A DNA stretch of 64,000 bases from Narcine bancroftii (taxonomy: Eukaryota). Both the position numbers and the translations under genes were made by a program. Positions 1 to 64,000 of the stretch are shown piece after piece (the stretch's first letter is position 1; every line of letters begins with the position of its first letter). The stretch is from positions 77,624,001 through 77,688,000 of the forward strand of contig NC_091474.1 of NCBI RefSeq assembly GCF_036971445.1. The letters are read 5' to 3'. Below the pieces are notes generated by a model, which had not been told where the DNA came from, did not search any database, and worked only from the letters and a program-made list of their open reading frames with translations.

Positions 1-964
1 GCTGCAGTGGTACATGTGATTTATTCAGGAAAAAAAGCTTGTTCAATTGGGAGAGTTTTAATTTTAAAAATGCACCATTATAATGTATTTACTAGAACCT
101 ATCTTCAAAATAGAAATTGTGGTGCTTATATTCTGTAAGTTTAAAAATAAACACATAATAAAAGCAAACAGATTGCAGCAGGATTTAGTCATGAAGTCCC
201 TTTGCCTGCTCTTCAATGGAAAGGATCAGGGCTAGTCTTTTACCTCAACGCAGCTTCCACGCACATCACCCTTGACTCCCCTAATATCCCAAAAGCTACG
301 TCTTGAAAATATTAAGAATCGGAGCCTCTGCAGATCTCTTGGATAGAATTTTGGAAAGGTTAATTTTATCTTGTTATTTTTGATTAGGCTGCGTTATATT
401 TTGAGAACGTGTGAGAGAGAGTGCAAATGCTAGAACCTGCAGCTAAACACAATCTGTAGGAGGAACACAGCAGATCGAGAAAATGAATGATCAATGTTTC
501 TGTCTTGAACCCTTCATCAAGATCAACTGCTCAACTTGCTGATTTCCTTCAACCTATTCTGTTTAACACCATATTTTTAAATCTGACCTCTTACTCAAGT
601 AATACAGCCATGGGAAAAAACAGTCACATCTGTGCTGACAAATCCCATAAGAATGTTCTAAGTTTCAGTAAGATCATCCCTCAGTCTTCTCAACACTAGA
701 GACCTGGTCTATTTAATTCTCCATATTGAGTCATCTCCATTTCTAGCAATCTTTGTTTCACTCCTTCTGACTTCATGTACTGTATATCGCTGCTTGGATA
801 GAGAGACCAAACCAGTTTTCCTAAACAAGATCATTATGCAAACCTATTGCAAAAAGTAAATGGACTCCAATGCTTTTTTCTCTTGTAGGTTGTCATTCAA
901 TGTTTTCTTGCATAGCATAGTAAAGCAGGTTAAGTTAATTGAAGGAATTAAGTGTTTCCATTAC

Positions 965-1156
965 CCAGTTAACTTTCTTTTCTCTTTGCTTCATCAGATG
1001 TTCCTGCAAATGTTCTCCGATCCCACCACAGGCGCCAAACCTTTCTACGATAACTTTGGTTACTTTGTACTGGTCCTCAGGGACCAGGTGTTTTACACAC
1101 TTTAGGTAGGTGTCCAGTGTCTCCTGTAGAAGAGGGACAGGACACTTGGGCAACAC
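965..1156 (-). CDS. CHAT: Choline acetyltransferase coding exon (VLPKCPVPLLQETLDTY...QREKKVNW), 192 bp, phase 0/0; gene continues beyond the left edge
   Basis: Choline/carnitine acyltransferase N-terminal motif LPx(L/C)PVP..L..TL..Y. AG acceptor at 1158-1157 and GT donor at 964-963. Lies downstream of VAChT as in the cholinergic gene locus. Confidence 0.93.
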
Positions 1157-2102
1157 CTACAGATTACAGAAAACAAAATGGATGTCAACCATTAAGTAGG
1201 AACCTGGGTGAACGGTGAAAACAATTAAATTGTACAGTATAGAACTCATTGGCTGGCAGGTTCTTCGTGGCAACACAGACAATCTATCTCTTCATTGCAA
1301 AATTTGTTTTGCATTTTAATAAATGTTCAGCATGTATTATTCATGGGACGTTGATAAGGCGTTATCTGTTTGTGAAAGGTATCTTCCAAATCTGAAACAA
1401 CATTGCTTGTACTATTTGAATGCAGGTCGTATGAGTAAATGATTCAGAAGTATTTATCACTCATTCTTGGTTAGTAATGCTATGAGGGGTTGTTGAAAAG
1501 CAATGACCCTGCTGTATTGGACAATAGTTAGTTAAACTAACCAAGTCAGAGAGAGATACAGCATGCAGACAGGCCCTTGGACCCACTGGATCTATCCCAG
1601 TCATAATCCCATGTTACTCTCTCAGATTATCACTCATCCACACACTTGGGACGATTTGCAATGGTAATTTCATCTGCCAGCCAGCACGATTGGAACCCAG
1701 ACTATCCAGAGGGAATCTATACATTCAGGGAGAATGTGCAAACTCCTCAGATGTGCAAGCTCAAGGTCGGGATAGAATCAGCGACTCCGTGCTACTGTGC
1801 GGTACTCACTAAATGATCAGTTTAAACGTGTGTGGGGGGGGGGGGTTGGGGGTGGGTGACATTCCTTAAACCAACTATATACCCGTTGCACTGAATAGGC
1901 CAGCAATGAGATTGCTCTCTCTCCAACCCTACCTGAGGGCATTAAATTGATTTGGACATGATTTTATTCGTCACCACACGGCGCTCAGGTAGCATTTGAC
2001 TGTCAAATTCCAGTGACAGAGAAATATTTCTACACATCAAGATTAGAACTGTTACTTGCATTCCTGCCTTGGAACAAACACTGTGCATAAAAGTTGCCAT
2101 AC

Positions 2103-2165
2103 ATAGCTGTTCCTGCGAGCTCTGGGTCGGACCGAATCCTGATTGGATTTATGCGGAACACTCAT
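2103..2165 (-). CDS. CHAT: Probable ChAT initiator coding segment (MSVPHKSNQDSVRPRARRNSY) within exon 2103-2223
   Basis: Polypyrimidine acceptor ttctctctttaatccAG at 2225-2224, accATG at 2165, and phase-0 donor TAT|GTATGG at 2102 that joins in frame to VLPKCPVP. The 21-aa length resembles known ChAT N-termini. Confidence 0.7.
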
Positions 2166-2779
2166 GGTTTCGTCAAGACCGCACGTACTCTCTGGAAGAA
2201 TGATGGGCAGATGGAAATAACGCCTGGATTAAAGAGAGAATGCAAGGAGGTACAATTCGCCCCTTCCAACCAACGCACGTCTCCATCACAATTCTCTACC
2301 TGTTATCCGCGGCGTTGCATTCTGTAACATTGCTCCAACACCCCAATCTCCCTTTCTTCCAGAAGGTCTGCATTGAAGCCGACCTTGACGCTAAACTCAC
2401 CTCCCCCCCCCCCCGGCTCCAAGTCCTTTCCTCAAAACTAGCATATAAAAAAAAATCGAAAGCATTTGAGAACACTCGTGGAAATAAACGAGGAGATCAC
2501 AGAAGAAGAGTTTCTGGGGGAAAGAGCCGGAGAATCAACTTCCAAGCATTGTCCTTGGGCGCAACACAGAGCCAAGGCGCCAGGTTCAGCCAAACCTGCC
2601 CACTTCCCATCCAATATTCTGCAATTCTACCAATTAAAGGCAAACGATGAGATGCTGGAGTGAGGAAGCATCTCTGGGTAGAGATAATCGGTGCTACTAA
2701 AAGTCATAAAAAGGTGGAACTGGCGGCCACATCCCGTTTTCGAAGTGTTAACAAATAGCGGATCAATATTTGCACTTAC

Positions 2780-2838
2780 CAATCTTCAGGATTCCACAGG
2801 ACACGAAAGGGAAGCCTGCTTTACTGGAGAACCCATGA
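2780..2838 (-). other. Candidate 59-nt ChAT 5' cassette exon
   Basis: Acceptor ctcatttcAG (2840-2839) and consensus donor TG|GTAAGT (2779-2774). Confidence 0.45.
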
Positions 2839-3116
2839 CTGAAATGAGATACCGGGCAACAATGGTCAACTCTCTCCGTCCGCTGTCACCGCCAGTTCTA
2901 TCGTGTTACCGATGGAGCTCGATTATACTCTTGCTCGGAATGCCAGAACCCTCCCCCTTTCCCTATTCGCCCAGCCTCACAACCGCGCACGGCCAGACGT
3001 CGACGACATCCACTCACTTTGAGCACGGAGGTTAGATATGAGCTCTGGGTTGGGAGGTGCAGGGGAGTGGGTGGCGGCGGCGGGGCTGGAAGGGGTGGGG
3101 GGGGGTAACAGGTTAC

Positions 3117-3493
3117 TTTGGCATGGCGCATTTTCCATCCTCGGCAGGTCATTATTCAGCAAGAAATGTTCCTCAACTAACGTGTTCAGACTTGGCGTCG
3201 GTGACTCCTTCCCTCTCTCAGCAGAAGGTGCCCCCTGCCTCCGATGCACACCAGTGGTAGAAGTGAAGGAGTTCATCTGAGAATTTGGGCTGAGGCGCTT
3301 CCCATCACACCCCACCAGCCCCGGGACTGCTGCATTCCAACCCGTTCCGACTGATGCGGCCGTGAATGAGCATCGCCGAGCTGTTCCAGGTTCCGAATGA
3401 AACCCAACGCTGACCAATTCAGCCGAGAAGGCTCGTCCGTCAGTGGACGCCGTTCAAACAATACTCATCCACCCTCTTCTTCAGGGAAACAAC
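3117..3493 (-). other. Candidate ChAT 5' exon (M/N-type analogue) in a CpG-rich region
   Basis: Acceptor ccctgtttgccAG|G at 3495-3494, donor AAA|GTAACC at 3116, and gccATG at 3124. Confidence 0.4.
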
Positions 3494-4902
3494 CTGGCAA
3501 ACAGGGCATTTCTCGATTAAGTGCAACCGAAACTTTTTTTCGTTTATTGCAAAATACTTTCCATTAATTGTAGTTAGAACTCTGGAAGGAGCATCGCTCC
3601 CAAATAGCAGTCTCATTATTTTAACAAGCCATTTGGCGGCGACATCCGGATGTCATTTCGGATTGAAACTCGATTTTAGGACTTGTAATGAGATCTATTT
3701 CCGAGTCTGACGCGGTTTGCCGATCATCTCCCAGACGCCGGGGGCTCGGCACCGCGCCGCTCCCGGGCTTCCCTGAGGATCCTGGCCGGGAGGAACGTTT
3801 GCTTTCATCGGGGAATCGGAGCGGTTCGAGTCGGAGGAAACTCGACCCCCGGCTCACACCTGCAACCCGAGTCCGAAACTTTTATTTTCACGTTGGAATG
3901 AAACCGGAGGCGTGGAGATGGGAGCCGATAAATGTCCGAAGCAAATCAGAAACCGTGACATGAAAAGTTTATGTTGCTGTGTTTTCAAGACAATTGTAAT
4001 TCTCAATATAAGACCACAACAGTGGAAACGGGGGGGGGGGGGGGGGGTGTCCTGGTTTTACAAGCACTCGTTTCCAGACTTTTTCCTCCCGTCGCTGTTT
4101 TAATTTATCTTTCAAATTCCCCTTTGAAAGCTCTCATCGAATAAATTTCCAATCGACCTACTTCGGCATCACCCTGAGTTTTATTATGCCAACTCCATCC
4201 GTCTTGTTATTGAGATGAATGGAAAATGTAAGCGAGAACATTTTGGGGGTGGGTTTGCATTTTATTAAAGATTAAGAAGCGAGAGCGTTTATATTAGAGC
4301 GGATTTGTTGGGTCAAACAGGTTTCATGGGGGCAAGTGTGTGTATTCAAATGTTACATTATCTTTATGTGATCAGATGTAATCCAGCTCTCCCCTCGAGT
4401 AAATGTGTCCACAATATTTTCCGAGTATTCATCAGAAAAGTTTATTGGTGTGGGTAAGATTTCAAAACCGTGTGCACGGATAGATAACGTGAAAGCCCGA
4501 CGATCTGAAAGCAACTTCGTTGCGCCGTTCTTGCACATGAAGCCGCTGCTTTGAAATGAAACCAATTTATTGAAACTCAAGTCATCATCTCTTGATCCAA
4601 CTTTAATCTGAAACCAGGTTATAATGTAGCAGCACATACAGGTCGAAATAGCCCGCGACAGAGATCCATTCGCAGAGAAAAATACACCGTCGTTTCTTTT
4701 ACAATTCGATTCCAAGACGCAATGTAAGGAGCATACATATTTATCTACAATATTTTTATTCCCATCATATCCCTGAAAATTTCGTACATTGAGCTCTTGT
4801 CATCAAGGTGTGCAACCTGGAACTCACACAAACAAATTCAATTAGTGGAAAAACTGCACTCGACATTATTTAAATAATGAAATGTAAAACACGAAAGTCT
4901 GC

Positions 4903-5014
4903 AAACCCCTGTTTGCATTATTTAAATCATGAAAAATTATTTAAACCCCTGTTTGCATTATTTAAATCATGAAAAATTATTTAAACCCCTGTTTGCATTA
5001 TTTAAATCATGAAA
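4903..5014. repeat. 40-bp tandem repeat, about 2.8 copies (aaacccctgtttgcattatttaaatcatgaaaaattattt)
   Basis: Units start at 4903, 4943 and 4983, at the edge of a dispersed repeat. Confidence 0.9.
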
Positions 5015-5018
5015 TGTA

Positions 5019-5218
5019 AAAGTCTGCAAACCCCTGTTTGAAGTAAAAAGACGATGCTGGAGAAACTCAATAGATCAAACAGTGGGCTTTATATTGTAAA
5101 GATCCATAACCAACCTTTCGGGCTTGAGCTCTTCACCAAGGGATGAGCCATAATGTTTGACCTTGGCTATATAAAGGGCACTGTTTGGCCACCTGAGTTA
5201 ATCCAGCATTGTGTTTTT
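5019..5218 (-). mobile_element. Penelope-type terminal repeat / palindromic dispersed repeat with a degenerate hammerhead-like core
   Basis: Arms gatgctggagaaactca / tgagttaatccagca, and minus-strand ttggtgaagagctcaagcccgaaa. The family recurs many times in the window. Confidence 0.6.
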
Positions 5219-5248
5219 ATTATTTAAATAATCTCGGGATAAATGTGA

Positions 5249-5254
5249 TTTATT
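5249..5254 (-). terminator. First candidate AATAAA polyadenylation signal of SLC18A3
   Basis: TTTATT on the plus strand about 270 nt downstream of the VAChT stop. Further hexamers at about 5216, 4755, 4567 and 4441. Confidence 0.45.
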
Positions 5255-5525
5255 GTGGAAAAAGACGAATCCTGATTGAGCACACTCTCCCCACCTTTGT
5301 CAAAGTCGCCATTCCGGTAAGACCCACGAAATTAGCGTTTACGTAAATTATACAGAAGTATGGCACGGCAAATATGACCCCCCCCCCAAAAAAAAAAACC
5401 CGGATTATATTAGACATCTAGTACATCACAGAGTTAAATTGTATTGCATTCATGTAGATCCTGGGAAGGTTGGAGTGTTTCGGAGCTAATTGTAATCATT
5501 ACTGGACGAATCGTCTTCAGACAGT

Positions 5526-7040
5526 CTATTCACTGTACCCCTCCTGGTCGGGGAGCACGGAGTGGTTACCTGGCCAGCTACCCTGAGGATCCTTAGCCGT
5601 CTTGCGTTCTTCCATGATAATGGTGTCATACAATCCCTTTGGCCCCTCCTCCAGTAGGATATTTCTCTCAGAGAGCGAGGGTTTCATTTGACACACTTTC
5701 CTGAGGAACAGCAGGGCTGGGGCATACAGGATGTTGACTAACCCCATGCCGAGGTTGAGCTGCACAAAACCCAAGTCGTGGACAATTTGCCCAGCCACAA
5801 TCGGACCCAAGGCATAGGCCACAGAGTAGGAGATATCTGCTATGGCGTACACACTCCCGTACACGGACACGTAACGAATATCGACAAGGAAGGCGAGGGT
5901 GGGCAAGAGGGCCGTGTCCACCAAGGCGATCCCAAAACATAGGGCGCACAGGGGGATGATGAGTTCTTCGAAATTCCTACAGGCGGGGACTGTGCACGAA
6001 CTGGCCCCGATGATAACCAAGCCCACGGCTCCGTAGAGCCATTGGTAACTGGGATATTTGGCGGCGAGCTTGACAGTGACATATACCCCTAGGACGTGCG
6101 GAAAGAATGCCGGTAACCACGTTAGACCCATTTGCCATTCGCTCGCATTCATTGTCTTTTTCATCCAGTTTGATATGGTGGGTTCGAGGAAGGCGAGGGG
6201 GATGTTGCAAGTGGTGAGAGCACCGGCCACCACAGCAATGTAAGGGTCGATCATAAGTTTGTAGATGGGGGTGCCTTGAGGCATGTTTTCACGTGTTCTG
6301 CTTGCAATTGGCGTCACGACCATGAGCAACAAAATACCGTCCAGCAGGCAGACGAAGGATAACACTAAGAAGGGGACCCACTTCCCCGCGAACTCGTACA
6401 ACACGCCGCCGAAGGGAGGCGCCACCAGGCTGCCGAAGGAGATGAACGCCAAGGCGATGCCCAAGGCTCGGCTCCTCTCCGACTCCTCCGTGTACTTGTC
6501 GGCGATCATGGCGATCCCCGACGTGTCCGCGAACGCTGAGCCCAGTCCCTGCAGGCTTCTCGCGGCGAACAGCATGGCATAGCTTTCCCCGAAGGCGAAG
6601 GTGATGGTGGAGAAGAACATAATGGCGAGGCCGATCAGCAGCGGAATGTCGTAGCCCACTCGGTCAATGAAGGTCCCAGTCAATGGGTTGGAAAGCAACT
6701 GCAGGATGGCCTTGGACGCAAACAGCACCCCGATCTGGATGTCTTCGTTCGCATTGGGGTTCCTCTCCAACACCGCTGTCTGGGTAGAGTTGAGTAGGGA
6801 GCCATTGGTTCCGTTGGAAGGCGTTGTGATGTACACCAGTTTGTAAGTTCTTATCGTTTCAAGGTAGTTTGGGATAATGGGCACGATCACCATGTAGAGC
6901 ATGTTGTCCAGTAACATGGCTATGCACACGATGACCAGCAGAATTTGGCGTTTCCGCAGCGGTTCATTCATGGCCCCGCTGATCCGTTGACATCTCTCTC
7001 CAATCGCGCCGGCAAATTTCCCCAGGGCTGCCTTCGCCAT
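5526..7040 (-). CDS. SLC18A3: Vesicular acetylcholine transporter (VAChT), intronless, 504 aa
   Basis: MFS 12-TM pattern, [15 protein letters not shown]1, glycosylated lumenal loop (NGT/NGS/NST), [13 protein letters not shown], and C-terminal SERNILL dileucine motif. The first in-frame ATG is at 7040; the ORF-track start at 7238 is a GTG. Confidence 0.98.
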
Positions 7041-7131
7041 CGTCGCCCCACCACTTTCCTCCCGCAGCGGCCGCGCCGACTTCCCTCCGGATCCCTCGGG
7101 CGGCGACTGGACCCCCCCCCCCTCCCTGTGA

Positions 7132-7182
7132 TTACCTGGACACAAAGCCCCGGGTGCGCCCCGGCGTCGCGGGCACGGGCAT
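7132..7182 (-). other. uORF in the VAChT leader ([16 protein letters not shown]) whose stop lies in a 5' splice site CAG|GTAATC
   Basis: actATGc at 7182; TAA at 7134-7132 overlaps the donor GT at 7135-7134. Confidence 0.55.
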
Positions 7183-7638
7183 AGTCGCCGGGCGGCCAAG
7201 TCCGAGGGGAGCGAGGGAGGCGGAGAAGGGGAATGCACTCCTCCAACTCTTCAATCTTGCCCGGACGGCGGATGAACGGATTGTTGCGACGAGGCAGTGG
7301 TCACACCGCCGGATTGCGGGAGTCGCCACCTCCTCCACCTGTAACCCACCCGGCTCCTCCTTCCTCCGCGGAAGCCATTCACGCTTCCTTGCTCCTTGCT
7401 TTTTTTTTCTTGACGTTTATGACGGGACTTTGTTCCGCTTTCATCTGGTTGCACTGGAACACGCCCCTGATGCGAATTCGCCACGTGACTGGATCTTCTC
7501 CAATTCCAGACCGTCCACACTCTGATCCCGGGATGTGGATAGTTGGGAGAACTGCGACTGCTGTGGTCCCGAGCACAGAGGCACTGGGCGGACCTGGTGG
7601 CAGAAATGAGCCGGGACCGCTCCCTTCATGGACACCAA

Positions 7639-7829
7639 GTAAAAACACGCTGGAGAAACTCAGTTGGTCAAACCGTGTATTTCATGGAGCAAAGCTAACG
7701 GTACAGAACCAACATTAGGGCTCAAGCCCGAAAAGTCCGCTCTGTATCGTTATAAAGTCCACGGTTTGACCTGCTGAGTTTCTCCAGCGTTGTGTTTACT
7801 GCAATCACGGTGTCTGCAGACTTTCGTGC
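7639..7829 (+). mobile_element. Penelope-type repeat, inverted relative to the 5019-5218 copy
   Basis: agggctcaagcccgaaa core and tgacctgctgagtttctccagc...tctgcagactttcgtg tail. Confidence 0.6.
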
Positions 7830-9685
7830 ATTATCGAGACATATGGATCAACTGACCATTTCTCCCCCGGGAGGTTGCGTAACCAGCGCCTCATTGGCTG
7901 CGTTCAGTCCCGAGCTGGTCATCCGGCGAGCCCCACAGACCTGCCCGCCTCCTCTCCCTAGTTTGATGCTCAGCGCTTGACTGGACAATGTACGTTGGCC
8001 AGAAACTATTCGGAATCCACGAATAGCTTGGAACGGAACAGATCGATTTGCTTTTGGAGTTTGGGGAATCCCTCTGACCAGTTTGTCTTTGCTCAGGGTC
8101 TGACTTCTCGTGGGTACACTTGTTACGGCGTGGCAAGACTCTTTGAAACAGCACTTGCTTTTTCTCCACAGCAGATATTTCAGTGCGATTGAAGTCAGTC
8201 TGTCCGCAGTTTCCTTCCAGTGCTTGCGACGTGCAGAAGGACGCTGCTGGTCCACCGCAGCGGCCAACACCCCCGCAGTATTCTGGAGATCGGCGGTAAC
8301 TCTCGATGACCGCCAGCTCTCAGCACTTGTTGCAAACAAAGAATTGTTGGACGAACTCGGTGGGTCGGCTAGAAATGGTCCGTCATCGTTTCAGGTCGAG
8401 AGCCCGAGACCTTGACAGACCATTTCTCCCCTTGCGCGCTGGGGCCCGGCCAACATTTCGTTTTTTACTCAAATTCCAAAATCTGCATTCTTTGTGATGC
8501 TGCCTTTGGACTTGTTGGTGGCCCAGGGCGATGGGGTCAGGAGGATTTGGATGCCGGGGGGAGATTGGATAGGCTGGGCTTTGATTCCCTGGAGGCTAAG
8601 GGGTGAGGCGAATGGTCAATTGCACAGATAGGGGAGATGGTGAGAGCCCCTTTCCCATCATAAAGGACCAAAAATTGGAGAGCATTTTTAAGGACTGTGT
8701 GAGCGAGTGGGGGGGGGGGCAGGCAAGGGGGATCTGAAGGGTACCTTTTATTCGGCTGGCAGAGAAGATGGTGGTATCAGATACAAACTGACGGGAAACA
8801 CGTCCAGACAGAAGAGTCCGGTCCTGATGCAGGCAAATTGGATGTGTAGATGTGCCGAGGGTCCGTTTCTGCGCTATCGAACGAAGTGGCTCTGAGGATG
8901 TGTTCCAAAATTCACAGAAACGCAGACCATTCAGCCCATCGAGACAATGCATGCAACATATTAATTCCGTGCCCTCGTTATTTTTTTCCCTGTGACATTT
9001 AATTGTCGCCAGATTATTCCACAGACCTACACGTTAGGGGTCATTTACATTGGCTGATCAACTCAGCGAACAGCATGGCTTGGGAGGAGCCCATGCGGTC
9101 ACAGAAATCTCCACACACACACACACACAAATTCCAGAGACCAAGATCGAATCCGGGTCTCTGGTAATGCGAAGTGATAGCAGCATTCGCTGCTCTTCGG
9201 CTCTTGTCCGGATGGGTTGCATCAATATTGTTGCGTTCGGATTCTGTCTTGGCCTCTATGTTGGAGTAGAACCACGATGTGGCAACAACAGCTTCTCGTT
9301 TTATATTCTAGTTGGCAGCGCTCGCTGTATCTGTCTGGGACGACAGGCGCTGGCCATAGTTTTCATGTATCGAAGGCCAACGAGGGGCAGTAAACTGGGG
9401 AAATCAACGCTATGGTCATCTCTCATCACCACAGAGCAAACGTTTGGCCAATGGACTGTACAGCATGGTCATGAGCATGCAGGGGGGCAGGACAGATGTT
9501 AGTAAGAGCGGTGCAGATGTTAGAAACGGGGTAAGGGGCATCTCATCCCCAACCACCCCAGAAACTGAAATAATTGACATTTGGCTGTAATGCAAGTCGA
9601 TGAACTGGGTGCAAGACGTGCGGTGCACTGGGTGGGGTCGCTCCACACTGAGCAGGGTGTGCAAAGTCCAGTCCGCTCAATTTGA

Positions 9686-9842
9686 TCCAACTTTGGATCT
9701 CGGGTCCCGCTTTGCAGGGACTACCATGTACCCGTTTCCCGGGACTGATTTTATACCCAACCACCGTATTGTAAAAGTTACCCCATGGACCCAGTCCTGA
9801 GCAGATGTTAATGAAAGGTTGAAATGGCCGGGGTCCAAAGGG
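9686..9842. mobile_element. Degenerate piggyBac-type MITE
   Basis: Right end gtccaaagGG followed by TTAA; internal similarity to the 30574 and 60948 copies. Confidence 0.55.
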
Positions 9843-10439
9843 TTAAACGCATGGCCACTTCATTCTCGTTCTCTCTGTTGTCTGCAGCACTTGACACCGA
9901 ATGTCTTTGGTGATATCTTTCCGATTAGGAAAATGGCTTGAGAGCAGGCATTCTGTGTGGAAGGATGAGCTAGAGGCTTGCACACGGTTTGTTCGTTGGA
10001 GCAGCGCAGTACTGAGGGAGTGCCGTCGCCCTACCGTTCCAACAGATACAACAAGATCGAGGAGCAAGAACAAAAACTGGTCGCAGTCCCCTTGACCCCA
10101 ACGAACACTCCCACGATGTGGTTCTCAGCTCTCTTTTTTTTTTAAAGAGTGAGGGTTAGAATTTCTGTGTGCCAATTGGGGGGGGCACGCGTGGGCACCA
10201 ACCGCTTAAATAAAAAGATCTTCCAAAAATAAAACCTATTGACCACGTCGGTCTTCATTGCACTGAAAATACAATGGTCCCGTGATGGAAAGGGTGCAAA
10301 TATTGATATCTGTGGGGTTCGCACCATATTCTGTAAACATAGGTATAAATCTACACCTTGTTTTGCTTTAACAAGAGCACCTTTAGAGGGCAAGTCAATG
10401 ATAAACAACCGATGACTTTCTAATCTGTGAACGCGACCG

Positions 10440-10730
10440 CCTCACTTTCATCCCACACAGGTCTCAAAGCCCTCTTTCTTTCTTGACAAGAGACCAGGCA
10501 CCCTCCAACACCATCCTCCTCTGCCTGGCAGAATTGTTCTCACTCTCCGTTAACTCATCTCACTTTCCTAAGGTTAGAACGCCTGCCGACATTTTTTCCG
10601 TATCTTGAAGGGCTCAAGCCCGAAACGCTGGTTCTGTATCTTTACCTTTAGTATCCAAAGGACACTGTTTGACCAGCTGGGGTTCTCCAGCATCGTGTTT
10701 TTCCGGAGTCTGGAGACTTTCGTGTTTTAC
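10440..10730 (+). mobile_element. Penelope-like fragment (RT remnant plus terminal repeat)
   Basis: Degenerate IPH..GLKAL.FFL / L.LAEL.L-like coding remnant, followed by gaagggctcaagcccgaaac. Confidence 0.5.
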
Positions 10731-12819
10731 ATCCGCCTGTATCATGAGGGGGGGGGGGGGGGGGTCTGGGTGTCACTTCGGTGGAGGGCACTTTGCAAGG
10801 CTGCTCTGTGATGGGATCAATGTGACTTTTGTATGCTTTGATTTTCAACCGATTCAATACAAATGATATTCTGCCGGATTGCTATAAATTTTAATCAACG
10901 ATAAGGCCAACGTAACTTTTCAAATGGACTTTATTGACGTGCACAGCTTGCCAGAAGTAAAGTAACTGGAGCTTTTAAATTTCTCTGAGGCCATCACATT
11001 ATTCCTCCCACTCAGTAAGGTCAGGTACATGTGCATAATTAATAGAATTTTCCCCAGTGGTCATTACATTGACCCATTCATCTGCAAAATGAAACAAAAA
11101 GGGCTTGGCTTTGTGGAAAGCAAATATGACTCATTAATTGGTTGAAATGTATTTCCATTCTTCAAGTCATTGATAAAAGGTGATTAGATTATGACTAAGG
11201 GTTTATATCATTATGTTTTTGAATCTATAGGTCATTCTGCGGTTAAATTTGACCAAAATATGAGGCACCACTTGGCAAAATGTTGAGTTGCACAAATAGA
11301 TAACGTGCTTGACCTTGAGTTTTACTTTCACAAGTATTATATTCTCTCATGAACACAAGCAAGGTGAATGGGGTGGAACTAAAACTGAGGGAAAAAATCT
11401 GCACTGTCTCTTTTAAAATGAGTTTCAGTGATTAGTGAATTAGAAATTTTTACCATGATTTAATTAAATTTGATTACTGAATAAATATTCCAGCCATTAC
11501 TTACTCTTTTATCAACCCTTTCATCAGGCAACAGAAATTTTTGCTGTGGTAAGAATTGGCATAATCCTCTCCTATTATAACCTCTGCAACAGCCCATATA
11601 TCTCAAGTGAGTTCTCCCTCAATTGTAGCTAATCCTATTTGATCTCTTTTAGAAATATTAATGGTGTCGATGCTATGGTGTTGGTGCTGCAAAAGGAGGG
11701 TTTTAAAGTGCTCCTTCCATCTGATAGCCTAATGGCAAGGTATCATACCAGTTTAGCCGCCCATCCAGGGACATGTGAAGCCATGGATTGCAGACGGTGG
11801 ATGGTTTTTCAAGCAGATTCTACAAATTGGAATTGATGGTTGTAAAACTAAAAACGCTGGGCAGATTAATCTGCTGGATGGGTTACCCATCCACTGCAAC
11901 TGAAGAAGGCAACAGGAAACCACTTCAGTATTTTTCCCCTTGTATAATCATTAACTTCACATTGACTACGGTCTCAGCTCAAAGATGGGGCCTTCACCGA
12001 AGGAGAACAAGGGAGGCAACAACTAGAATTTTGAGGGTTAGAGATCATGAAGGATATGATCGCCCATGTTGAACGGCAAGGCACCTGAATGAATGCCTCT
12101 ACGATGTTACCCTGTTTGTTTTCTACAACCTCCAGTCATTGGTTTACACAGACACCTATTTCCTTTGGACATAGTTCCTCTATGTTGGAAATTCAGTTTA
12201 CAAACCATATTTAAGGGTTAGAGCAAAATTTACCAAAGTAATACTTTGACTCAAAGGATTAAATGACACCAGTATTTTTTCTAAGAATTTAGAAGATTAA
12301 CAAAAGATATTCTGGAGAAAGTAAGCCAAGAAAAGTAACTGATTGGCACCTGTAAAAATCTGGGCTCATAAATGAAAGTCAGCATAAAATTGTTCAAAAC
12401 AAATGAGGTTTCCACTGAATTTCTTTCAAGATCTTATAACTGTAGAAATCCTCGCCTCACGCCTTGCCTTCCCTTGGGGCTACAACTCAAGCTGATTTTT
12501 CCACTCCCAAACTGCCCATGTCTGTTTTCCTGATTTTCCCTAGAGCTCCACACCTTGGGTTTCAGTCCTTCGTCCTGACCACTCAGTTTAATTCCATGCT
12601 GTCAGCTAATGTCTGAGGCCACACATTACTGTCTTACAAAAGCCGCTGGAAGGACTGGAAAAGGAATTGAAGTTAATTTGTGGGAGTAGAATGCATGGCT
12701 GAGAATGAATTAATATTTTGCATCAGCATTCCTGCAATAAAACAAAGCACATGAATCAAGAGAAAAGATATAAAATAGGTAAAGAATATGTAGCTAAAGG
12801 GTTATCCGAATAGAAAGAA

Positions 12820-13250
12820 TATAACGACATTGCATCCCTGTTTAAAATCAGCAAGGATAATAATCTGACTGAGTGCAGTCCAGCCAGTCTAATGTCAGAG
12901 GCAAGAAACCTTGTGGACAATAACATGGAGAAAAATTAATTGGCATTTGAAGAAGTATAGTTTTATAACTAAAAGCTAGCATTGATTTGCTAAAAGGCAA
13001 ATTGCATTAGACTAATTTGATCAAGTCCTTCAAGGACTACTGGAGAGGGTTGCTAAGGGTAGTGTGATTGATGAGTCTTTCTGGATTTTAAAATAATGAT
13101 TTGACAGAGCACCACGCAATGGGCTTGTTTGCAAAGTTTAAATTTATGAGATTAAAGGGACAATGGCTCTATTGATATGAAACTGGCCAAGACAAAAAGC
13201 AGAGAGTCAGGTTTGTTTTCTTACTGGAGTGAAAGATTGAGTGGTGAATA
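12820..13250 (+). mobile_element. Old CR1 LINE RT fragment
   Basis: Degenerate equivalents of PLFK...YRP.SL, QHGF..G.SC.TNL and DF.KAFD motifs. Confidence 0.55.
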
Positions 13251-16200
13251 AAAATACAAAACAGCAGAGAGATTGGAAATAAAGCCAAACATACTGGAGA
13301 TATACCAATAGCATCCAAGGAAAGAGAAACAGGAAATGTTTCAAGTCAAAGGCCTTGACATTTTAACCATGGAAAGTGTAAAATGATGCATTTACACTAC
13401 CCTGGAGTTTCAGGACCTGAGACATTCTGTCTCCTGTATTAAAATGGACACAGTTCTTATTTTCCTCATGATGTAATCTCAAGAAGGCATTTATTGTTAT
13501 GCAGTGGTATAGTATATAAAACATTCACTTAAGAAGATTGGATAGGTGATTTCAATTCTAGATGGCCATCGATAAGCAGTCAAAAGTAGCAGGAGGCATG
13601 TCTTTCAGTTCCAAAATAAGATGTACCCAAGTAGAATAAATTTGCCAATACATGTGGTCAACCTGCTTCTGTATTTTGTCATGTTTCTTGTGACATTTGT
13701 GTGTCCTGTCCTATGAAGTAAGCCTTTTTTTTTGACAATGGATGTGCCAATCGAAGTACAGGCACACTCTTTATCAATTAACACTTCTAGTACAGGTTTG
13801 AAGATTGGTTTTTCCTTTAATTTGCAACTTTCCATCACACAGCCAAAATCTGGTAGACTAAAGCCGATGGGGAATTTATCCTTCCATCAATAATTGGGTA
13901 CAGCCTTATTGTAACTGCATTCTTCCATCAATGAGTTGCAGAGAGTTAAGCATTATTTCTCATCATTTCAAAGACTGAATCACAAGTTACCCATTACTAT
14001 ACATCCTCCACAGTTGCCTTTACCTGAGTATTCAGACCAAACAATGTGCATGACATTTACACTTTTGCATTTGTATTGGTCCTTTTTGACTTCACCATTG
14101 CTGAGATTCTGGATGAATAATTTTGTTTTTAACCCAAATAAAATATTATTTATACTTCAGAAAATTCTGGTAATTCAAGCAGAATCCATGAAAAAGAAAA
14201 AAAAAAAATATTACAGTAGAATTTCCAACAATTTATGTTTTTCCTCAGATTTCAAGAATCTGCACCATTTTGTTTTGTCACGACTCTCTTCGTGGTCACA
14301 TGATTAAATCATTTTATGTATGTATTCAAATTATGGAAGTTCAATTCATATGTGATAAAACAATGGAATATAGAGAGATGGGGCAGATTCAGTGTAATGT
14401 TCAATTCTACATTTCATAGCATCACCTATGACTTTCAGTGGATGTAATATTACTTCTTCAACTTTATCACCTTTCAGTTGGAAATATCCCTATTCCCTTC
14501 CCAATTATCTCTTCTATTCTCTTTTGCTTCTCTTTCTCCTATTGTTAGGAGCATCGAGCAATGCTCAGGATGACTTAGTCTGCTTTATGGCAGGCGAAAG
14601 TGTTACATTTTTAATCTGTTATTACATGACACTAAAAGGAACCTTGAACCTATTCTCTAATCTGCTGATGCTGCCTTTCCTTCCTTCTATTTATACAAGT
14701 CCACCTGCAACCAGAGATAAATGGCCTACAATGGCCTTTTCTCTCAATCTACCAGTAACATTCTCTGTCCTTCTCTGATTTTCTCTGTTGATATGGGGGC
14801 ACATATGCACCACATTCCACAAACTGTTAATCCCCTTGTGTCAGATGGTTCACATTTATTTCCTGTCAGATGTGGGGAAGTGTTAACTCAGTGACCAAAC
14901 AGCCATCTGAACACGTGCCGCTGATTCCATATTCTTTGATAATCACAGCTTTTGCAACACGGGTGCAGGAACACTACACCCTATCTACCATCGCAAAATA
15001 CTCATTTCCATTTCACCCACAACCTACTTTCAACCACTTTGCTTTTGGAACCTAATTATTTTTTAGAGTTTATTTGACTGACCTCCAAACTTTAAGATTC
15101 ATTAAATCAGCTCATTCAAACTTTTGCTGCCCATACCAAATACATCTGACCTTCCTCCTCTTCCTGATCTGTGCATTTCTCTATGAATCAGCCACCTTTT
15201 CATATTTCTTCTATATCTCTCACAGTTCTCCTTCCTTAAAAACCTACTGTTCCATCTCTGGGCAGTGGAATATCTCATATTCTTGGTTTGCCCTGGAATC
15301 TTCTCTCTAGGTAACTCTTAAATCTCTCATCCTTGAATCAATCTTTGATCAAACTCATTCTGAAGCGATGGTTCATACATATCTTCACCAATAGCCCCAT
15401 TTAAATGTGATGTAAATATAAATGTATTTTGTTGCAAGTGGTTTCTGGTGTTCAAACCCTCGTTACAGGTTAATTGACAAACAACATAACCACAAGTTAT
15501 CAACCATCTTGCCAAAAAGTTCAAGAAGACAAATTATTCAATGCTAAATAAATGAGACACTAACCTGCCTCTTTGTTGAATAGTTTCCATAGTTTTCTGG
15601 CCAGGATCTTTTCAAAAACTTGTAAAGCCACCAATCCACTTTACGATTTTGTACCCTCATGAATTGGAATGTTGCATACATAATGGTGAATCTGTGAGAA
15701 TGTGAAAAATATTTACATGTGGTAAGAGCATAATGGGTCCCTTTGATCAAAATAATAATGGTTATTATTTCAAAAACATGGCATCATGGCTGTTACGGAC
15801 AGCAGCAATAGAAATCCACCAAGACCATGGTATCTTCAAAACAATGATTTTTATTAATAACTAATGCATAATAACACTCCTTACTTAACTCTAACTTAAC
15901 CCCACTATGTGTGTATGTGTGGGACAAAACCAAAACCATTATAGTTTAGGCACAATTGTTAAAAAGAATATATTTTTGAAGTTCAGTCAGCTTTTTGTTG
16001 AAATTCAGATCTTTAAATTGTTGCTAAAAATAATTATGGAGTTGGTGTGAGGCTTCAGACTACTCAAAACTCAGGAAATTCTTGTAGAGTTGTTGTCAGA
16101 GAAATATTTCTTCACATGAATGATTTCCCCTTCTTGCACTGCCAGAGGCAAGGGTTACACAAAGTGCCATATAGAAATGGACACAATGAATCTGTCCTCT

Positions 16201-17427
16201 TTTCAGAGATAGCTGAAGTGGTGTTTCCTTGCCACTGTATTTCTCATGTGAAGAGAATACAATCAGAGATCCTCTCCTGAGTGCGTCTCATTTCTGACCT
16301 CAGATTTGTTTTCGGTGCAATATTAAAACACAGATTTTCAAAAGGATTTAATCACATGACCATGACATCACTCCTGATTTCTGTTTGAAGTTTCTCTCTT
16401 CCAAAAGTTTTACGACCAAACTCTTCTGGATTGTCTGCCGAAGCAACAAACAAAACTTAAATGCTTCTGAGTTTTCATTCTAACAACATAGGTGGGCAAA
16501 CAGTCTTCTTTTGAACCAGATGTTCTCCTTGAGCACACACCATTGTTCCAGCAAGTGAATGAACCATTCAATTCGAATTTCAATGAAGTTTTTGTGGTTG
16601 TTTACCCAGCTTCAACCAACAATGGTTTAACAGACATTTCCACTTTCAAAATGGTTTCCATGTCCATCCTTAAAACCTTACTAATAAATATTTATAATAA
16701 CTAAAGATTAAATTATTAAAACGTAGTTTCCCATCTGTACTCCATCTACATAAAATATATGTAAACTCGGTCGGTGAAGGGATCTATATGTATGGAAGGG
16801 GAGAGGGAGGGACTGGTTTGCTTATGTTTTTGTTCTGTTTGTGAGGGAAAAGTTTAATATATTGTACATTTAAAATGTTATAATGCATATTTTTTTAAAC
16901 ACAATTAAACACAAGGCACAGACTTGCATTAAACCTAAGGACACGTGCCTACACGCCAAGAATTAATGCACTTTCACGGATGCTTTTGTGTTTATTGGCA
17001 CACTTTTCCAGAAATATTTCGTCCAATTCGCTACTGTGGTGACGGGGAGACCCCACCCAGGACAAAAAAACATGATGAGAGGTTTGTAGAATGCCCATTA
17101 AAATGTTACTTGTCAGGTCCAAAGTTAAGGGAACGAGTTGACATCAGCAATATGAAACGGGGATGGCAAAAGACGCCGATTTAATGAATTGACAATCAGC
17201 AAATGAGCTAAACCAGGGAACTAGAAGCGATTTCAAAATCTGTCGGGTTATTAAATTCTTGATGAATATTGCGGGGCAGTTTGGATCACGGAAACCCACA
17301 ACACAGCTTTGAAAATGAGAATCTCAACAATTCTTCTCTGCACATTAACGCTGTAGCTTCTTTTTAGTGGATGAATTATGTTCTACTTGTGCTTCCGCAG
17401 AACCACCTCAGAATCACCGAAACTTAC

Positions 17428-17519
17428 GACGTAAAGGTCGGAAGTATAACCCCCCCACCGCTCTTCAGATTGAGTTTAGAGACCCCCCCCCCTCCTTCAG
17501 CATGAGTTTAGACTTTATA
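17428..17519 (-). promoter_or_regulatory. Candidate cholinergic-locus distal (R-type) promoter and short non-coding first exon
   Basis: TATAAA at 17519-17514 and GTAAGT donor at 17427-17422, in a CpG-rich segment (about 17400-18300) with an RE1 about 1.3 kb upstream. Confidence 0.5.
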
Positions 17520-18798
17520 GCTCACTCCCGCTCCCCGTGGAGTCTCTCTTCCCCATCAGCTCTCGTACCGCGCTCCTGAATGGGACAACCGCAAGGCGCA
17601 CCTTTGCTGTCACAGATCAATCGGTGTCCCATTTACAAGAGGTGATCTCGGCCGAGTGAAAAGGACAGCACAATTAAAATAATTAACCCGCATCGATGAG
17701 AGGGATGTGATTTGCCACTTCGTCTTTGTCGCATCGATCTCGCCTCCGCTGGGCTCTTTCGAAAACACGTCTCCTGCTCGGCTTTCTCACGACCCTTGCT
17801 CAGCGCTCGACGCTTGTTGACCTTCGGACCATCAACAGTGAGCGAGATCTCAAAACAAAGACAACACCAAACGGTGTTCACACCCTCCCGGCGAACGATG
17901 ATGAAACGCGCGGCCCACAAGCATGTACACTTGCCTTTGTGCCTGCCGCCGCCTCTCCCGCGAACCACAATAAACAGAATCAAGCAGAAGGGATCAACGG
18001 GATTCATTCCCCACGTGTTGAGTCAGAAATCCTGCAGGCATTGCTAATTTTACCCATTCCACTAAAAAACAATGGATAGCACGCGGGAGCCTAATTTTAA
18101 AGACGAGAACCGTTTAAATTAGAATCGTTAACTACATCTGGAGATGTTGAAAGTTATCAATCGGTAGCTGAGGTCGGGGTTCCTTCGTTTACGCGAAACG
18201 TCGGCAAATGACGTGGAAATCTTAACTGGGCGGCTTTGACATGATCTCTCCAGGTCTTCATGCATTCACCCACTTCCTCGATTCTACTTGTCTCCTGTCC
18301 TCCGTTCCATTTCTTCCGTTTTCCTTGATCTAGATTCTCTGATGCATGGTCAATGAACTATGCCAAAGGTTCTCAACTTCCTTTCCCCATTCACATGCCA
18401 CTTTAAGTCATCCCTTACTCACCACAGAGCACCCATGGCATCCTGTGGTGAGAGATGACTTGAGGTGATGTGTGGAGAAAAAGAAAGGTTGAGGACCACA
18501 TAGCACGCAGTCTTGGAGTATTGGAAGGGGTCTCTGGCAACGGCTATTTGTGGGGCACACCATTAAAATGTTTTAATGGGAACTCAGAAGTTGACCCTGA
18601 AGTCAACGCGAATTGTTCTCTTTGGATTTAAATTAAGCTTTTTGCTTGAAATTCTTTCGATGAAACTATTTCTACATAAAAGCTATTTTAATAACTATGG
18701 ATTTCTTGGCTCTGTTTTATTAGTGTCCAATTCAAATGAATTCCTGGGAAGGAAAGATTTGTAGCATTGATTTGAAACATATTTATTACCTGGTTCTA

Positions 18799-18819
18799 TT
18801 CAGGACCACGGAGAGCGCT
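18799..18819 (+). promoter_or_regulatory. RE1/NRSE (REST-binding site)
   Basis: TTCAGGACCACGGAGAGCGCT matches consensus TTCAGCACCACGGACAGCGCC at 18/21 positions. The mammalian cholinergic locus has an upstream NRSE. Confidence 0.75.
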
Positions 18820-18994
18820 TGACAGCTCAGCGAGACTGGAGCGCCACTGCGCGGTGAACCGGGATAAATGCAACTTCATCGATTGGGTTCAATACACCTC
18901 CAGCTCCCTCCACCGGTTGATATTTGCAATTGTTTTTGAAATAATGATTCAATTAAATGTTATCCATTTGTTTTCAGAATTATCTTCTCAATTC

Positions 18995-19890
18995 CGCATA
19001 GTTTGCTGATGACACAAAGGGAGGAGGCCTCGTGGGCAGTGACGAAACTTTTCAAAGCTTGCAGAGGGATCTGGACCTACTCGGAGAATGAGCCAGAAAA
19101 TGGATGTTGGGGTTCATTGCAGACAAGTGGGAGGTGTTGCAGTTTGGATGAGAAAATCAACAAAGGAAGTAACCTGTAAATTGTAGGGCACTGAGGAGTG
19201 CGGAGGAACAAAGAGACCTGGGGATACAGGTACATTGTTCCCTGAAAGTGGCGTCACAGGTGGACGAGGTTGTAAAGAAAACTTTTGGCATCATGGCCTT
19301 TATAAATCAAAGTATTGAATATAGGAGTTGGGATGTTATGATAAAGTTGTGTCAGACATTGATGAGACCAAATTTGAAGTCCTGCATGCAATTTCAGTCT
19401 CCGAACTACAGGAAAGATATCAATAAGATTGAAAGCGTTCAGAGAAGATTTACAAGGATGATGGCGGGACTTGAGGAACTGAGTTACAGGGAAAGATTAG
19501 AATTTTATTCCCTGGATCTTCAGAGAATTAGAGGGGATTTGATGAAGGTATACAAAAATTATGATGGTTATAAGATAGACAAAATGCAAGCAGACTTTTT
19601 CCACTGAGGTTGGGTGAGATAAGAACATGAGTTAAAAGTGAAAGGCAAAATGTTTAAAGGGAACATTACAGGGAACTTCTTCACACAGAAAGTAGTGAGA
19701 GTGGAAACAAGTTGCCAGATGAAGTGATGAATACGGGCTTGATTTCAACATTGAGCTACAATTTGGATAGGTACGTATGGTAGGTGGGAGAGGCATGGAT
19801 GCCTATGGTCAGTGCAGATCAGTAGGTCTGGGCAGAGTAATTATTTTTTACAGACCAGTTGGGCTGAAGGGCCAGTTTCTTTGCTGTAAC
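18995..19890 (+). mobile_element. CR1 LINE 3' fragment
   Basis: FADDTK, LMRPNL..C.QF.SP.YRKDI..IESVQRRFTRM, GLEELSYRERL, RIRGDL motifs, plus a CR1-type 3' UTR. Confidence 0.88.
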
Positions 19891-19984
19891 GTTCAATGGT
19901 TCTATCACCTTAGTGGCTTGGTATCGGAATCCATATGGGAAACTCTCTGATTTTATTTTGTAAACCAACCAATTTATAAAATTT

Positions 19985-20225
19985 GTTTTAAATCTTACAT
20001 TTGGACATACAGCACGGTAACAAACCCTTCCAGTTCTTGAGCCTGCGCTGCCCAATTACACTCAATTGACCTACAATCCCCGTACATTTTGAAAGGAGGG
20101 TGTTAACTGGAGCACCCAGAGGAAACCCATGCAGTCACGGGGAGAACGTGCAAACTCCTTCCAGAAAGTGTCGGATTTGAACCTGGGCCGCTGATGCTGT
20201 AACAGTGTTGTGCTAACTGTGTCAC
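19985..20225 (-). mobile_element. tRNA-derived SINE. Other copies at about 1555-1800, 9000-9200, 20480-20675, 24570-24770, 25430-25645, 29925-30117, 36950-37170, 39575-39785, 43555-43772, 55525-55750 and 57455-57675
   Basis: B-box-like ggttcaaatcc, shared body ggagtttg.acgttctccccgtg and tail gttaccgtgctgtatgtc. Confidence 0.75.
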
Positions 20226-20954
20226 CTTTTCCAAAGATGCTTTTTTATTTTTAACTCAACACTGAGGGTTACCAGTTGATATTTGCATATAATCATAACC
20301 ACGTTAAATCTGACTGGATGGAACATACTTTTTGCATTTGGATGGCACTCCTTCCCAAGGTTTAACCCCTCTGATGACATTCCTGGTTCAGCAATGAATT
20401 GGCTTTGAATTAATGCTAACTGTTTTCCCTAATGATGGTAATAGTTTATGATTAAGAATGTTAATACCTAACAATAGGCTTCGTGGTTAATGCAACTCTA
20501 TTACAGCGCCAGTGACCTGGCTTCAAATCAGGACTGTATGGAAGGAGTTTGTACATTCTCCCCGTAACTTGCCTGGGTTTTCTCTGAATGCGCTGGTTTC
20601 CTCCCACCCTCCAAACCCTCAAGGTTTGCAATATAATTGGGCATAGTTGTTTTATGGCCAGAAAGGCCATGTTCATTCATTAAAACCTTTTTAAAAATCA
20701 ACAATAAAATGCTGGAAACATAACCTTGTGCTCAGGCAGCATCTATGGGAAGGGAAATAAAGTTAAGGTTTCAGGTCAAAGACTTTTTGTCAGAATATGT
20801 AACAGAGAGATGAGGGTCCCACTGACTCCCACCAACATCTGCTGGCATTGAGCTCTCTTCACAAGAAACAGCTTGAGGAGAGAGTTTGTTATTCTTCTGC
20901 TAGAAGACAAAGGTTTCAAATAAGCTGCATCACAAGTCATCATCTTCTATACCT

Positions 20955-21303
20955 ATACAATTTGTCAAGTCAAGATGGTCCTGGGTGCAGCACAACCATT
21001 TATAACATACATAATGACAAGCAATACATATGCAGGATAAGTATTCATCTATACAAATAAATAGTTTAATGAATATGAGAGTCTCGGGTGGTCAGCGTGA
21101 GCAGTTCCTTTGGTCGTTCAGCATTCTCACTGCCCGTGGGATGAAACTGTTCCTCAGCCTGGTGGTGCTGGCTCTGATCCTCCTGGATCACCTCCCCGAC
21201 GGCAGCAGCTGAAAGATGCTGAAAGGTGGAAGGGGTCCTTGATGGTTTTGCGCGCCCTCTTCAGACAACGATCCTGGTGGATCATGTCGGTGGGTGGGAG
21301 GGT
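20955..21303 (-). mobile_element. Rex1/Babar-like non-LTR retrotransposon 3' fragment (related copy at 49365-49850)
   Basis: RCLKRARK.I.D.FH C-terminal coding remnant, short-repeat tail, and near identity with the 49.4-49.8 kb copy. Confidence 0.65.
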
Positions 21304-22064
21304 ACCCCACTTAGACACATAGTTTCCAAATATAGTGGTGTATGCAAGAAGAATGAATTGAAATGCACTGCTGCCTGGTTTAAACATTCTGCTACCAAGC
21401 AATTGATAAAATGAACTCCCATAGTGATGAAAATGAGCAAGTATGATGTTGTTGAATTATATTAATCGGACCTTTTAGTTTCAGAATGATATGACACTAG
21501 ATATTGCTGGCAGCTGCTTGAACGATTCTGGTACAGTACAATCTTGCAATTGACACATCAGGAATTTCATGAATATGTGCTCAATGAACTTCTTTCATAC
21601 CCAAAGAATTACAACATTTTCTCACTTGTCACCTCTGTGATTAGTAAGGGATTACTGAAGGTGGTATGAGAGTGGAAAGAAAAAATTTGAAAACCACTAC
21701 TCTGGAGTATGAAAACAGGCTTAAAGACAGATTTTCTTTGCAGCATCAGGCTCCTGAATGAACCCCATAACAATGCTCTCATGCTGCCTTTGGTTGGGGA
21801 TAATTGATCTTCCTTTTCATTCTAATCCAATACTCTGAAAATTGTGTTCTTGACACAGATGTATGAGATAACCTGTTCGGCTGTTCACATAAGACCCCAT
21901 CTCACTGTATGAGGTATTTAGCCTGGCCCGCAGGAAAAAGAATCTCAGGATTGTATGTGATGTCCAGTACGGACTCTGACAATACATCTGAACTTTGATC
22001 TTTGAATTTTGTAACAAACGTAAAAACTTAAATAAAGAGAGTAGATAAAATTCCAATTGTCGCA

Positions 22065-22868
22065 AAACACAGCTCGAAACACTTCATCAAGTTTTCTGGC
22101 GACACGATCGTGGTGGGCCTTCTTAGTGAGAATGAGGAGTCAGCGTTCAGAGATGAGGTGCAGTCGCTAATGGACTGGTACATGGCCAACGACCTGTATA
22201 TGGATGATTATAAAACAAAAGAGATGGTTGTTGACTTCAGGAGGGCCCGGGGTAGGGGGAAATCACTCTCTGCTGACCATTGATGGCTCTACCATTGAAG
22301 TCATCATGAATATCAAGTTACTTGGAGTGCACTTGGTGGAGAATTACACCTGGTTCCTTAACACCAGGTCTGTAGCCAAGAAAGACCAGCAGCGCCTCTA
22401 CTTCCTGTGAAGGCTGAGGAAAGTCCATCTCCCACCCTCCGTCCTCACTACATTCTACAGAGGATGTATCGAGAGCATCCTGTGCAACTGCATCACTGCC
22501 TGGTTTGGAAGCTGCACCTCCTCGGACCGCAAGACCCTGCAGAGGATAGTGAAGTCAGCGTATGGATATCTACAACACAATAAACATAGTGAGGGACTCA
22601 TCACACCCTTCATGTAAACTGTTCTCCCTTCTGCCTTCTGGTAGGAGGTACTGTAGCACTTGGGCCCTTAAGTCCAGTTTCTTCCCGCAAGCCGTCAGGC
22701 TCCTGAATTCCCAGAACATATGTGGATAGTGTACTGTGGACCTTTGCTGTTTCATTAATATTTTAACTTATATTTATGTAAATCTGCTCCGTGGTCCTGG
22801 AGAAATGCTATCTTATCTTTACTAGGCGATGCATGGTATGAACAATAAATAAAATTGACTTGACTTGA
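22065..22868 (+). mobile_element. Rex1/Babar-like retrotransposon 3' portion
   Basis: KF..DT.VVGL, KTKEMVVDFR and QQRLYFL.RLRK motifs; aataaa followed by a (ttgac)n tail. Confidence 0.75.
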
Positions 22869-25086
22869 CGTGGAAGTTCCCTAAAGTCAATGATTATCTC
22901 TTTCACCTCATTGACCTCACCTAGAGAGAGGTGGTTATGTTGGCACTGTGCCATGAGACTTCCAAACTCCTTCTTAAATTCTCTTTTTGTCTTTAACAGC
23001 TCATTTTTTCACTCCCTTTTCTCAATCGCTTTATTGTCAAGTCAAGTTTATTGTCCTCTGATTGCACAAATACAGCCTTCTCTGGTCCTTGGTGCAAAAC
23101 AGGCAGACATACAACTAGATGCTACACTCATACTGACAAACAATACATATACAGGACAAATATTCATCTCTAGAAATGCATAAATAAATATTGCTTTGTA
23201 AATATGAAAGTCTCAGATAGTTTGTGTGAGCACATTCTGAGGGATTTTAGTGCTGAGTTGTGATGCGATTTTGAGTGTGATTTAAGGACTTGAGAAACAT
23301 AATTTTGTCTTGTCGATGAGTCCAAAGGAAGTAAGGTGTTAATCACATAATTTTCCAATGAAGATGTGTTAATGTAATTACAACCGTCCATTATTTGCTT
23401 TTGTGAGATAATTCTTTACACTGTCATCCAAGACCAACCTCTGCAGTGAAGCTAGAAGGTTACTGTGGTTTACCTTCGCAATCAATTAATTTGGTAATTA
23501 ACAACTTCCCTTTAGATCTGCAAAATATATCACCATATATCCTAAAATGTCAAAGGAAAACAGTTTTATTATTCTCCATTCCAATGTCTAATTGGTGAAT
23601 GAACAGAGAACCCATAAGATAGGCACAGATTGGGGAAGCAATCAACGGTATTTTGGTTTAACATGTCGACATCAGAGGACTACAATCCCTAGCTGCGTTT
23701 TCAATTGCTCAGATGTTGACATAAGTTTGAATAATCTTTTCTAAATTCCATCGGATACTTAGTCCATTTATCAAGGGATTTTTAAAAACAGTTTTATGAA
23801 TGTTTACCAGGCTAAACCTTCTTCAGCTCGGTTAGAAAAAGGAAACACTGTGAAGTAAACTGCTCCCGCTCAAGAGCTCCCTTTATTCAAGATGGACTTA
23901 GTGACTGCTTGACAATGACTTAGAATTTTTTTGTCTCGTTTTATTTATATAATTATTTTTTCAATTAATTTCATTGATTCACTTCAAATTTTAATTCAAT
24001 TTAATTTAGAGATGCAGCAAGGTAACAGGCCCTTCCAGCCTACGAATACACCAATTAACCAACAAACCCCATGTATTTGCTTTTGGAAATACAATAGATT
24101 ATATTTTTGAAAATGGCATTGAGAAATCATTGTATCCCACCCCCACAGATGTAGAATTTAATCTGTGGGGTGGCACGGTTAGCGCAAACAATCATGGTGA
24201 CACTATTGCAGCGCCAGCGATCGTGATTTCGAATCCCGCCAGGTTTGGATTAACCATTGAACCAAATAAGCACGTGCTTAGGCCACCGAGGGAAGGAGAT
24301 TTTTCCAGTGCCGGATTGGCCATGATGCAGCTGAACTAGGGCCCCGCAATTTGCATTTTTTCCCTATTGCCCTAGTTATAAGTAAATAATTTGCTTTTAC
24401 TGCTACTTAGTGTTAAATAATTTAGTGTTAAATAAAAAAGTTTAAATAGGTTATACACAATATAGTTGTGGGATCTGGCCTGGAAGAAAACTGAATTTTT
24501 AATCTATTATCAACTCTTATTGGGTCTTAATGTCTTGTCACTTGGACAATGGAAGGGTCGAGGGGGAACAGTGCTTAGGGCATCAATTGGACTTAATCTG
24601 ACCCTGAATCTGGTGGTATCTGTAAGTAAGTGCTCCCTGTTTCTGTGTGAGTTTCCTCCAGGTGCTCCGGGTTCCTCCCACCATCTAAAATGTAGGGGGT
24701 TGCAGGTTAATTAGGGTGAAATTGGGCAAGCCGAGTTGAAATGGCTGGAACTGGGCTTCTTCTGAGTCTGTAATTCAAAAAAAATCTCAATTTAAACAGG
24801 AGCAAAAGCCATCTCTGATTGTAATATTCGAGCTCCACGGGGACTAAACAGTAGACGGGTACACCAAAGGACTCAAACACACAGAGAACAAAAATCATTT
24901 ATTTGAAATATTTGTAATTCTTTGGGTTAAAGGAAGTTTGGAATTTAACGGCCGTGTTCATGTTTAGAACTACATTTATTCAGACATGTTACATGTTAAG
25001 ATGTTGTGAAAGCTGCGTAACAAACAGGTCAGGTTAATAATTTTGCTCTCTGACTTTTAGTTCATTTTCCATTGGTTTTTCTATAA

Positions 25087-25245
25087 CTAGTTGTATTTTG
25101 TTTCTTTAACTTTGCCATCAGCTTCAGCTGGCTCCATTTTTTGTCCCGTTAGGAAGGTCCAGATACCTCCTCTGTAATTCGGATTTCCTAATGCATAGAC
25201 AAAAGCGTTGGCTATGGGGGAAGTCTTTGCAAGGATGGCAGGAAG
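25087..25245 (-). CDS. RGR: RGR opsin exon 7 (LPAILAKTSP...KETKYN*)
   Basis: TM7 with the retinal-binding Lys (LAKTSP), AG acceptor at 25247-25246, and AATAAA at 24980-24975. Confidence 0.95.
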   Translation of the reverse strand, partial: LPAILAKTSPIANAFVYALGNPNYRGGIWTFLTGQKMEPAEADGKVKETKYN

Positions 25246-25804
25246 CTGGAAGCACAGATGTAAGTTAGAAGAGAACGAACTTTTCATTAGGTTTGAACTA
25301 AACTAATAGGAACAGCAAATACCTAGAGACCCCGCAGGAGTCAGTGTTCCAAAGGTGTGACTGTTTCAAATCAAAAGTGAAGATTTAAAATTAAAAATTT
25401 TAAATTTATTTACTTTTAACAATAACTTAGATATAGACATACAGAGAGGGCCAATGAACCCCTCCTGCCCAATTACATCAAATTGACCTACAACCCCGGC
25501 TCGTTACGAACAGTGCGAGGAAACCGGAGCCCCCAGGAAAACCCATGCAGACCCGGGAAAACATACAAACTCCTACAGATCATACGGGATTGAAACCCCA
25601 GTCCCCATTGCTAGCACTGTAACAGCGTTATACTAACCCTGTGCCAGATTTCTTTGCAATTTTGCAGTTTGCTTGGCTGTAATCCGTACAATATTTCAAA
25701 AATAATTTCCAAAGGACTTGTAAACTTTTTTTTCAATCAGATGAGGACTTTGTTAACAAGCACTTGCTTCCAAATCTTAATTGCCCTCAAGAGAATGACC
25801 TTCT

Positions 25805-28719
25805 AGAGAAGGAATCACGTGATGGAGTAGTGGCCGGTCGGGAAAACCAGCCATCTCTAGGAAAATAGGAAAAAAGTTAGGAAAAAGCAAAGTATAATAA
25901 AAATAGAATATAAGAAATAGAAGATAAAGATGCAGAGAAGAGAAAGAAGATGGCTTCCAAGAAGGAGAAAGTAAGAACAACTGGAAAAAAAAGGTAAAAA
26001 AGTCGCCGGAGAAGAAAGAAGAAGGCCTTACCTGCAGGAAGGAACAGGACGCTGTACTGATGAGGAGTGCCCAACTCTCGAGATCAGTGCCTGCTCTGCG
26101 GATTCATGGCCCACCAGCCACTGCACTACAAAAATGGTTCTCGGAGCCAAACAAAGTGTGCAGTGCGCAATCAAAGGAGAAAGAGGACACTGGCGGGAGA
26201 GGGGCTCAGCAGAGGAGCGGGCTGTCACAGAGCGAGGAGCTGAGGGACGCCCGACACCAGGGCTCTCAGCTGGAGGTCAAGGAACAACAGACGAGCAGCA
26301 CAGGAGGGAGGACCAGCAACAAGAGGCCCAGCAACAAGAGGCCCAGCAACAAGAGATACAAACAGCTCATCAGGAAAAACAGAAGAGACATCGACACAAA
26401 GAAGAGAAGAAGACACAAACACAGATACAGACACAGAAGAAGAGGAAGAAGAAGACCAAGATTTTCACAGAGAAATAAAAGGTAAAACTGATGAACAGAA
26501 TATAGATAAAGTCATTTTTGAAGAACCAATGAGGTCACTAAAAGAATGGTTGTCATTAGAATTTAATGCAATTAAAAGGAAAATGAAAAGAACAGAAGAT
26601 AAAATGCAAAGGTTAGAACTGGTAATGACAGAAATAGGGAAAAGAGTAGAGAATGTGGAAGAGCGGGAAACGGCTGTAGAAATGGAAGTGAATGACTTAA
26701 GAGAAAAATTGGAAGAAAGTGACAAAAAAAAATTAAAGAGACACAAGAGTTGTTATCTCAGAAAATTGATATGTTGGAAAATTATAGGAGGCGAAACAAC
26801 ATAAAAATAGTGGGCCTGAAGGAGGGTGAAGAAGGCACAGACATGAAGGAATTTATAAAAGGATGGATCCCAAAGGTCCTGGGAATGACAGAAATGCAGG
26901 AAGAAATGGAAATAGGAAGGGCACCCAGAGCATTAGCTCCGAAACCACAAGCACATCAAAAATCAAGATCCATCTTAGTAAAATTATTTGAGACACATGA
27001 CAAGAGAAAATATACTGGAACGGGCAAGGAATAAAATTAGAGAAGATAATAAACCACTGGAATACAAGGGTCAAAAAATATTTTTTTACCCAGACATAAG
27101 TTTTAAACTCTTAAAGAGGAGGAAGGAATTTAATACAGTGAAATCAACTTTATGGAAAAAAGGTTACAAATTCATATTAAGACATCCAGCCGTGCTTAAA
27201 ATATTTATACCCGGGGAGCAAAACAGACTGTTCTCAGATCCAGAGAAAGCGCAAGAATTCGCAGAACGTTTGCAGGACAGAAGAGATGTAACAAGAATGA
27301 AGAATGGCGATGAAGTATATTTAAAGATGTAAAAACAATGTATATGTAAAGAACTAAAGAGGGAAAAGAGAAGGGAAGGAAGGGAGTAAGGGTAAAAAAA
27401 AGAAGAGAGAGAGCTTTGTTATATATGTTAAAAAAGTGTTTTCTGGAGAGGGCTGGGTAGAGGGGGAATACACAACAGGATAACCGTCACTGCAAAATCA
27501 GTTGACACTGTGAACAAGATTGCAATCCAAATGAAAAGGGGAGTTGTGGTTGCCCGGAAAGGGATATGGGGAAACTCAGAGAGGGGGGATCTTTTGGGGT
27601 TAAGGTATTAGAGGATGTGGGAACTGCGGGGGTACTTTATGTCTTAAATGTGTTGTCATACATTAAGTGTAATAAGAGAAAACTAAGAGATGAAAATGGG
27701 GAAAAGAGGGATGGAGGTGGCGAAGAGGTGGAAAAGAGCTGTATGCAAGATATGATGGCCATGTTGAACTATATGATTATAAACATTAATGGAATACATA
27801 ACCAAATTAAAAGGAAGAGTTTACCAAACTTATTGAAGAAGGAAAAAATAGATATAGCATTTGTGCAGGAAACGCATCTAACTGAAGCGGAACATAACAA
27901 ACTAAAGAGAGACTGGGTAGGACAGGTAGCAGAAGCATCCTATAACTCAAAAGCTAGAGGTGTAGCCATACTAGTTAACAAAAATATACTAATCAAAATA
28001 GAGGAGGAAATAATAGATCTGGCAGGGAGGTATGCAATGATAAAGTGTCAGATATTCTCAGAATTTTGGAATTTGCTCAATATATATACGCCTAACGAGG
28101 AGGATCAAAAGTTTATGCAGGATATTTTTTTTTCTTGAAGATTGCAGTCACACAAGGAAATATATTGATAGGAGGGGATTTTAACCTTAATTTGGATCCA
28201 ATGTTGGATAAAACTGGACAAAAGACAAGTCAAAAGAATAAAGTAGCCAAATTTATGGTTAAATCAATGCAGGAAATGGAAATGAATAAATGTATTCGAT
28301 TGGAAAAAATAACATATCATTTAAAAAATAAAGTCACAATGTTTGAGCTAATTTGGGAACCATACATGGAACATATCAGAGAGAGCTTGCCTACGACCTC
28401 CATCCCCTAAAATGAGAATGAAAATGATAAGAAGACAAAACGACTAGATTCAATGTGTAATAAATAGATGACGCATTTTTCTTGTTAATTTTCCTTTGTG
28501 TGAAAATATTGTTTTATGGTCTTATTGTATTGTATATGTTGAATATTTATGGATTTTGGAGGGGGGTGGGTAGAGGGGAGGGATGGAAAGGGTGGGGGGG
28601 GGGAAAAGGGGAAAAAAACGGGAGAAAAGACCACTGTGTAAATTTAATGAGAAACATTTGAACATATTTTGGTTGATATGGTTCATAGTGTGAAAAATTA
28701 AAAAAAAATATAAAGAAAT
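25805..28719 (+). mobile_element. L1-clade LINE with 5' UTR, frameshifted ORF1 (about 25950-27330) and internally deleted ORF2; 16-bp TSD
   Basis: ORF1 ENYRRRNNIKIVGL.EG.EG and RSILVK motifs; APE endonuclease NINGI, DIAFVQETH and GGDFN; A-rich tail; TSD aagagaatgaccttct (25789-25804) / aagggaatgaccttct (28720-28735). Confidence 0.92.
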
Positions 28720-30129
28720 AAGGGAATGACCTTCTCGACCTGCTCCAATACCTTAAGTAAATACACTCTAACAGTGATGTTGGGAATTTTAGATTTAGAC
28801 CCAGTGAGGATGGAGGAACAATAATATATTTACAAGTCAGACTTGGAGGAGGAGAGAAGATGCAGGTATAGTAATCCTGTCTGTCTTCTTGGAATGTGTT
28901 TAGAAATCTCAGTTAAAAAAGCTTTAATATTTAAAAAAAAAACTGCAATGCATTCTTTAGGTGGTACACACTGCAGCCCCAGTACATGAAGGTGTGAATG
29001 TTTAGGTTGATGAACTGTGCACCAATCAATCAAGCTACCAAAAGTAGTACTCAGCTAGACAACCAGAAGCTCACCAGAACTGTCAATGCCCAGGACAGGG
29101 CGAGACTACGCCCTGTGCACCATGGGTACCAGACCACTCCTACAAGGAGGGGTATCTCAAGAAAGCAGTCTCTATCCTCAAAGACCTCCACCACCCAGGC
29201 CATGTCCTCTGACACTGCTACCATTGGGAAGGAGGTACAGGAGCCTAAAGACAAATACCCTGTGGCACAGAAATAGCATCTTCCCCTCTGCCATTAGATT
29301 TCTAAATAGACAATAAACTATAGACACTACCTCACTTCCTCATCGTTTGCATTAATATATTTATTTTTAAAATGTAATTCACAGCAATATTTGCACTGCA
29401 ATGCAATAAATCTCTTGACCTGTTCATGACAATAAATTCTGATTCAGAGTATTTCATCTGACAGGATTTTTTTCAAATATTTAAAAAAACTTCAAGGAAT
29501 CACTTGGAAGTAAAACACGAAAGTCTGCAGACACCATGGTTGTAGTAAAGACACAGAGCAGGAGAAACTCAGCAGGTCAAACAGGTAATGTGGAATGGAA
29601 GTGAGTCTGGGTAAGTACATGGTACATAAGTTCCCTGATGAAGGGCTCAAACCCAAAACATTGGTTATGTATCTTTATCTTTGCTCCATAAAGTACACTG
29701 TTGAGTTTCTCAAGGAATCATTTGCTGAGACTTGTGTCACAGTACTTTCATTGTCTAGTGAAGGTTCTAGTCAATTATGGTTCATGGGATGTTACTGGTA
29801 GAAGTTCAGTGACTGATCATTAAGTATGGATAATTGGACTGTCTCATTGAAGGTCAGTGGTATTACTATCACTGAGTTCCCACCAGTAAGATCCCACGAA
29901 CATTGCACTTCTGTCGGGCAATTCTCTTTAGAGATACAGAACGGTACAGGCCCTTCTGGCCCATGAGCCCATGCTGCTCAAATATACCAATTAACGTACA
30001 AACCCCTTATGTTTTTTGGAGGGTGGAAAGAAACACATGTGGTCCGAGGGAGAACATACAAACTCCTTACAGACAGCGAAAATTTGAACCTGGGTCGCTG
30101 GCGCTGCAATAACTGTTACAGAAAGAATT

Positions 30130-30970
30130 ATTAAGATTCTGCTGCACCTTTACAGAGTATTAGTGAGACCACACCCAGCATGTAGTTCTGGTCTCCTTGA
30201 GAAAAGGTACACTGGCTTTGGAGGCAGTCCAGGGGAGGTTCATCGGGTTGATTCCAGAGTTGAGGGGTTAATCTATGAGGAGAGATTGTGCTGCCTGGAA
30301 CTGTACTCACCGGAATTCAGAAAAATGACAGGGCATCTAATTGAAAGATTTAAGAGATAGATATGATCGAAGATTGAATATTGTTTCCACTGGTAGATGA
30401 GACCAGAATGAGGGACACAGCCTCAAGATTCAAAGGAGTAGGTTTTTAGAACATAAAACATTACAACACAGGCCGAAAATGTTGTGCTGACTCAACAGTC
30501 TAAACCGTCCCTACTTCACATCCATAATTGTCTATTTCATTTGCCTCCATGTGCCTGTCTGAGAGTCTTTTAACCCTTTGGACTCTGGCCATTTTTAACC
30601 TTCCATAATATATACTCTGGACTGGGACCATGGGTAAACTTCAGTAAGAACACCAGTATGAACTAGCTGGTGGTTGGATATAAAACCAGTCCTGGCAAAT
30701 CAGGACACAGAACATATGCACATGTTGGTAGTCACTAAAAACTGGGACATGGAGTCCAGAGGGTTAAATGCCCCATTGTACCAGCCTTCACCACCACCAC
30801 TGACAATGCATTCCAGGCATCTACTATTCTGTGTACAAAAAAATAACCTACCCCTGATGTCTCCCCTAAACTTTCTTCCCTTCACCTTAAACAGATGTCC
30901 TCTGGTATTGGCTGCTGTCACTCTGGGAAAAGGATGCTGACTGTCCACCCTATCTATGCCTCTCAGAAAT
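30130..30970. mobile_element. Two CR1 fragments, plus (30130-30445) and minus (30450-30970)
   Basis: LVRPH, GLIYEERL and TRGH.FKVKG.KFRGD.RG..F motifs. Confidence 0.7.
30574..30763. mobile_element. piggyBac-type MITE (190 bp) inserted into a CR1 remnant
   Basis: TTAA|CCCTTTGGACTC ... GAGTCCAGAGGG|TTAA. Confidence 0.88.
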
Positions 30971-31354
30971 TAAGTCCCCCCCTCATCCTGCTAACCTTGT
31001 ACGTTTTTCATTCCAGAAAGCATCCTGGTAAATCTCCTCTGCACCCTCTCCATCCTTCCTGTAACGAAGACCTGAACACAATATTCCAAGTAAGAAAAGG
31101 GTGACCAATGTTTCAGACCTGGGCCCATGGGTAATGAAGGGGCCAGGCTCTGAATGTTGGTTACTCTTTACTTCCTAAAGATTCTCCAGCACCTTTGACC
31201 CCAGAATCAGCAAATGTTGTTGTTTAACTCTTTGGGGTGTTCCCTACTGCTCTGATGCAGTTACATTTTGGGCAGAGATAGCTAACTAACTAGCCCACCT
31301 TAATCTTGCCTTGCTCACGGCTTTCTCAAAATACCTATACACAATTTTACTTAC

Positions 31355-31468
31355 CATTCTGAGTTTTGGAGATAAGACCGTCACATTCTCAATGACAGCA
31401 TACATGCAGAGAAGGCTATATGGGCCCCAGCAAATGAGAAGGATTTTCATAGGCAGTGCTGTATTAAA
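31355..31468 (-). CDS. RGR: RGR exon 6 (FNTALPMKILLICWGPYSLLCMYAVIENVTVLSPKLRM), 114 bp
   Basis: TM6 CWGPY motif, AG and GTAAGT sites, phase 0/0. Confidence 0.95.
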
Positions 31469-31857
31469 CTAACCAGAAACAAAAGAATTGAGTTAGCTTG
31501 GTTCAAATTATCAAACAATAGCATCAGATAAAACAAGAACCATATATTTTAAGTGCAGAACCAGTAAATCCCTATACTGCACGCTCCCTAACTTCACTCG
31601 GTTTTATTTAATACAGATATCATCATTTAAAGCTAACGCATTATTACTGGCTGATCTTTGAGCAGTTTTCTTTAGCTTTGCCACCTTTCTTTATGAGCCT
31701 TTCACCTCCTCTTTGATCACCAGATAAAGGAGCAGAAATAGGCCCATCGGCCAATTCTGATCATGAGCTGTCCCATCCTCCCACTGAGTCCCTCTCCCCA
31801 TAATCCATGATGCCCTGACCAATCAAATACCTGTCAATCTCTACCTTAAATACACAA

Positions 31858-34800
31858 CAGGATAACCGTCACTGCAAAATCACTTGATGCTGCGAACAAG
31901 ATCGCAATCCAAATGAAAACGGGAGTTGTGGTTGCCCGGCAAGGAATATGGGGCAACTCAGAGAGGGGAGGGGATCTTTTGGGGTTAAGGTATTAGAGGA
32001 TGTGGGAACTGCGGGGGTACTTTATGTCTTAAATGTGTTGTCATACATTAAGTGTAATAAGAGAAAACTAAGAGATGAAAATGGGGAAAAGGGGGATGGA
32101 GGTGGCGAAGAGGTGGAAAAGAGGTGTATGTAAGATATAAGATGGCCATGTTGAACTATATGACTATAAACCAAATTAAAAGGAAGAGGCTACCAAATTT
32201 ATTGAAGAAGGAAAAAATAGATATAGCTGTGGTGCGCTGTTAGCTAGAATCAGACACACACAAGGTAAGACTGTACAACAGGCTTTAATCCACAAAGACT
32301 TCCACAGACCCAGGCTGGCTGTGGCTGGCCGGCGGATGCTTACATCCCAGAGGGTGATTGACACCCAACCGGGTGGGGCTTGATCCATTCTGGCCAACTG
32401 ATTGACAGCCGGCCAGGTGTTGTCGTGTCCCCTTACACTCCTGCAGGTACACAGGTTGTTCCCTGCAGTAGGCCAGTGGTGTACCACAACAATAGCATTT
32501 GTGCAGGAAATGCATTTAACTGAAAAGGAACATAACAAACTAAAGAGAGACTGGGTAGGACACGTAATGGCAGCATCCTATAATTAAAAAGCTAGAGATG
32601 TAGCCATACTAGTCAACAAAAATGTACCAATCAAAATAGAGGAGGAAATAATAGATCCGGCAGGGAGGTATGCAATGATAAAGTGTCAGGTATACTCAGA
32701 ATTTTGGAATTTGCTCAATATATACGCACCTAACGAGGAGGATCAAACGTTTATGCAGGATATTTTTTGGAAGATTGCAGACACACAAGGAAATATATTG
32801 ATAGGAGGGGATTTTAACCTTAATTTGGACCCAATGTTGGATAAAACTGGAAAAAAGACAAGCAAAAAGAATAAAATAGCCAAATATATGGTTAAATCAA
32901 TGCAGGAAATGAAACTTATGGATATATGGAGGAGGCAACACCCAAGAGAGAAGGAATTTTCATATTATTCGAGTAGGCACAAAATTTACCTAAGGATTGA
33001 TATGTTTTTGTTGACTAGACTACTATCAGATCATTCACCCCTATTATTAGTAATAGAACTGGAGGACATCCCACCAAGAACATATAGATGGAGGTTAAAC
33101 TCTGTGCTACTTAAAAGACAGGAATTTAGGGAGTTTATTGAATGCCAAATTAAAACATATTTTGAAATAAACACAGGATCAGTGAAAGACAAATTTATAT
33201 TATGGGACACAATGAAAGCCTTCATTAGAGGGCAGATAATAATTTATGTGACTAAGATGAAAAGGGATTACAATCACGAAATAGAGCAGTTGGAAAGGGA
33301 GATAGTAAGTACAGAAAAGGAATTAGTAAAAAAGGATGATATAATGAAAAGGAGAGAATTGGCGGACAAAAAAATTAAATACGAAACATTACAAATGTAC
33401 AAGGTGGAGAAGAATATAATGAAAACAAAGCAAAAGTATTACGAATTGGGAAAAAAACACATAAAATATTGGCCTGGCAACTTAAAACAGAACAAGCTAA
33501 AAGAACAATACTGGCATCAAGGAAAAAAGGACAAACAAATTACATATAATCCAACAGAGATTAATGAAAACTTCAAAGAATTTTATGAACAATTGTATCA
33601 AACTGAGAATGAGGGGAAAGATGATAAAATAGAGGAATTTTTAGCTAAAACTGAACTACCAAAATTGCAAGAAGAGGAACAAAACAAACTAATAAAACCA
33701 TTTGAAATAGAGGAAGTACAGGATATATTAAAAAAGCTGCCGAACAATAAAACGTCTGGAGAGGATGGATTTCCAATCGAATTTTATAAAACATTTAAAG
33801 AGTTATTAATTCTTCCTCTCCTGGAAGTAATGAACCAGATAGAAGAAACACAAAACTTGCTAGATTCATGTAAGACAGCAATAATTACAGTAATACCAAA
33901 GACAGGGAAGGACCTATTAACACCAGCATCATATTGACCAATAACTCTACTTAACTCAGACTATAAGATAATAGCAAAATTATTAGCAAGCAGATTGGCC
34001 GATTGTGTACCTAAAATAGTAAAACTAGATCAAACTGGATTTATTAAGAAAAGACGAACAGCGGACAATGTCTGCAAGCTTATTAATCTAATCCACGTAG
34101 TTCAAGGAAATAAGAAACCAACAGTGGCTGTTGCTCTAGACGCAGAAAAATCCTTTGACAGAGTAGAGTGGAACTACTTATTTAAAGTATAACAGAAGTT
34201 CAATCGACCAGAAAAATATATAAATTGGATTAAAGCATTGTATAATGGACCATTGACGAAGGTAGCAGTAAATGGATATGTATCGAGTCACTTTAAATTA
34301 AGTAGGTCAACTAGACAGGGATGTCCACTATCCCCATCATTGTTCACCTTAGCAATAGAACCTTTGGCAGAACTGATAAGAATGGAAATTAAAATAAAAG
34401 GGATAAAAATAATCGAGGAGGAGTATAAAATCAGTTTATTTGCAGATGACATCATAGTATACCTAACCGAACCAGAGATATCAATAAAAGAATTACATAA
34501 GAAATTGAAGATCAATGCAAATAAAAGTGAAGTGATGCCAATAAGTAATGCAGACTATACAGAATTTAAAAAAAAATCACCTTTTAAATGGCAAACACAA
34601 GCAATCCGATACCTAGGGATCAGGTTAGATAATAACTTAAGCCACTCGAACAAACTAAATTATCAGCCTCTAATAAAGAAATTGCAGGAAGACTTAGAAC
34701 ATTGGAAAGAATTACCGCTAATGTTGATAGGGAGGGTAAACTGCATTAAAATGAACGTGTTCCCAAGGTTACAATACTTATTTCAAACATTACCAGTTCC

Positions 34801-36393
34801 CTTAACAGAAAAATTCTTCAAGGAACTAAAGAGAATAATAAGGAAATTCTTGTGGAAAGGGAGGAATCCAAGGGTAGCATTAGATAAATTAGCAGAGAGG
34901 TATAATCAAGGTGGTTTGCAGTTACCAAATTTTAGAAATTATTATAGAGCCGCACAATTAAGGTATTTATCAGATTTTTACCAGACAAGGGAAAAACCAG
35001 ACTGGACTAAGATAGAACTAGATAAAATAGGGGAGAAGGTACCGGAACATAAACTTCATAAGTGGGATGAAAAGCTGGTGCAATATAAAACCTCACCAGT
35101 ACTGCATCATTTACTTAACACATGGAAGAAGATCCACTTAGAAAGGAAAAAAACGAATAATCAAATACCAAAATTACTATTGATGCAAAATCCACTAATC
35201 CCTTTTACAATAGACAACCTTTCCTTTAGAGAATGGAAGAGAAAAGGAATCAAAAGAATAGAAAATTGTTTTTTGGGGAATAATTTATTAACATTTGAAC
35301 AGTTGAAATACAAATATGGAATAACTCATGGTACAATGTTTGCATATCATCAATTGAAAGCTTATTTAAAGGATAAATTGGGAAACACATTGAGATTACC
35401 TGAAGGAAGCAGCTTTGAATATGTGATTACAGACACAATGATAATTAAAAGATTTATAACCAACATGTACATTAAGCTGCAAGATAAGGAAAATGAAATA
35501 AACTATAAACCTAAGCAGAAGTGGGAAAAGGATCTAAACAAAAAGATAAAAAATGAAGTATGGGATGTTATGTTCTGGAACTATGAAGAATACAATAAAC
35601 ACAAGGTTACACATGATACAGTATAATTGGTTACACAGGGTATATATCACTCCTCAAAAATTAAAAAAATGGGATTCAACATTATCGGATAGATGTTTTC
35701 GCTGTAAGAAGGAAATGGGAACAATATTATATGCCACTTGGGCATGAACAAAAGTGAATACGTTTTGGGAAGAATTAAATCAGATACTAAATAAAATTAC
35801 AAAAAATAACATACCAAAAAAACCAGAGATATTTCTTTTAAGTAACATAAGAAGTAGAGAATTAGGCCTCAAAATGGATAAAGTGCAAAAAATATTCATT
35901 ATGATATCCTTAGTGACAGCAAAAAAATTTATAATGTCAACTTGGAAAATGAAAGAGAGCCTGAGTATAAAGCAATGGTACATGGAGATAAATAAATATA
36001 TTCGATTGGAAAAAAATAACATATAATTTAAAAAATAAAGTCACAATGTTTGAACAAATTTGGGAACCATACATGGAACATATCAGAGAGAGCTTGCCTA
36101 TGACCTCCATCCCCTAGAATGAGAATGAAAATGATAAGGAGACAAAATGGCTAGATTCAGTGTGATGACACATTTTTCTTGTTTACTTTCCTTTGTGTGA
36201 AGATATTGTTTTATGGTTTTATTATATTGTCTATGTTGAATATTTATCAGTTTTGGAGGGGGGGTGGGTATAAGGGAGGGAGGGAAAGGGGAAAAAAGGG
36301 AGAAAAGACCACTGTGTAAATTTAATGAGAAATGTTTGAACATATTTTGGTTGATATGGTTCATAGTGTGAAAAATAAAAAAATATTTAAAAA
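31858..36393 (+). mobile_element. 5'-truncated L1-clade LINE with near-complete but disrupted ORF2 (EN + RT + C-terminal); 10-bp TSD
   Basis: GGDFN, SDH, G.DGF, ALDAEK.FDRVEW, TRQGCPLSP, LFADD and YLGI motifs; TSD aaatacacaa (31848-31857 / 36394-36403) at a TT|AAAT site. Confidence 0.95.
32228..32491 (-). mobile_element. Solo LTR inserted in the L1 endonuclease region
   Basis: TG...CA ends, 5-bp TSD atagc (32223-32227 / 32492-32496), and ATTAAA on the minus strand. It interrupts the DIA|FVQE sequence that is intact in the other L1 copy. Confidence 0.85.
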
Positions 36394-37989
36394 AAATACA
36401 CAATTGCTAGACTTAAGGGAATCTTCCTTCCTGTCAAGGTAAATTAACCGAGATTCCTAAACCCGCTCTTTCTTCTCCCCACTTCAACCAGTTGAGCTTG
36501 GGATCATGAAACTTCAAATTTAGGGGCAGTTTCTTTCCTGCTGTGATCAGATTCATAAATGAACCTCTCTTTGGTATAAGATGATAGTCTTGCCCTGCTT
36601 TTAACTGTTTTGCTGGTGAGAAGGAGAAGCATAGGATATAACTCTAAAGGATGGTGTCCATGCCAATGGACTAGAGAGGCGCTCAGCGGCTGAAGGCCAC
36701 TCAGCACCCAACTGTATTGCAGTCTTTTTCTCCCACTTCATTGGCCTTCCTTCATTGTTGCTAAGTTGAATGGCACCCCAGTCAGTGCTTGGTTGAATGT
36801 AAGTGTTAGTCACATCTTAATCTTGAAAAGAAAGTTACAAATCACTGCAAAATAATTTTCCACTTCCTCGAGCTTTATATGAAAACCAATCTGAGTGCCA
36901 TGCAGTCTGTCAATTGTTTTTAATTCTGGTGTCTGAAATGGCTCAAAATTGGGACGATATGATTAGCGTAGCAGCTCGTGCAAAGCTGTTTCAGCACCAG
37001 CGATCCTGCGCTGTCTGTAACAAGTTTGTATGTTCTCCCCGTGTCTGTGTGGGTTTACTCTGGGTGCTCATCCTTCAAAATGTACTGAGGGTTGGAGGTC
37101 ATTTGGGTGTAATTTGGTGGCATGGGTTCATGGGCCAGAAGGGCCTGTAACTATGCTGTATGACTAAATTTAAAAAAAATGAAATTTGATCCTTTAGCTT
37201 TGGAGTTTGGAGCCACATGAATGGGATGAAAACCTCTTTACATAAATGGGTGTCTCAAGATAAATGACCAGTACAATATCAGAATATCAGCCGCATCAAG
37301 AGAAGCTGCAGGAAGATTCATGAGAAGAGCTGGCTTTTACAGTAATAATTCATCATTCGAGTTGTGCTTTGGGAACTTTATTCACTATGTAATGAAATTA
37401 TGTCCATGAGAAATGCTAGTTTCTAACCTAGAAATTTTTTTGTTGCTGTGGAATAACTGAACCTCATGAACGCAAAAGAATAATTCAGAAAATATTCTTC
37501 AAGGTTCCTTTTATTAAAATGAAATATGCAAGATATACTTCAACTTTTGCCTGCTGTAAGGCAAACAAAGATTCATCAGAATACAGGGAATATTCTACTT
37601 GTATCTGGTGATCTATGCCAGTCCGCTGCTCCCCAGTAGTCCTCAACCCCTCATGATATGCTGCCCAGTATAGGCACTGCCATCTTGGGCACTAGTTAGC
37701 ACGGTTTAAAGCCTGTATGGAGCAGTTGGCATGAAGATCGGGCACTAGGATCCTGCAGACCATCGCTGTGCCACTTCTCCGTGCTCTCCCAGGTCTGCAT
37801 GAGAGGCAGCTCCGGTCTTGCCAACATTTTAATGTTCCTCCATGAACTTATGATGTTCATTTCATTCACTGGAGATTTAAAACATGAGGCTGAAACATAA
37901 TTTCAATCAGATAAAATGTGGAGATTTCTAAGAGAAGAAAATAATTTTAAACTGAAAATATACTGCTGAATCAATGAAAAGCTTTAAAG

Positions 37990-38153
37990 CAGGATGGCCA
38001 ACCTTTTAATTTTTAATTTAGACATACAGTACGGTAACAGGGCATTTTGGTTCCGGGGATATAGGTTAATTGGGCAGCACGGACTTGTGGGCCGAAATGG
38101 CTTGTTACCGTGATGGATATCTAAATAAAAAATTTAAAAGTTGTCCACCCCTG
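37990..38153. mobile_element. hAT-type MITE carrying inverted SINE tails
   Basis: TIRs caggatggccaaccttt / aaaagttgtccacccctg; 8-bp TSD ctttaaag / ctttaagg. Confidence 0.7.
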
Positions 38154-38206
38154 CTTTAAGGATTATTTGTCATGCTGTTACTCAGATTAAGTGTATTTTT
38201 TTTTAC

Positions 38207-38324
38207 CTTGACTTGTCCAGTTTTCTTGAATTTATTCGAACATGACTGGTAAGAAGTCAACAAGATGAAAAGTGGAAGGACAAATTCGAAAAGTGCCACA
38301 GGAATGAAGAATGAAACAAATTTT
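38207..38324 (-). CDS. RGR: RGR exon 5 (KFVSFFIPVALFEFVLPLFILLTSYQSCSNKFKKTGQVK), 118 bp
   Basis: TM5, canonical splice sites, and phases 2/0 consistent with the neighbouring exons. Confidence 0.93.
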
Positions 38325-39813
38325 CTGGAAAGAACGAAGAATGGAGATTATATGTTGGATTCCAAGCTATTTTAAACAGTTTTTGTTCAAAGTGCAGTAG
38401 AATTCTGCAATGTATATTGTTCTGATGGAAGGCTGGTTTGAACGACTCCATTCACATAACTTGAGACCATATTGTCAAGATATTCTCAATATCTATTTAT
38501 CTCCATTTCTCTGCTTTCTGAAGGGCCAAAATAAATGACCTCAGTGTTTTAGAACTGGAATGATGCAGTTTAAAATTCACACTAGCACTAAACCGGCTCT
38601 AGATCTGCAATCGGGCCAATGTGGGGTGTTGATCTCATTCACCTTCCGTTTCAGACTGAACTTGGTGTCGGGCATAGTTTGTGAAGATCACACAAATATT
38701 TTGAGCGAAACATGACTGGCTACAGACGCTGTGTAATTGTAGTAAATACACCGAAGTGCTGGACGAACTCAGCTGGTCTATTCAGCATCTATAGGAGTCA
38801 AAGATATATTGCCAACATTTCTGGCTTGAGCCTTTCTTCAGTTCGCCAATCACACAATCTCAAACAACCAGAAATCTACCAATTCCCAGAGGTGTGGGGA
38901 TACCGGGATTTTTACTGTATCACGTCTTTCACTCAATCTACCTTACTAAATATGCCATTCCTTCAATACCAGCTTATAGCCTGGGTCTGTTGCAAAACAC
39001 ACTGCAGATACTCACCAGTACTTCAGCCTGTCCAATCTGTGATCCTTTTCCACTGAAGATGAGGCTTACACTTGCATAGAAAAACCAGCAATGATAGGTT
39101 AAATATCCCTGTGACCATGAAATAAAAGTATTCCTCAATGCCACTGTGCCGAAAGCTGGAAACTTCATGCCCCAAGAACATCAGTGGGTCAAGATACTAA
39201 GTCATCATTACCTTTCTAAAGGCAATTAATGCTGGCCTTGCTAATGACGGCATAGATTCTGAGGGTGGGGAGGGGGGTTGTGGTGGGGAAGATTTAAAAG
39301 GGACCCAAAGGTTTACATTTTTGTGCATATATGGAATGAACTGCCAGAGGAGGGTGACATTTGGACAGGTACATGGGTAGGAATGGTTGAGAGGGATATG
39401 GGCTAAGTGGGAACAGCTAGGCAATTTGGTCAGCGTGGTCGAGCTTCCACCTTGCATAACTCCATGACTTGCTTTGTGAACAAATTGAAAAAAAAAGGAT
39501 CTACTCTCATTACCCTTGGATTTTGTACACAGTTTAAAAATTCTAGATATTAAAATGTAGTTTCAAAAATGCTATGGCATGTTTAGAGCAATGCTGATAC
39601 AGCTCCAGTGACCCGGTTCGAATTTGGCGCCATAATGAGTGTGTATGTTCTCCCCGTGTCTGCGTGGGTTTCCTCCCACCCTTCAAAATGCACTGGTGGG
39701 GGTGGGTTGGGGGTGTGTGTTGTAGGTTAAGTGGCATATTTGAGCAGCATGAGCCCATAGGCCAGAGTGCTGTATGTCTAAATTTCAAATGTTAAAAATT
39801 GAAGCTGATAGAC

Positions 39814-40185
39814 CAGTGGTTCTCAACCTTTTTTTTCCCCATTCACATTCCACTTTAAGTAATACCTATGCCATAAGTGCTCTGTGATTAGTAAGGAATT
39901 GCTTAAGGTGTGATATGAGTGGGAAGATTGAGAATCACTGGTCTAGGCCCAATTGTTACTGAAATATTTTGCTTGAGAAAAACTGTCATTGGCTCATTTC
40001 CTTTGGAGTTCTGAAACCATGCACATAACGAGTCAATTTGGAACGATTAAAACAGTGGTTTTCAAACTTTTTCTTTTCACCCACATACCACCTTAAGCAA
40101 TCCCTTTCCTAATCACAGAGCACCCATGGCATAGGGATTATTTAAAGTGGTATGTGAGTGGAAAGAAAAAGGTTGAGAACTACTG
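39814..40185. mobile_element. Composite hAT-type MITE (two hairpin monomers plus spacer)
   Basis: TIR cagtggttctcaacct; 8-bp TSD tgatagac / tgatagat. Confidence 0.85.
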
Positions 40186-40446
40186 TGATAGATTGTCCTA
40201 AGAACTGGTAGGGCATTGGATTCATCCTGATCTGTCCAGTTTGATCCCTGTATGATTCCAGTCCCATGCCCTGTGTTGATTCATACCAGCCCTCCGAACT
40301 GGCCGAGGCAACCATTCAAACACTCCACAGAATTAATCCCCTTCACCACTTCTGCAGGACAATTGGAGATGGCCAACAATTACTGGCATTTCCTGACATG
40401 GTAACTTCTTGGGAATGACTTAGGCAAGATAAATTCTTGTACCAAC

Positions 40447-40600
40447 CTGTCACCTTTGGAGTAGTCCAATGTGCAGCAGGTTCTCAGTGGCTCATAGTCA
40501 TATTCACCCCAGCCCAGCAACGGCATAAGAGACCAGAAACCCGCAAAAGCCCAGTTAAATAATATAACAACCATGGTGCTGCTCCATTGCAGTTTTGACC
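40447..40600 (-). CDS. RGR: RGR exon 4 (SKLQWSS...MPLLGWGEYDYEPLRTCCTLDYSKGDR), 154 bp
   Basis: RGR-diagnostic GWGEYDYEPL.TCCTLDY motif and canonical splice sites. Confidence 0.97.
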
Positions 40601-41051
40601 CTGAAATACAGATTTAAAAAATAATTCTTCTTCATCACAATGAATGGAAATTAAATCTAACTGAGACACCCCGCTTGCAATTTTATTACTCGATATAGAG
40701 TATACATGATGAATGCTGTGAGACCTGCTGAGTTCCTCCATGTTTGCAACATAAATCCATCTTTTTTTTTCTCTCCCGCTGTTCTGATTAAGGATCTTCA
40801 ACCTGAAACACTAACTCTGTTTCTCTTTCCGCAGATACTGCCTGGGCTGTTGATTGTCGCCAGCATTCACTGCTTCTATTTTGGCTATATTGGATAGCTG
40901 GGGTTATCCAGGATGATATTAACCAAGGTTTTCCAGTGATATTCTTCAAAATAGGACACACGTGAATAGTTTACAGGTCAGCCTTGATGGTTTCCCTGCA
41001 GTAGCCTTCATTGCCACAATTCACATGAAACCACTTGACTGACTTCACAAT

Positions 41052-41666
41052 TACCATTTATTCTTGTGTAAAAGTAAAATTTTGTCGACCATTTTTTAAT
41101 GTTACATTTCTGGGGTCGACTATTACATGGACATTACTTTTGAGGGGCAGAAATTCACACCGGAATCCATGATACCATATCAGTAGCAGAAGTCCAAATG
41201 ATCGCTAAGCGAATAAAGAACAAAAACACAATGAACTGAAGTAATAGCGCAGAATCTGTGCATCAAAATGCACGTCCCCACGGGGGAGGTCGGGACCGTG
41301 GTAGGTATCTGGATCATTAGAGGCATCAGGAGCTTCGATCGGTTGATGGCTGGGGAGGGGGGGGGGGAAACGGGACGAGGCACAAGCTTGCAACCGTGGC
41401 GTCAGGAGCTTCGATGGGCAGGCAGCCGGGGGCAAGGTTGGAGTCCACATTCAAGGCATCGGGAGCTCCGATGGGCGGATGACCAGGGGCTGAGACAGAG
41501 CTTGCGACCGAAGTGTCGGGAACTCTGGTCTGCGGGCTGCTGGGGCAGAGGTGAGACTCCGGTCGACTTTTACATATAGAAAATTCCTGATTTTTTGGCC
41601 AAAGATAGGGGGGAGAGGGGTGGCGACTTTTCCAAGTGATCAACTTTTACATGGGTATTTAGGATA
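41052..41666. mobile_element. Degenerate Tc1/pogo-type non-autonomous DNA element with internal GC-rich repeats
   Basis: Imperfect TIRs tgtaaaagt / acttttaca, repeated gtcgact.ttaca subterminal motifs, and internal ggagcttcgat units. Confidence 0.5.
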
Positions 41667-42631
41667 AATGTTAGGGATGAAAAATGATGGTATTGTAAGA
41701 AATAAATCAGCTTTAGCAATCAGCTGAGGAAAAGAATGCAATTATTTCCACAAACTTCACAGAGCTGAAAAGCATTCAGATTTCTGGAAACCACATCTTC
41801 GGTAATGCACTTGGCAAAAATAAATTCCAAGATTAGTAGAGCAAAGATCATCACAACAACGTGTTGTTAGGAGTCTTTCACTAATCCTTATTTTGCCACA
41901 AAGAGAGCATTCATCAGTCCCTCAGTGACGTCGGTTGTTCGGATGAGCTGGCCTCAATAGAGTCAATGGATTCAGAATTCAGCAGGTCAGGCAGCTTCGA
42001 CTCAAAGGAGCCGAACTTTTGAGCAGAAACCCTTCATCTCTGATTTGGAATTCTTCCTCTTTTGCATTTCGCAGTGTATTCACATCTCTGACATTCAGAT
42101 AAATAACCTTGTTTTTCTTCATTGAGATTTCATTAGGCTCAGCATACAGTTACATAAGCTGTCACATGCAAAGGTTTAGTCACATTTTTTAAAAAATTCT
42201 GATCTAAATCTCTTGAAGTGGAATCATGTACAATACTCAACCTGGTTTAAACCCTGTATTCTGTGCCTCAGCCAACAATGGGCAAATCCATCTGCCTTTT
42301 TAACAAACTTATTGTCCAGTCCCAATTAGGGATGAACTTAATTTGATTTTCCAGCTGATATAGTGGATTAAACACTGCCTATTTGACCCATTTTTACTGA
42401 AAGCCTCAGCCATTTTCTCACAGCCTCCATCCCACCTTTACTCACTTTGTGTGGTTTGACTTTTAAGGTCCTATGGACATTGGCTCTAAACTTCAATCAA
42501 TCAATCAATCAATAACCTGCATTTTATTATCTTTTACCTAACTTCATTGAACTACACTTTGACAAATACATGACCGCATTTATTTCCATTTGCCAGATGT
42601 CAGATTGTGTGGATTGCCCTGCCATCTAAAG

Positions 42632-43043
42632 CATTGGTTTTCAACCTTTTTCTTTCCACTCACATCCAACTTTAAGTATTCCCTAGGCCATCAGTGCTCT
42701 GTGATTAGTAAGGGATTACTTAAGGTGGGATATGAGTGGGAAAAAAATGGTTGAGAATCACTAGACAAAGGACACTGTTTGACCTGCTGTGTTTCTCCAG
42801 CTTTTTGTGTTTTTACTGCTCTCGACCCAATTGTTTCTGAAATATTTTGCCAGAAAAAAGTGGTCATTGGGCCATTTCCTTTGGAGTTCTGAAACCATGC
42901 ACATAACAAGTCAATTAGGTACAATTAAAAGAGTGGTTTTCAAACATTTTCTTTCCTCTCACATAGCAATCCCTTACTAATCACAGAGCACCTATGGCAT
43001 AGGGAATACTTATAGCGGTATGTGAATGGAAAGAAAATCACTG
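42632..43043. mobile_element. Second composite hAT-type MITE
   Basis: Same structure as the 39814 copy; perfect 8-bp TSD atctaaag. Confidence 0.85.
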
Positions 43044-43087
43044 ATCTAAAGCATGGAGAGTTTTGATTGAAAATTGAAAATACTTAC

Positions 43088-43209
43088 TGCCACAGTTCAG
43101 ATGGTATCTGTCCCAGGCAATTGCTGCACAGGCATTAATGCTGGCCAGGGCTGTCAGAAAACCTTGGAATCCATGAGTCTGGCAGCCTTCAGATCCATAA
43201 GGCCAGTAC
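43088..43209 (-). CDS. RGR: RGR exon 3 (YWPYGSEGCQTHGFQGF...AIAWDRYHLNCG), 122 bp
   Basis: TM3 with WDRY, RGR-typical GCQ.HGFQGF, and canonical splice sites. Confidence 0.97.
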
Positions 43210-43889
43210 CTGTGAAAGAAAAGATGAGATGTGGCATGAAATGGGGATTGTTAAAGCCCGTTCTTGGGTACTGCAGAGTAATATTAAAGAGTGAAAAACA
43301 CCACTGTAAGAATAATTGGTCAATGGTCAAGGGAAAACTGGATGAAGAAAGAATAGATTTCAGATTTACTGTCAGAGGACATACGTGATGTCACATACTA
43401 CCTTAAGATTCTTATTCCTGCTGGTGAGGCAGAATCACCAGGTATCTGTAGTGCAAAAAAAAACTACACAATGGACACATGAAACAAATACATGAAAAGA
43501 AACTGTGCAATATAGAGAAAAAGAAAAACATCATGATGGGATAAATTAACTTAATTTAGAGATACAGCATGGTAAAACAGGCTCTTCTGACACATGAGCC
43601 TGTGCCACCCAAATATACCAGTGTCCAATTAACCCACTGTCTGCCTTTGGAACATGAGAAGAAACTGTAGCACCTGGAGGAACATGGACAATGTACAGTA
43701 TAAACTCCGAACAGACCCAGATTCAAACCCAGATCACTGGCACTGTAATAACATTGCACTGACTGTGCCGCCTATGGTGGGAAGATGTCAATATGGAGCA
43801 TAAACACTGATGTGGATTAGTTTGCTGAAGTGTTATTGCTTCTGTGCCACATGTTTGGCATATTTCTATCTAAGTCAAACCGAGTTTAC

Positions 43890-44046
43890 CTCAGAAAGCT
43901 TGAAAATGCAGCGACTAATGCATTCACGCAGATGCCCGAGTCAGACACAGCCAAGCTGGCCACTATGAGGTTACTTGGATTCTGGAGCTCCTTGATCTTA
44001 AAGAAGGACAATATTGTGATGCTGTTCAAGAACAGTCCAATGAGTG
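43890..44046 (-). CDS. RGR: RGR exon 2 (ALIGLFLNSITILSFFKIKELQNPSNL...AAFSSFLR), 157 bp
   Basis: TM1-TM2 and canonical splice sites. Confidence 0.96.
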
Positions 44047-44638
44047 CTGTGGAACAATTCAGAGAAACACAGCACGGGTCAGTGAAAACCATTCTTGTGA
44101 CATTAAGATTTGCTGACAAAGTTGCAATGAAAATATCTTATTTAGCCATGGCGAGAAACAGAAACCAGAGCAAGGCAACTAATTCAAATCTGGAGAACGA
44201 AACGGTCTTCAGAATGTAGCACACTGCAAGTTGAATAGATTGTGAGTACCATGGAAAGACATGATTTTAGGCTGCTTTCAAACCAGTTGCCATTATTGCT
44301 TGTTATGCAATGGAACAATGAAGATGATTGTTACTCCAAGTACATTTACCATGCATACCGAATTAGCCCCGCTCAAATGATGCAGAAGGTCTCCTTGAAG
44401 ATTTTCGCAGATTTGTGTAAACAGAAAAATTATTAAAGTAACGTTACCCATCCAGTCCACCCATGTTAAATCCATCCTAAAATCAATCAGAAATATTCCT
44501 TAGCTTAGCTGCACAGAATTATCATTTAAACATCAATTAAACAGGGAATAAAAGCTTAATATACAAATATGATCAACCTGATAAACATTTATTTCATTTA
44601 CTACTATGAAATCAAATATAAAGCTTCTAAATCATTAC

Positions 44639-44717
44639 CTTCCAGTAATAGAGCAGTTCCCAATGCAAACACTTCCAACTCACTGAATCCCTCAATTAAT
44701 GGATTGGACATTACCAT
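44639..44717 (-). CDS. RGR: RGR exon 1 coding part (MVMSNPLIEGFSELEVFALGTALLLE). Full CDS 903 bp = 300 aa retinal G protein-coupled receptor (photoisomerase opsin)
   Basis: GF.ELEV N-terminus typical of RGR, phase-1 donor, and seven exons that sum to an intact frame. Confidence 0.95.
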
Positions 44718-44811
44718 CTTTACACTCTGCAACACTGTTTACCAAGATAACGGAGATGCTTTTTAAAGGAAATATTTGAATTCGAATATGTGCCAGTGGT
44801 TTAAGTAAAGG

Positions 44812-44814
<3 letters not shown>

Positions 44815-44851
<37 letters not shown>
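44815..44851. repeat. (GA)n microsatellite in the RGR 5' leader/promoter
   Basis: Uninterrupted GA run. Confidence 0.95.
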
Positions 44852-44853
<2 letters not shown>

Positions 44854-46185
44854 GCAGGTTTCGGCACTGTAATCCTGAGAAGAATGTCTCATGACTGTTT
44901 TGTAAGCTATTATGATGTTTTTATGGAGCCTGAAATACATCAATTCAGTTACTACCAAGTATTGTCGAGAAGCGCAGTTCAAAGTTCTTGCAATTCTGCT
45001 GAATTCGGACATTCCCACACCATTTTTATACATTGGCAATCCTCTGGTACATTAGATGATAACTTTAATGATTATCTTACTCCTTGCCATTAACAGCTGT
45101 CAAATGTTTTAGAATAGAATTTGTCATCATTTGACAGGACACCAATACAGGAACCAATCAGGCCAATCTATAACTCACTCTCCAGTGAGTATATTCTTGA
45201 GGTCCACTGACTGGGACTGGACAGAATACTCTAGGTTTGGCTTCCTGAAGATGCTGGTCTCTCAAATATACTAGAGGGCACATAGATTTGGCATGGACGA
45301 GTTGGGCACGTGGGTCTGTTCCTCAACAATAGGACTATGAAATAACAAGGGTTTTTACTGTAGTTTAAGGTCTAATTTGTACAGCATAAATGAGGGAAGG
45401 GTTAAATCAGAAAACCCAACACAATGCACAATTTGTATTAATGACCTATTTTGCAAGATCCTATTCAAAAAGTGTTTTAAAGAACTTGAAACTAATTTGG
45501 TGGCTTTAATTAAATGTGATGCTCCAGTTAGCATGTGTTGGAATTGGCTGCCCATTGAAGCAGGTGAGGCGACCTCGGTGAATATATTTAAGAAATGTTG
45601 GATAGATTTTTAAAAAATATAGTAGGGGAATTAAGGGAAATGGGGAAGAGGCAGGTCGATGAAGATGAGCCTATCATCAGGTCAGCCATGATCTCATTGA
45701 ATGGCGGGGCAGGCTCGACGGGCCAGATGACTGACTTCTGCTCCAATTTCCTATACCTTATCATAAAATTACCACCGAGATTTATTCTCGCACCATATAA
45801 TAAAAGTCGGCACCTGCACATGACTGATATTGTTTCTTTTTAATTGGAATGGGATGGAACAAATTTAAATATTTTAAATTTGGAGATCGGAACTGTTAAG
45901 ACAAAAGATTAGATGGCATGCCATGGAGCATAGTGAGTTTTATTGAATAAAGTGCCCAGAACCCATTTCTTCATTCCTGCAATTAATATTGTCAATCTCT
46001 GCTTCATATTGCAGTGAAAAGTGATTTATTTTTAGGTCAACTTATGCCAAAATTTAAATGTAATTAAAGTAATCCAAGCTAATTTCAAGAGGTAACCTTG
46101 CATCTTTCTCACCCTGAATTTATAAAATTACACCTGCTGATTGTGAAAAGCCAGATTTTACTGCTATTGGCAAAAACTTCCCTCA

Positions 46186-46374
46186 CCCTTCAGACTCAGG
46201 CCATTTTTAAGCTTTCATAATATATACTCCAGACTGGATCCATGGGCAAACTACAGTATGAGCCACCAGTACGATCCAGCTAGTAGTTGGCTACAAAACC
46301 AGTCCCTGAAGACTGGAATAGAGTGTATCCGCTTGTTGGTGGCCCCTCAAAACCAGGTCACAGAGTCCCAAGGG
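46186..46374. mobile_element. piggyBac-type MITE
   Basis: cccttcagactc ... gagtcccaaGGG|TTAA; interior homologous to the 30574 copy. Confidence 0.75.
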
Positions 46375-46562
46375 TTAAGGTTGAGTTACCTTCTATTTTT
46401 GCTGTTCTACTTTGCACAGCTTGTTTCCTAGAAATACTTGATGTTGAAAGTTCCTTGAACAAAACAGAAAATGGGCAAAATTTGATCAGTTTTTACTGTA
46501 AATATTGAATCTGAATTTATTGTCAAGAACCTATGTCACCAAATTCATTGTTTTGTGGCGCC

Positions 46563-46784
46563 TGTAGAGCGCGTCGAAAGGCCCAAAGACTTGTTGATCC
46601 AAATCAAGGCTTTTATTAACTAAAAGACTGGAGCATATCACAAGTAGGTCGACCAGTCTGGTTAGGAACAATCCTTTAAGACCTGCCAGTAGGTGTGGCT
46701 ACACTCTCAGCCAATCAGTCATCCTACACTACCATCTATACATATGTACATATACACATTGGTGATAGAATCTGTACTATCACA
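46563..46784 (-). mobile_element. Solo LTR (222 bp)
   Basis: TG...CA ends, 5-bp TSD gcgcc / gcacc, and AATAAA on the minus strand. Confidence 0.7.
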
Positions 46785-47859
46785 GCACCATTATAGTGCA
46801 TTGCATGTTAAGATATTGCTATAGACTACATTTCCAAATCCACTATTTAAAAAAAAATAATGCAATAAGAAGAGAAAAAGTGATCTGATAGCGGAGTGGA
46901 AGAAGTGTTTCTGACCCAGAGGGTATTCATCTTCAGGCTCCTGTTCCTCCTTCTTGATGGTAGTGGAGAGAAGAGGGCATAGCCTGGGGGGGGGATGGGA
47001 GATCCTGGATGATAGGGGCTGCTTTTTTGAGGCACCTCCTCTTGTAGATGTCCTTGATTGAGTGAAGACTAATGCTCATGATGGCCTGGCTGAGTTCACA
47101 ATTCTCTGCAGTCTTTATTGAAAAATGAAAAATATTTTACATTTAAATCAGGTTATAAATTGGGAGAACTTGATCTACCTTTGTTACCGTGTCAACTGGC
47201 ATTTCCTGCACACTTTGCAAAAAAATTAATTTCTCTCAGTTGGGTTGCAGTAATGGGCACTGCAATGCCTTTGGCACAGTTGGCCGAGGATATGATAGCT
47301 ATCAAGGGTTTACACATGAATTCTTCTGTAACTTTTGAAGGGTAGACCATCTGATGATTGAATTGGTGTCCATTAAAATGATTACATCACCAATACTTAA
47401 TATATATACTCATTTATGATTAACAGCCATTTAGACTTGCTATCAACTAGAACAAAAGTCTTGAGGAAGAGGGGGAATGTGGAGAAAAAATTCCAGATAA
47501 AAATTGGCAGTTCAATAGTTTATAAAAATCCTACAGAATTGTTCAATGTTTTGTTGAACGCAGTGCCATTGTCATGAAGTCCAAAAGATTTTTAGGCAGC
47601 AATCAAATGATTACTACTGTCAGTCACCCTCTGGGAATGTTCATGTAATCGCTCCATGTGAATGAGATAATCCTTTTCCAGACTATATCTGAGTGAAATC
47701 AGATTTCATTAAAAAGTAAGTCTGCAAAATAACAGATGGTGATGCTGAATATGTAATCCATCATCCGGTTTGGATTTTCAAATATTCCTGAGTAATAGCT
47801 TTTGAAAGGAAATCAGAATGTGAGATGCAATTTCCAATTGAGCACTGAACTACTATACT

Positions 47860-48145
47860 TACATGCCTCATAGACAAAAAAATGGAACATCCCTAACAAC
47901 TTTGAAATCTCTAGCCTATGACCACTGCAGGAAGAGAACGATCAGTCGGAATGGTATTAAGAATGTTCCATCCATGCCAAAACTCTGTAAGAAGAGTGTA
48001 CCACCACTGTATGAACAGTGTACCACCTTACAAACTACCCACGTTTCAGTCAGTCACTTCCTGCCCCAATGGTGGAAGAATCTAAGTTTTCCACATTGGC
48101 CCCACCAGTCCCTTCAGAACAAACCACAATGGAAGCGAGCCATTT
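47860..48145 (+). mobile_element. RTE-like LINE 3' remnant
   Basis: Degenerate C-terminal CP.CGR...S.IG zinc-knuckle-like remnant. Similar RTE-like tails at about 11700-12010 and 36570-36810. Confidence 0.4.
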
Positions 48146-49891
48146 CAATCTTTTAAAACGTCACTTTGTTTTTTGCTTCACTGAGATCGGGAATATTAAT
48201 TTTCCTATTATTTATTATATCTCTTCCTGTCTCATGGCAAATTGGGGAGATTTAATTTCTACTCTAATTGTTGCCATATCGTTTGTGAGTGCAACAAGTG
48301 AGAATTGTACATATGTACATTTTGCTGTTCAGTGCATATGACTCTGGTATCATAACTCATGACATAAATCATCCCAGGGGAATTCCTAATGAGAAAGAAT
48401 TTATGAAAGAAACGCAGCAGGTAACACAAATCCCAGTCTTCATTCACTACAACACCTTGATGTAATTTGGAGGACGCTGAAAATTCTTCGAACATAGATG
48501 CTATACCAATAATCACATTTCATTGCAACTTCACTGAACACCTGTGGCTGAACACAATGGCATAGAAGTTAAATTTACTGAGTAATCCCAGAGCAGTGGG
48601 TAATAAGATGGAAATATGAATGTAAGCACTGTATCACCATGCAGTCTTTTTTTCAGTATTGAGAATGAAGTGTCAGTTACAACGACAATAAAACACCAGA
48701 ATGTTTTTAAAATTTCTATTGGTTCGACAATATATGGTGAGGAAGGATGTGTGTTGCACTTACGTGTTATGACCTCTCTTGATTCCAGAACTAGAGCATC
48801 CTATTACAACAGGAGAAAGAGAAGCAAACAAGGGTCCCTTCAGAGACACTGAGTGTTCGTGGATTCGCCTCCAGTGCTCCCGCAGCCTCTGCTACGGCAC
48901 AGACTCCAGTTTAAACCTGACCGCCAGATCCAAACCTCCCGTACGATCAGGAAGCCTTCAGCGCCTGGTGCCCTTTGGGAGCCCTTCTTGCCCTCAGCCC
49001 TCACTCATGAGCCAGTCTCCAGCATCCCACAGCCTGTGTGGGTCCTTTGACCGCAAGTTGGCAGCAACCCTCAGCCTGTGTGATATCTGTGGGCACCAGG
49101 TCTTGCATATGGATAAAAGTCAGGGGGCTTTTATCCCCCTGGGTGCAGACTGGAGAGCACAGAGCAATCTCTTAAAAGCCTGAACCCACTTCATCCACTT
49201 ACAGGTCTCCTATGCAGCAGCCATGTTCCTATTACCAATAATCACTTAGGATGCAGCCGTCATGGCAAGAGTGGCACCTAAATACACCCCTAGCTGCCCC
49301 AGGTAAAAATAAATCATTAGACCTTGATCTTGAAAGAGTATAAATGCCAAAGGAGAGTGGATGAAAACACTGCCAAGTTTATTACCATTTGATTGTACAA
49401 GTACAACCCGACGAAACAGCGTTCTCCAGTCCTCGGTGCAAAACACGCAGACACACAACCAGACATAACACACATACAGACAAAGCATACATATACTTGA
49501 CAAGTATTCATCTCTACAAATAAATAAATAAATGCCGCTTCATGAATATGAGAGTCTCGGCTGGTCAGTGTGAGCAGTTTCTTGGGTCATTCATTGTTCT
49601 CACTGCCCTTGGGAAGAAGCTACTCCTCAGCCTGGTGGTGCTGGCTCTGATACTCGGGCATCTCTTCCCCGACAGGAGCAGTTGAAAGATGCTGGGTGCA
49701 GGGAAGAAGGAGTCCTCAATGATTTTGCACACCCCCTTCAGACAACGAACATGGTAGATCTCATCGATGGTGGGGAGGGTGATTCCACTGACCCTCTCTG
49801 CACTCTTGTGAACCTGTGGATTGTCCTCCAATCCATTTCTCTACAGTATCACTCTCTGATAAAAGGAACTTTACTAAAAATAAGTTGACTA

Positions 49892-50460
49892 CAGATGCTC
49901 CTCTACATATAATGGTTCGACTGATGATTTTTCGAAGTTATGATGGTATGATAACGATACGCATTCTCATGAAGATACTGAATGTCGTCACTTGGTACTG
50001 TAGCTTCACAATTCGCTGCATGGTGGTGTTGGTGTGACCATTGTTATTGGTTATCGCACAACAGCTGATGGATGCTCTGGCTGGAGCAATATTTTATGAT
50101 TAAAAATTGTTTTTTTTCAGTGTGCAGTAAAAGATATTCAACATTTAATTATAAAATAGGCTTTGTTTTAGATAGATTTACCCAGATGTAGGCTATGTTA
50201 AGTGGTCTGAGCACATTTAAGGTGGGCTAGCCTGGACTGGGGTAGCTTAAGCTAAACAAGATTTATTTAAGTATTCCATAAATTACATGAGATATTCAAG
50301 CACTTTATTTTCAAATGGGCTACGGTTAAGTGGTCTAAGCACATTTAAGGAAGGCTAGGTTATGATGTTTGGTAGGTGCAGTATTCTTTTCGACTTACAA
50401 TTTTTCCACTTATGATGAGCTTATCGGAACATAACCCCATTGTACGTTGAGGAGAATCTG
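49892..50460. mobile_element. Tigger/pogo-type MITE
   Basis: TA|cagatgctcctc ... gaggagaatctg|TA. Confidence 0.7.
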
Positions 50461-51332
50461 TATTGTTTTAAACAAAAAAAAAAGACCTCCCTTGTGTGGG
50501 TCCAACAGAGGTTTTGTCCCTACCAGCCTTCGCTTCACATATACCACCAAAATACACCTGGAACACCGGAATTGCTGTGTTTGTGGTCAGCAATAGCTGA
50601 AATGAGTGGAGAAGCAGTGTGAACAGCTATGGACAAGTGGACAACTGCTCTTTCATCCAGGATAAAGTTTAAATGGCAGCAACACTGCTGATGTAACAAA
50701 GACCATTTGAAATTAAATATTTTTTTCATCTCGCTTTTATTTGAAAACACAGCATACAAACAGGCTAATGGGTATACAACCCTATCCCAGAGCTTTGTAC
50801 CACATCATACAATTCACCTGCCATGGAACAACACTGAGGAATGTTATCTCTGCATTGAATCTCATCGATGCACATTCAACAAAGGATAAATTTACACAGT
50901 TGCTCGCCATTGTTGACTGTTTGGGCCACATATGTTTTCAAAAAATAAACTCTATTCACAATAAATTGTTTGCAAAAGAGAAAAATGTTTGAAGTCTTTT
51001 CACGCCCTTAGTGTCATAACTGTATATCTTCAGTACTGCATTTTGTTACATCCGTTCTCTATTTAGCACCGTTCCCTCCACTGTGGCACCTCATTGTTCC
51101 TTCCTCCTCTGCTGTTTGAGGAACTCCCCTTGGTCTCAGCCCCTCAATGACCAGTAGCAGAAGGACTCCAGACTGTGGTTCTTCACTGCAGTGCCCTCAT
51201 GTTGGCCGTGCCAAGCCTCAGTGCGTCCCTTAGCACGGACTCCTTCAGCCTGCAATGTTCATGCAACATCTCATTCGCGCGTTTGCAGAAGCCAATAAGC
51301 GTCCAAGTGGAAATAACTAAAAAAGCTCTCCT

Positions 51333-51438
51333 TAATCCTCTTCTGTCCCTTTTAACTCGGGATTCACTCTGTGGCAGATGAGCACTGTGGGATTGAGAGC
51401 CGTGTAGACAGGAGATGTGGCTGAAACGGGATTAAGCC
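51333..51438. promoter_or_regulatory. Cluster of CRX/OTX2-type sites (TAATCC, GGATTA/TAAGCC) upstream of LRIT1
   Basis: TAATCC at 51333 and GGATTAAGCC at 51429-51438, both within 150 bp of the ATG of a retinal gene. Confidence 0.5.
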
Positions 51439-51474
51439 ATAGAGACCTTTGGATCACTCCTGCTGTGAGCAGCA

Positions 51475-51602
51475 ATGGAAATATCGCTCAGTGCCTGGCT
51501 GATTTCTTATTTATGGTTCAGTTTTCTAGCTGTAGGATTCTGCCTGTGTCCTTCCCAATGCATCTGCACCTTCCAGACTGACAGTGATCAACTCAAGGCA
51601 AG
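51475..51602 (+). CDS. LRIT1: LRIT1 exon 1 (signal peptide plus LRRNT start CPSQCIC...KAR)
   Basis: Hydrophobic signal peptide, CPxxCxC motif, and phase-2 donor AG|GTATCC. Confidence 0.9.
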
Positions 51603-53118
51603 GTATCCCAGAAGCTTGAATTTGATCTTAGATGTGGAAGGGGATAGAATTGATTGACAACTCAAGCATTGTTTAAAAGTTGTACAAAATTAATTATTTG
51701 GAAATTGGTTCATTTAGAATTGTGCTCTTTAAAACAGCAATATCTGATGTCAATGCACATGACACCTTATGGAGTTTGATAAATTATAAACTTTGGCTGC
51801 ATAGTTTTGAAAATATTTTATAGGCTTAAAATAGTTATATTTGCTGCATTTACAATTCCTAAATCCCATCAGAATATTTAATAGTTTATCTTCTTATAAT
51901 TGCATTCTGAAGTAAAGCAAAATGATAAATTGTAAAGAGACAGTCAATTTTACAAAATGATAGGCAGAGACTCTGTTGTGATTTATATTTATCACAATAA
52001 TACATTGTCAAAAGTCATTTAGCTCTAGATGTTGGATCCACCCATTTGCTTCTTCATGATCTGAAGGCAGTTTCCATCTTAGCAATTAAAACGAGGTGAC
52101 CCATTCATTCATTAAAATGCTGGGCTTTAGATTGAACAGTGTAAATGTAACACTTCTGAATGCAGGCAATGAGCTTGGTGTCAAATGCATGAGAGGTCTT
52201 TGGAATTTTCCATCCAGGTGGAATGTGGAGGCTTTGTTTCTATGAAGACATTGATAGATTTCTGGAGATTGCAGGAGTCAAGGAATATGGGTATAGTGCT
52301 GGACTATGCACCTGAAGAAGAAGTAAACCGTGATTTAGCAGAATTATGGAGCAGCTCTGGATGTGGGATGGCTTATACCTGCTCATGTTCTACAGTTTGA
52401 TTGAGGGTAACAAGACTGAAATTTTCTTCTCCACACCAGCAAAGATTAAATCACTCAGTGTTCCTGTTATTCACTTCAACGGTGAAAAAGATGGCTGTGG
52501 CATTCATAATGGTCTGCCCCACTGCAACAGAAAAAAAAAACTGTCTGCCTCGGTCCAAAATGAAAGATCACGAGACATAGGAGCAGGCCCATCGAGTCTG
52601 CTTCACCATTCTAATCATGAGCTGATCCATCCTCCCACTCAGCCCCACTCCCTGGCTTTCTCTCCGCAATCCTTGATGTCCTGACGAATCAAATACCTGT
52701 CAATCTCTGCCTTAAATACACCCAATGACCTCACTTCCACAGCCGCCTGTGGCAACAAGTTCTATAGACTCACGACCCTCTGACTAAAGAAAATTTTCAG
52801 TGTCACTGTTTTAAATTGACGACCTCTTGTCCTAGACTCACTTACCATGGGAAACATCCTTGCCACAGCTACACTGTCCAGGTCTTTCAGCATTCGAAAT
52901 ACCTCTATGAGGTCCTCCCTCATAGATGACTAATTGGTCAGTAAACAGAAGAAGCAATTATAAATCTTGCTCGAATGGAGGAGGTTTCAAAAGAGGTGTA
53001 AATTGGAATGATTACAGGTGGGCAAATGGCCACTGTGCTTTCACTTAGCTTAAATGATTATTGAATCATTTTGTACTTTGTGGGGAATAATTAAACAATT
53101 TTTCTCTTTACTTTTCAG

Positions 53119-53591
53119 GTCTGTGCTGTGTAACAATCCAAAAATGACTTTGATTCCGAGTTACATTCCTGCTGCCACTTTAAAATTGGTGATTGAGAAA
53201 ACATTAATTAGACGAGTTTCGGCACAAGCATTCTCTTCTGCAGTCCATCTGGAGTGTCTCAGGGTGTCCTTCAATCCCATCAGCAACTTCAGTGAGGAGA
53301 GTCTGCAAGGTCTGATTGGACTGAGAGAACTTCGCTTGAATGACAACGAACTCTCAACATTTCCCTGGCACGTCCTCTCCCACCTGCCACACCTCTGGCT
53401 GCTCGATTTACAGGGCAACATCCTTCTTTCGATACCAACCCAAGCAGCTGCTTATTGCAAAAACATCACCTACCTAGATCTATCAAATAACAGGCTGACA
53501 ACACTCTCATCCAGTGTGATCTCAACATGGTTGATGGTTCCAGGCGTGGCCAAAGTGATTTCACCCACTGGAAATTTAAAACTGATCATCG
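53119..53591 (+). CDS. LRIT1: LRIT1 exon 2 (leucine-rich repeats)
   Basis: LRELRLNDNEL, LLDLQGN and YLDLSNNRL repeats; canonical splice sites. Confidence 0.93.
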
Positions 53592-56399
53592 GTAGGTAAA
53601 TCAACATTCATCGTGTTTCATCTGTGCTGTTCAGTTGAAATATTTTGGAGTAAATTCACCAATAATACTGGACAACAATTTTTTCATAAGGTTTGCTTCC
53701 TGAAAAATAAAAGGAATTATGATAGACAACCAAGCTAATTTGAGTAGGAAGTTGGAGAAACATTAATTGAACTTTTATTGAATTTTAGCATGTTTAAATG
53801 ATGCTGATATATGGCATTAGTTCAACTGACATAAAAATTCTTTCCTGCTAATTTTCATTTGTACTTAGCATCTGATGCCTCTCATATAGGTGTCCAACAA
53901 TAGTTGCCCAGCACTGATGAAATCCTGATACTGCTTTTCCATGATTACAATGTCCCGGAGAAACCTTTCACCATGTTCATCACTGACTGCACCAAGATCA
54001 GCAGGGATGAAGTCCAAGCGTGAATGCAGAAAGTGAATTTTCAATGAAATTTCATGGTTTTATATGCTTGAAGTAGACTTAAAAATCACAAAAAAATAGG
54101 TTTTATCTAACAATATGTGATAGGAAAATTTTAAAGGTGGTTTTCATGATCAGCAGCCGAAATCCATAAAATACACCCAAAAGTGTTCAGAAAGCAAAAT
54201 CTTCATTGCCCAGTGCAGTTCAATATCCAGCTGATTTCTCACTGAATTCTTGGTCTAAAACTCCAACATATGAACAGAGTAAAACACAAAAGTCTGCAGA
54301 CGGAGTGATTGAAGTAAGGACAGATTTCTGGAGAAACTCAGCAGGTCAAAGAGCATACATTATACAGCAGAGATAAAGATACGTAACCAATGTTTCGGGC
54401 TTGAGGCCTTCATCAAGTTACGATCAAAATATAGGTAGGCCTAACCCTAACCCAAACCAATACTCCAAATGTTGTCTCACCAAAGCTCAACAAAATGTCC
54501 ATACTTCTGTAGCTCAACTACTTTGCAATCAAGGGCAATATAGCAAGAGCATTCCTGATTGAAACTCCCACAAATCTGCATCTTCTTAACCAATGCACCT
54601 CGCTCTCTTCACACACAAATGTTTAATAGATTCTCTTGACTTTGCATTTCCAATCTTCTACTAAAGATTTAAACATCATCATTTCCCAAACTGTGATCGA
54701 TCTTGCTGACTTGTTTGACCTGCCAAAATCTAGGCTTCCTGCCTAGTTTTGCATCATCATTATACCTAGGTGGGTAACAATCTTTCTTCCCATCAAATGT
54801 GAACAGCAAAGGATCCAATGCTGTAGTCTCCCATTAGTTTCTGCACTCGTTTATCGCTGTATCTACAGTGAGGCAAAGAGTTTAGGAGAAATGTGAAGGG
54901 CAAACTTTTTTTTAATAATGAGAGCGGTAGATTCCTGATGATGGTGAATTTATTGTCATATACACAAGTACGGATACCCTAAAATTCTTAGCCTGCTGTA
55001 GCGACACAGGTATATAAGATACTCTAACTCAGGGTTTCCCAAACCTTTTCTTTCCACTCACACACCACTTTAAGTAATCACAGAGCACCAATGGCATAAG
55101 GATTACGTAAGGTGGTATGTGAGTGGAAAGAAAAAGTTTGGGAAACCTTGCAACTACAGCAGCATAAATTAAATTAGCACAATGTTAAGAAAAAATACAA
55201 AGACAGATAAATAAATATTCACAGTTGTGGTGAGTGAAAGAAGAAAAGGTGGCATCTTAATAGTGCAGACAGATTTTTGATGGTCCCAGAGTAGTTTATG
55301 GTTAGGGAACAGTAATATGGGCAGGTTCAAGAGCCTGATAGCTGTTGCTTATAAAGTTCTGGATTTCAGCTTCTGTACCTGTAATGTCTTGGAGATCTTA
55401 GATGTTTGAGCATTAATCATCTTATTTGCATTTGTCTTCCTGTAAGATTGTACGCAGCTGTTAACTAAACATTCTAAATTAATTTAACTATAAATTAAAA
55501 CTAGACCAGAACTTGGCCAACCTTACTCAGTTAGCAGTTAACACAACACTGCTACAGAGCCAGTGATCAGGAATGGGGTCCAAATCCCACACTGTCGGGA
55601 AGGAATTTGTATGTTCTTCCCATGTCTGCGTGGATTTCCTCCTGGTACTCCAGTTTCCTCCCACACACCAGGGTGTAGGCTAAGTGGGTGTAATTGGGTG
55701 GCACAGGTTCATATGCCAAAAGGGCCTGTTACCATGCTGTATGTCTAAATTTAAACTAAAAAAAACCATAATAATGTAACATTTTTTATTAAATTTGGAG
55801 GCGACCTCAGTAAATATACTCAAGACAAGGATGGATAATTTAAAAAAATACACACTAGGGGAATTAAGGGATATGGGGAAAAGGCAGGTCAGTGGAGATG
55901 AGCCTGTCATCAGATCAGCCATGATCTTATTGAATGGCGGAACATGCTCGACGGGCCAGATGGCCAACTCCTGCTCCTATTTCTTATGTTCTTACCTAAT
56001 CTAAGTCCAAGCTGATCCTGAATACTTCTAATTTTTTTTCTCTCTTGACCCAACATTTTCCAGCGTATAAGCAGCTGAAATATGTTATTCCCTGAAAAAT
56101 ATTAAACAAATTACCCAGATCTGGATGAAAGATTCATCAGCCATTATCTGATTGGTGGCGCAAGTGATGGGCCAAGTGGCCTGATCCTGCTCCTATGTCT
56201 TATGCTCTTAAATGTTTGCTGCATAAGAGGTTGTTGGCTTTGAGTCAAACCACATGATCTATCTCCAGCGCACTGACATGGTGCTGTTAATAAGAAATTT
56301 GTTAACTAAATCTTACTAATATTAGCGTAGAAGGAAAACTGTTGGAGCACAGCATTATTTTTCATTTAATATAATATGCAAATATATTATTTTCAACAG

Positions 56400-56705
56400 G
56401 ATTACATAACAACCCTTGGGAATGTGACTGCAGATTATCAGAACTAGTTAATATTGTTAAGATCCACAATCCAACAACAGCATTGATGGATCCTGGATTA
56501 AAGTGTTCCAGACCAGAACACCTCTCTGGGGCTCTCTTCAGCAACATAGAGCTAAACAAGTGCCAGACCCCAAGCATTCATGTCGCTGAAGGTAAAGTGA
56601 TCGCAGAGACAGGGAGCACCGTGTCACTTAATTGTGCAACCACAGGAGTTCCCACCCCTGCTGTCAGCTGGAGGAGGCTGGATAACGTCCCACTGAATGG
56701 CACAG
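56400..56705 (+). CDS. LRIT1: LRIT1 exon 3 (LRRCT plus first half of the Ig domain), 306 bp
   Basis: LHNNPWECDCRL, CSRPEHL and LNCATTGVPTPAVSWRR motifs; phase 1/1. Confidence 0.94.
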
Positions 56706-59299
56706 GTAGGTGCCTGGTCATTGTAGGCAAGTATTGTTTAGTAATTCAAAAAGTTGTAAATCAGTCGTAAGTTGCATTCATTCTGAATAGGTAAGTAAGT
56801 TTTTTTCCACTGGTCGGCAAGACAAGATTCAGGGGAGTAGATTTAAGATGGAGATGAGGAGGAAATGCTTTTCCCAGAGGGAATTCTCTTCTCATGGAAG
56901 CAGTGGAAGTAACCTGAAAATACATATTTAAGACAGGATTGGATAGATTTTTGCATAGTAGGGGAAATAAGGGATATGGGAGTGGAGATGAGCCTATCAT
57001 CAGATCAGTCATTATCTCATTGAATGCTGGTACAGGCTTGAAGGGCTGAGTGGCCTACTCCTGTAATACAGTCAGAATCAATGAATCTCACACTAGGGAT
57101 ACAGGCTCTTCTGCCCACCATATCTTTACTGACCATAAACCACCCATTTAAACTAATCCTCTACTAGTTTCATATTTTTTCCCTGTTAACTGTACCCTAT
57201 CATTCACCTTCATGCTCGTGCCAATTTTGGGATGGCCACTTAACCAATCTATATGCCCAGAGAGTCAAAAGTCCCTGGAATAAATCCACACAGTTACAAT
57301 GGGGCTGTCTAAAAGTCCACACGCACAGCCTTGGAGGTCTGGAATGAATCCAGATGACCAGAGCTGTGAGACAGCAGCTCTATTAGTTGCACCTGTAAAT
57401 ACAGGGATTTCACCTTTCACTTTGTCTTCTCTGAGAATAGAAGAGAATCACTTCAGGGGTGACACGGTTAGTGAAGCAGTTAATGCCAGCGACCTGGGTT
57501 CAAATGCGGCACTGTCTGTAAGGAGTTTGTACATTCTCCCTGTGTCTGCATGGGTTTCCTCTGGGGGCTCCAGTTACCTCCCAGGGTTGTAGGTCACTTG
57601 GGTGTAATTAAGCAGCATGGGCTCGGGGGAAGGGGGGGGCGGCTGAAAGAGTCTGTAATTGTGCTGTTGTCTAAATGTTTTTTAAAAATTAAAGAACTGA
57701 AGGAGGGTATTTGGCCCATCAAATCAGGAAGGGATAGCAAACATTAATTTTAGCACGCGTGTTGACCAAATCCTCTTTGAAAACAGATCTTAATCCTGAT
57801 ATAAAAATGAGAACAATCAAGTTTTTGGATTTAGATAGTGGTTCAAACAGTTGAAAAACCTGAGACTTAATTATGATTTTAGCTGTGTGGGTGTCAGTTG
57901 TCACACAAGAACATATGAAATAGGAGCAGGAGTCGGCCATCCGGCCCATCGAGCCTGCTCTGCCATTCAATAAGATCATGGCTGATCTGAAGATAGGCTC
58001 ATCTCCACCTACCTCCCTTTCCCCCATATCCCTTAATTCCCCTATAATGCAAAAATATTAACTATATTTACTGAGATAGCCTCCACTGCTTCCATGGGCA
58101 GAGAATTCCATAGATTCACCATCCTCTGGGAAAAGTAATTCCTCCTCATCTTGAGGCTATGTTTCCTAGTTATCGACTCACCTACCACTGGAAATATCTT
58201 ACTTACCTACCTACCATACAGTGCATGACTTCTTGACCATGAATGTTCTGTTAAATTCCTACTTCAGGGCAAAAATAAATGCTGAAGGAGTTTCTGACTG
58301 GCAGAAGGGATGGCACCATTAGACTTAACCTGTCCTCTTGCCAGAGAGAGAAGCTTTCATAACATTTTATAGAGCAAATTATTCCTGGTAACCTGGCCTG
58401 ACCAATATGATCTCCCACTTATCATTAACATGACAGATAAATATTTGCATGCATTAGAGCTTGTTGCTGCATTTCCAATATTACTAGAATGACAATGAAC
58501 TTGTAGCAAAAATGTATATTTCTCCTTTCATCCAACATTCTTTCAATATTCCTTTGTCTGCAAACATTGGATTGCATTCCATATTTATTCTGTTGCAGAG
58601 GCAAAAATATGTTTTCTCTGTCATAGGAAGTTATACAATAACTTGAACCTTTAATATATCCACATATTCTCCCTTAACCTGTTTAAATATGGTGAAAGAT
58701 TGTAATTTAGAATAAGAACTTAGATGTAGTGAACAATTCCACCGATCTTTGAGCCCCTTCGTGATTGAATTAATTCAATCAATTCTCTCTGTCTTAACTC
58801 GATTAAATTTTTACATTTAAAATGTAAAAAAATAATTTGCTGCCCAGTGGGAATTCTTACAAAACATGCCAAATATGTAAAATCTTGAAATTTTGATACA
58901 CATTAACAACATACAAGCTGCATATATTTGTGATATTTAGCCAGGTGTTTGAGCTATCCTTTCAAGAGCATTGTTCAAAATTTCTTTAGAAAAGTGGTCT
59001 TGACAGACAAATAAGTCAAGGTAATTGTGACTAGTTTTAAGATCATTGACGTGATATATTTTAGGCTTCAACATAGAAGAACCCATTCTATCATTAGAAT
59101 GTGCTTGCATTTTACCTTGTCCAAAAAGTTGGTTACCGTTTACATCTTATGGATGCTACGTGACCTGCTGAGTTTCTCCCACATGTTTGTCCCTGGCATC
59201 TGCAGACTTTCTTGTTTAACATGCGTAGAGAAGAATGGGTTTTCAACAAAGAGTACAAACAAAACATAAATGTATAAAGAGAACAAAGCATAAGCAAAA

Positions 59300-59712
59300 C
59301 ATTGGGATGTTACCAGAGCTTCAAGAACTGTGTTATAGGGAAAGGTCAGGACTTTATTCCCTGGATGAAAGAAGAATGAAGGGAGATTTGATAAAGGTAT
59401 ACAAAATTAAGAAAGATGCACATAGAATAAATGCAAATAGGCTTTCTTCCACTGAGGGTAGGTGAGATACAGAACAAAAGGACATGAGCTAAGAGTGAAA
59501 GGGAAAAAGTTCAGAGGGAACATTAGGGGGAACTTCTTCACACAGAGATTGAGTGGTGGGGGGGTGGAATGAGATGCCAGCTGAGGTGATGAATATGGGC
59601 TTAATGTGGAGGGCTGTGGACTGGGTGCAGGACAGTGGGACTAGGCAGAATAATAGTTCAGCACAGTCTAGAAGGGCCTGTTTTCTGTGCTGTGATGTTG
59701 TATGGTTCTAAA
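59300..59712 (+). mobile_element. CR1 3' fragment (other CR1 tails at about 45520, 52565, 55798, 56790 and 57905)
   Basis: ELCYRER..LYSL.ERRMKGDLIKVYKI, similar to 19.4-19.9 kb. Confidence 0.8.
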
Positions 59713-59836
59713 TGCAAATGCAATGAGAAACAAGAGTTGGGTATATTTCACTGCGTTCAGATCTTAATTAAATGATAGCACTTGGAACTTACACCGTAAC
59801 TATAATTGCATGTGATGCACCTGTTGTGTTTTTCAG

Positions 59837-60921
59837 TGATAGTGGCCAATACCAACAAGGCAGTAAAGTGGTCTACACTCAACCTATCAGATGTGTCCCA
59901 TCAGGACTCTGGTGATTACCTGTGTAGAGCCAGCAATTTGATGGGAATAGCTGGTGCTGCCATTTCTCTCATTGTGATCAACCCTGCTATCACAATGGTA
60001 TCTGTCAAATGCACACCAGGTCAGAGATGTGTCCGAAAAATGAGAAATCAGGAACTCGGTGAAGGCAATAGGAAACTGATAGCCAGGTTTGCAAGTTTCC
60101 GAACCTCCGGAGAATCATCAAGGGGTTCCTATTCTATCAGGAGGAAAGATTACTTTGTCATGGACCACAATAAGAAGAGATCAAATGGAAATATCCCAGA
60201 GATTGTCTCCTTAAAGATGGATCCTTCCAAAATTAGTGGTTTATTGGAAAATCGAAGAAGCATCAATGATTCCAGCAGTACAATAATGAGTCGACCATCA
60301 ATCCAACTGGAATCCGACTGCTTAGTCAGAACTCTCAGGGTAATCGGAGGTACGTATCATAGCGTGTCCTTGGCTTGGAGATCACCTAAGGCCACGAACA
60401 TCACTCTTTTTAGTGTTTTGTATACTACTTTTGGAGAAAGGGATATGAGCAGAATAAACGTGGGCCCTGGGAAGACCAAGATCACCATTGATGGTTTGAT
60501 GCCACAGACCAAGTACATTGTCTGTGTTTGTGTCAAAGGAATCATTCCCCAGAAAGAGCAATGTGTGATTTTCTCCACCGATGAGGTGGCTCATGCAAGT
60601 GGGACACAGAAACTGATTAACGCGGTGGTGATCACGGTGGCCTGTGTAATCGTGGTCCCTCTCACTCTCATTGTCTGCTGTGGGGCTTTGAAGAGACGCT
60701 GCAGAAAGTTCCTGATAAAGCCTCCAGAAGATGATTATCAAAACAACTCATTTGTTACGTTTGAAAGCTTGGCGGCAGAACCCAGGCCAGACCCTGCTGA
60801 AGTAGAGTATCTGACTCATCACAGTAAAGATGAGGCCAACAGACTCCTGTCACCGAGGTCCAGTCTCGATTCCGAAGAAGTAACAAACCATGAAGCGCAG
60901 CAAAATGAATATTTCTGCTGA
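59837..60921 (+). CDS. LRIT1: LRIT1 exon 4 (Ig end, FN3, TM, cytoplasmic tail ending NEYFC); full protein 663 aa
   Basis: DSGDYLCRASN, FN3 TKYIVCVCVKG, TM VVITVACVIVVPLTLIVCC, LRIT1-type C-terminus, and head-to-head synteny with RGR. Confidence 0.93.
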
Positions 60922-60947
60922 TATCAAGATATATTTCTGAGATTTAA

Positions 60948-61087
60948 CCCTTTGGACTCCGAGTCCGTGTTATACCCAACTACCAGCTGGTTCATACTGA
61001 CTTTTAACCTTTCATACTGTAGTTTACCCATGGATCCAGTCCAGAGTATGTCTTATGAAAAGTTAAAAATGGCCAAAGCCTAAAGGG
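60948..61087. mobile_element. piggyBac-type MITE in the LRIT1 3' UTR
   Basis: TTAA|CCCTTTGG ... CCTAAAGGG|TTAA, 26 bp after the stop codon. Confidence 0.85.
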
Positions 61088-62118
61088 TTAAACATCGTCA
61101 AACTAGAACAACATTTAAAAAGTCAAGGATCTCTCCATTCCAACTTAATATTTTGTTTGGCACCTGCTGGCTATAATTTCCAAAAACCTCCATGGAAATA
61201 CACTTTTTTTTAGATTGATTTAAACAACTGAGAATCTATTCCTTGGAGTCATGTTAAAAGCCAAATAGTTTTAAAGAAATGTTAACAATGGCCTGTCAAT
61301 TAGCACTGAGATCACTAATCAAAAGTTTTGAGAGTTGTTTTTTTCAAGGAATTCAAAAGTTGGTGCTAGGCTGGCATTTATTATTCATTCCTACTTGGCA
61401 CTTGTACCTTGAGAAGGCAATGGTGAGCCACCTTTCTGAACCATTGGTTCCCCTGCATTAAAATGTTGTTGGGTAAGGGATTCCTAGCTCTCAAGGAAGG
61501 CAAAATATTTCAAATGGAAAAATTGTACAGTATATGACTTAGAGGGGAATCTGTGGCCGTTGGTGTTCCTATCTCATTGGCACCCTTGTTTTTCTAGGCC
61601 AATGGTATGAGTTTTGATGAGTGGAACTCATTGCAGTTGCTGGATGGTGCATCCACAATGTAAGATTCAAGATTCAATTTATTGTCACGTAATAAAAAGT
61701 TTCATATTACACAAAATTGCCTTTTGCCTGCTGTAAGGTAACCTGCAGAAATTTCCTGAAGCACCTCTTACAGAGAAAGAGAAGCAAAGGAAAGATCCCC
61801 CAGGAGTCACTGAGTGTCCGTGGGTTTGCCCCAGTACTCTCGCAGTCTCTGCAGCCACACAGTCTAGTCCAAACCATTGGCAACCGAAGCTCCAGATCCA
61901 AACCTCCCGCGGGAGCACAGTGTCCGCAGGAACACTGTCGATACAGCAGTTCCGGCAGCGTCGCCATTTTTTCCAGGATGGCCGTCCTGGAAAATGTCAT
62001 GACTGTGAAGAGAATGAGTGCTTCAAGTGGTGGATGAGGTCCCACCACAGTTATTATTGGATGCTGTCAACCTTCGTGAATGTTGTGAAGTTCTTCCCAT
62101 CCAAACAAGTAGAAACTA

Positions 62119-62655
62119 CAGGTCGAGTACCGCTTATGCAAAAACCCAAAACATTTTGTGCACCGACATGACGCCACAAAATATTCCACACCTGCCCATG
62201 TGGGGCTCTGATGCTTTGTTGGCACCAGTTTGTTACCAACCTTTGTCACCACCAGACCTACATGCATTTGCTCACTGTAATGACTCTGGAGGAAACATTT
62301 AAAAACGCTGTCCAGCAGAATTTCTAGTAGTTGGTGCTGCATTTATCTTCTTTTGTAAGCAGAGATCAAGTTTTTTTTGTTAAGTACAAAACATTATTTT
62401 CATATGAAATCTGAAATTCATCTCCACCTAAAATGCCATGTTTAAGTGTAACATGGCCAGCAACATTATTGTGTTGAAAAAAATTACAGTGTGCTGTAAC
62501 CTTTTGATCGTAGGTGGAGACCGCTGTTGTTGTTTAACAGCTGATACAGGTTTCCTGCTGATGCTACTGCGCTGCTTAGTCACCCTACACACGTTAATCC
62601 AAAATCCAAAACTCCTCTGGTCCCATTACTTTTTGGATAAGGGGTACTCGACCTG
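62119..62655. mobile_element. Tigger-type MITE
   Basis: 25-bp TIRs caggtcgagtacc.cttat.caaaa with a TA TSD. Confidence 0.85.
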
Positions 62656-64000
62656 TATTCCTTCACACTCCTGCTTGAGGAAGAGAAATTTGGTGGTTAA
62701 TTCCATTTAACTTCAAGTGGAGTTCAGTGTCTTTGCTGTTGGTCACTCTCTCCACTTCAAGTCAGATACTTGTGCATACTAGTCCCACTTCAGAGACTTC
62801 AACATAATATTCCAGGCAGCAACACCAAAGCAGAATTAATGTTGGGCTGTAGTGTTTCTTTTGGAATGAGTCAACATTCCTGGGTAGCTGTAAAATATGG
62901 AACTCTCAGTGCTCCTTCCGAATGGTTCAACGTGGAAGGATGTTCATCACTTGAGAGATGGTAATCAGTGGGAGGTTTCCTGTGTAAATATGTCATTTAT
63001 GGATCATTTATTTTTTGATAACTTGTACTTACAGTGTATAATAATACATCTTAACACTTGTACAAACAAAATTTGATCTTGAACCACTTTATCAGATATA
63101 ATGGCAGATGACCAAAATCTTGGTCAAAGAGATGAGCGCATAACAAGATATCGGAAGGAAATTCTGTGACTAAAGGGCATGGAGCCATTAGAATGATGAA
63201 TGTCAAAAGGTCAGTATTAAAGAAGGGAAGATATCATCAGGGATGAACATTATATCCAGGGATGAACGTTACAATGTGGGTAATTGAACAGAAGGTAAAT
63301 GCAACTTGGTGCATGTCGGGACACAAGCAGTGGCAATTAGCATGACTTTGCATTTCAGAACGCTGCCATGTTTCAGGTAACCAAAAGGTCTTCATTAATT
63401 GTAAAGTTTTTCTTGTAAATTAATGGTTGAGATGCATGAATTTTATTTAAGTCCTGTACTTCTGTAAGAATGCTACAAATAGGCATGTGAATGCTTTTCT
63501 ACAATATCTTTTTGTTTTATATGAATTCTAGTGTGTAAATTATTTCAAAGGGGCTTCCAGTCTTTGAAATTTCTAACCACCGAAGGCATCTATTATTTGC
63601 AGTATAATCCTGGCAGACCTTTCCTTCCACATGTATAATCTCTACTTTATTCTTATTGTCTAAAGTCTACTTGGTTAAGTCATTAATTGAAACATTTAAA
63701 ATATAAATCATTTTACATTTTGAAATCATTGCTGGGGACTTCTTGTCATGAATCAACATTCAAGTAGACTTTAGAACTTCTCCAGCTTAATAAAGTCAAT
63801 GTAATTGAAGTGCTTTTTCAAATGTTTGCCGACTTGAATCAGATAATAGGTATATATTAAATATTAATACATTGTGAAACTGTAACATCTCATGCCTTTG
63901 TCATAAATTACAAGATTTTGACAAACTGAGTGAGAACATGAAATGATTTTCATTGGATGCCAGCTGGCATGTTATGGATCACTGTGGGTGAGACTGATCC

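Follow-up and report, generated by a model that had tools for sequence, protein, structure and literature searches.

Published descriptions of the cholinergic gene locus indicate that the rat uses a shared upstream promoter and an exon R, and that its VAChT mRNA results from stopping at its own polyadenylation site (PMC13163293). Exons R, N, M and S are described for rat, mouse and human, where a common promoter precedes R (PMC13163293; PMC3053374). R, N, M and S/H are the 5' variants of mammalian ChAT given by a 2026 review, and none is described there as starting in the VAChT leader (PMC13163293). A 5' exon common to the VAChT and ChAT messages has been reported for C. elegans unc-17/cha-1 (PMC3875643), the tick Ixodes (PMC7524744), the moth Bombyx (bioRxiv 2021.03.29.437568) and Ciona (PMC8719597). 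The setting of the ChAT:VAChT ratio from one locus has been described as poorly understood (PMC3053374, PMC3875643); the accessible part of PMC3967689 added nothing on the locus.

The DNA analysed here (the window, a stretch of 64 kb) carries the cholinergic gene locus of the electric ray Narcine bancroftii, as judged from the closest named proteins, VAChT and ChAT. Features of this locus lie on the minus strand. An intronless VAChT (SLC18A3) ORF of 504 aa (5526..7040) was aligned end to end with Torpedo VAChT as a single, vertebrate-type reading frame, with 91% identity over residues 1-110. It is nested in the 5' part of ChAT on the same strand, between ChAT exons at 17.7/15.6 kb and those beginning at 2223 and 1156. 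The N-terminus of Narcine VAChT (MAKAALGK) is four residues shorter than that of Torpedo (MAVGQAKAAMGK) and still shorter relative to sharks. Two AATAAA hexamers follow the VAChT stop (5254-5249 and 5221-5216) and an additional one lies further 3' (4446-4441); all three are candidate VAChT polyadenylation signals that could be used by the VAChT message.

Several other elements were observed in the window. Copies of a short high-copy repeat, with very high depth in the run contigs, were located at 5044-5219, 7647-7833 and about 10600-10710. An inverted repeat pair flanks VAChT (5047-5093 and 7751-7797, 83% complementary), and pairing would be possible only in transcripts starting upstream of about 7800; a splicing structure built from this pair was set aside, the repeats being copies of the high-copy repeat. 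The VAChT 3' region also contains an AT-rich unit of about 40 nt in three to four tandem copies (4890-5040). On the plus strand, 32588-35623 holds long ORF(s) with the look of a LINE endonuclease/reverse transcriptase, and 53054-60918 holds apparent leucine-rich-repeat/immunoglobulin gene exons, both labels being given from the appearance of the translation only.

The VAChT leader, for which a genome-wide comparison of 7030-7400 returned itself as the single match, contains an ATG at 7182-7180 (-) in the context GCGACT-ATG-C, with A at -3. On unspliced RNA this ATG would open a 16-aa upstream ORF (uORF; 7132..7182) ending in TAA at 7134-7132. The stop lies in a 5' splice-site motif, CAG/GTAATC (7130..7138; TCCAG/GTAATC, the slash marking the cut at 7136/7135), which leaves an ATG-to-donor segment of 47 nt in phase 2 (7136..7182); if the donor is used, these 47 nt would supply the coding sequence of a first exon common to both messages. 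All of these elements, together with the VAChT ATG at 7040, were read from the DNA as an earlier sequence-only reading had placed them, except that the spacing between the uORF stop and the VAChT ATG, given there as about 92 nt, is 91 nt. The stop falls within the donor because any phase-2 donor starting GTAA, GTAG or GTGA creates one; it therefore follows from the phase and is no separate evidence.

The donor is the sole strict [AC]AG/GT[AG]A motif from 8500 down to the VAChT ATG. Strict motifs occur at 0.33 per kb in the window and are present in 2-25% of leader shuffles, and motifs that match the consensus at 7 of 9 positions are found at roughly two per kb. Another strict donor motif, CAG/GTAACC, was seen at 5570 (-) within the VAChT C-terminal coding region; it lies on P-G-N codons in phase 1 of the VAChT frame, and its join to ChAT exon 2 is out of frame. 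The stretch of 96 nt ahead of the VAChT ATG is rich in G and lacks a pyrimidine tract, and no VAChT acceptor after the leader exon, as in Drosophila-type splicing, was found in the leader, across whose donor the Torpedo record described below is collinear. Upstream ATGs at 7378, 7444 and 7629 (-) in a CpG island open ORFs of 25 aa, 21 aa and one longer, which would be relevant only with a transcription start upstream of them. A bacterial promoter scan was discarded as not applicable to this DNA.

An upstream start was found in one of 34 other cartilaginous-fish VAChT records, Torpedo marmorata AAC59647.1 (vesamicol-binding protein, 568 aa), which reportedly derives from a 1994 electric-lobe cDNA. 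An out-of-frame ATG is invisible in protein records, and the other 33 are uninformative on its presence. AAC59647.1 begins MPVPAKRGAPGSPCPGN, and its MPVPA start corresponds to the orthologous ATG. A frameshift-aware fit of this protein to the window, made with best-case codons so that identities are upper bounds, placed its first 17 residues on 7182-7131 with 47 of 51 letters matching and one 1-nt gap at the 19th base. The fit extends beyond the donor with several indels (125/133 aligned letters overall), and the record is therefore unspliced at that position. A transcription start downstream of 7182, raised earlier as a challenge to the shared-exon idea, is argued against by this record, which contains the ATG and runs unspliced across the donor; ATG 7182 thus likely sits on the VAChT mRNA. 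The ATG is conserved between two electric-ray genera, as seen in this one relative. Torpedo C-P-G-N aligns on TGT CCA GGT AAT, which is the donor motif, and the motif is probably kept in Torpedo, as deduced from the codons (GGN AAY) and not from DNA. The leader is about equally conserved before and after the donor, and the kept ATG and donor therefore need no selection.

As recorded, the reading frame differs between the two rays. The ATG-to-donor distance in AAC59647.1 is 46 nt (phase 1) instead of 47; its ATG shares the VAChT frame, giving a 57-aa extension with no uORF stop. The uORF frame, stop and peptide are accordingly not conserved: the Torpedo frame shifts after six codons and runs into VAChT. 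The extension is absent from four other Torpedo VAChT records (511, 511, 511 and 515 aa, with Q91498.2, also of T. marmorata, at 511 aa). It is possible that the 1-nt gap is an old sequencing error, because it falls in a GC run next to a small GC stem, and gel compressions are common in GC-rich stems. When the conservation check that the sequence-only reading had proposed for other chondrichthyans was carried through, the ATG held (in T. marmorata), the donor probably held, and the phase did not (46 nt in Torpedo; phase 1 for skate exon 2).

The ChAT exon with the conserved start Met (exon 2, 2103..2223; ATG 2165-2163, MSVPHK) was recognised by homology and sequence. Its start is orthologous to MPVLNN of sharks, and the Met is kept across jawed vertebrates. 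The acceptor at 2223 is preceded by a pyrimidine tract ending TTTAATCCAG, and the exon-2 donor, TAT/GTATGG at 2103, was set by homology with shark and ray ChAT (...ARRNSY-VLPK). The next coding exon (exon 3, 965..1156; VLPKCPVP...VNW, 64 codons), found by protein match, agrees at 98% with ChAT of Narcine bancroftii XP_069741551.1. The distance from the acceptor at 2223 to the ChAT Met is 58 nt, which together with the 47 nt makes 35 codons. Along the path 7136>2223, 2103, 1156, all 120 codons tested are open and reach LPKCPVP with 35 added residues, which bears out the proposed phase-2 join into ChAT. The direct join was the only one of four tested that keeps the ChAT frame: that to 3493, offered earlier as an alternative acceptor, stops after 19 aa, that to 1156 also stops early, and inclusion of a motif-based candidate exon of 59 nt (2780..2838; TTTCAG/ ... 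TTG/GTAAGT) after 7136 stops the frame at 55 aa.

To determine how often such an arrangement arises by chance, 4000 dinucleotide shuffles each were made of the leader at 260, 560 and 960 nt. The combination of a strict donor and an open phase-2 ATG arose in 13, 187 and 318 of 4000 (0.3%, 4.7% and 8.0%); given a donor, an in-frame ATG was present in 14-31% of shuffles, and in 51% the frame was open through the 19 exon-2 codons. When the donor rule was relaxed to 7 of 9 consensus positions, 961 of 3000 shuffles of the 560-nt leader (32%) contained the in-frame arrangement. The arrangement, which was chosen post hoc, is modestly above chance under the strict rule only.

Comparison with relatives was made on 31 cartilaginous-fish ChAT records, which are mostly automated models. 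Twenty-two start at the conserved Met, five carry unrelated extensions, two skip the conserved-start exon and two start later; an MPVPA-type N-terminus was found in 0 of the 31. No Torpedo ChAT was present among the best 120 of 679 matches. The residues of the 35-aa extension are not conserved between species, and a HMMER search of 1.84 billion representatives with the 40-aa exon-2 peptide found one match, an unrelated repeat protein; for exon 3, the search among longer proteins gave 1 of 6 candidates. Two skate ChAT models continue through the intron end; they match the window in one frame as far as the acceptor and in a different frame beyond it, and the acceptor at 2223 is kept in two skates (LHFLFNAG versus LHSLFNPG). 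The acceptor-to-Met distance is 68 nt in skates, which needs phase 1, versus 58 nt in Narcine, which needs phase 2. The exon-2 phases of Pristis (tentatively 1) and Hemitrygon were dropped, the junctions not being placeable. In the Tetronarce californica electric-lobe transcriptome, the abstract, text passages and 12 of 19 supplements of the report (PMC5557070) contained no ChAT sequence and no MPVPA.

For the odd N-termini of four relatives (P0003, P0292, P0125 and P0135), nothing in 2224-20000 beat shuffled peptides. Hypanus sabinus VAChT isoform X1 (P0292) has a different first 7 residues, with no match in this window, hinting that an upstream exon may be joined into VAChT in this stingray. 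Two eel gene models (P0058 and P0066) are predicted VAChT-ChAT fusions (PF07690 + PF00755) and are probably gene-prediction artefacts of the nested layout.

The RefSeq model of Narcine ChAT, XP_069741551.1, has a different 5' end. The coding part of its first exon (17688..17734), in a CpG island at 17501-18000, is a model exon that would provide an alternative ChAT 5' end upstream of VAChT, and its second exon (15565..15691, donor CAG/GTTAGT) is joined directly to 1156. The joins use canonical sites, and the model bypasses the donor at 7136; it also omits the intact conserved-start exon 2223-2103, and its N-terminus resembles no relative. The 5' end of the model could represent a minor form or a choice made in modelling, and it is doubtful that the annotated N-terminus is the main ChAT form. 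Closer to exon 2, a stretch at 2916..3068 is conserved with Pristis and present in its ChAT model (tblastn E 4e-8, 53%). It lies inside a CpG-rich patch (2751-3500) and is a candidate ChAT-specific proximal promoter or 5' exon; donor motifs were found at 2780 and 2401, between VAChT and exon 2. The single proximal promoter of the sequence-only reading is therefore unlikely, given the conserved CpG-rich 3068-2916 and a gene model in which exon 3 is preceded by an exon ending at 17688 and another at 15691-15565.

Contigs of the same species from three runs of one study (X1-X3), presumed to be RNA, were compared with positions 1-12000. The three runs had no cover at 6401-7600 and X1 had none at 2001-2800, a blank that is uninformative either way. 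The joints 7136, 2223 and 1156 were absent among the 15 listed of 55, and those listed belong to a repeat family. One X1 contig (1317 nt) matched 965-1158 with no differences at record positions 416-609, the match ending at most 2 nt from the borders of exon 1156-965; RefSeq exons starting near 17980 would fit the remainder of this contig, by arithmetic alone.

Taken as a whole, we tentatively read the VAChT leader as a composite exon, in which splicing to ChAT would compete with VAChT polyadenylation and the ATG would be tolerated, although a cryptic donor is almost as likely. In the composite-exon reading, transcripts would start at a promoter somewhere upstream of 7182. Read-through of 7136 followed by polyadenylation after VAChT (5254, 5221 or 4446) would yield the VAChT message, on which the 16-aa uORF would be translated and VAChT reached by leaky scanning or by re-initiation 91 nt later. 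Splicing 7136>2223 would yield one of several ChAT messages, and ATG 7182, with its A at -3, would open ChAT with 35 extra residues. We infer the choice itself, for which splicing versus intronic polyadenylation is a better name than intron retention. Most likely the ATG is tolerated and not selected as a switch, because its frame is harmless for ChAT in Narcine and for VAChT in the Torpedo record, because the extension sequence is not conserved, and because the Narcine uORF is short and leaves 91 nt for re-initiation. If the donor is instead cryptic, which is a quite plausible reading, the ATG would affect VAChT translation only, through a uORF in Narcine and an in-frame extension in the Torpedo record, and ChAT would rely on 5' exons of its own (those at 17.7/15.6 kb and the proximal element near 3000) and start at the conserved Met, as in rodents. 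The RefSeq model takes such other exons, the interval from VAChT to exon 2 contains the conserved CpG-rich 2916-3068 and the donor motifs at 2780 and 2401, and the conserved Met starts 22 of the 31 ChAT records. Donor motifs with 7 of 9 matches are also frequent (about two per kb), the loose arrangement appears in a third of shuffles (32%), and another strict motif exists within the VAChT ORF at 5570. What a cryptic donor explains less well is that the strict whole arrangement is uncommon (0.3-8%, halved again when the exon-2 frame must be open) and that Torpedo matches the donor codons.

The sequence-only reading had gone further and proposed selected coupling, with one proximal promoter and one selected ATG that would give a uORF on VAChT RNA and extended ChAT when spliced; the 1-nt difference in Torpedo would then be an old sequencing error or be offset in Torpedo exon 2. 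We consider this unlikely, and beyond the layout we found nothing that speaks for translational coupling under selection. The A at -3 of ATG 7182 is in its favour, and the 1-nt gap lies in a GC run at the base of a GC stem of five pairs (7164-7150), but the leader region folds no better than shuffles (z 0.68). The Torpedo phase 1 equals the phase 1 of skate exon 2 (68 nt), and with 47+58 nt in Narcine the changes could be reciprocal, but this cross-match sets exon 1 of one species beside exon 2 of another and would arise by chance one time in nine, with no Torpedo ChAT among the matches inspected. The varying extension residues and the far-upstream 5' end of the gene model also weigh against selected coupling. 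Less probable still, and improbable on present evidence, is that electric rays use one start codon for both genes, with reciprocal frameshifts on the two sides of the intron (46+68 versus 47+58) that keep the ChAT frame. Unspliced RNA would then lead directly to VAChT (the 568 aa of Torpedo marmorata) or to a uORF (Narcine), and spliced RNA to extended ChAT; if true, the first exon shared by the two genes of a vertebrate cholinergic locus would be a coding one, and it would serve the neurons with the greatest known demand for acetylcholine.

The composite leader exon, if its donor is used, would be a compact switch, acting through splicing versus polyadenylation and through start-codon use, in a classic model of cholinergic biology, and it would correct the N-terminus of the Narcine ChAT gene model, which skips the conserved-start exon. 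If the donor is unused, the feature is an ordinary upstream ATG in a known locus. In the literature searched, in which most primary locus papers lie outside coverage, there was no report describing this donor and ATG in a vertebrate, or a shared exon with coding sequence in a vertebrate VAChT leader. A nested VAChT and 5' exons common to both messages are already established, and the leader feature is real, partly conserved, and placed in a known locus. The sequence-only reading knew of no such arrangement in vertebrates, but a shared upstream promoter and exon R are described for the rat (PMC13163293). The mammalian locus (rat, mouse and human CHAT/SLC18A3) is alike in having an intronless VAChT on the same strand in the 5' part of ChAT (PMC13163293, PMC3053374), and in having several ChAT 5' exons. 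It differs in that the rodent exon R carries no coding sequence and a single protein results from all the rodent ChAT variants, whereas in Narcine just 96 nt separate the candidate donor from the VAChT ATG downstream, and the leader contains an ATG in the ChAT frame. The shared exon of the worm, Ciona and the moth is described as non-coding, unlike the Narcine candidate, and VAChT in the invertebrate and tunicate loci is a separate exon reached by splicing, whereas in Narcine it would be expressed by read-through of the donor.

The human 82-kDa M-type ChAT has an upstream in-frame start in a 5' exon that extends the N-terminus, and is thus similar in its N-terminal lengthening, but the M-type exon lies downstream of VAChT and is not common to it. 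At the Drosophila Cha/VAChT locus, the ChAT start codon is reportedly a GTG in the shared first exon, and thus in the VAChT 5' UTR. Although VAChT is there spliced to its own acceptor, the leader is long and the animal is not a vertebrate, the Drosophila locus would share with the Narcine candidate one start with two fates.
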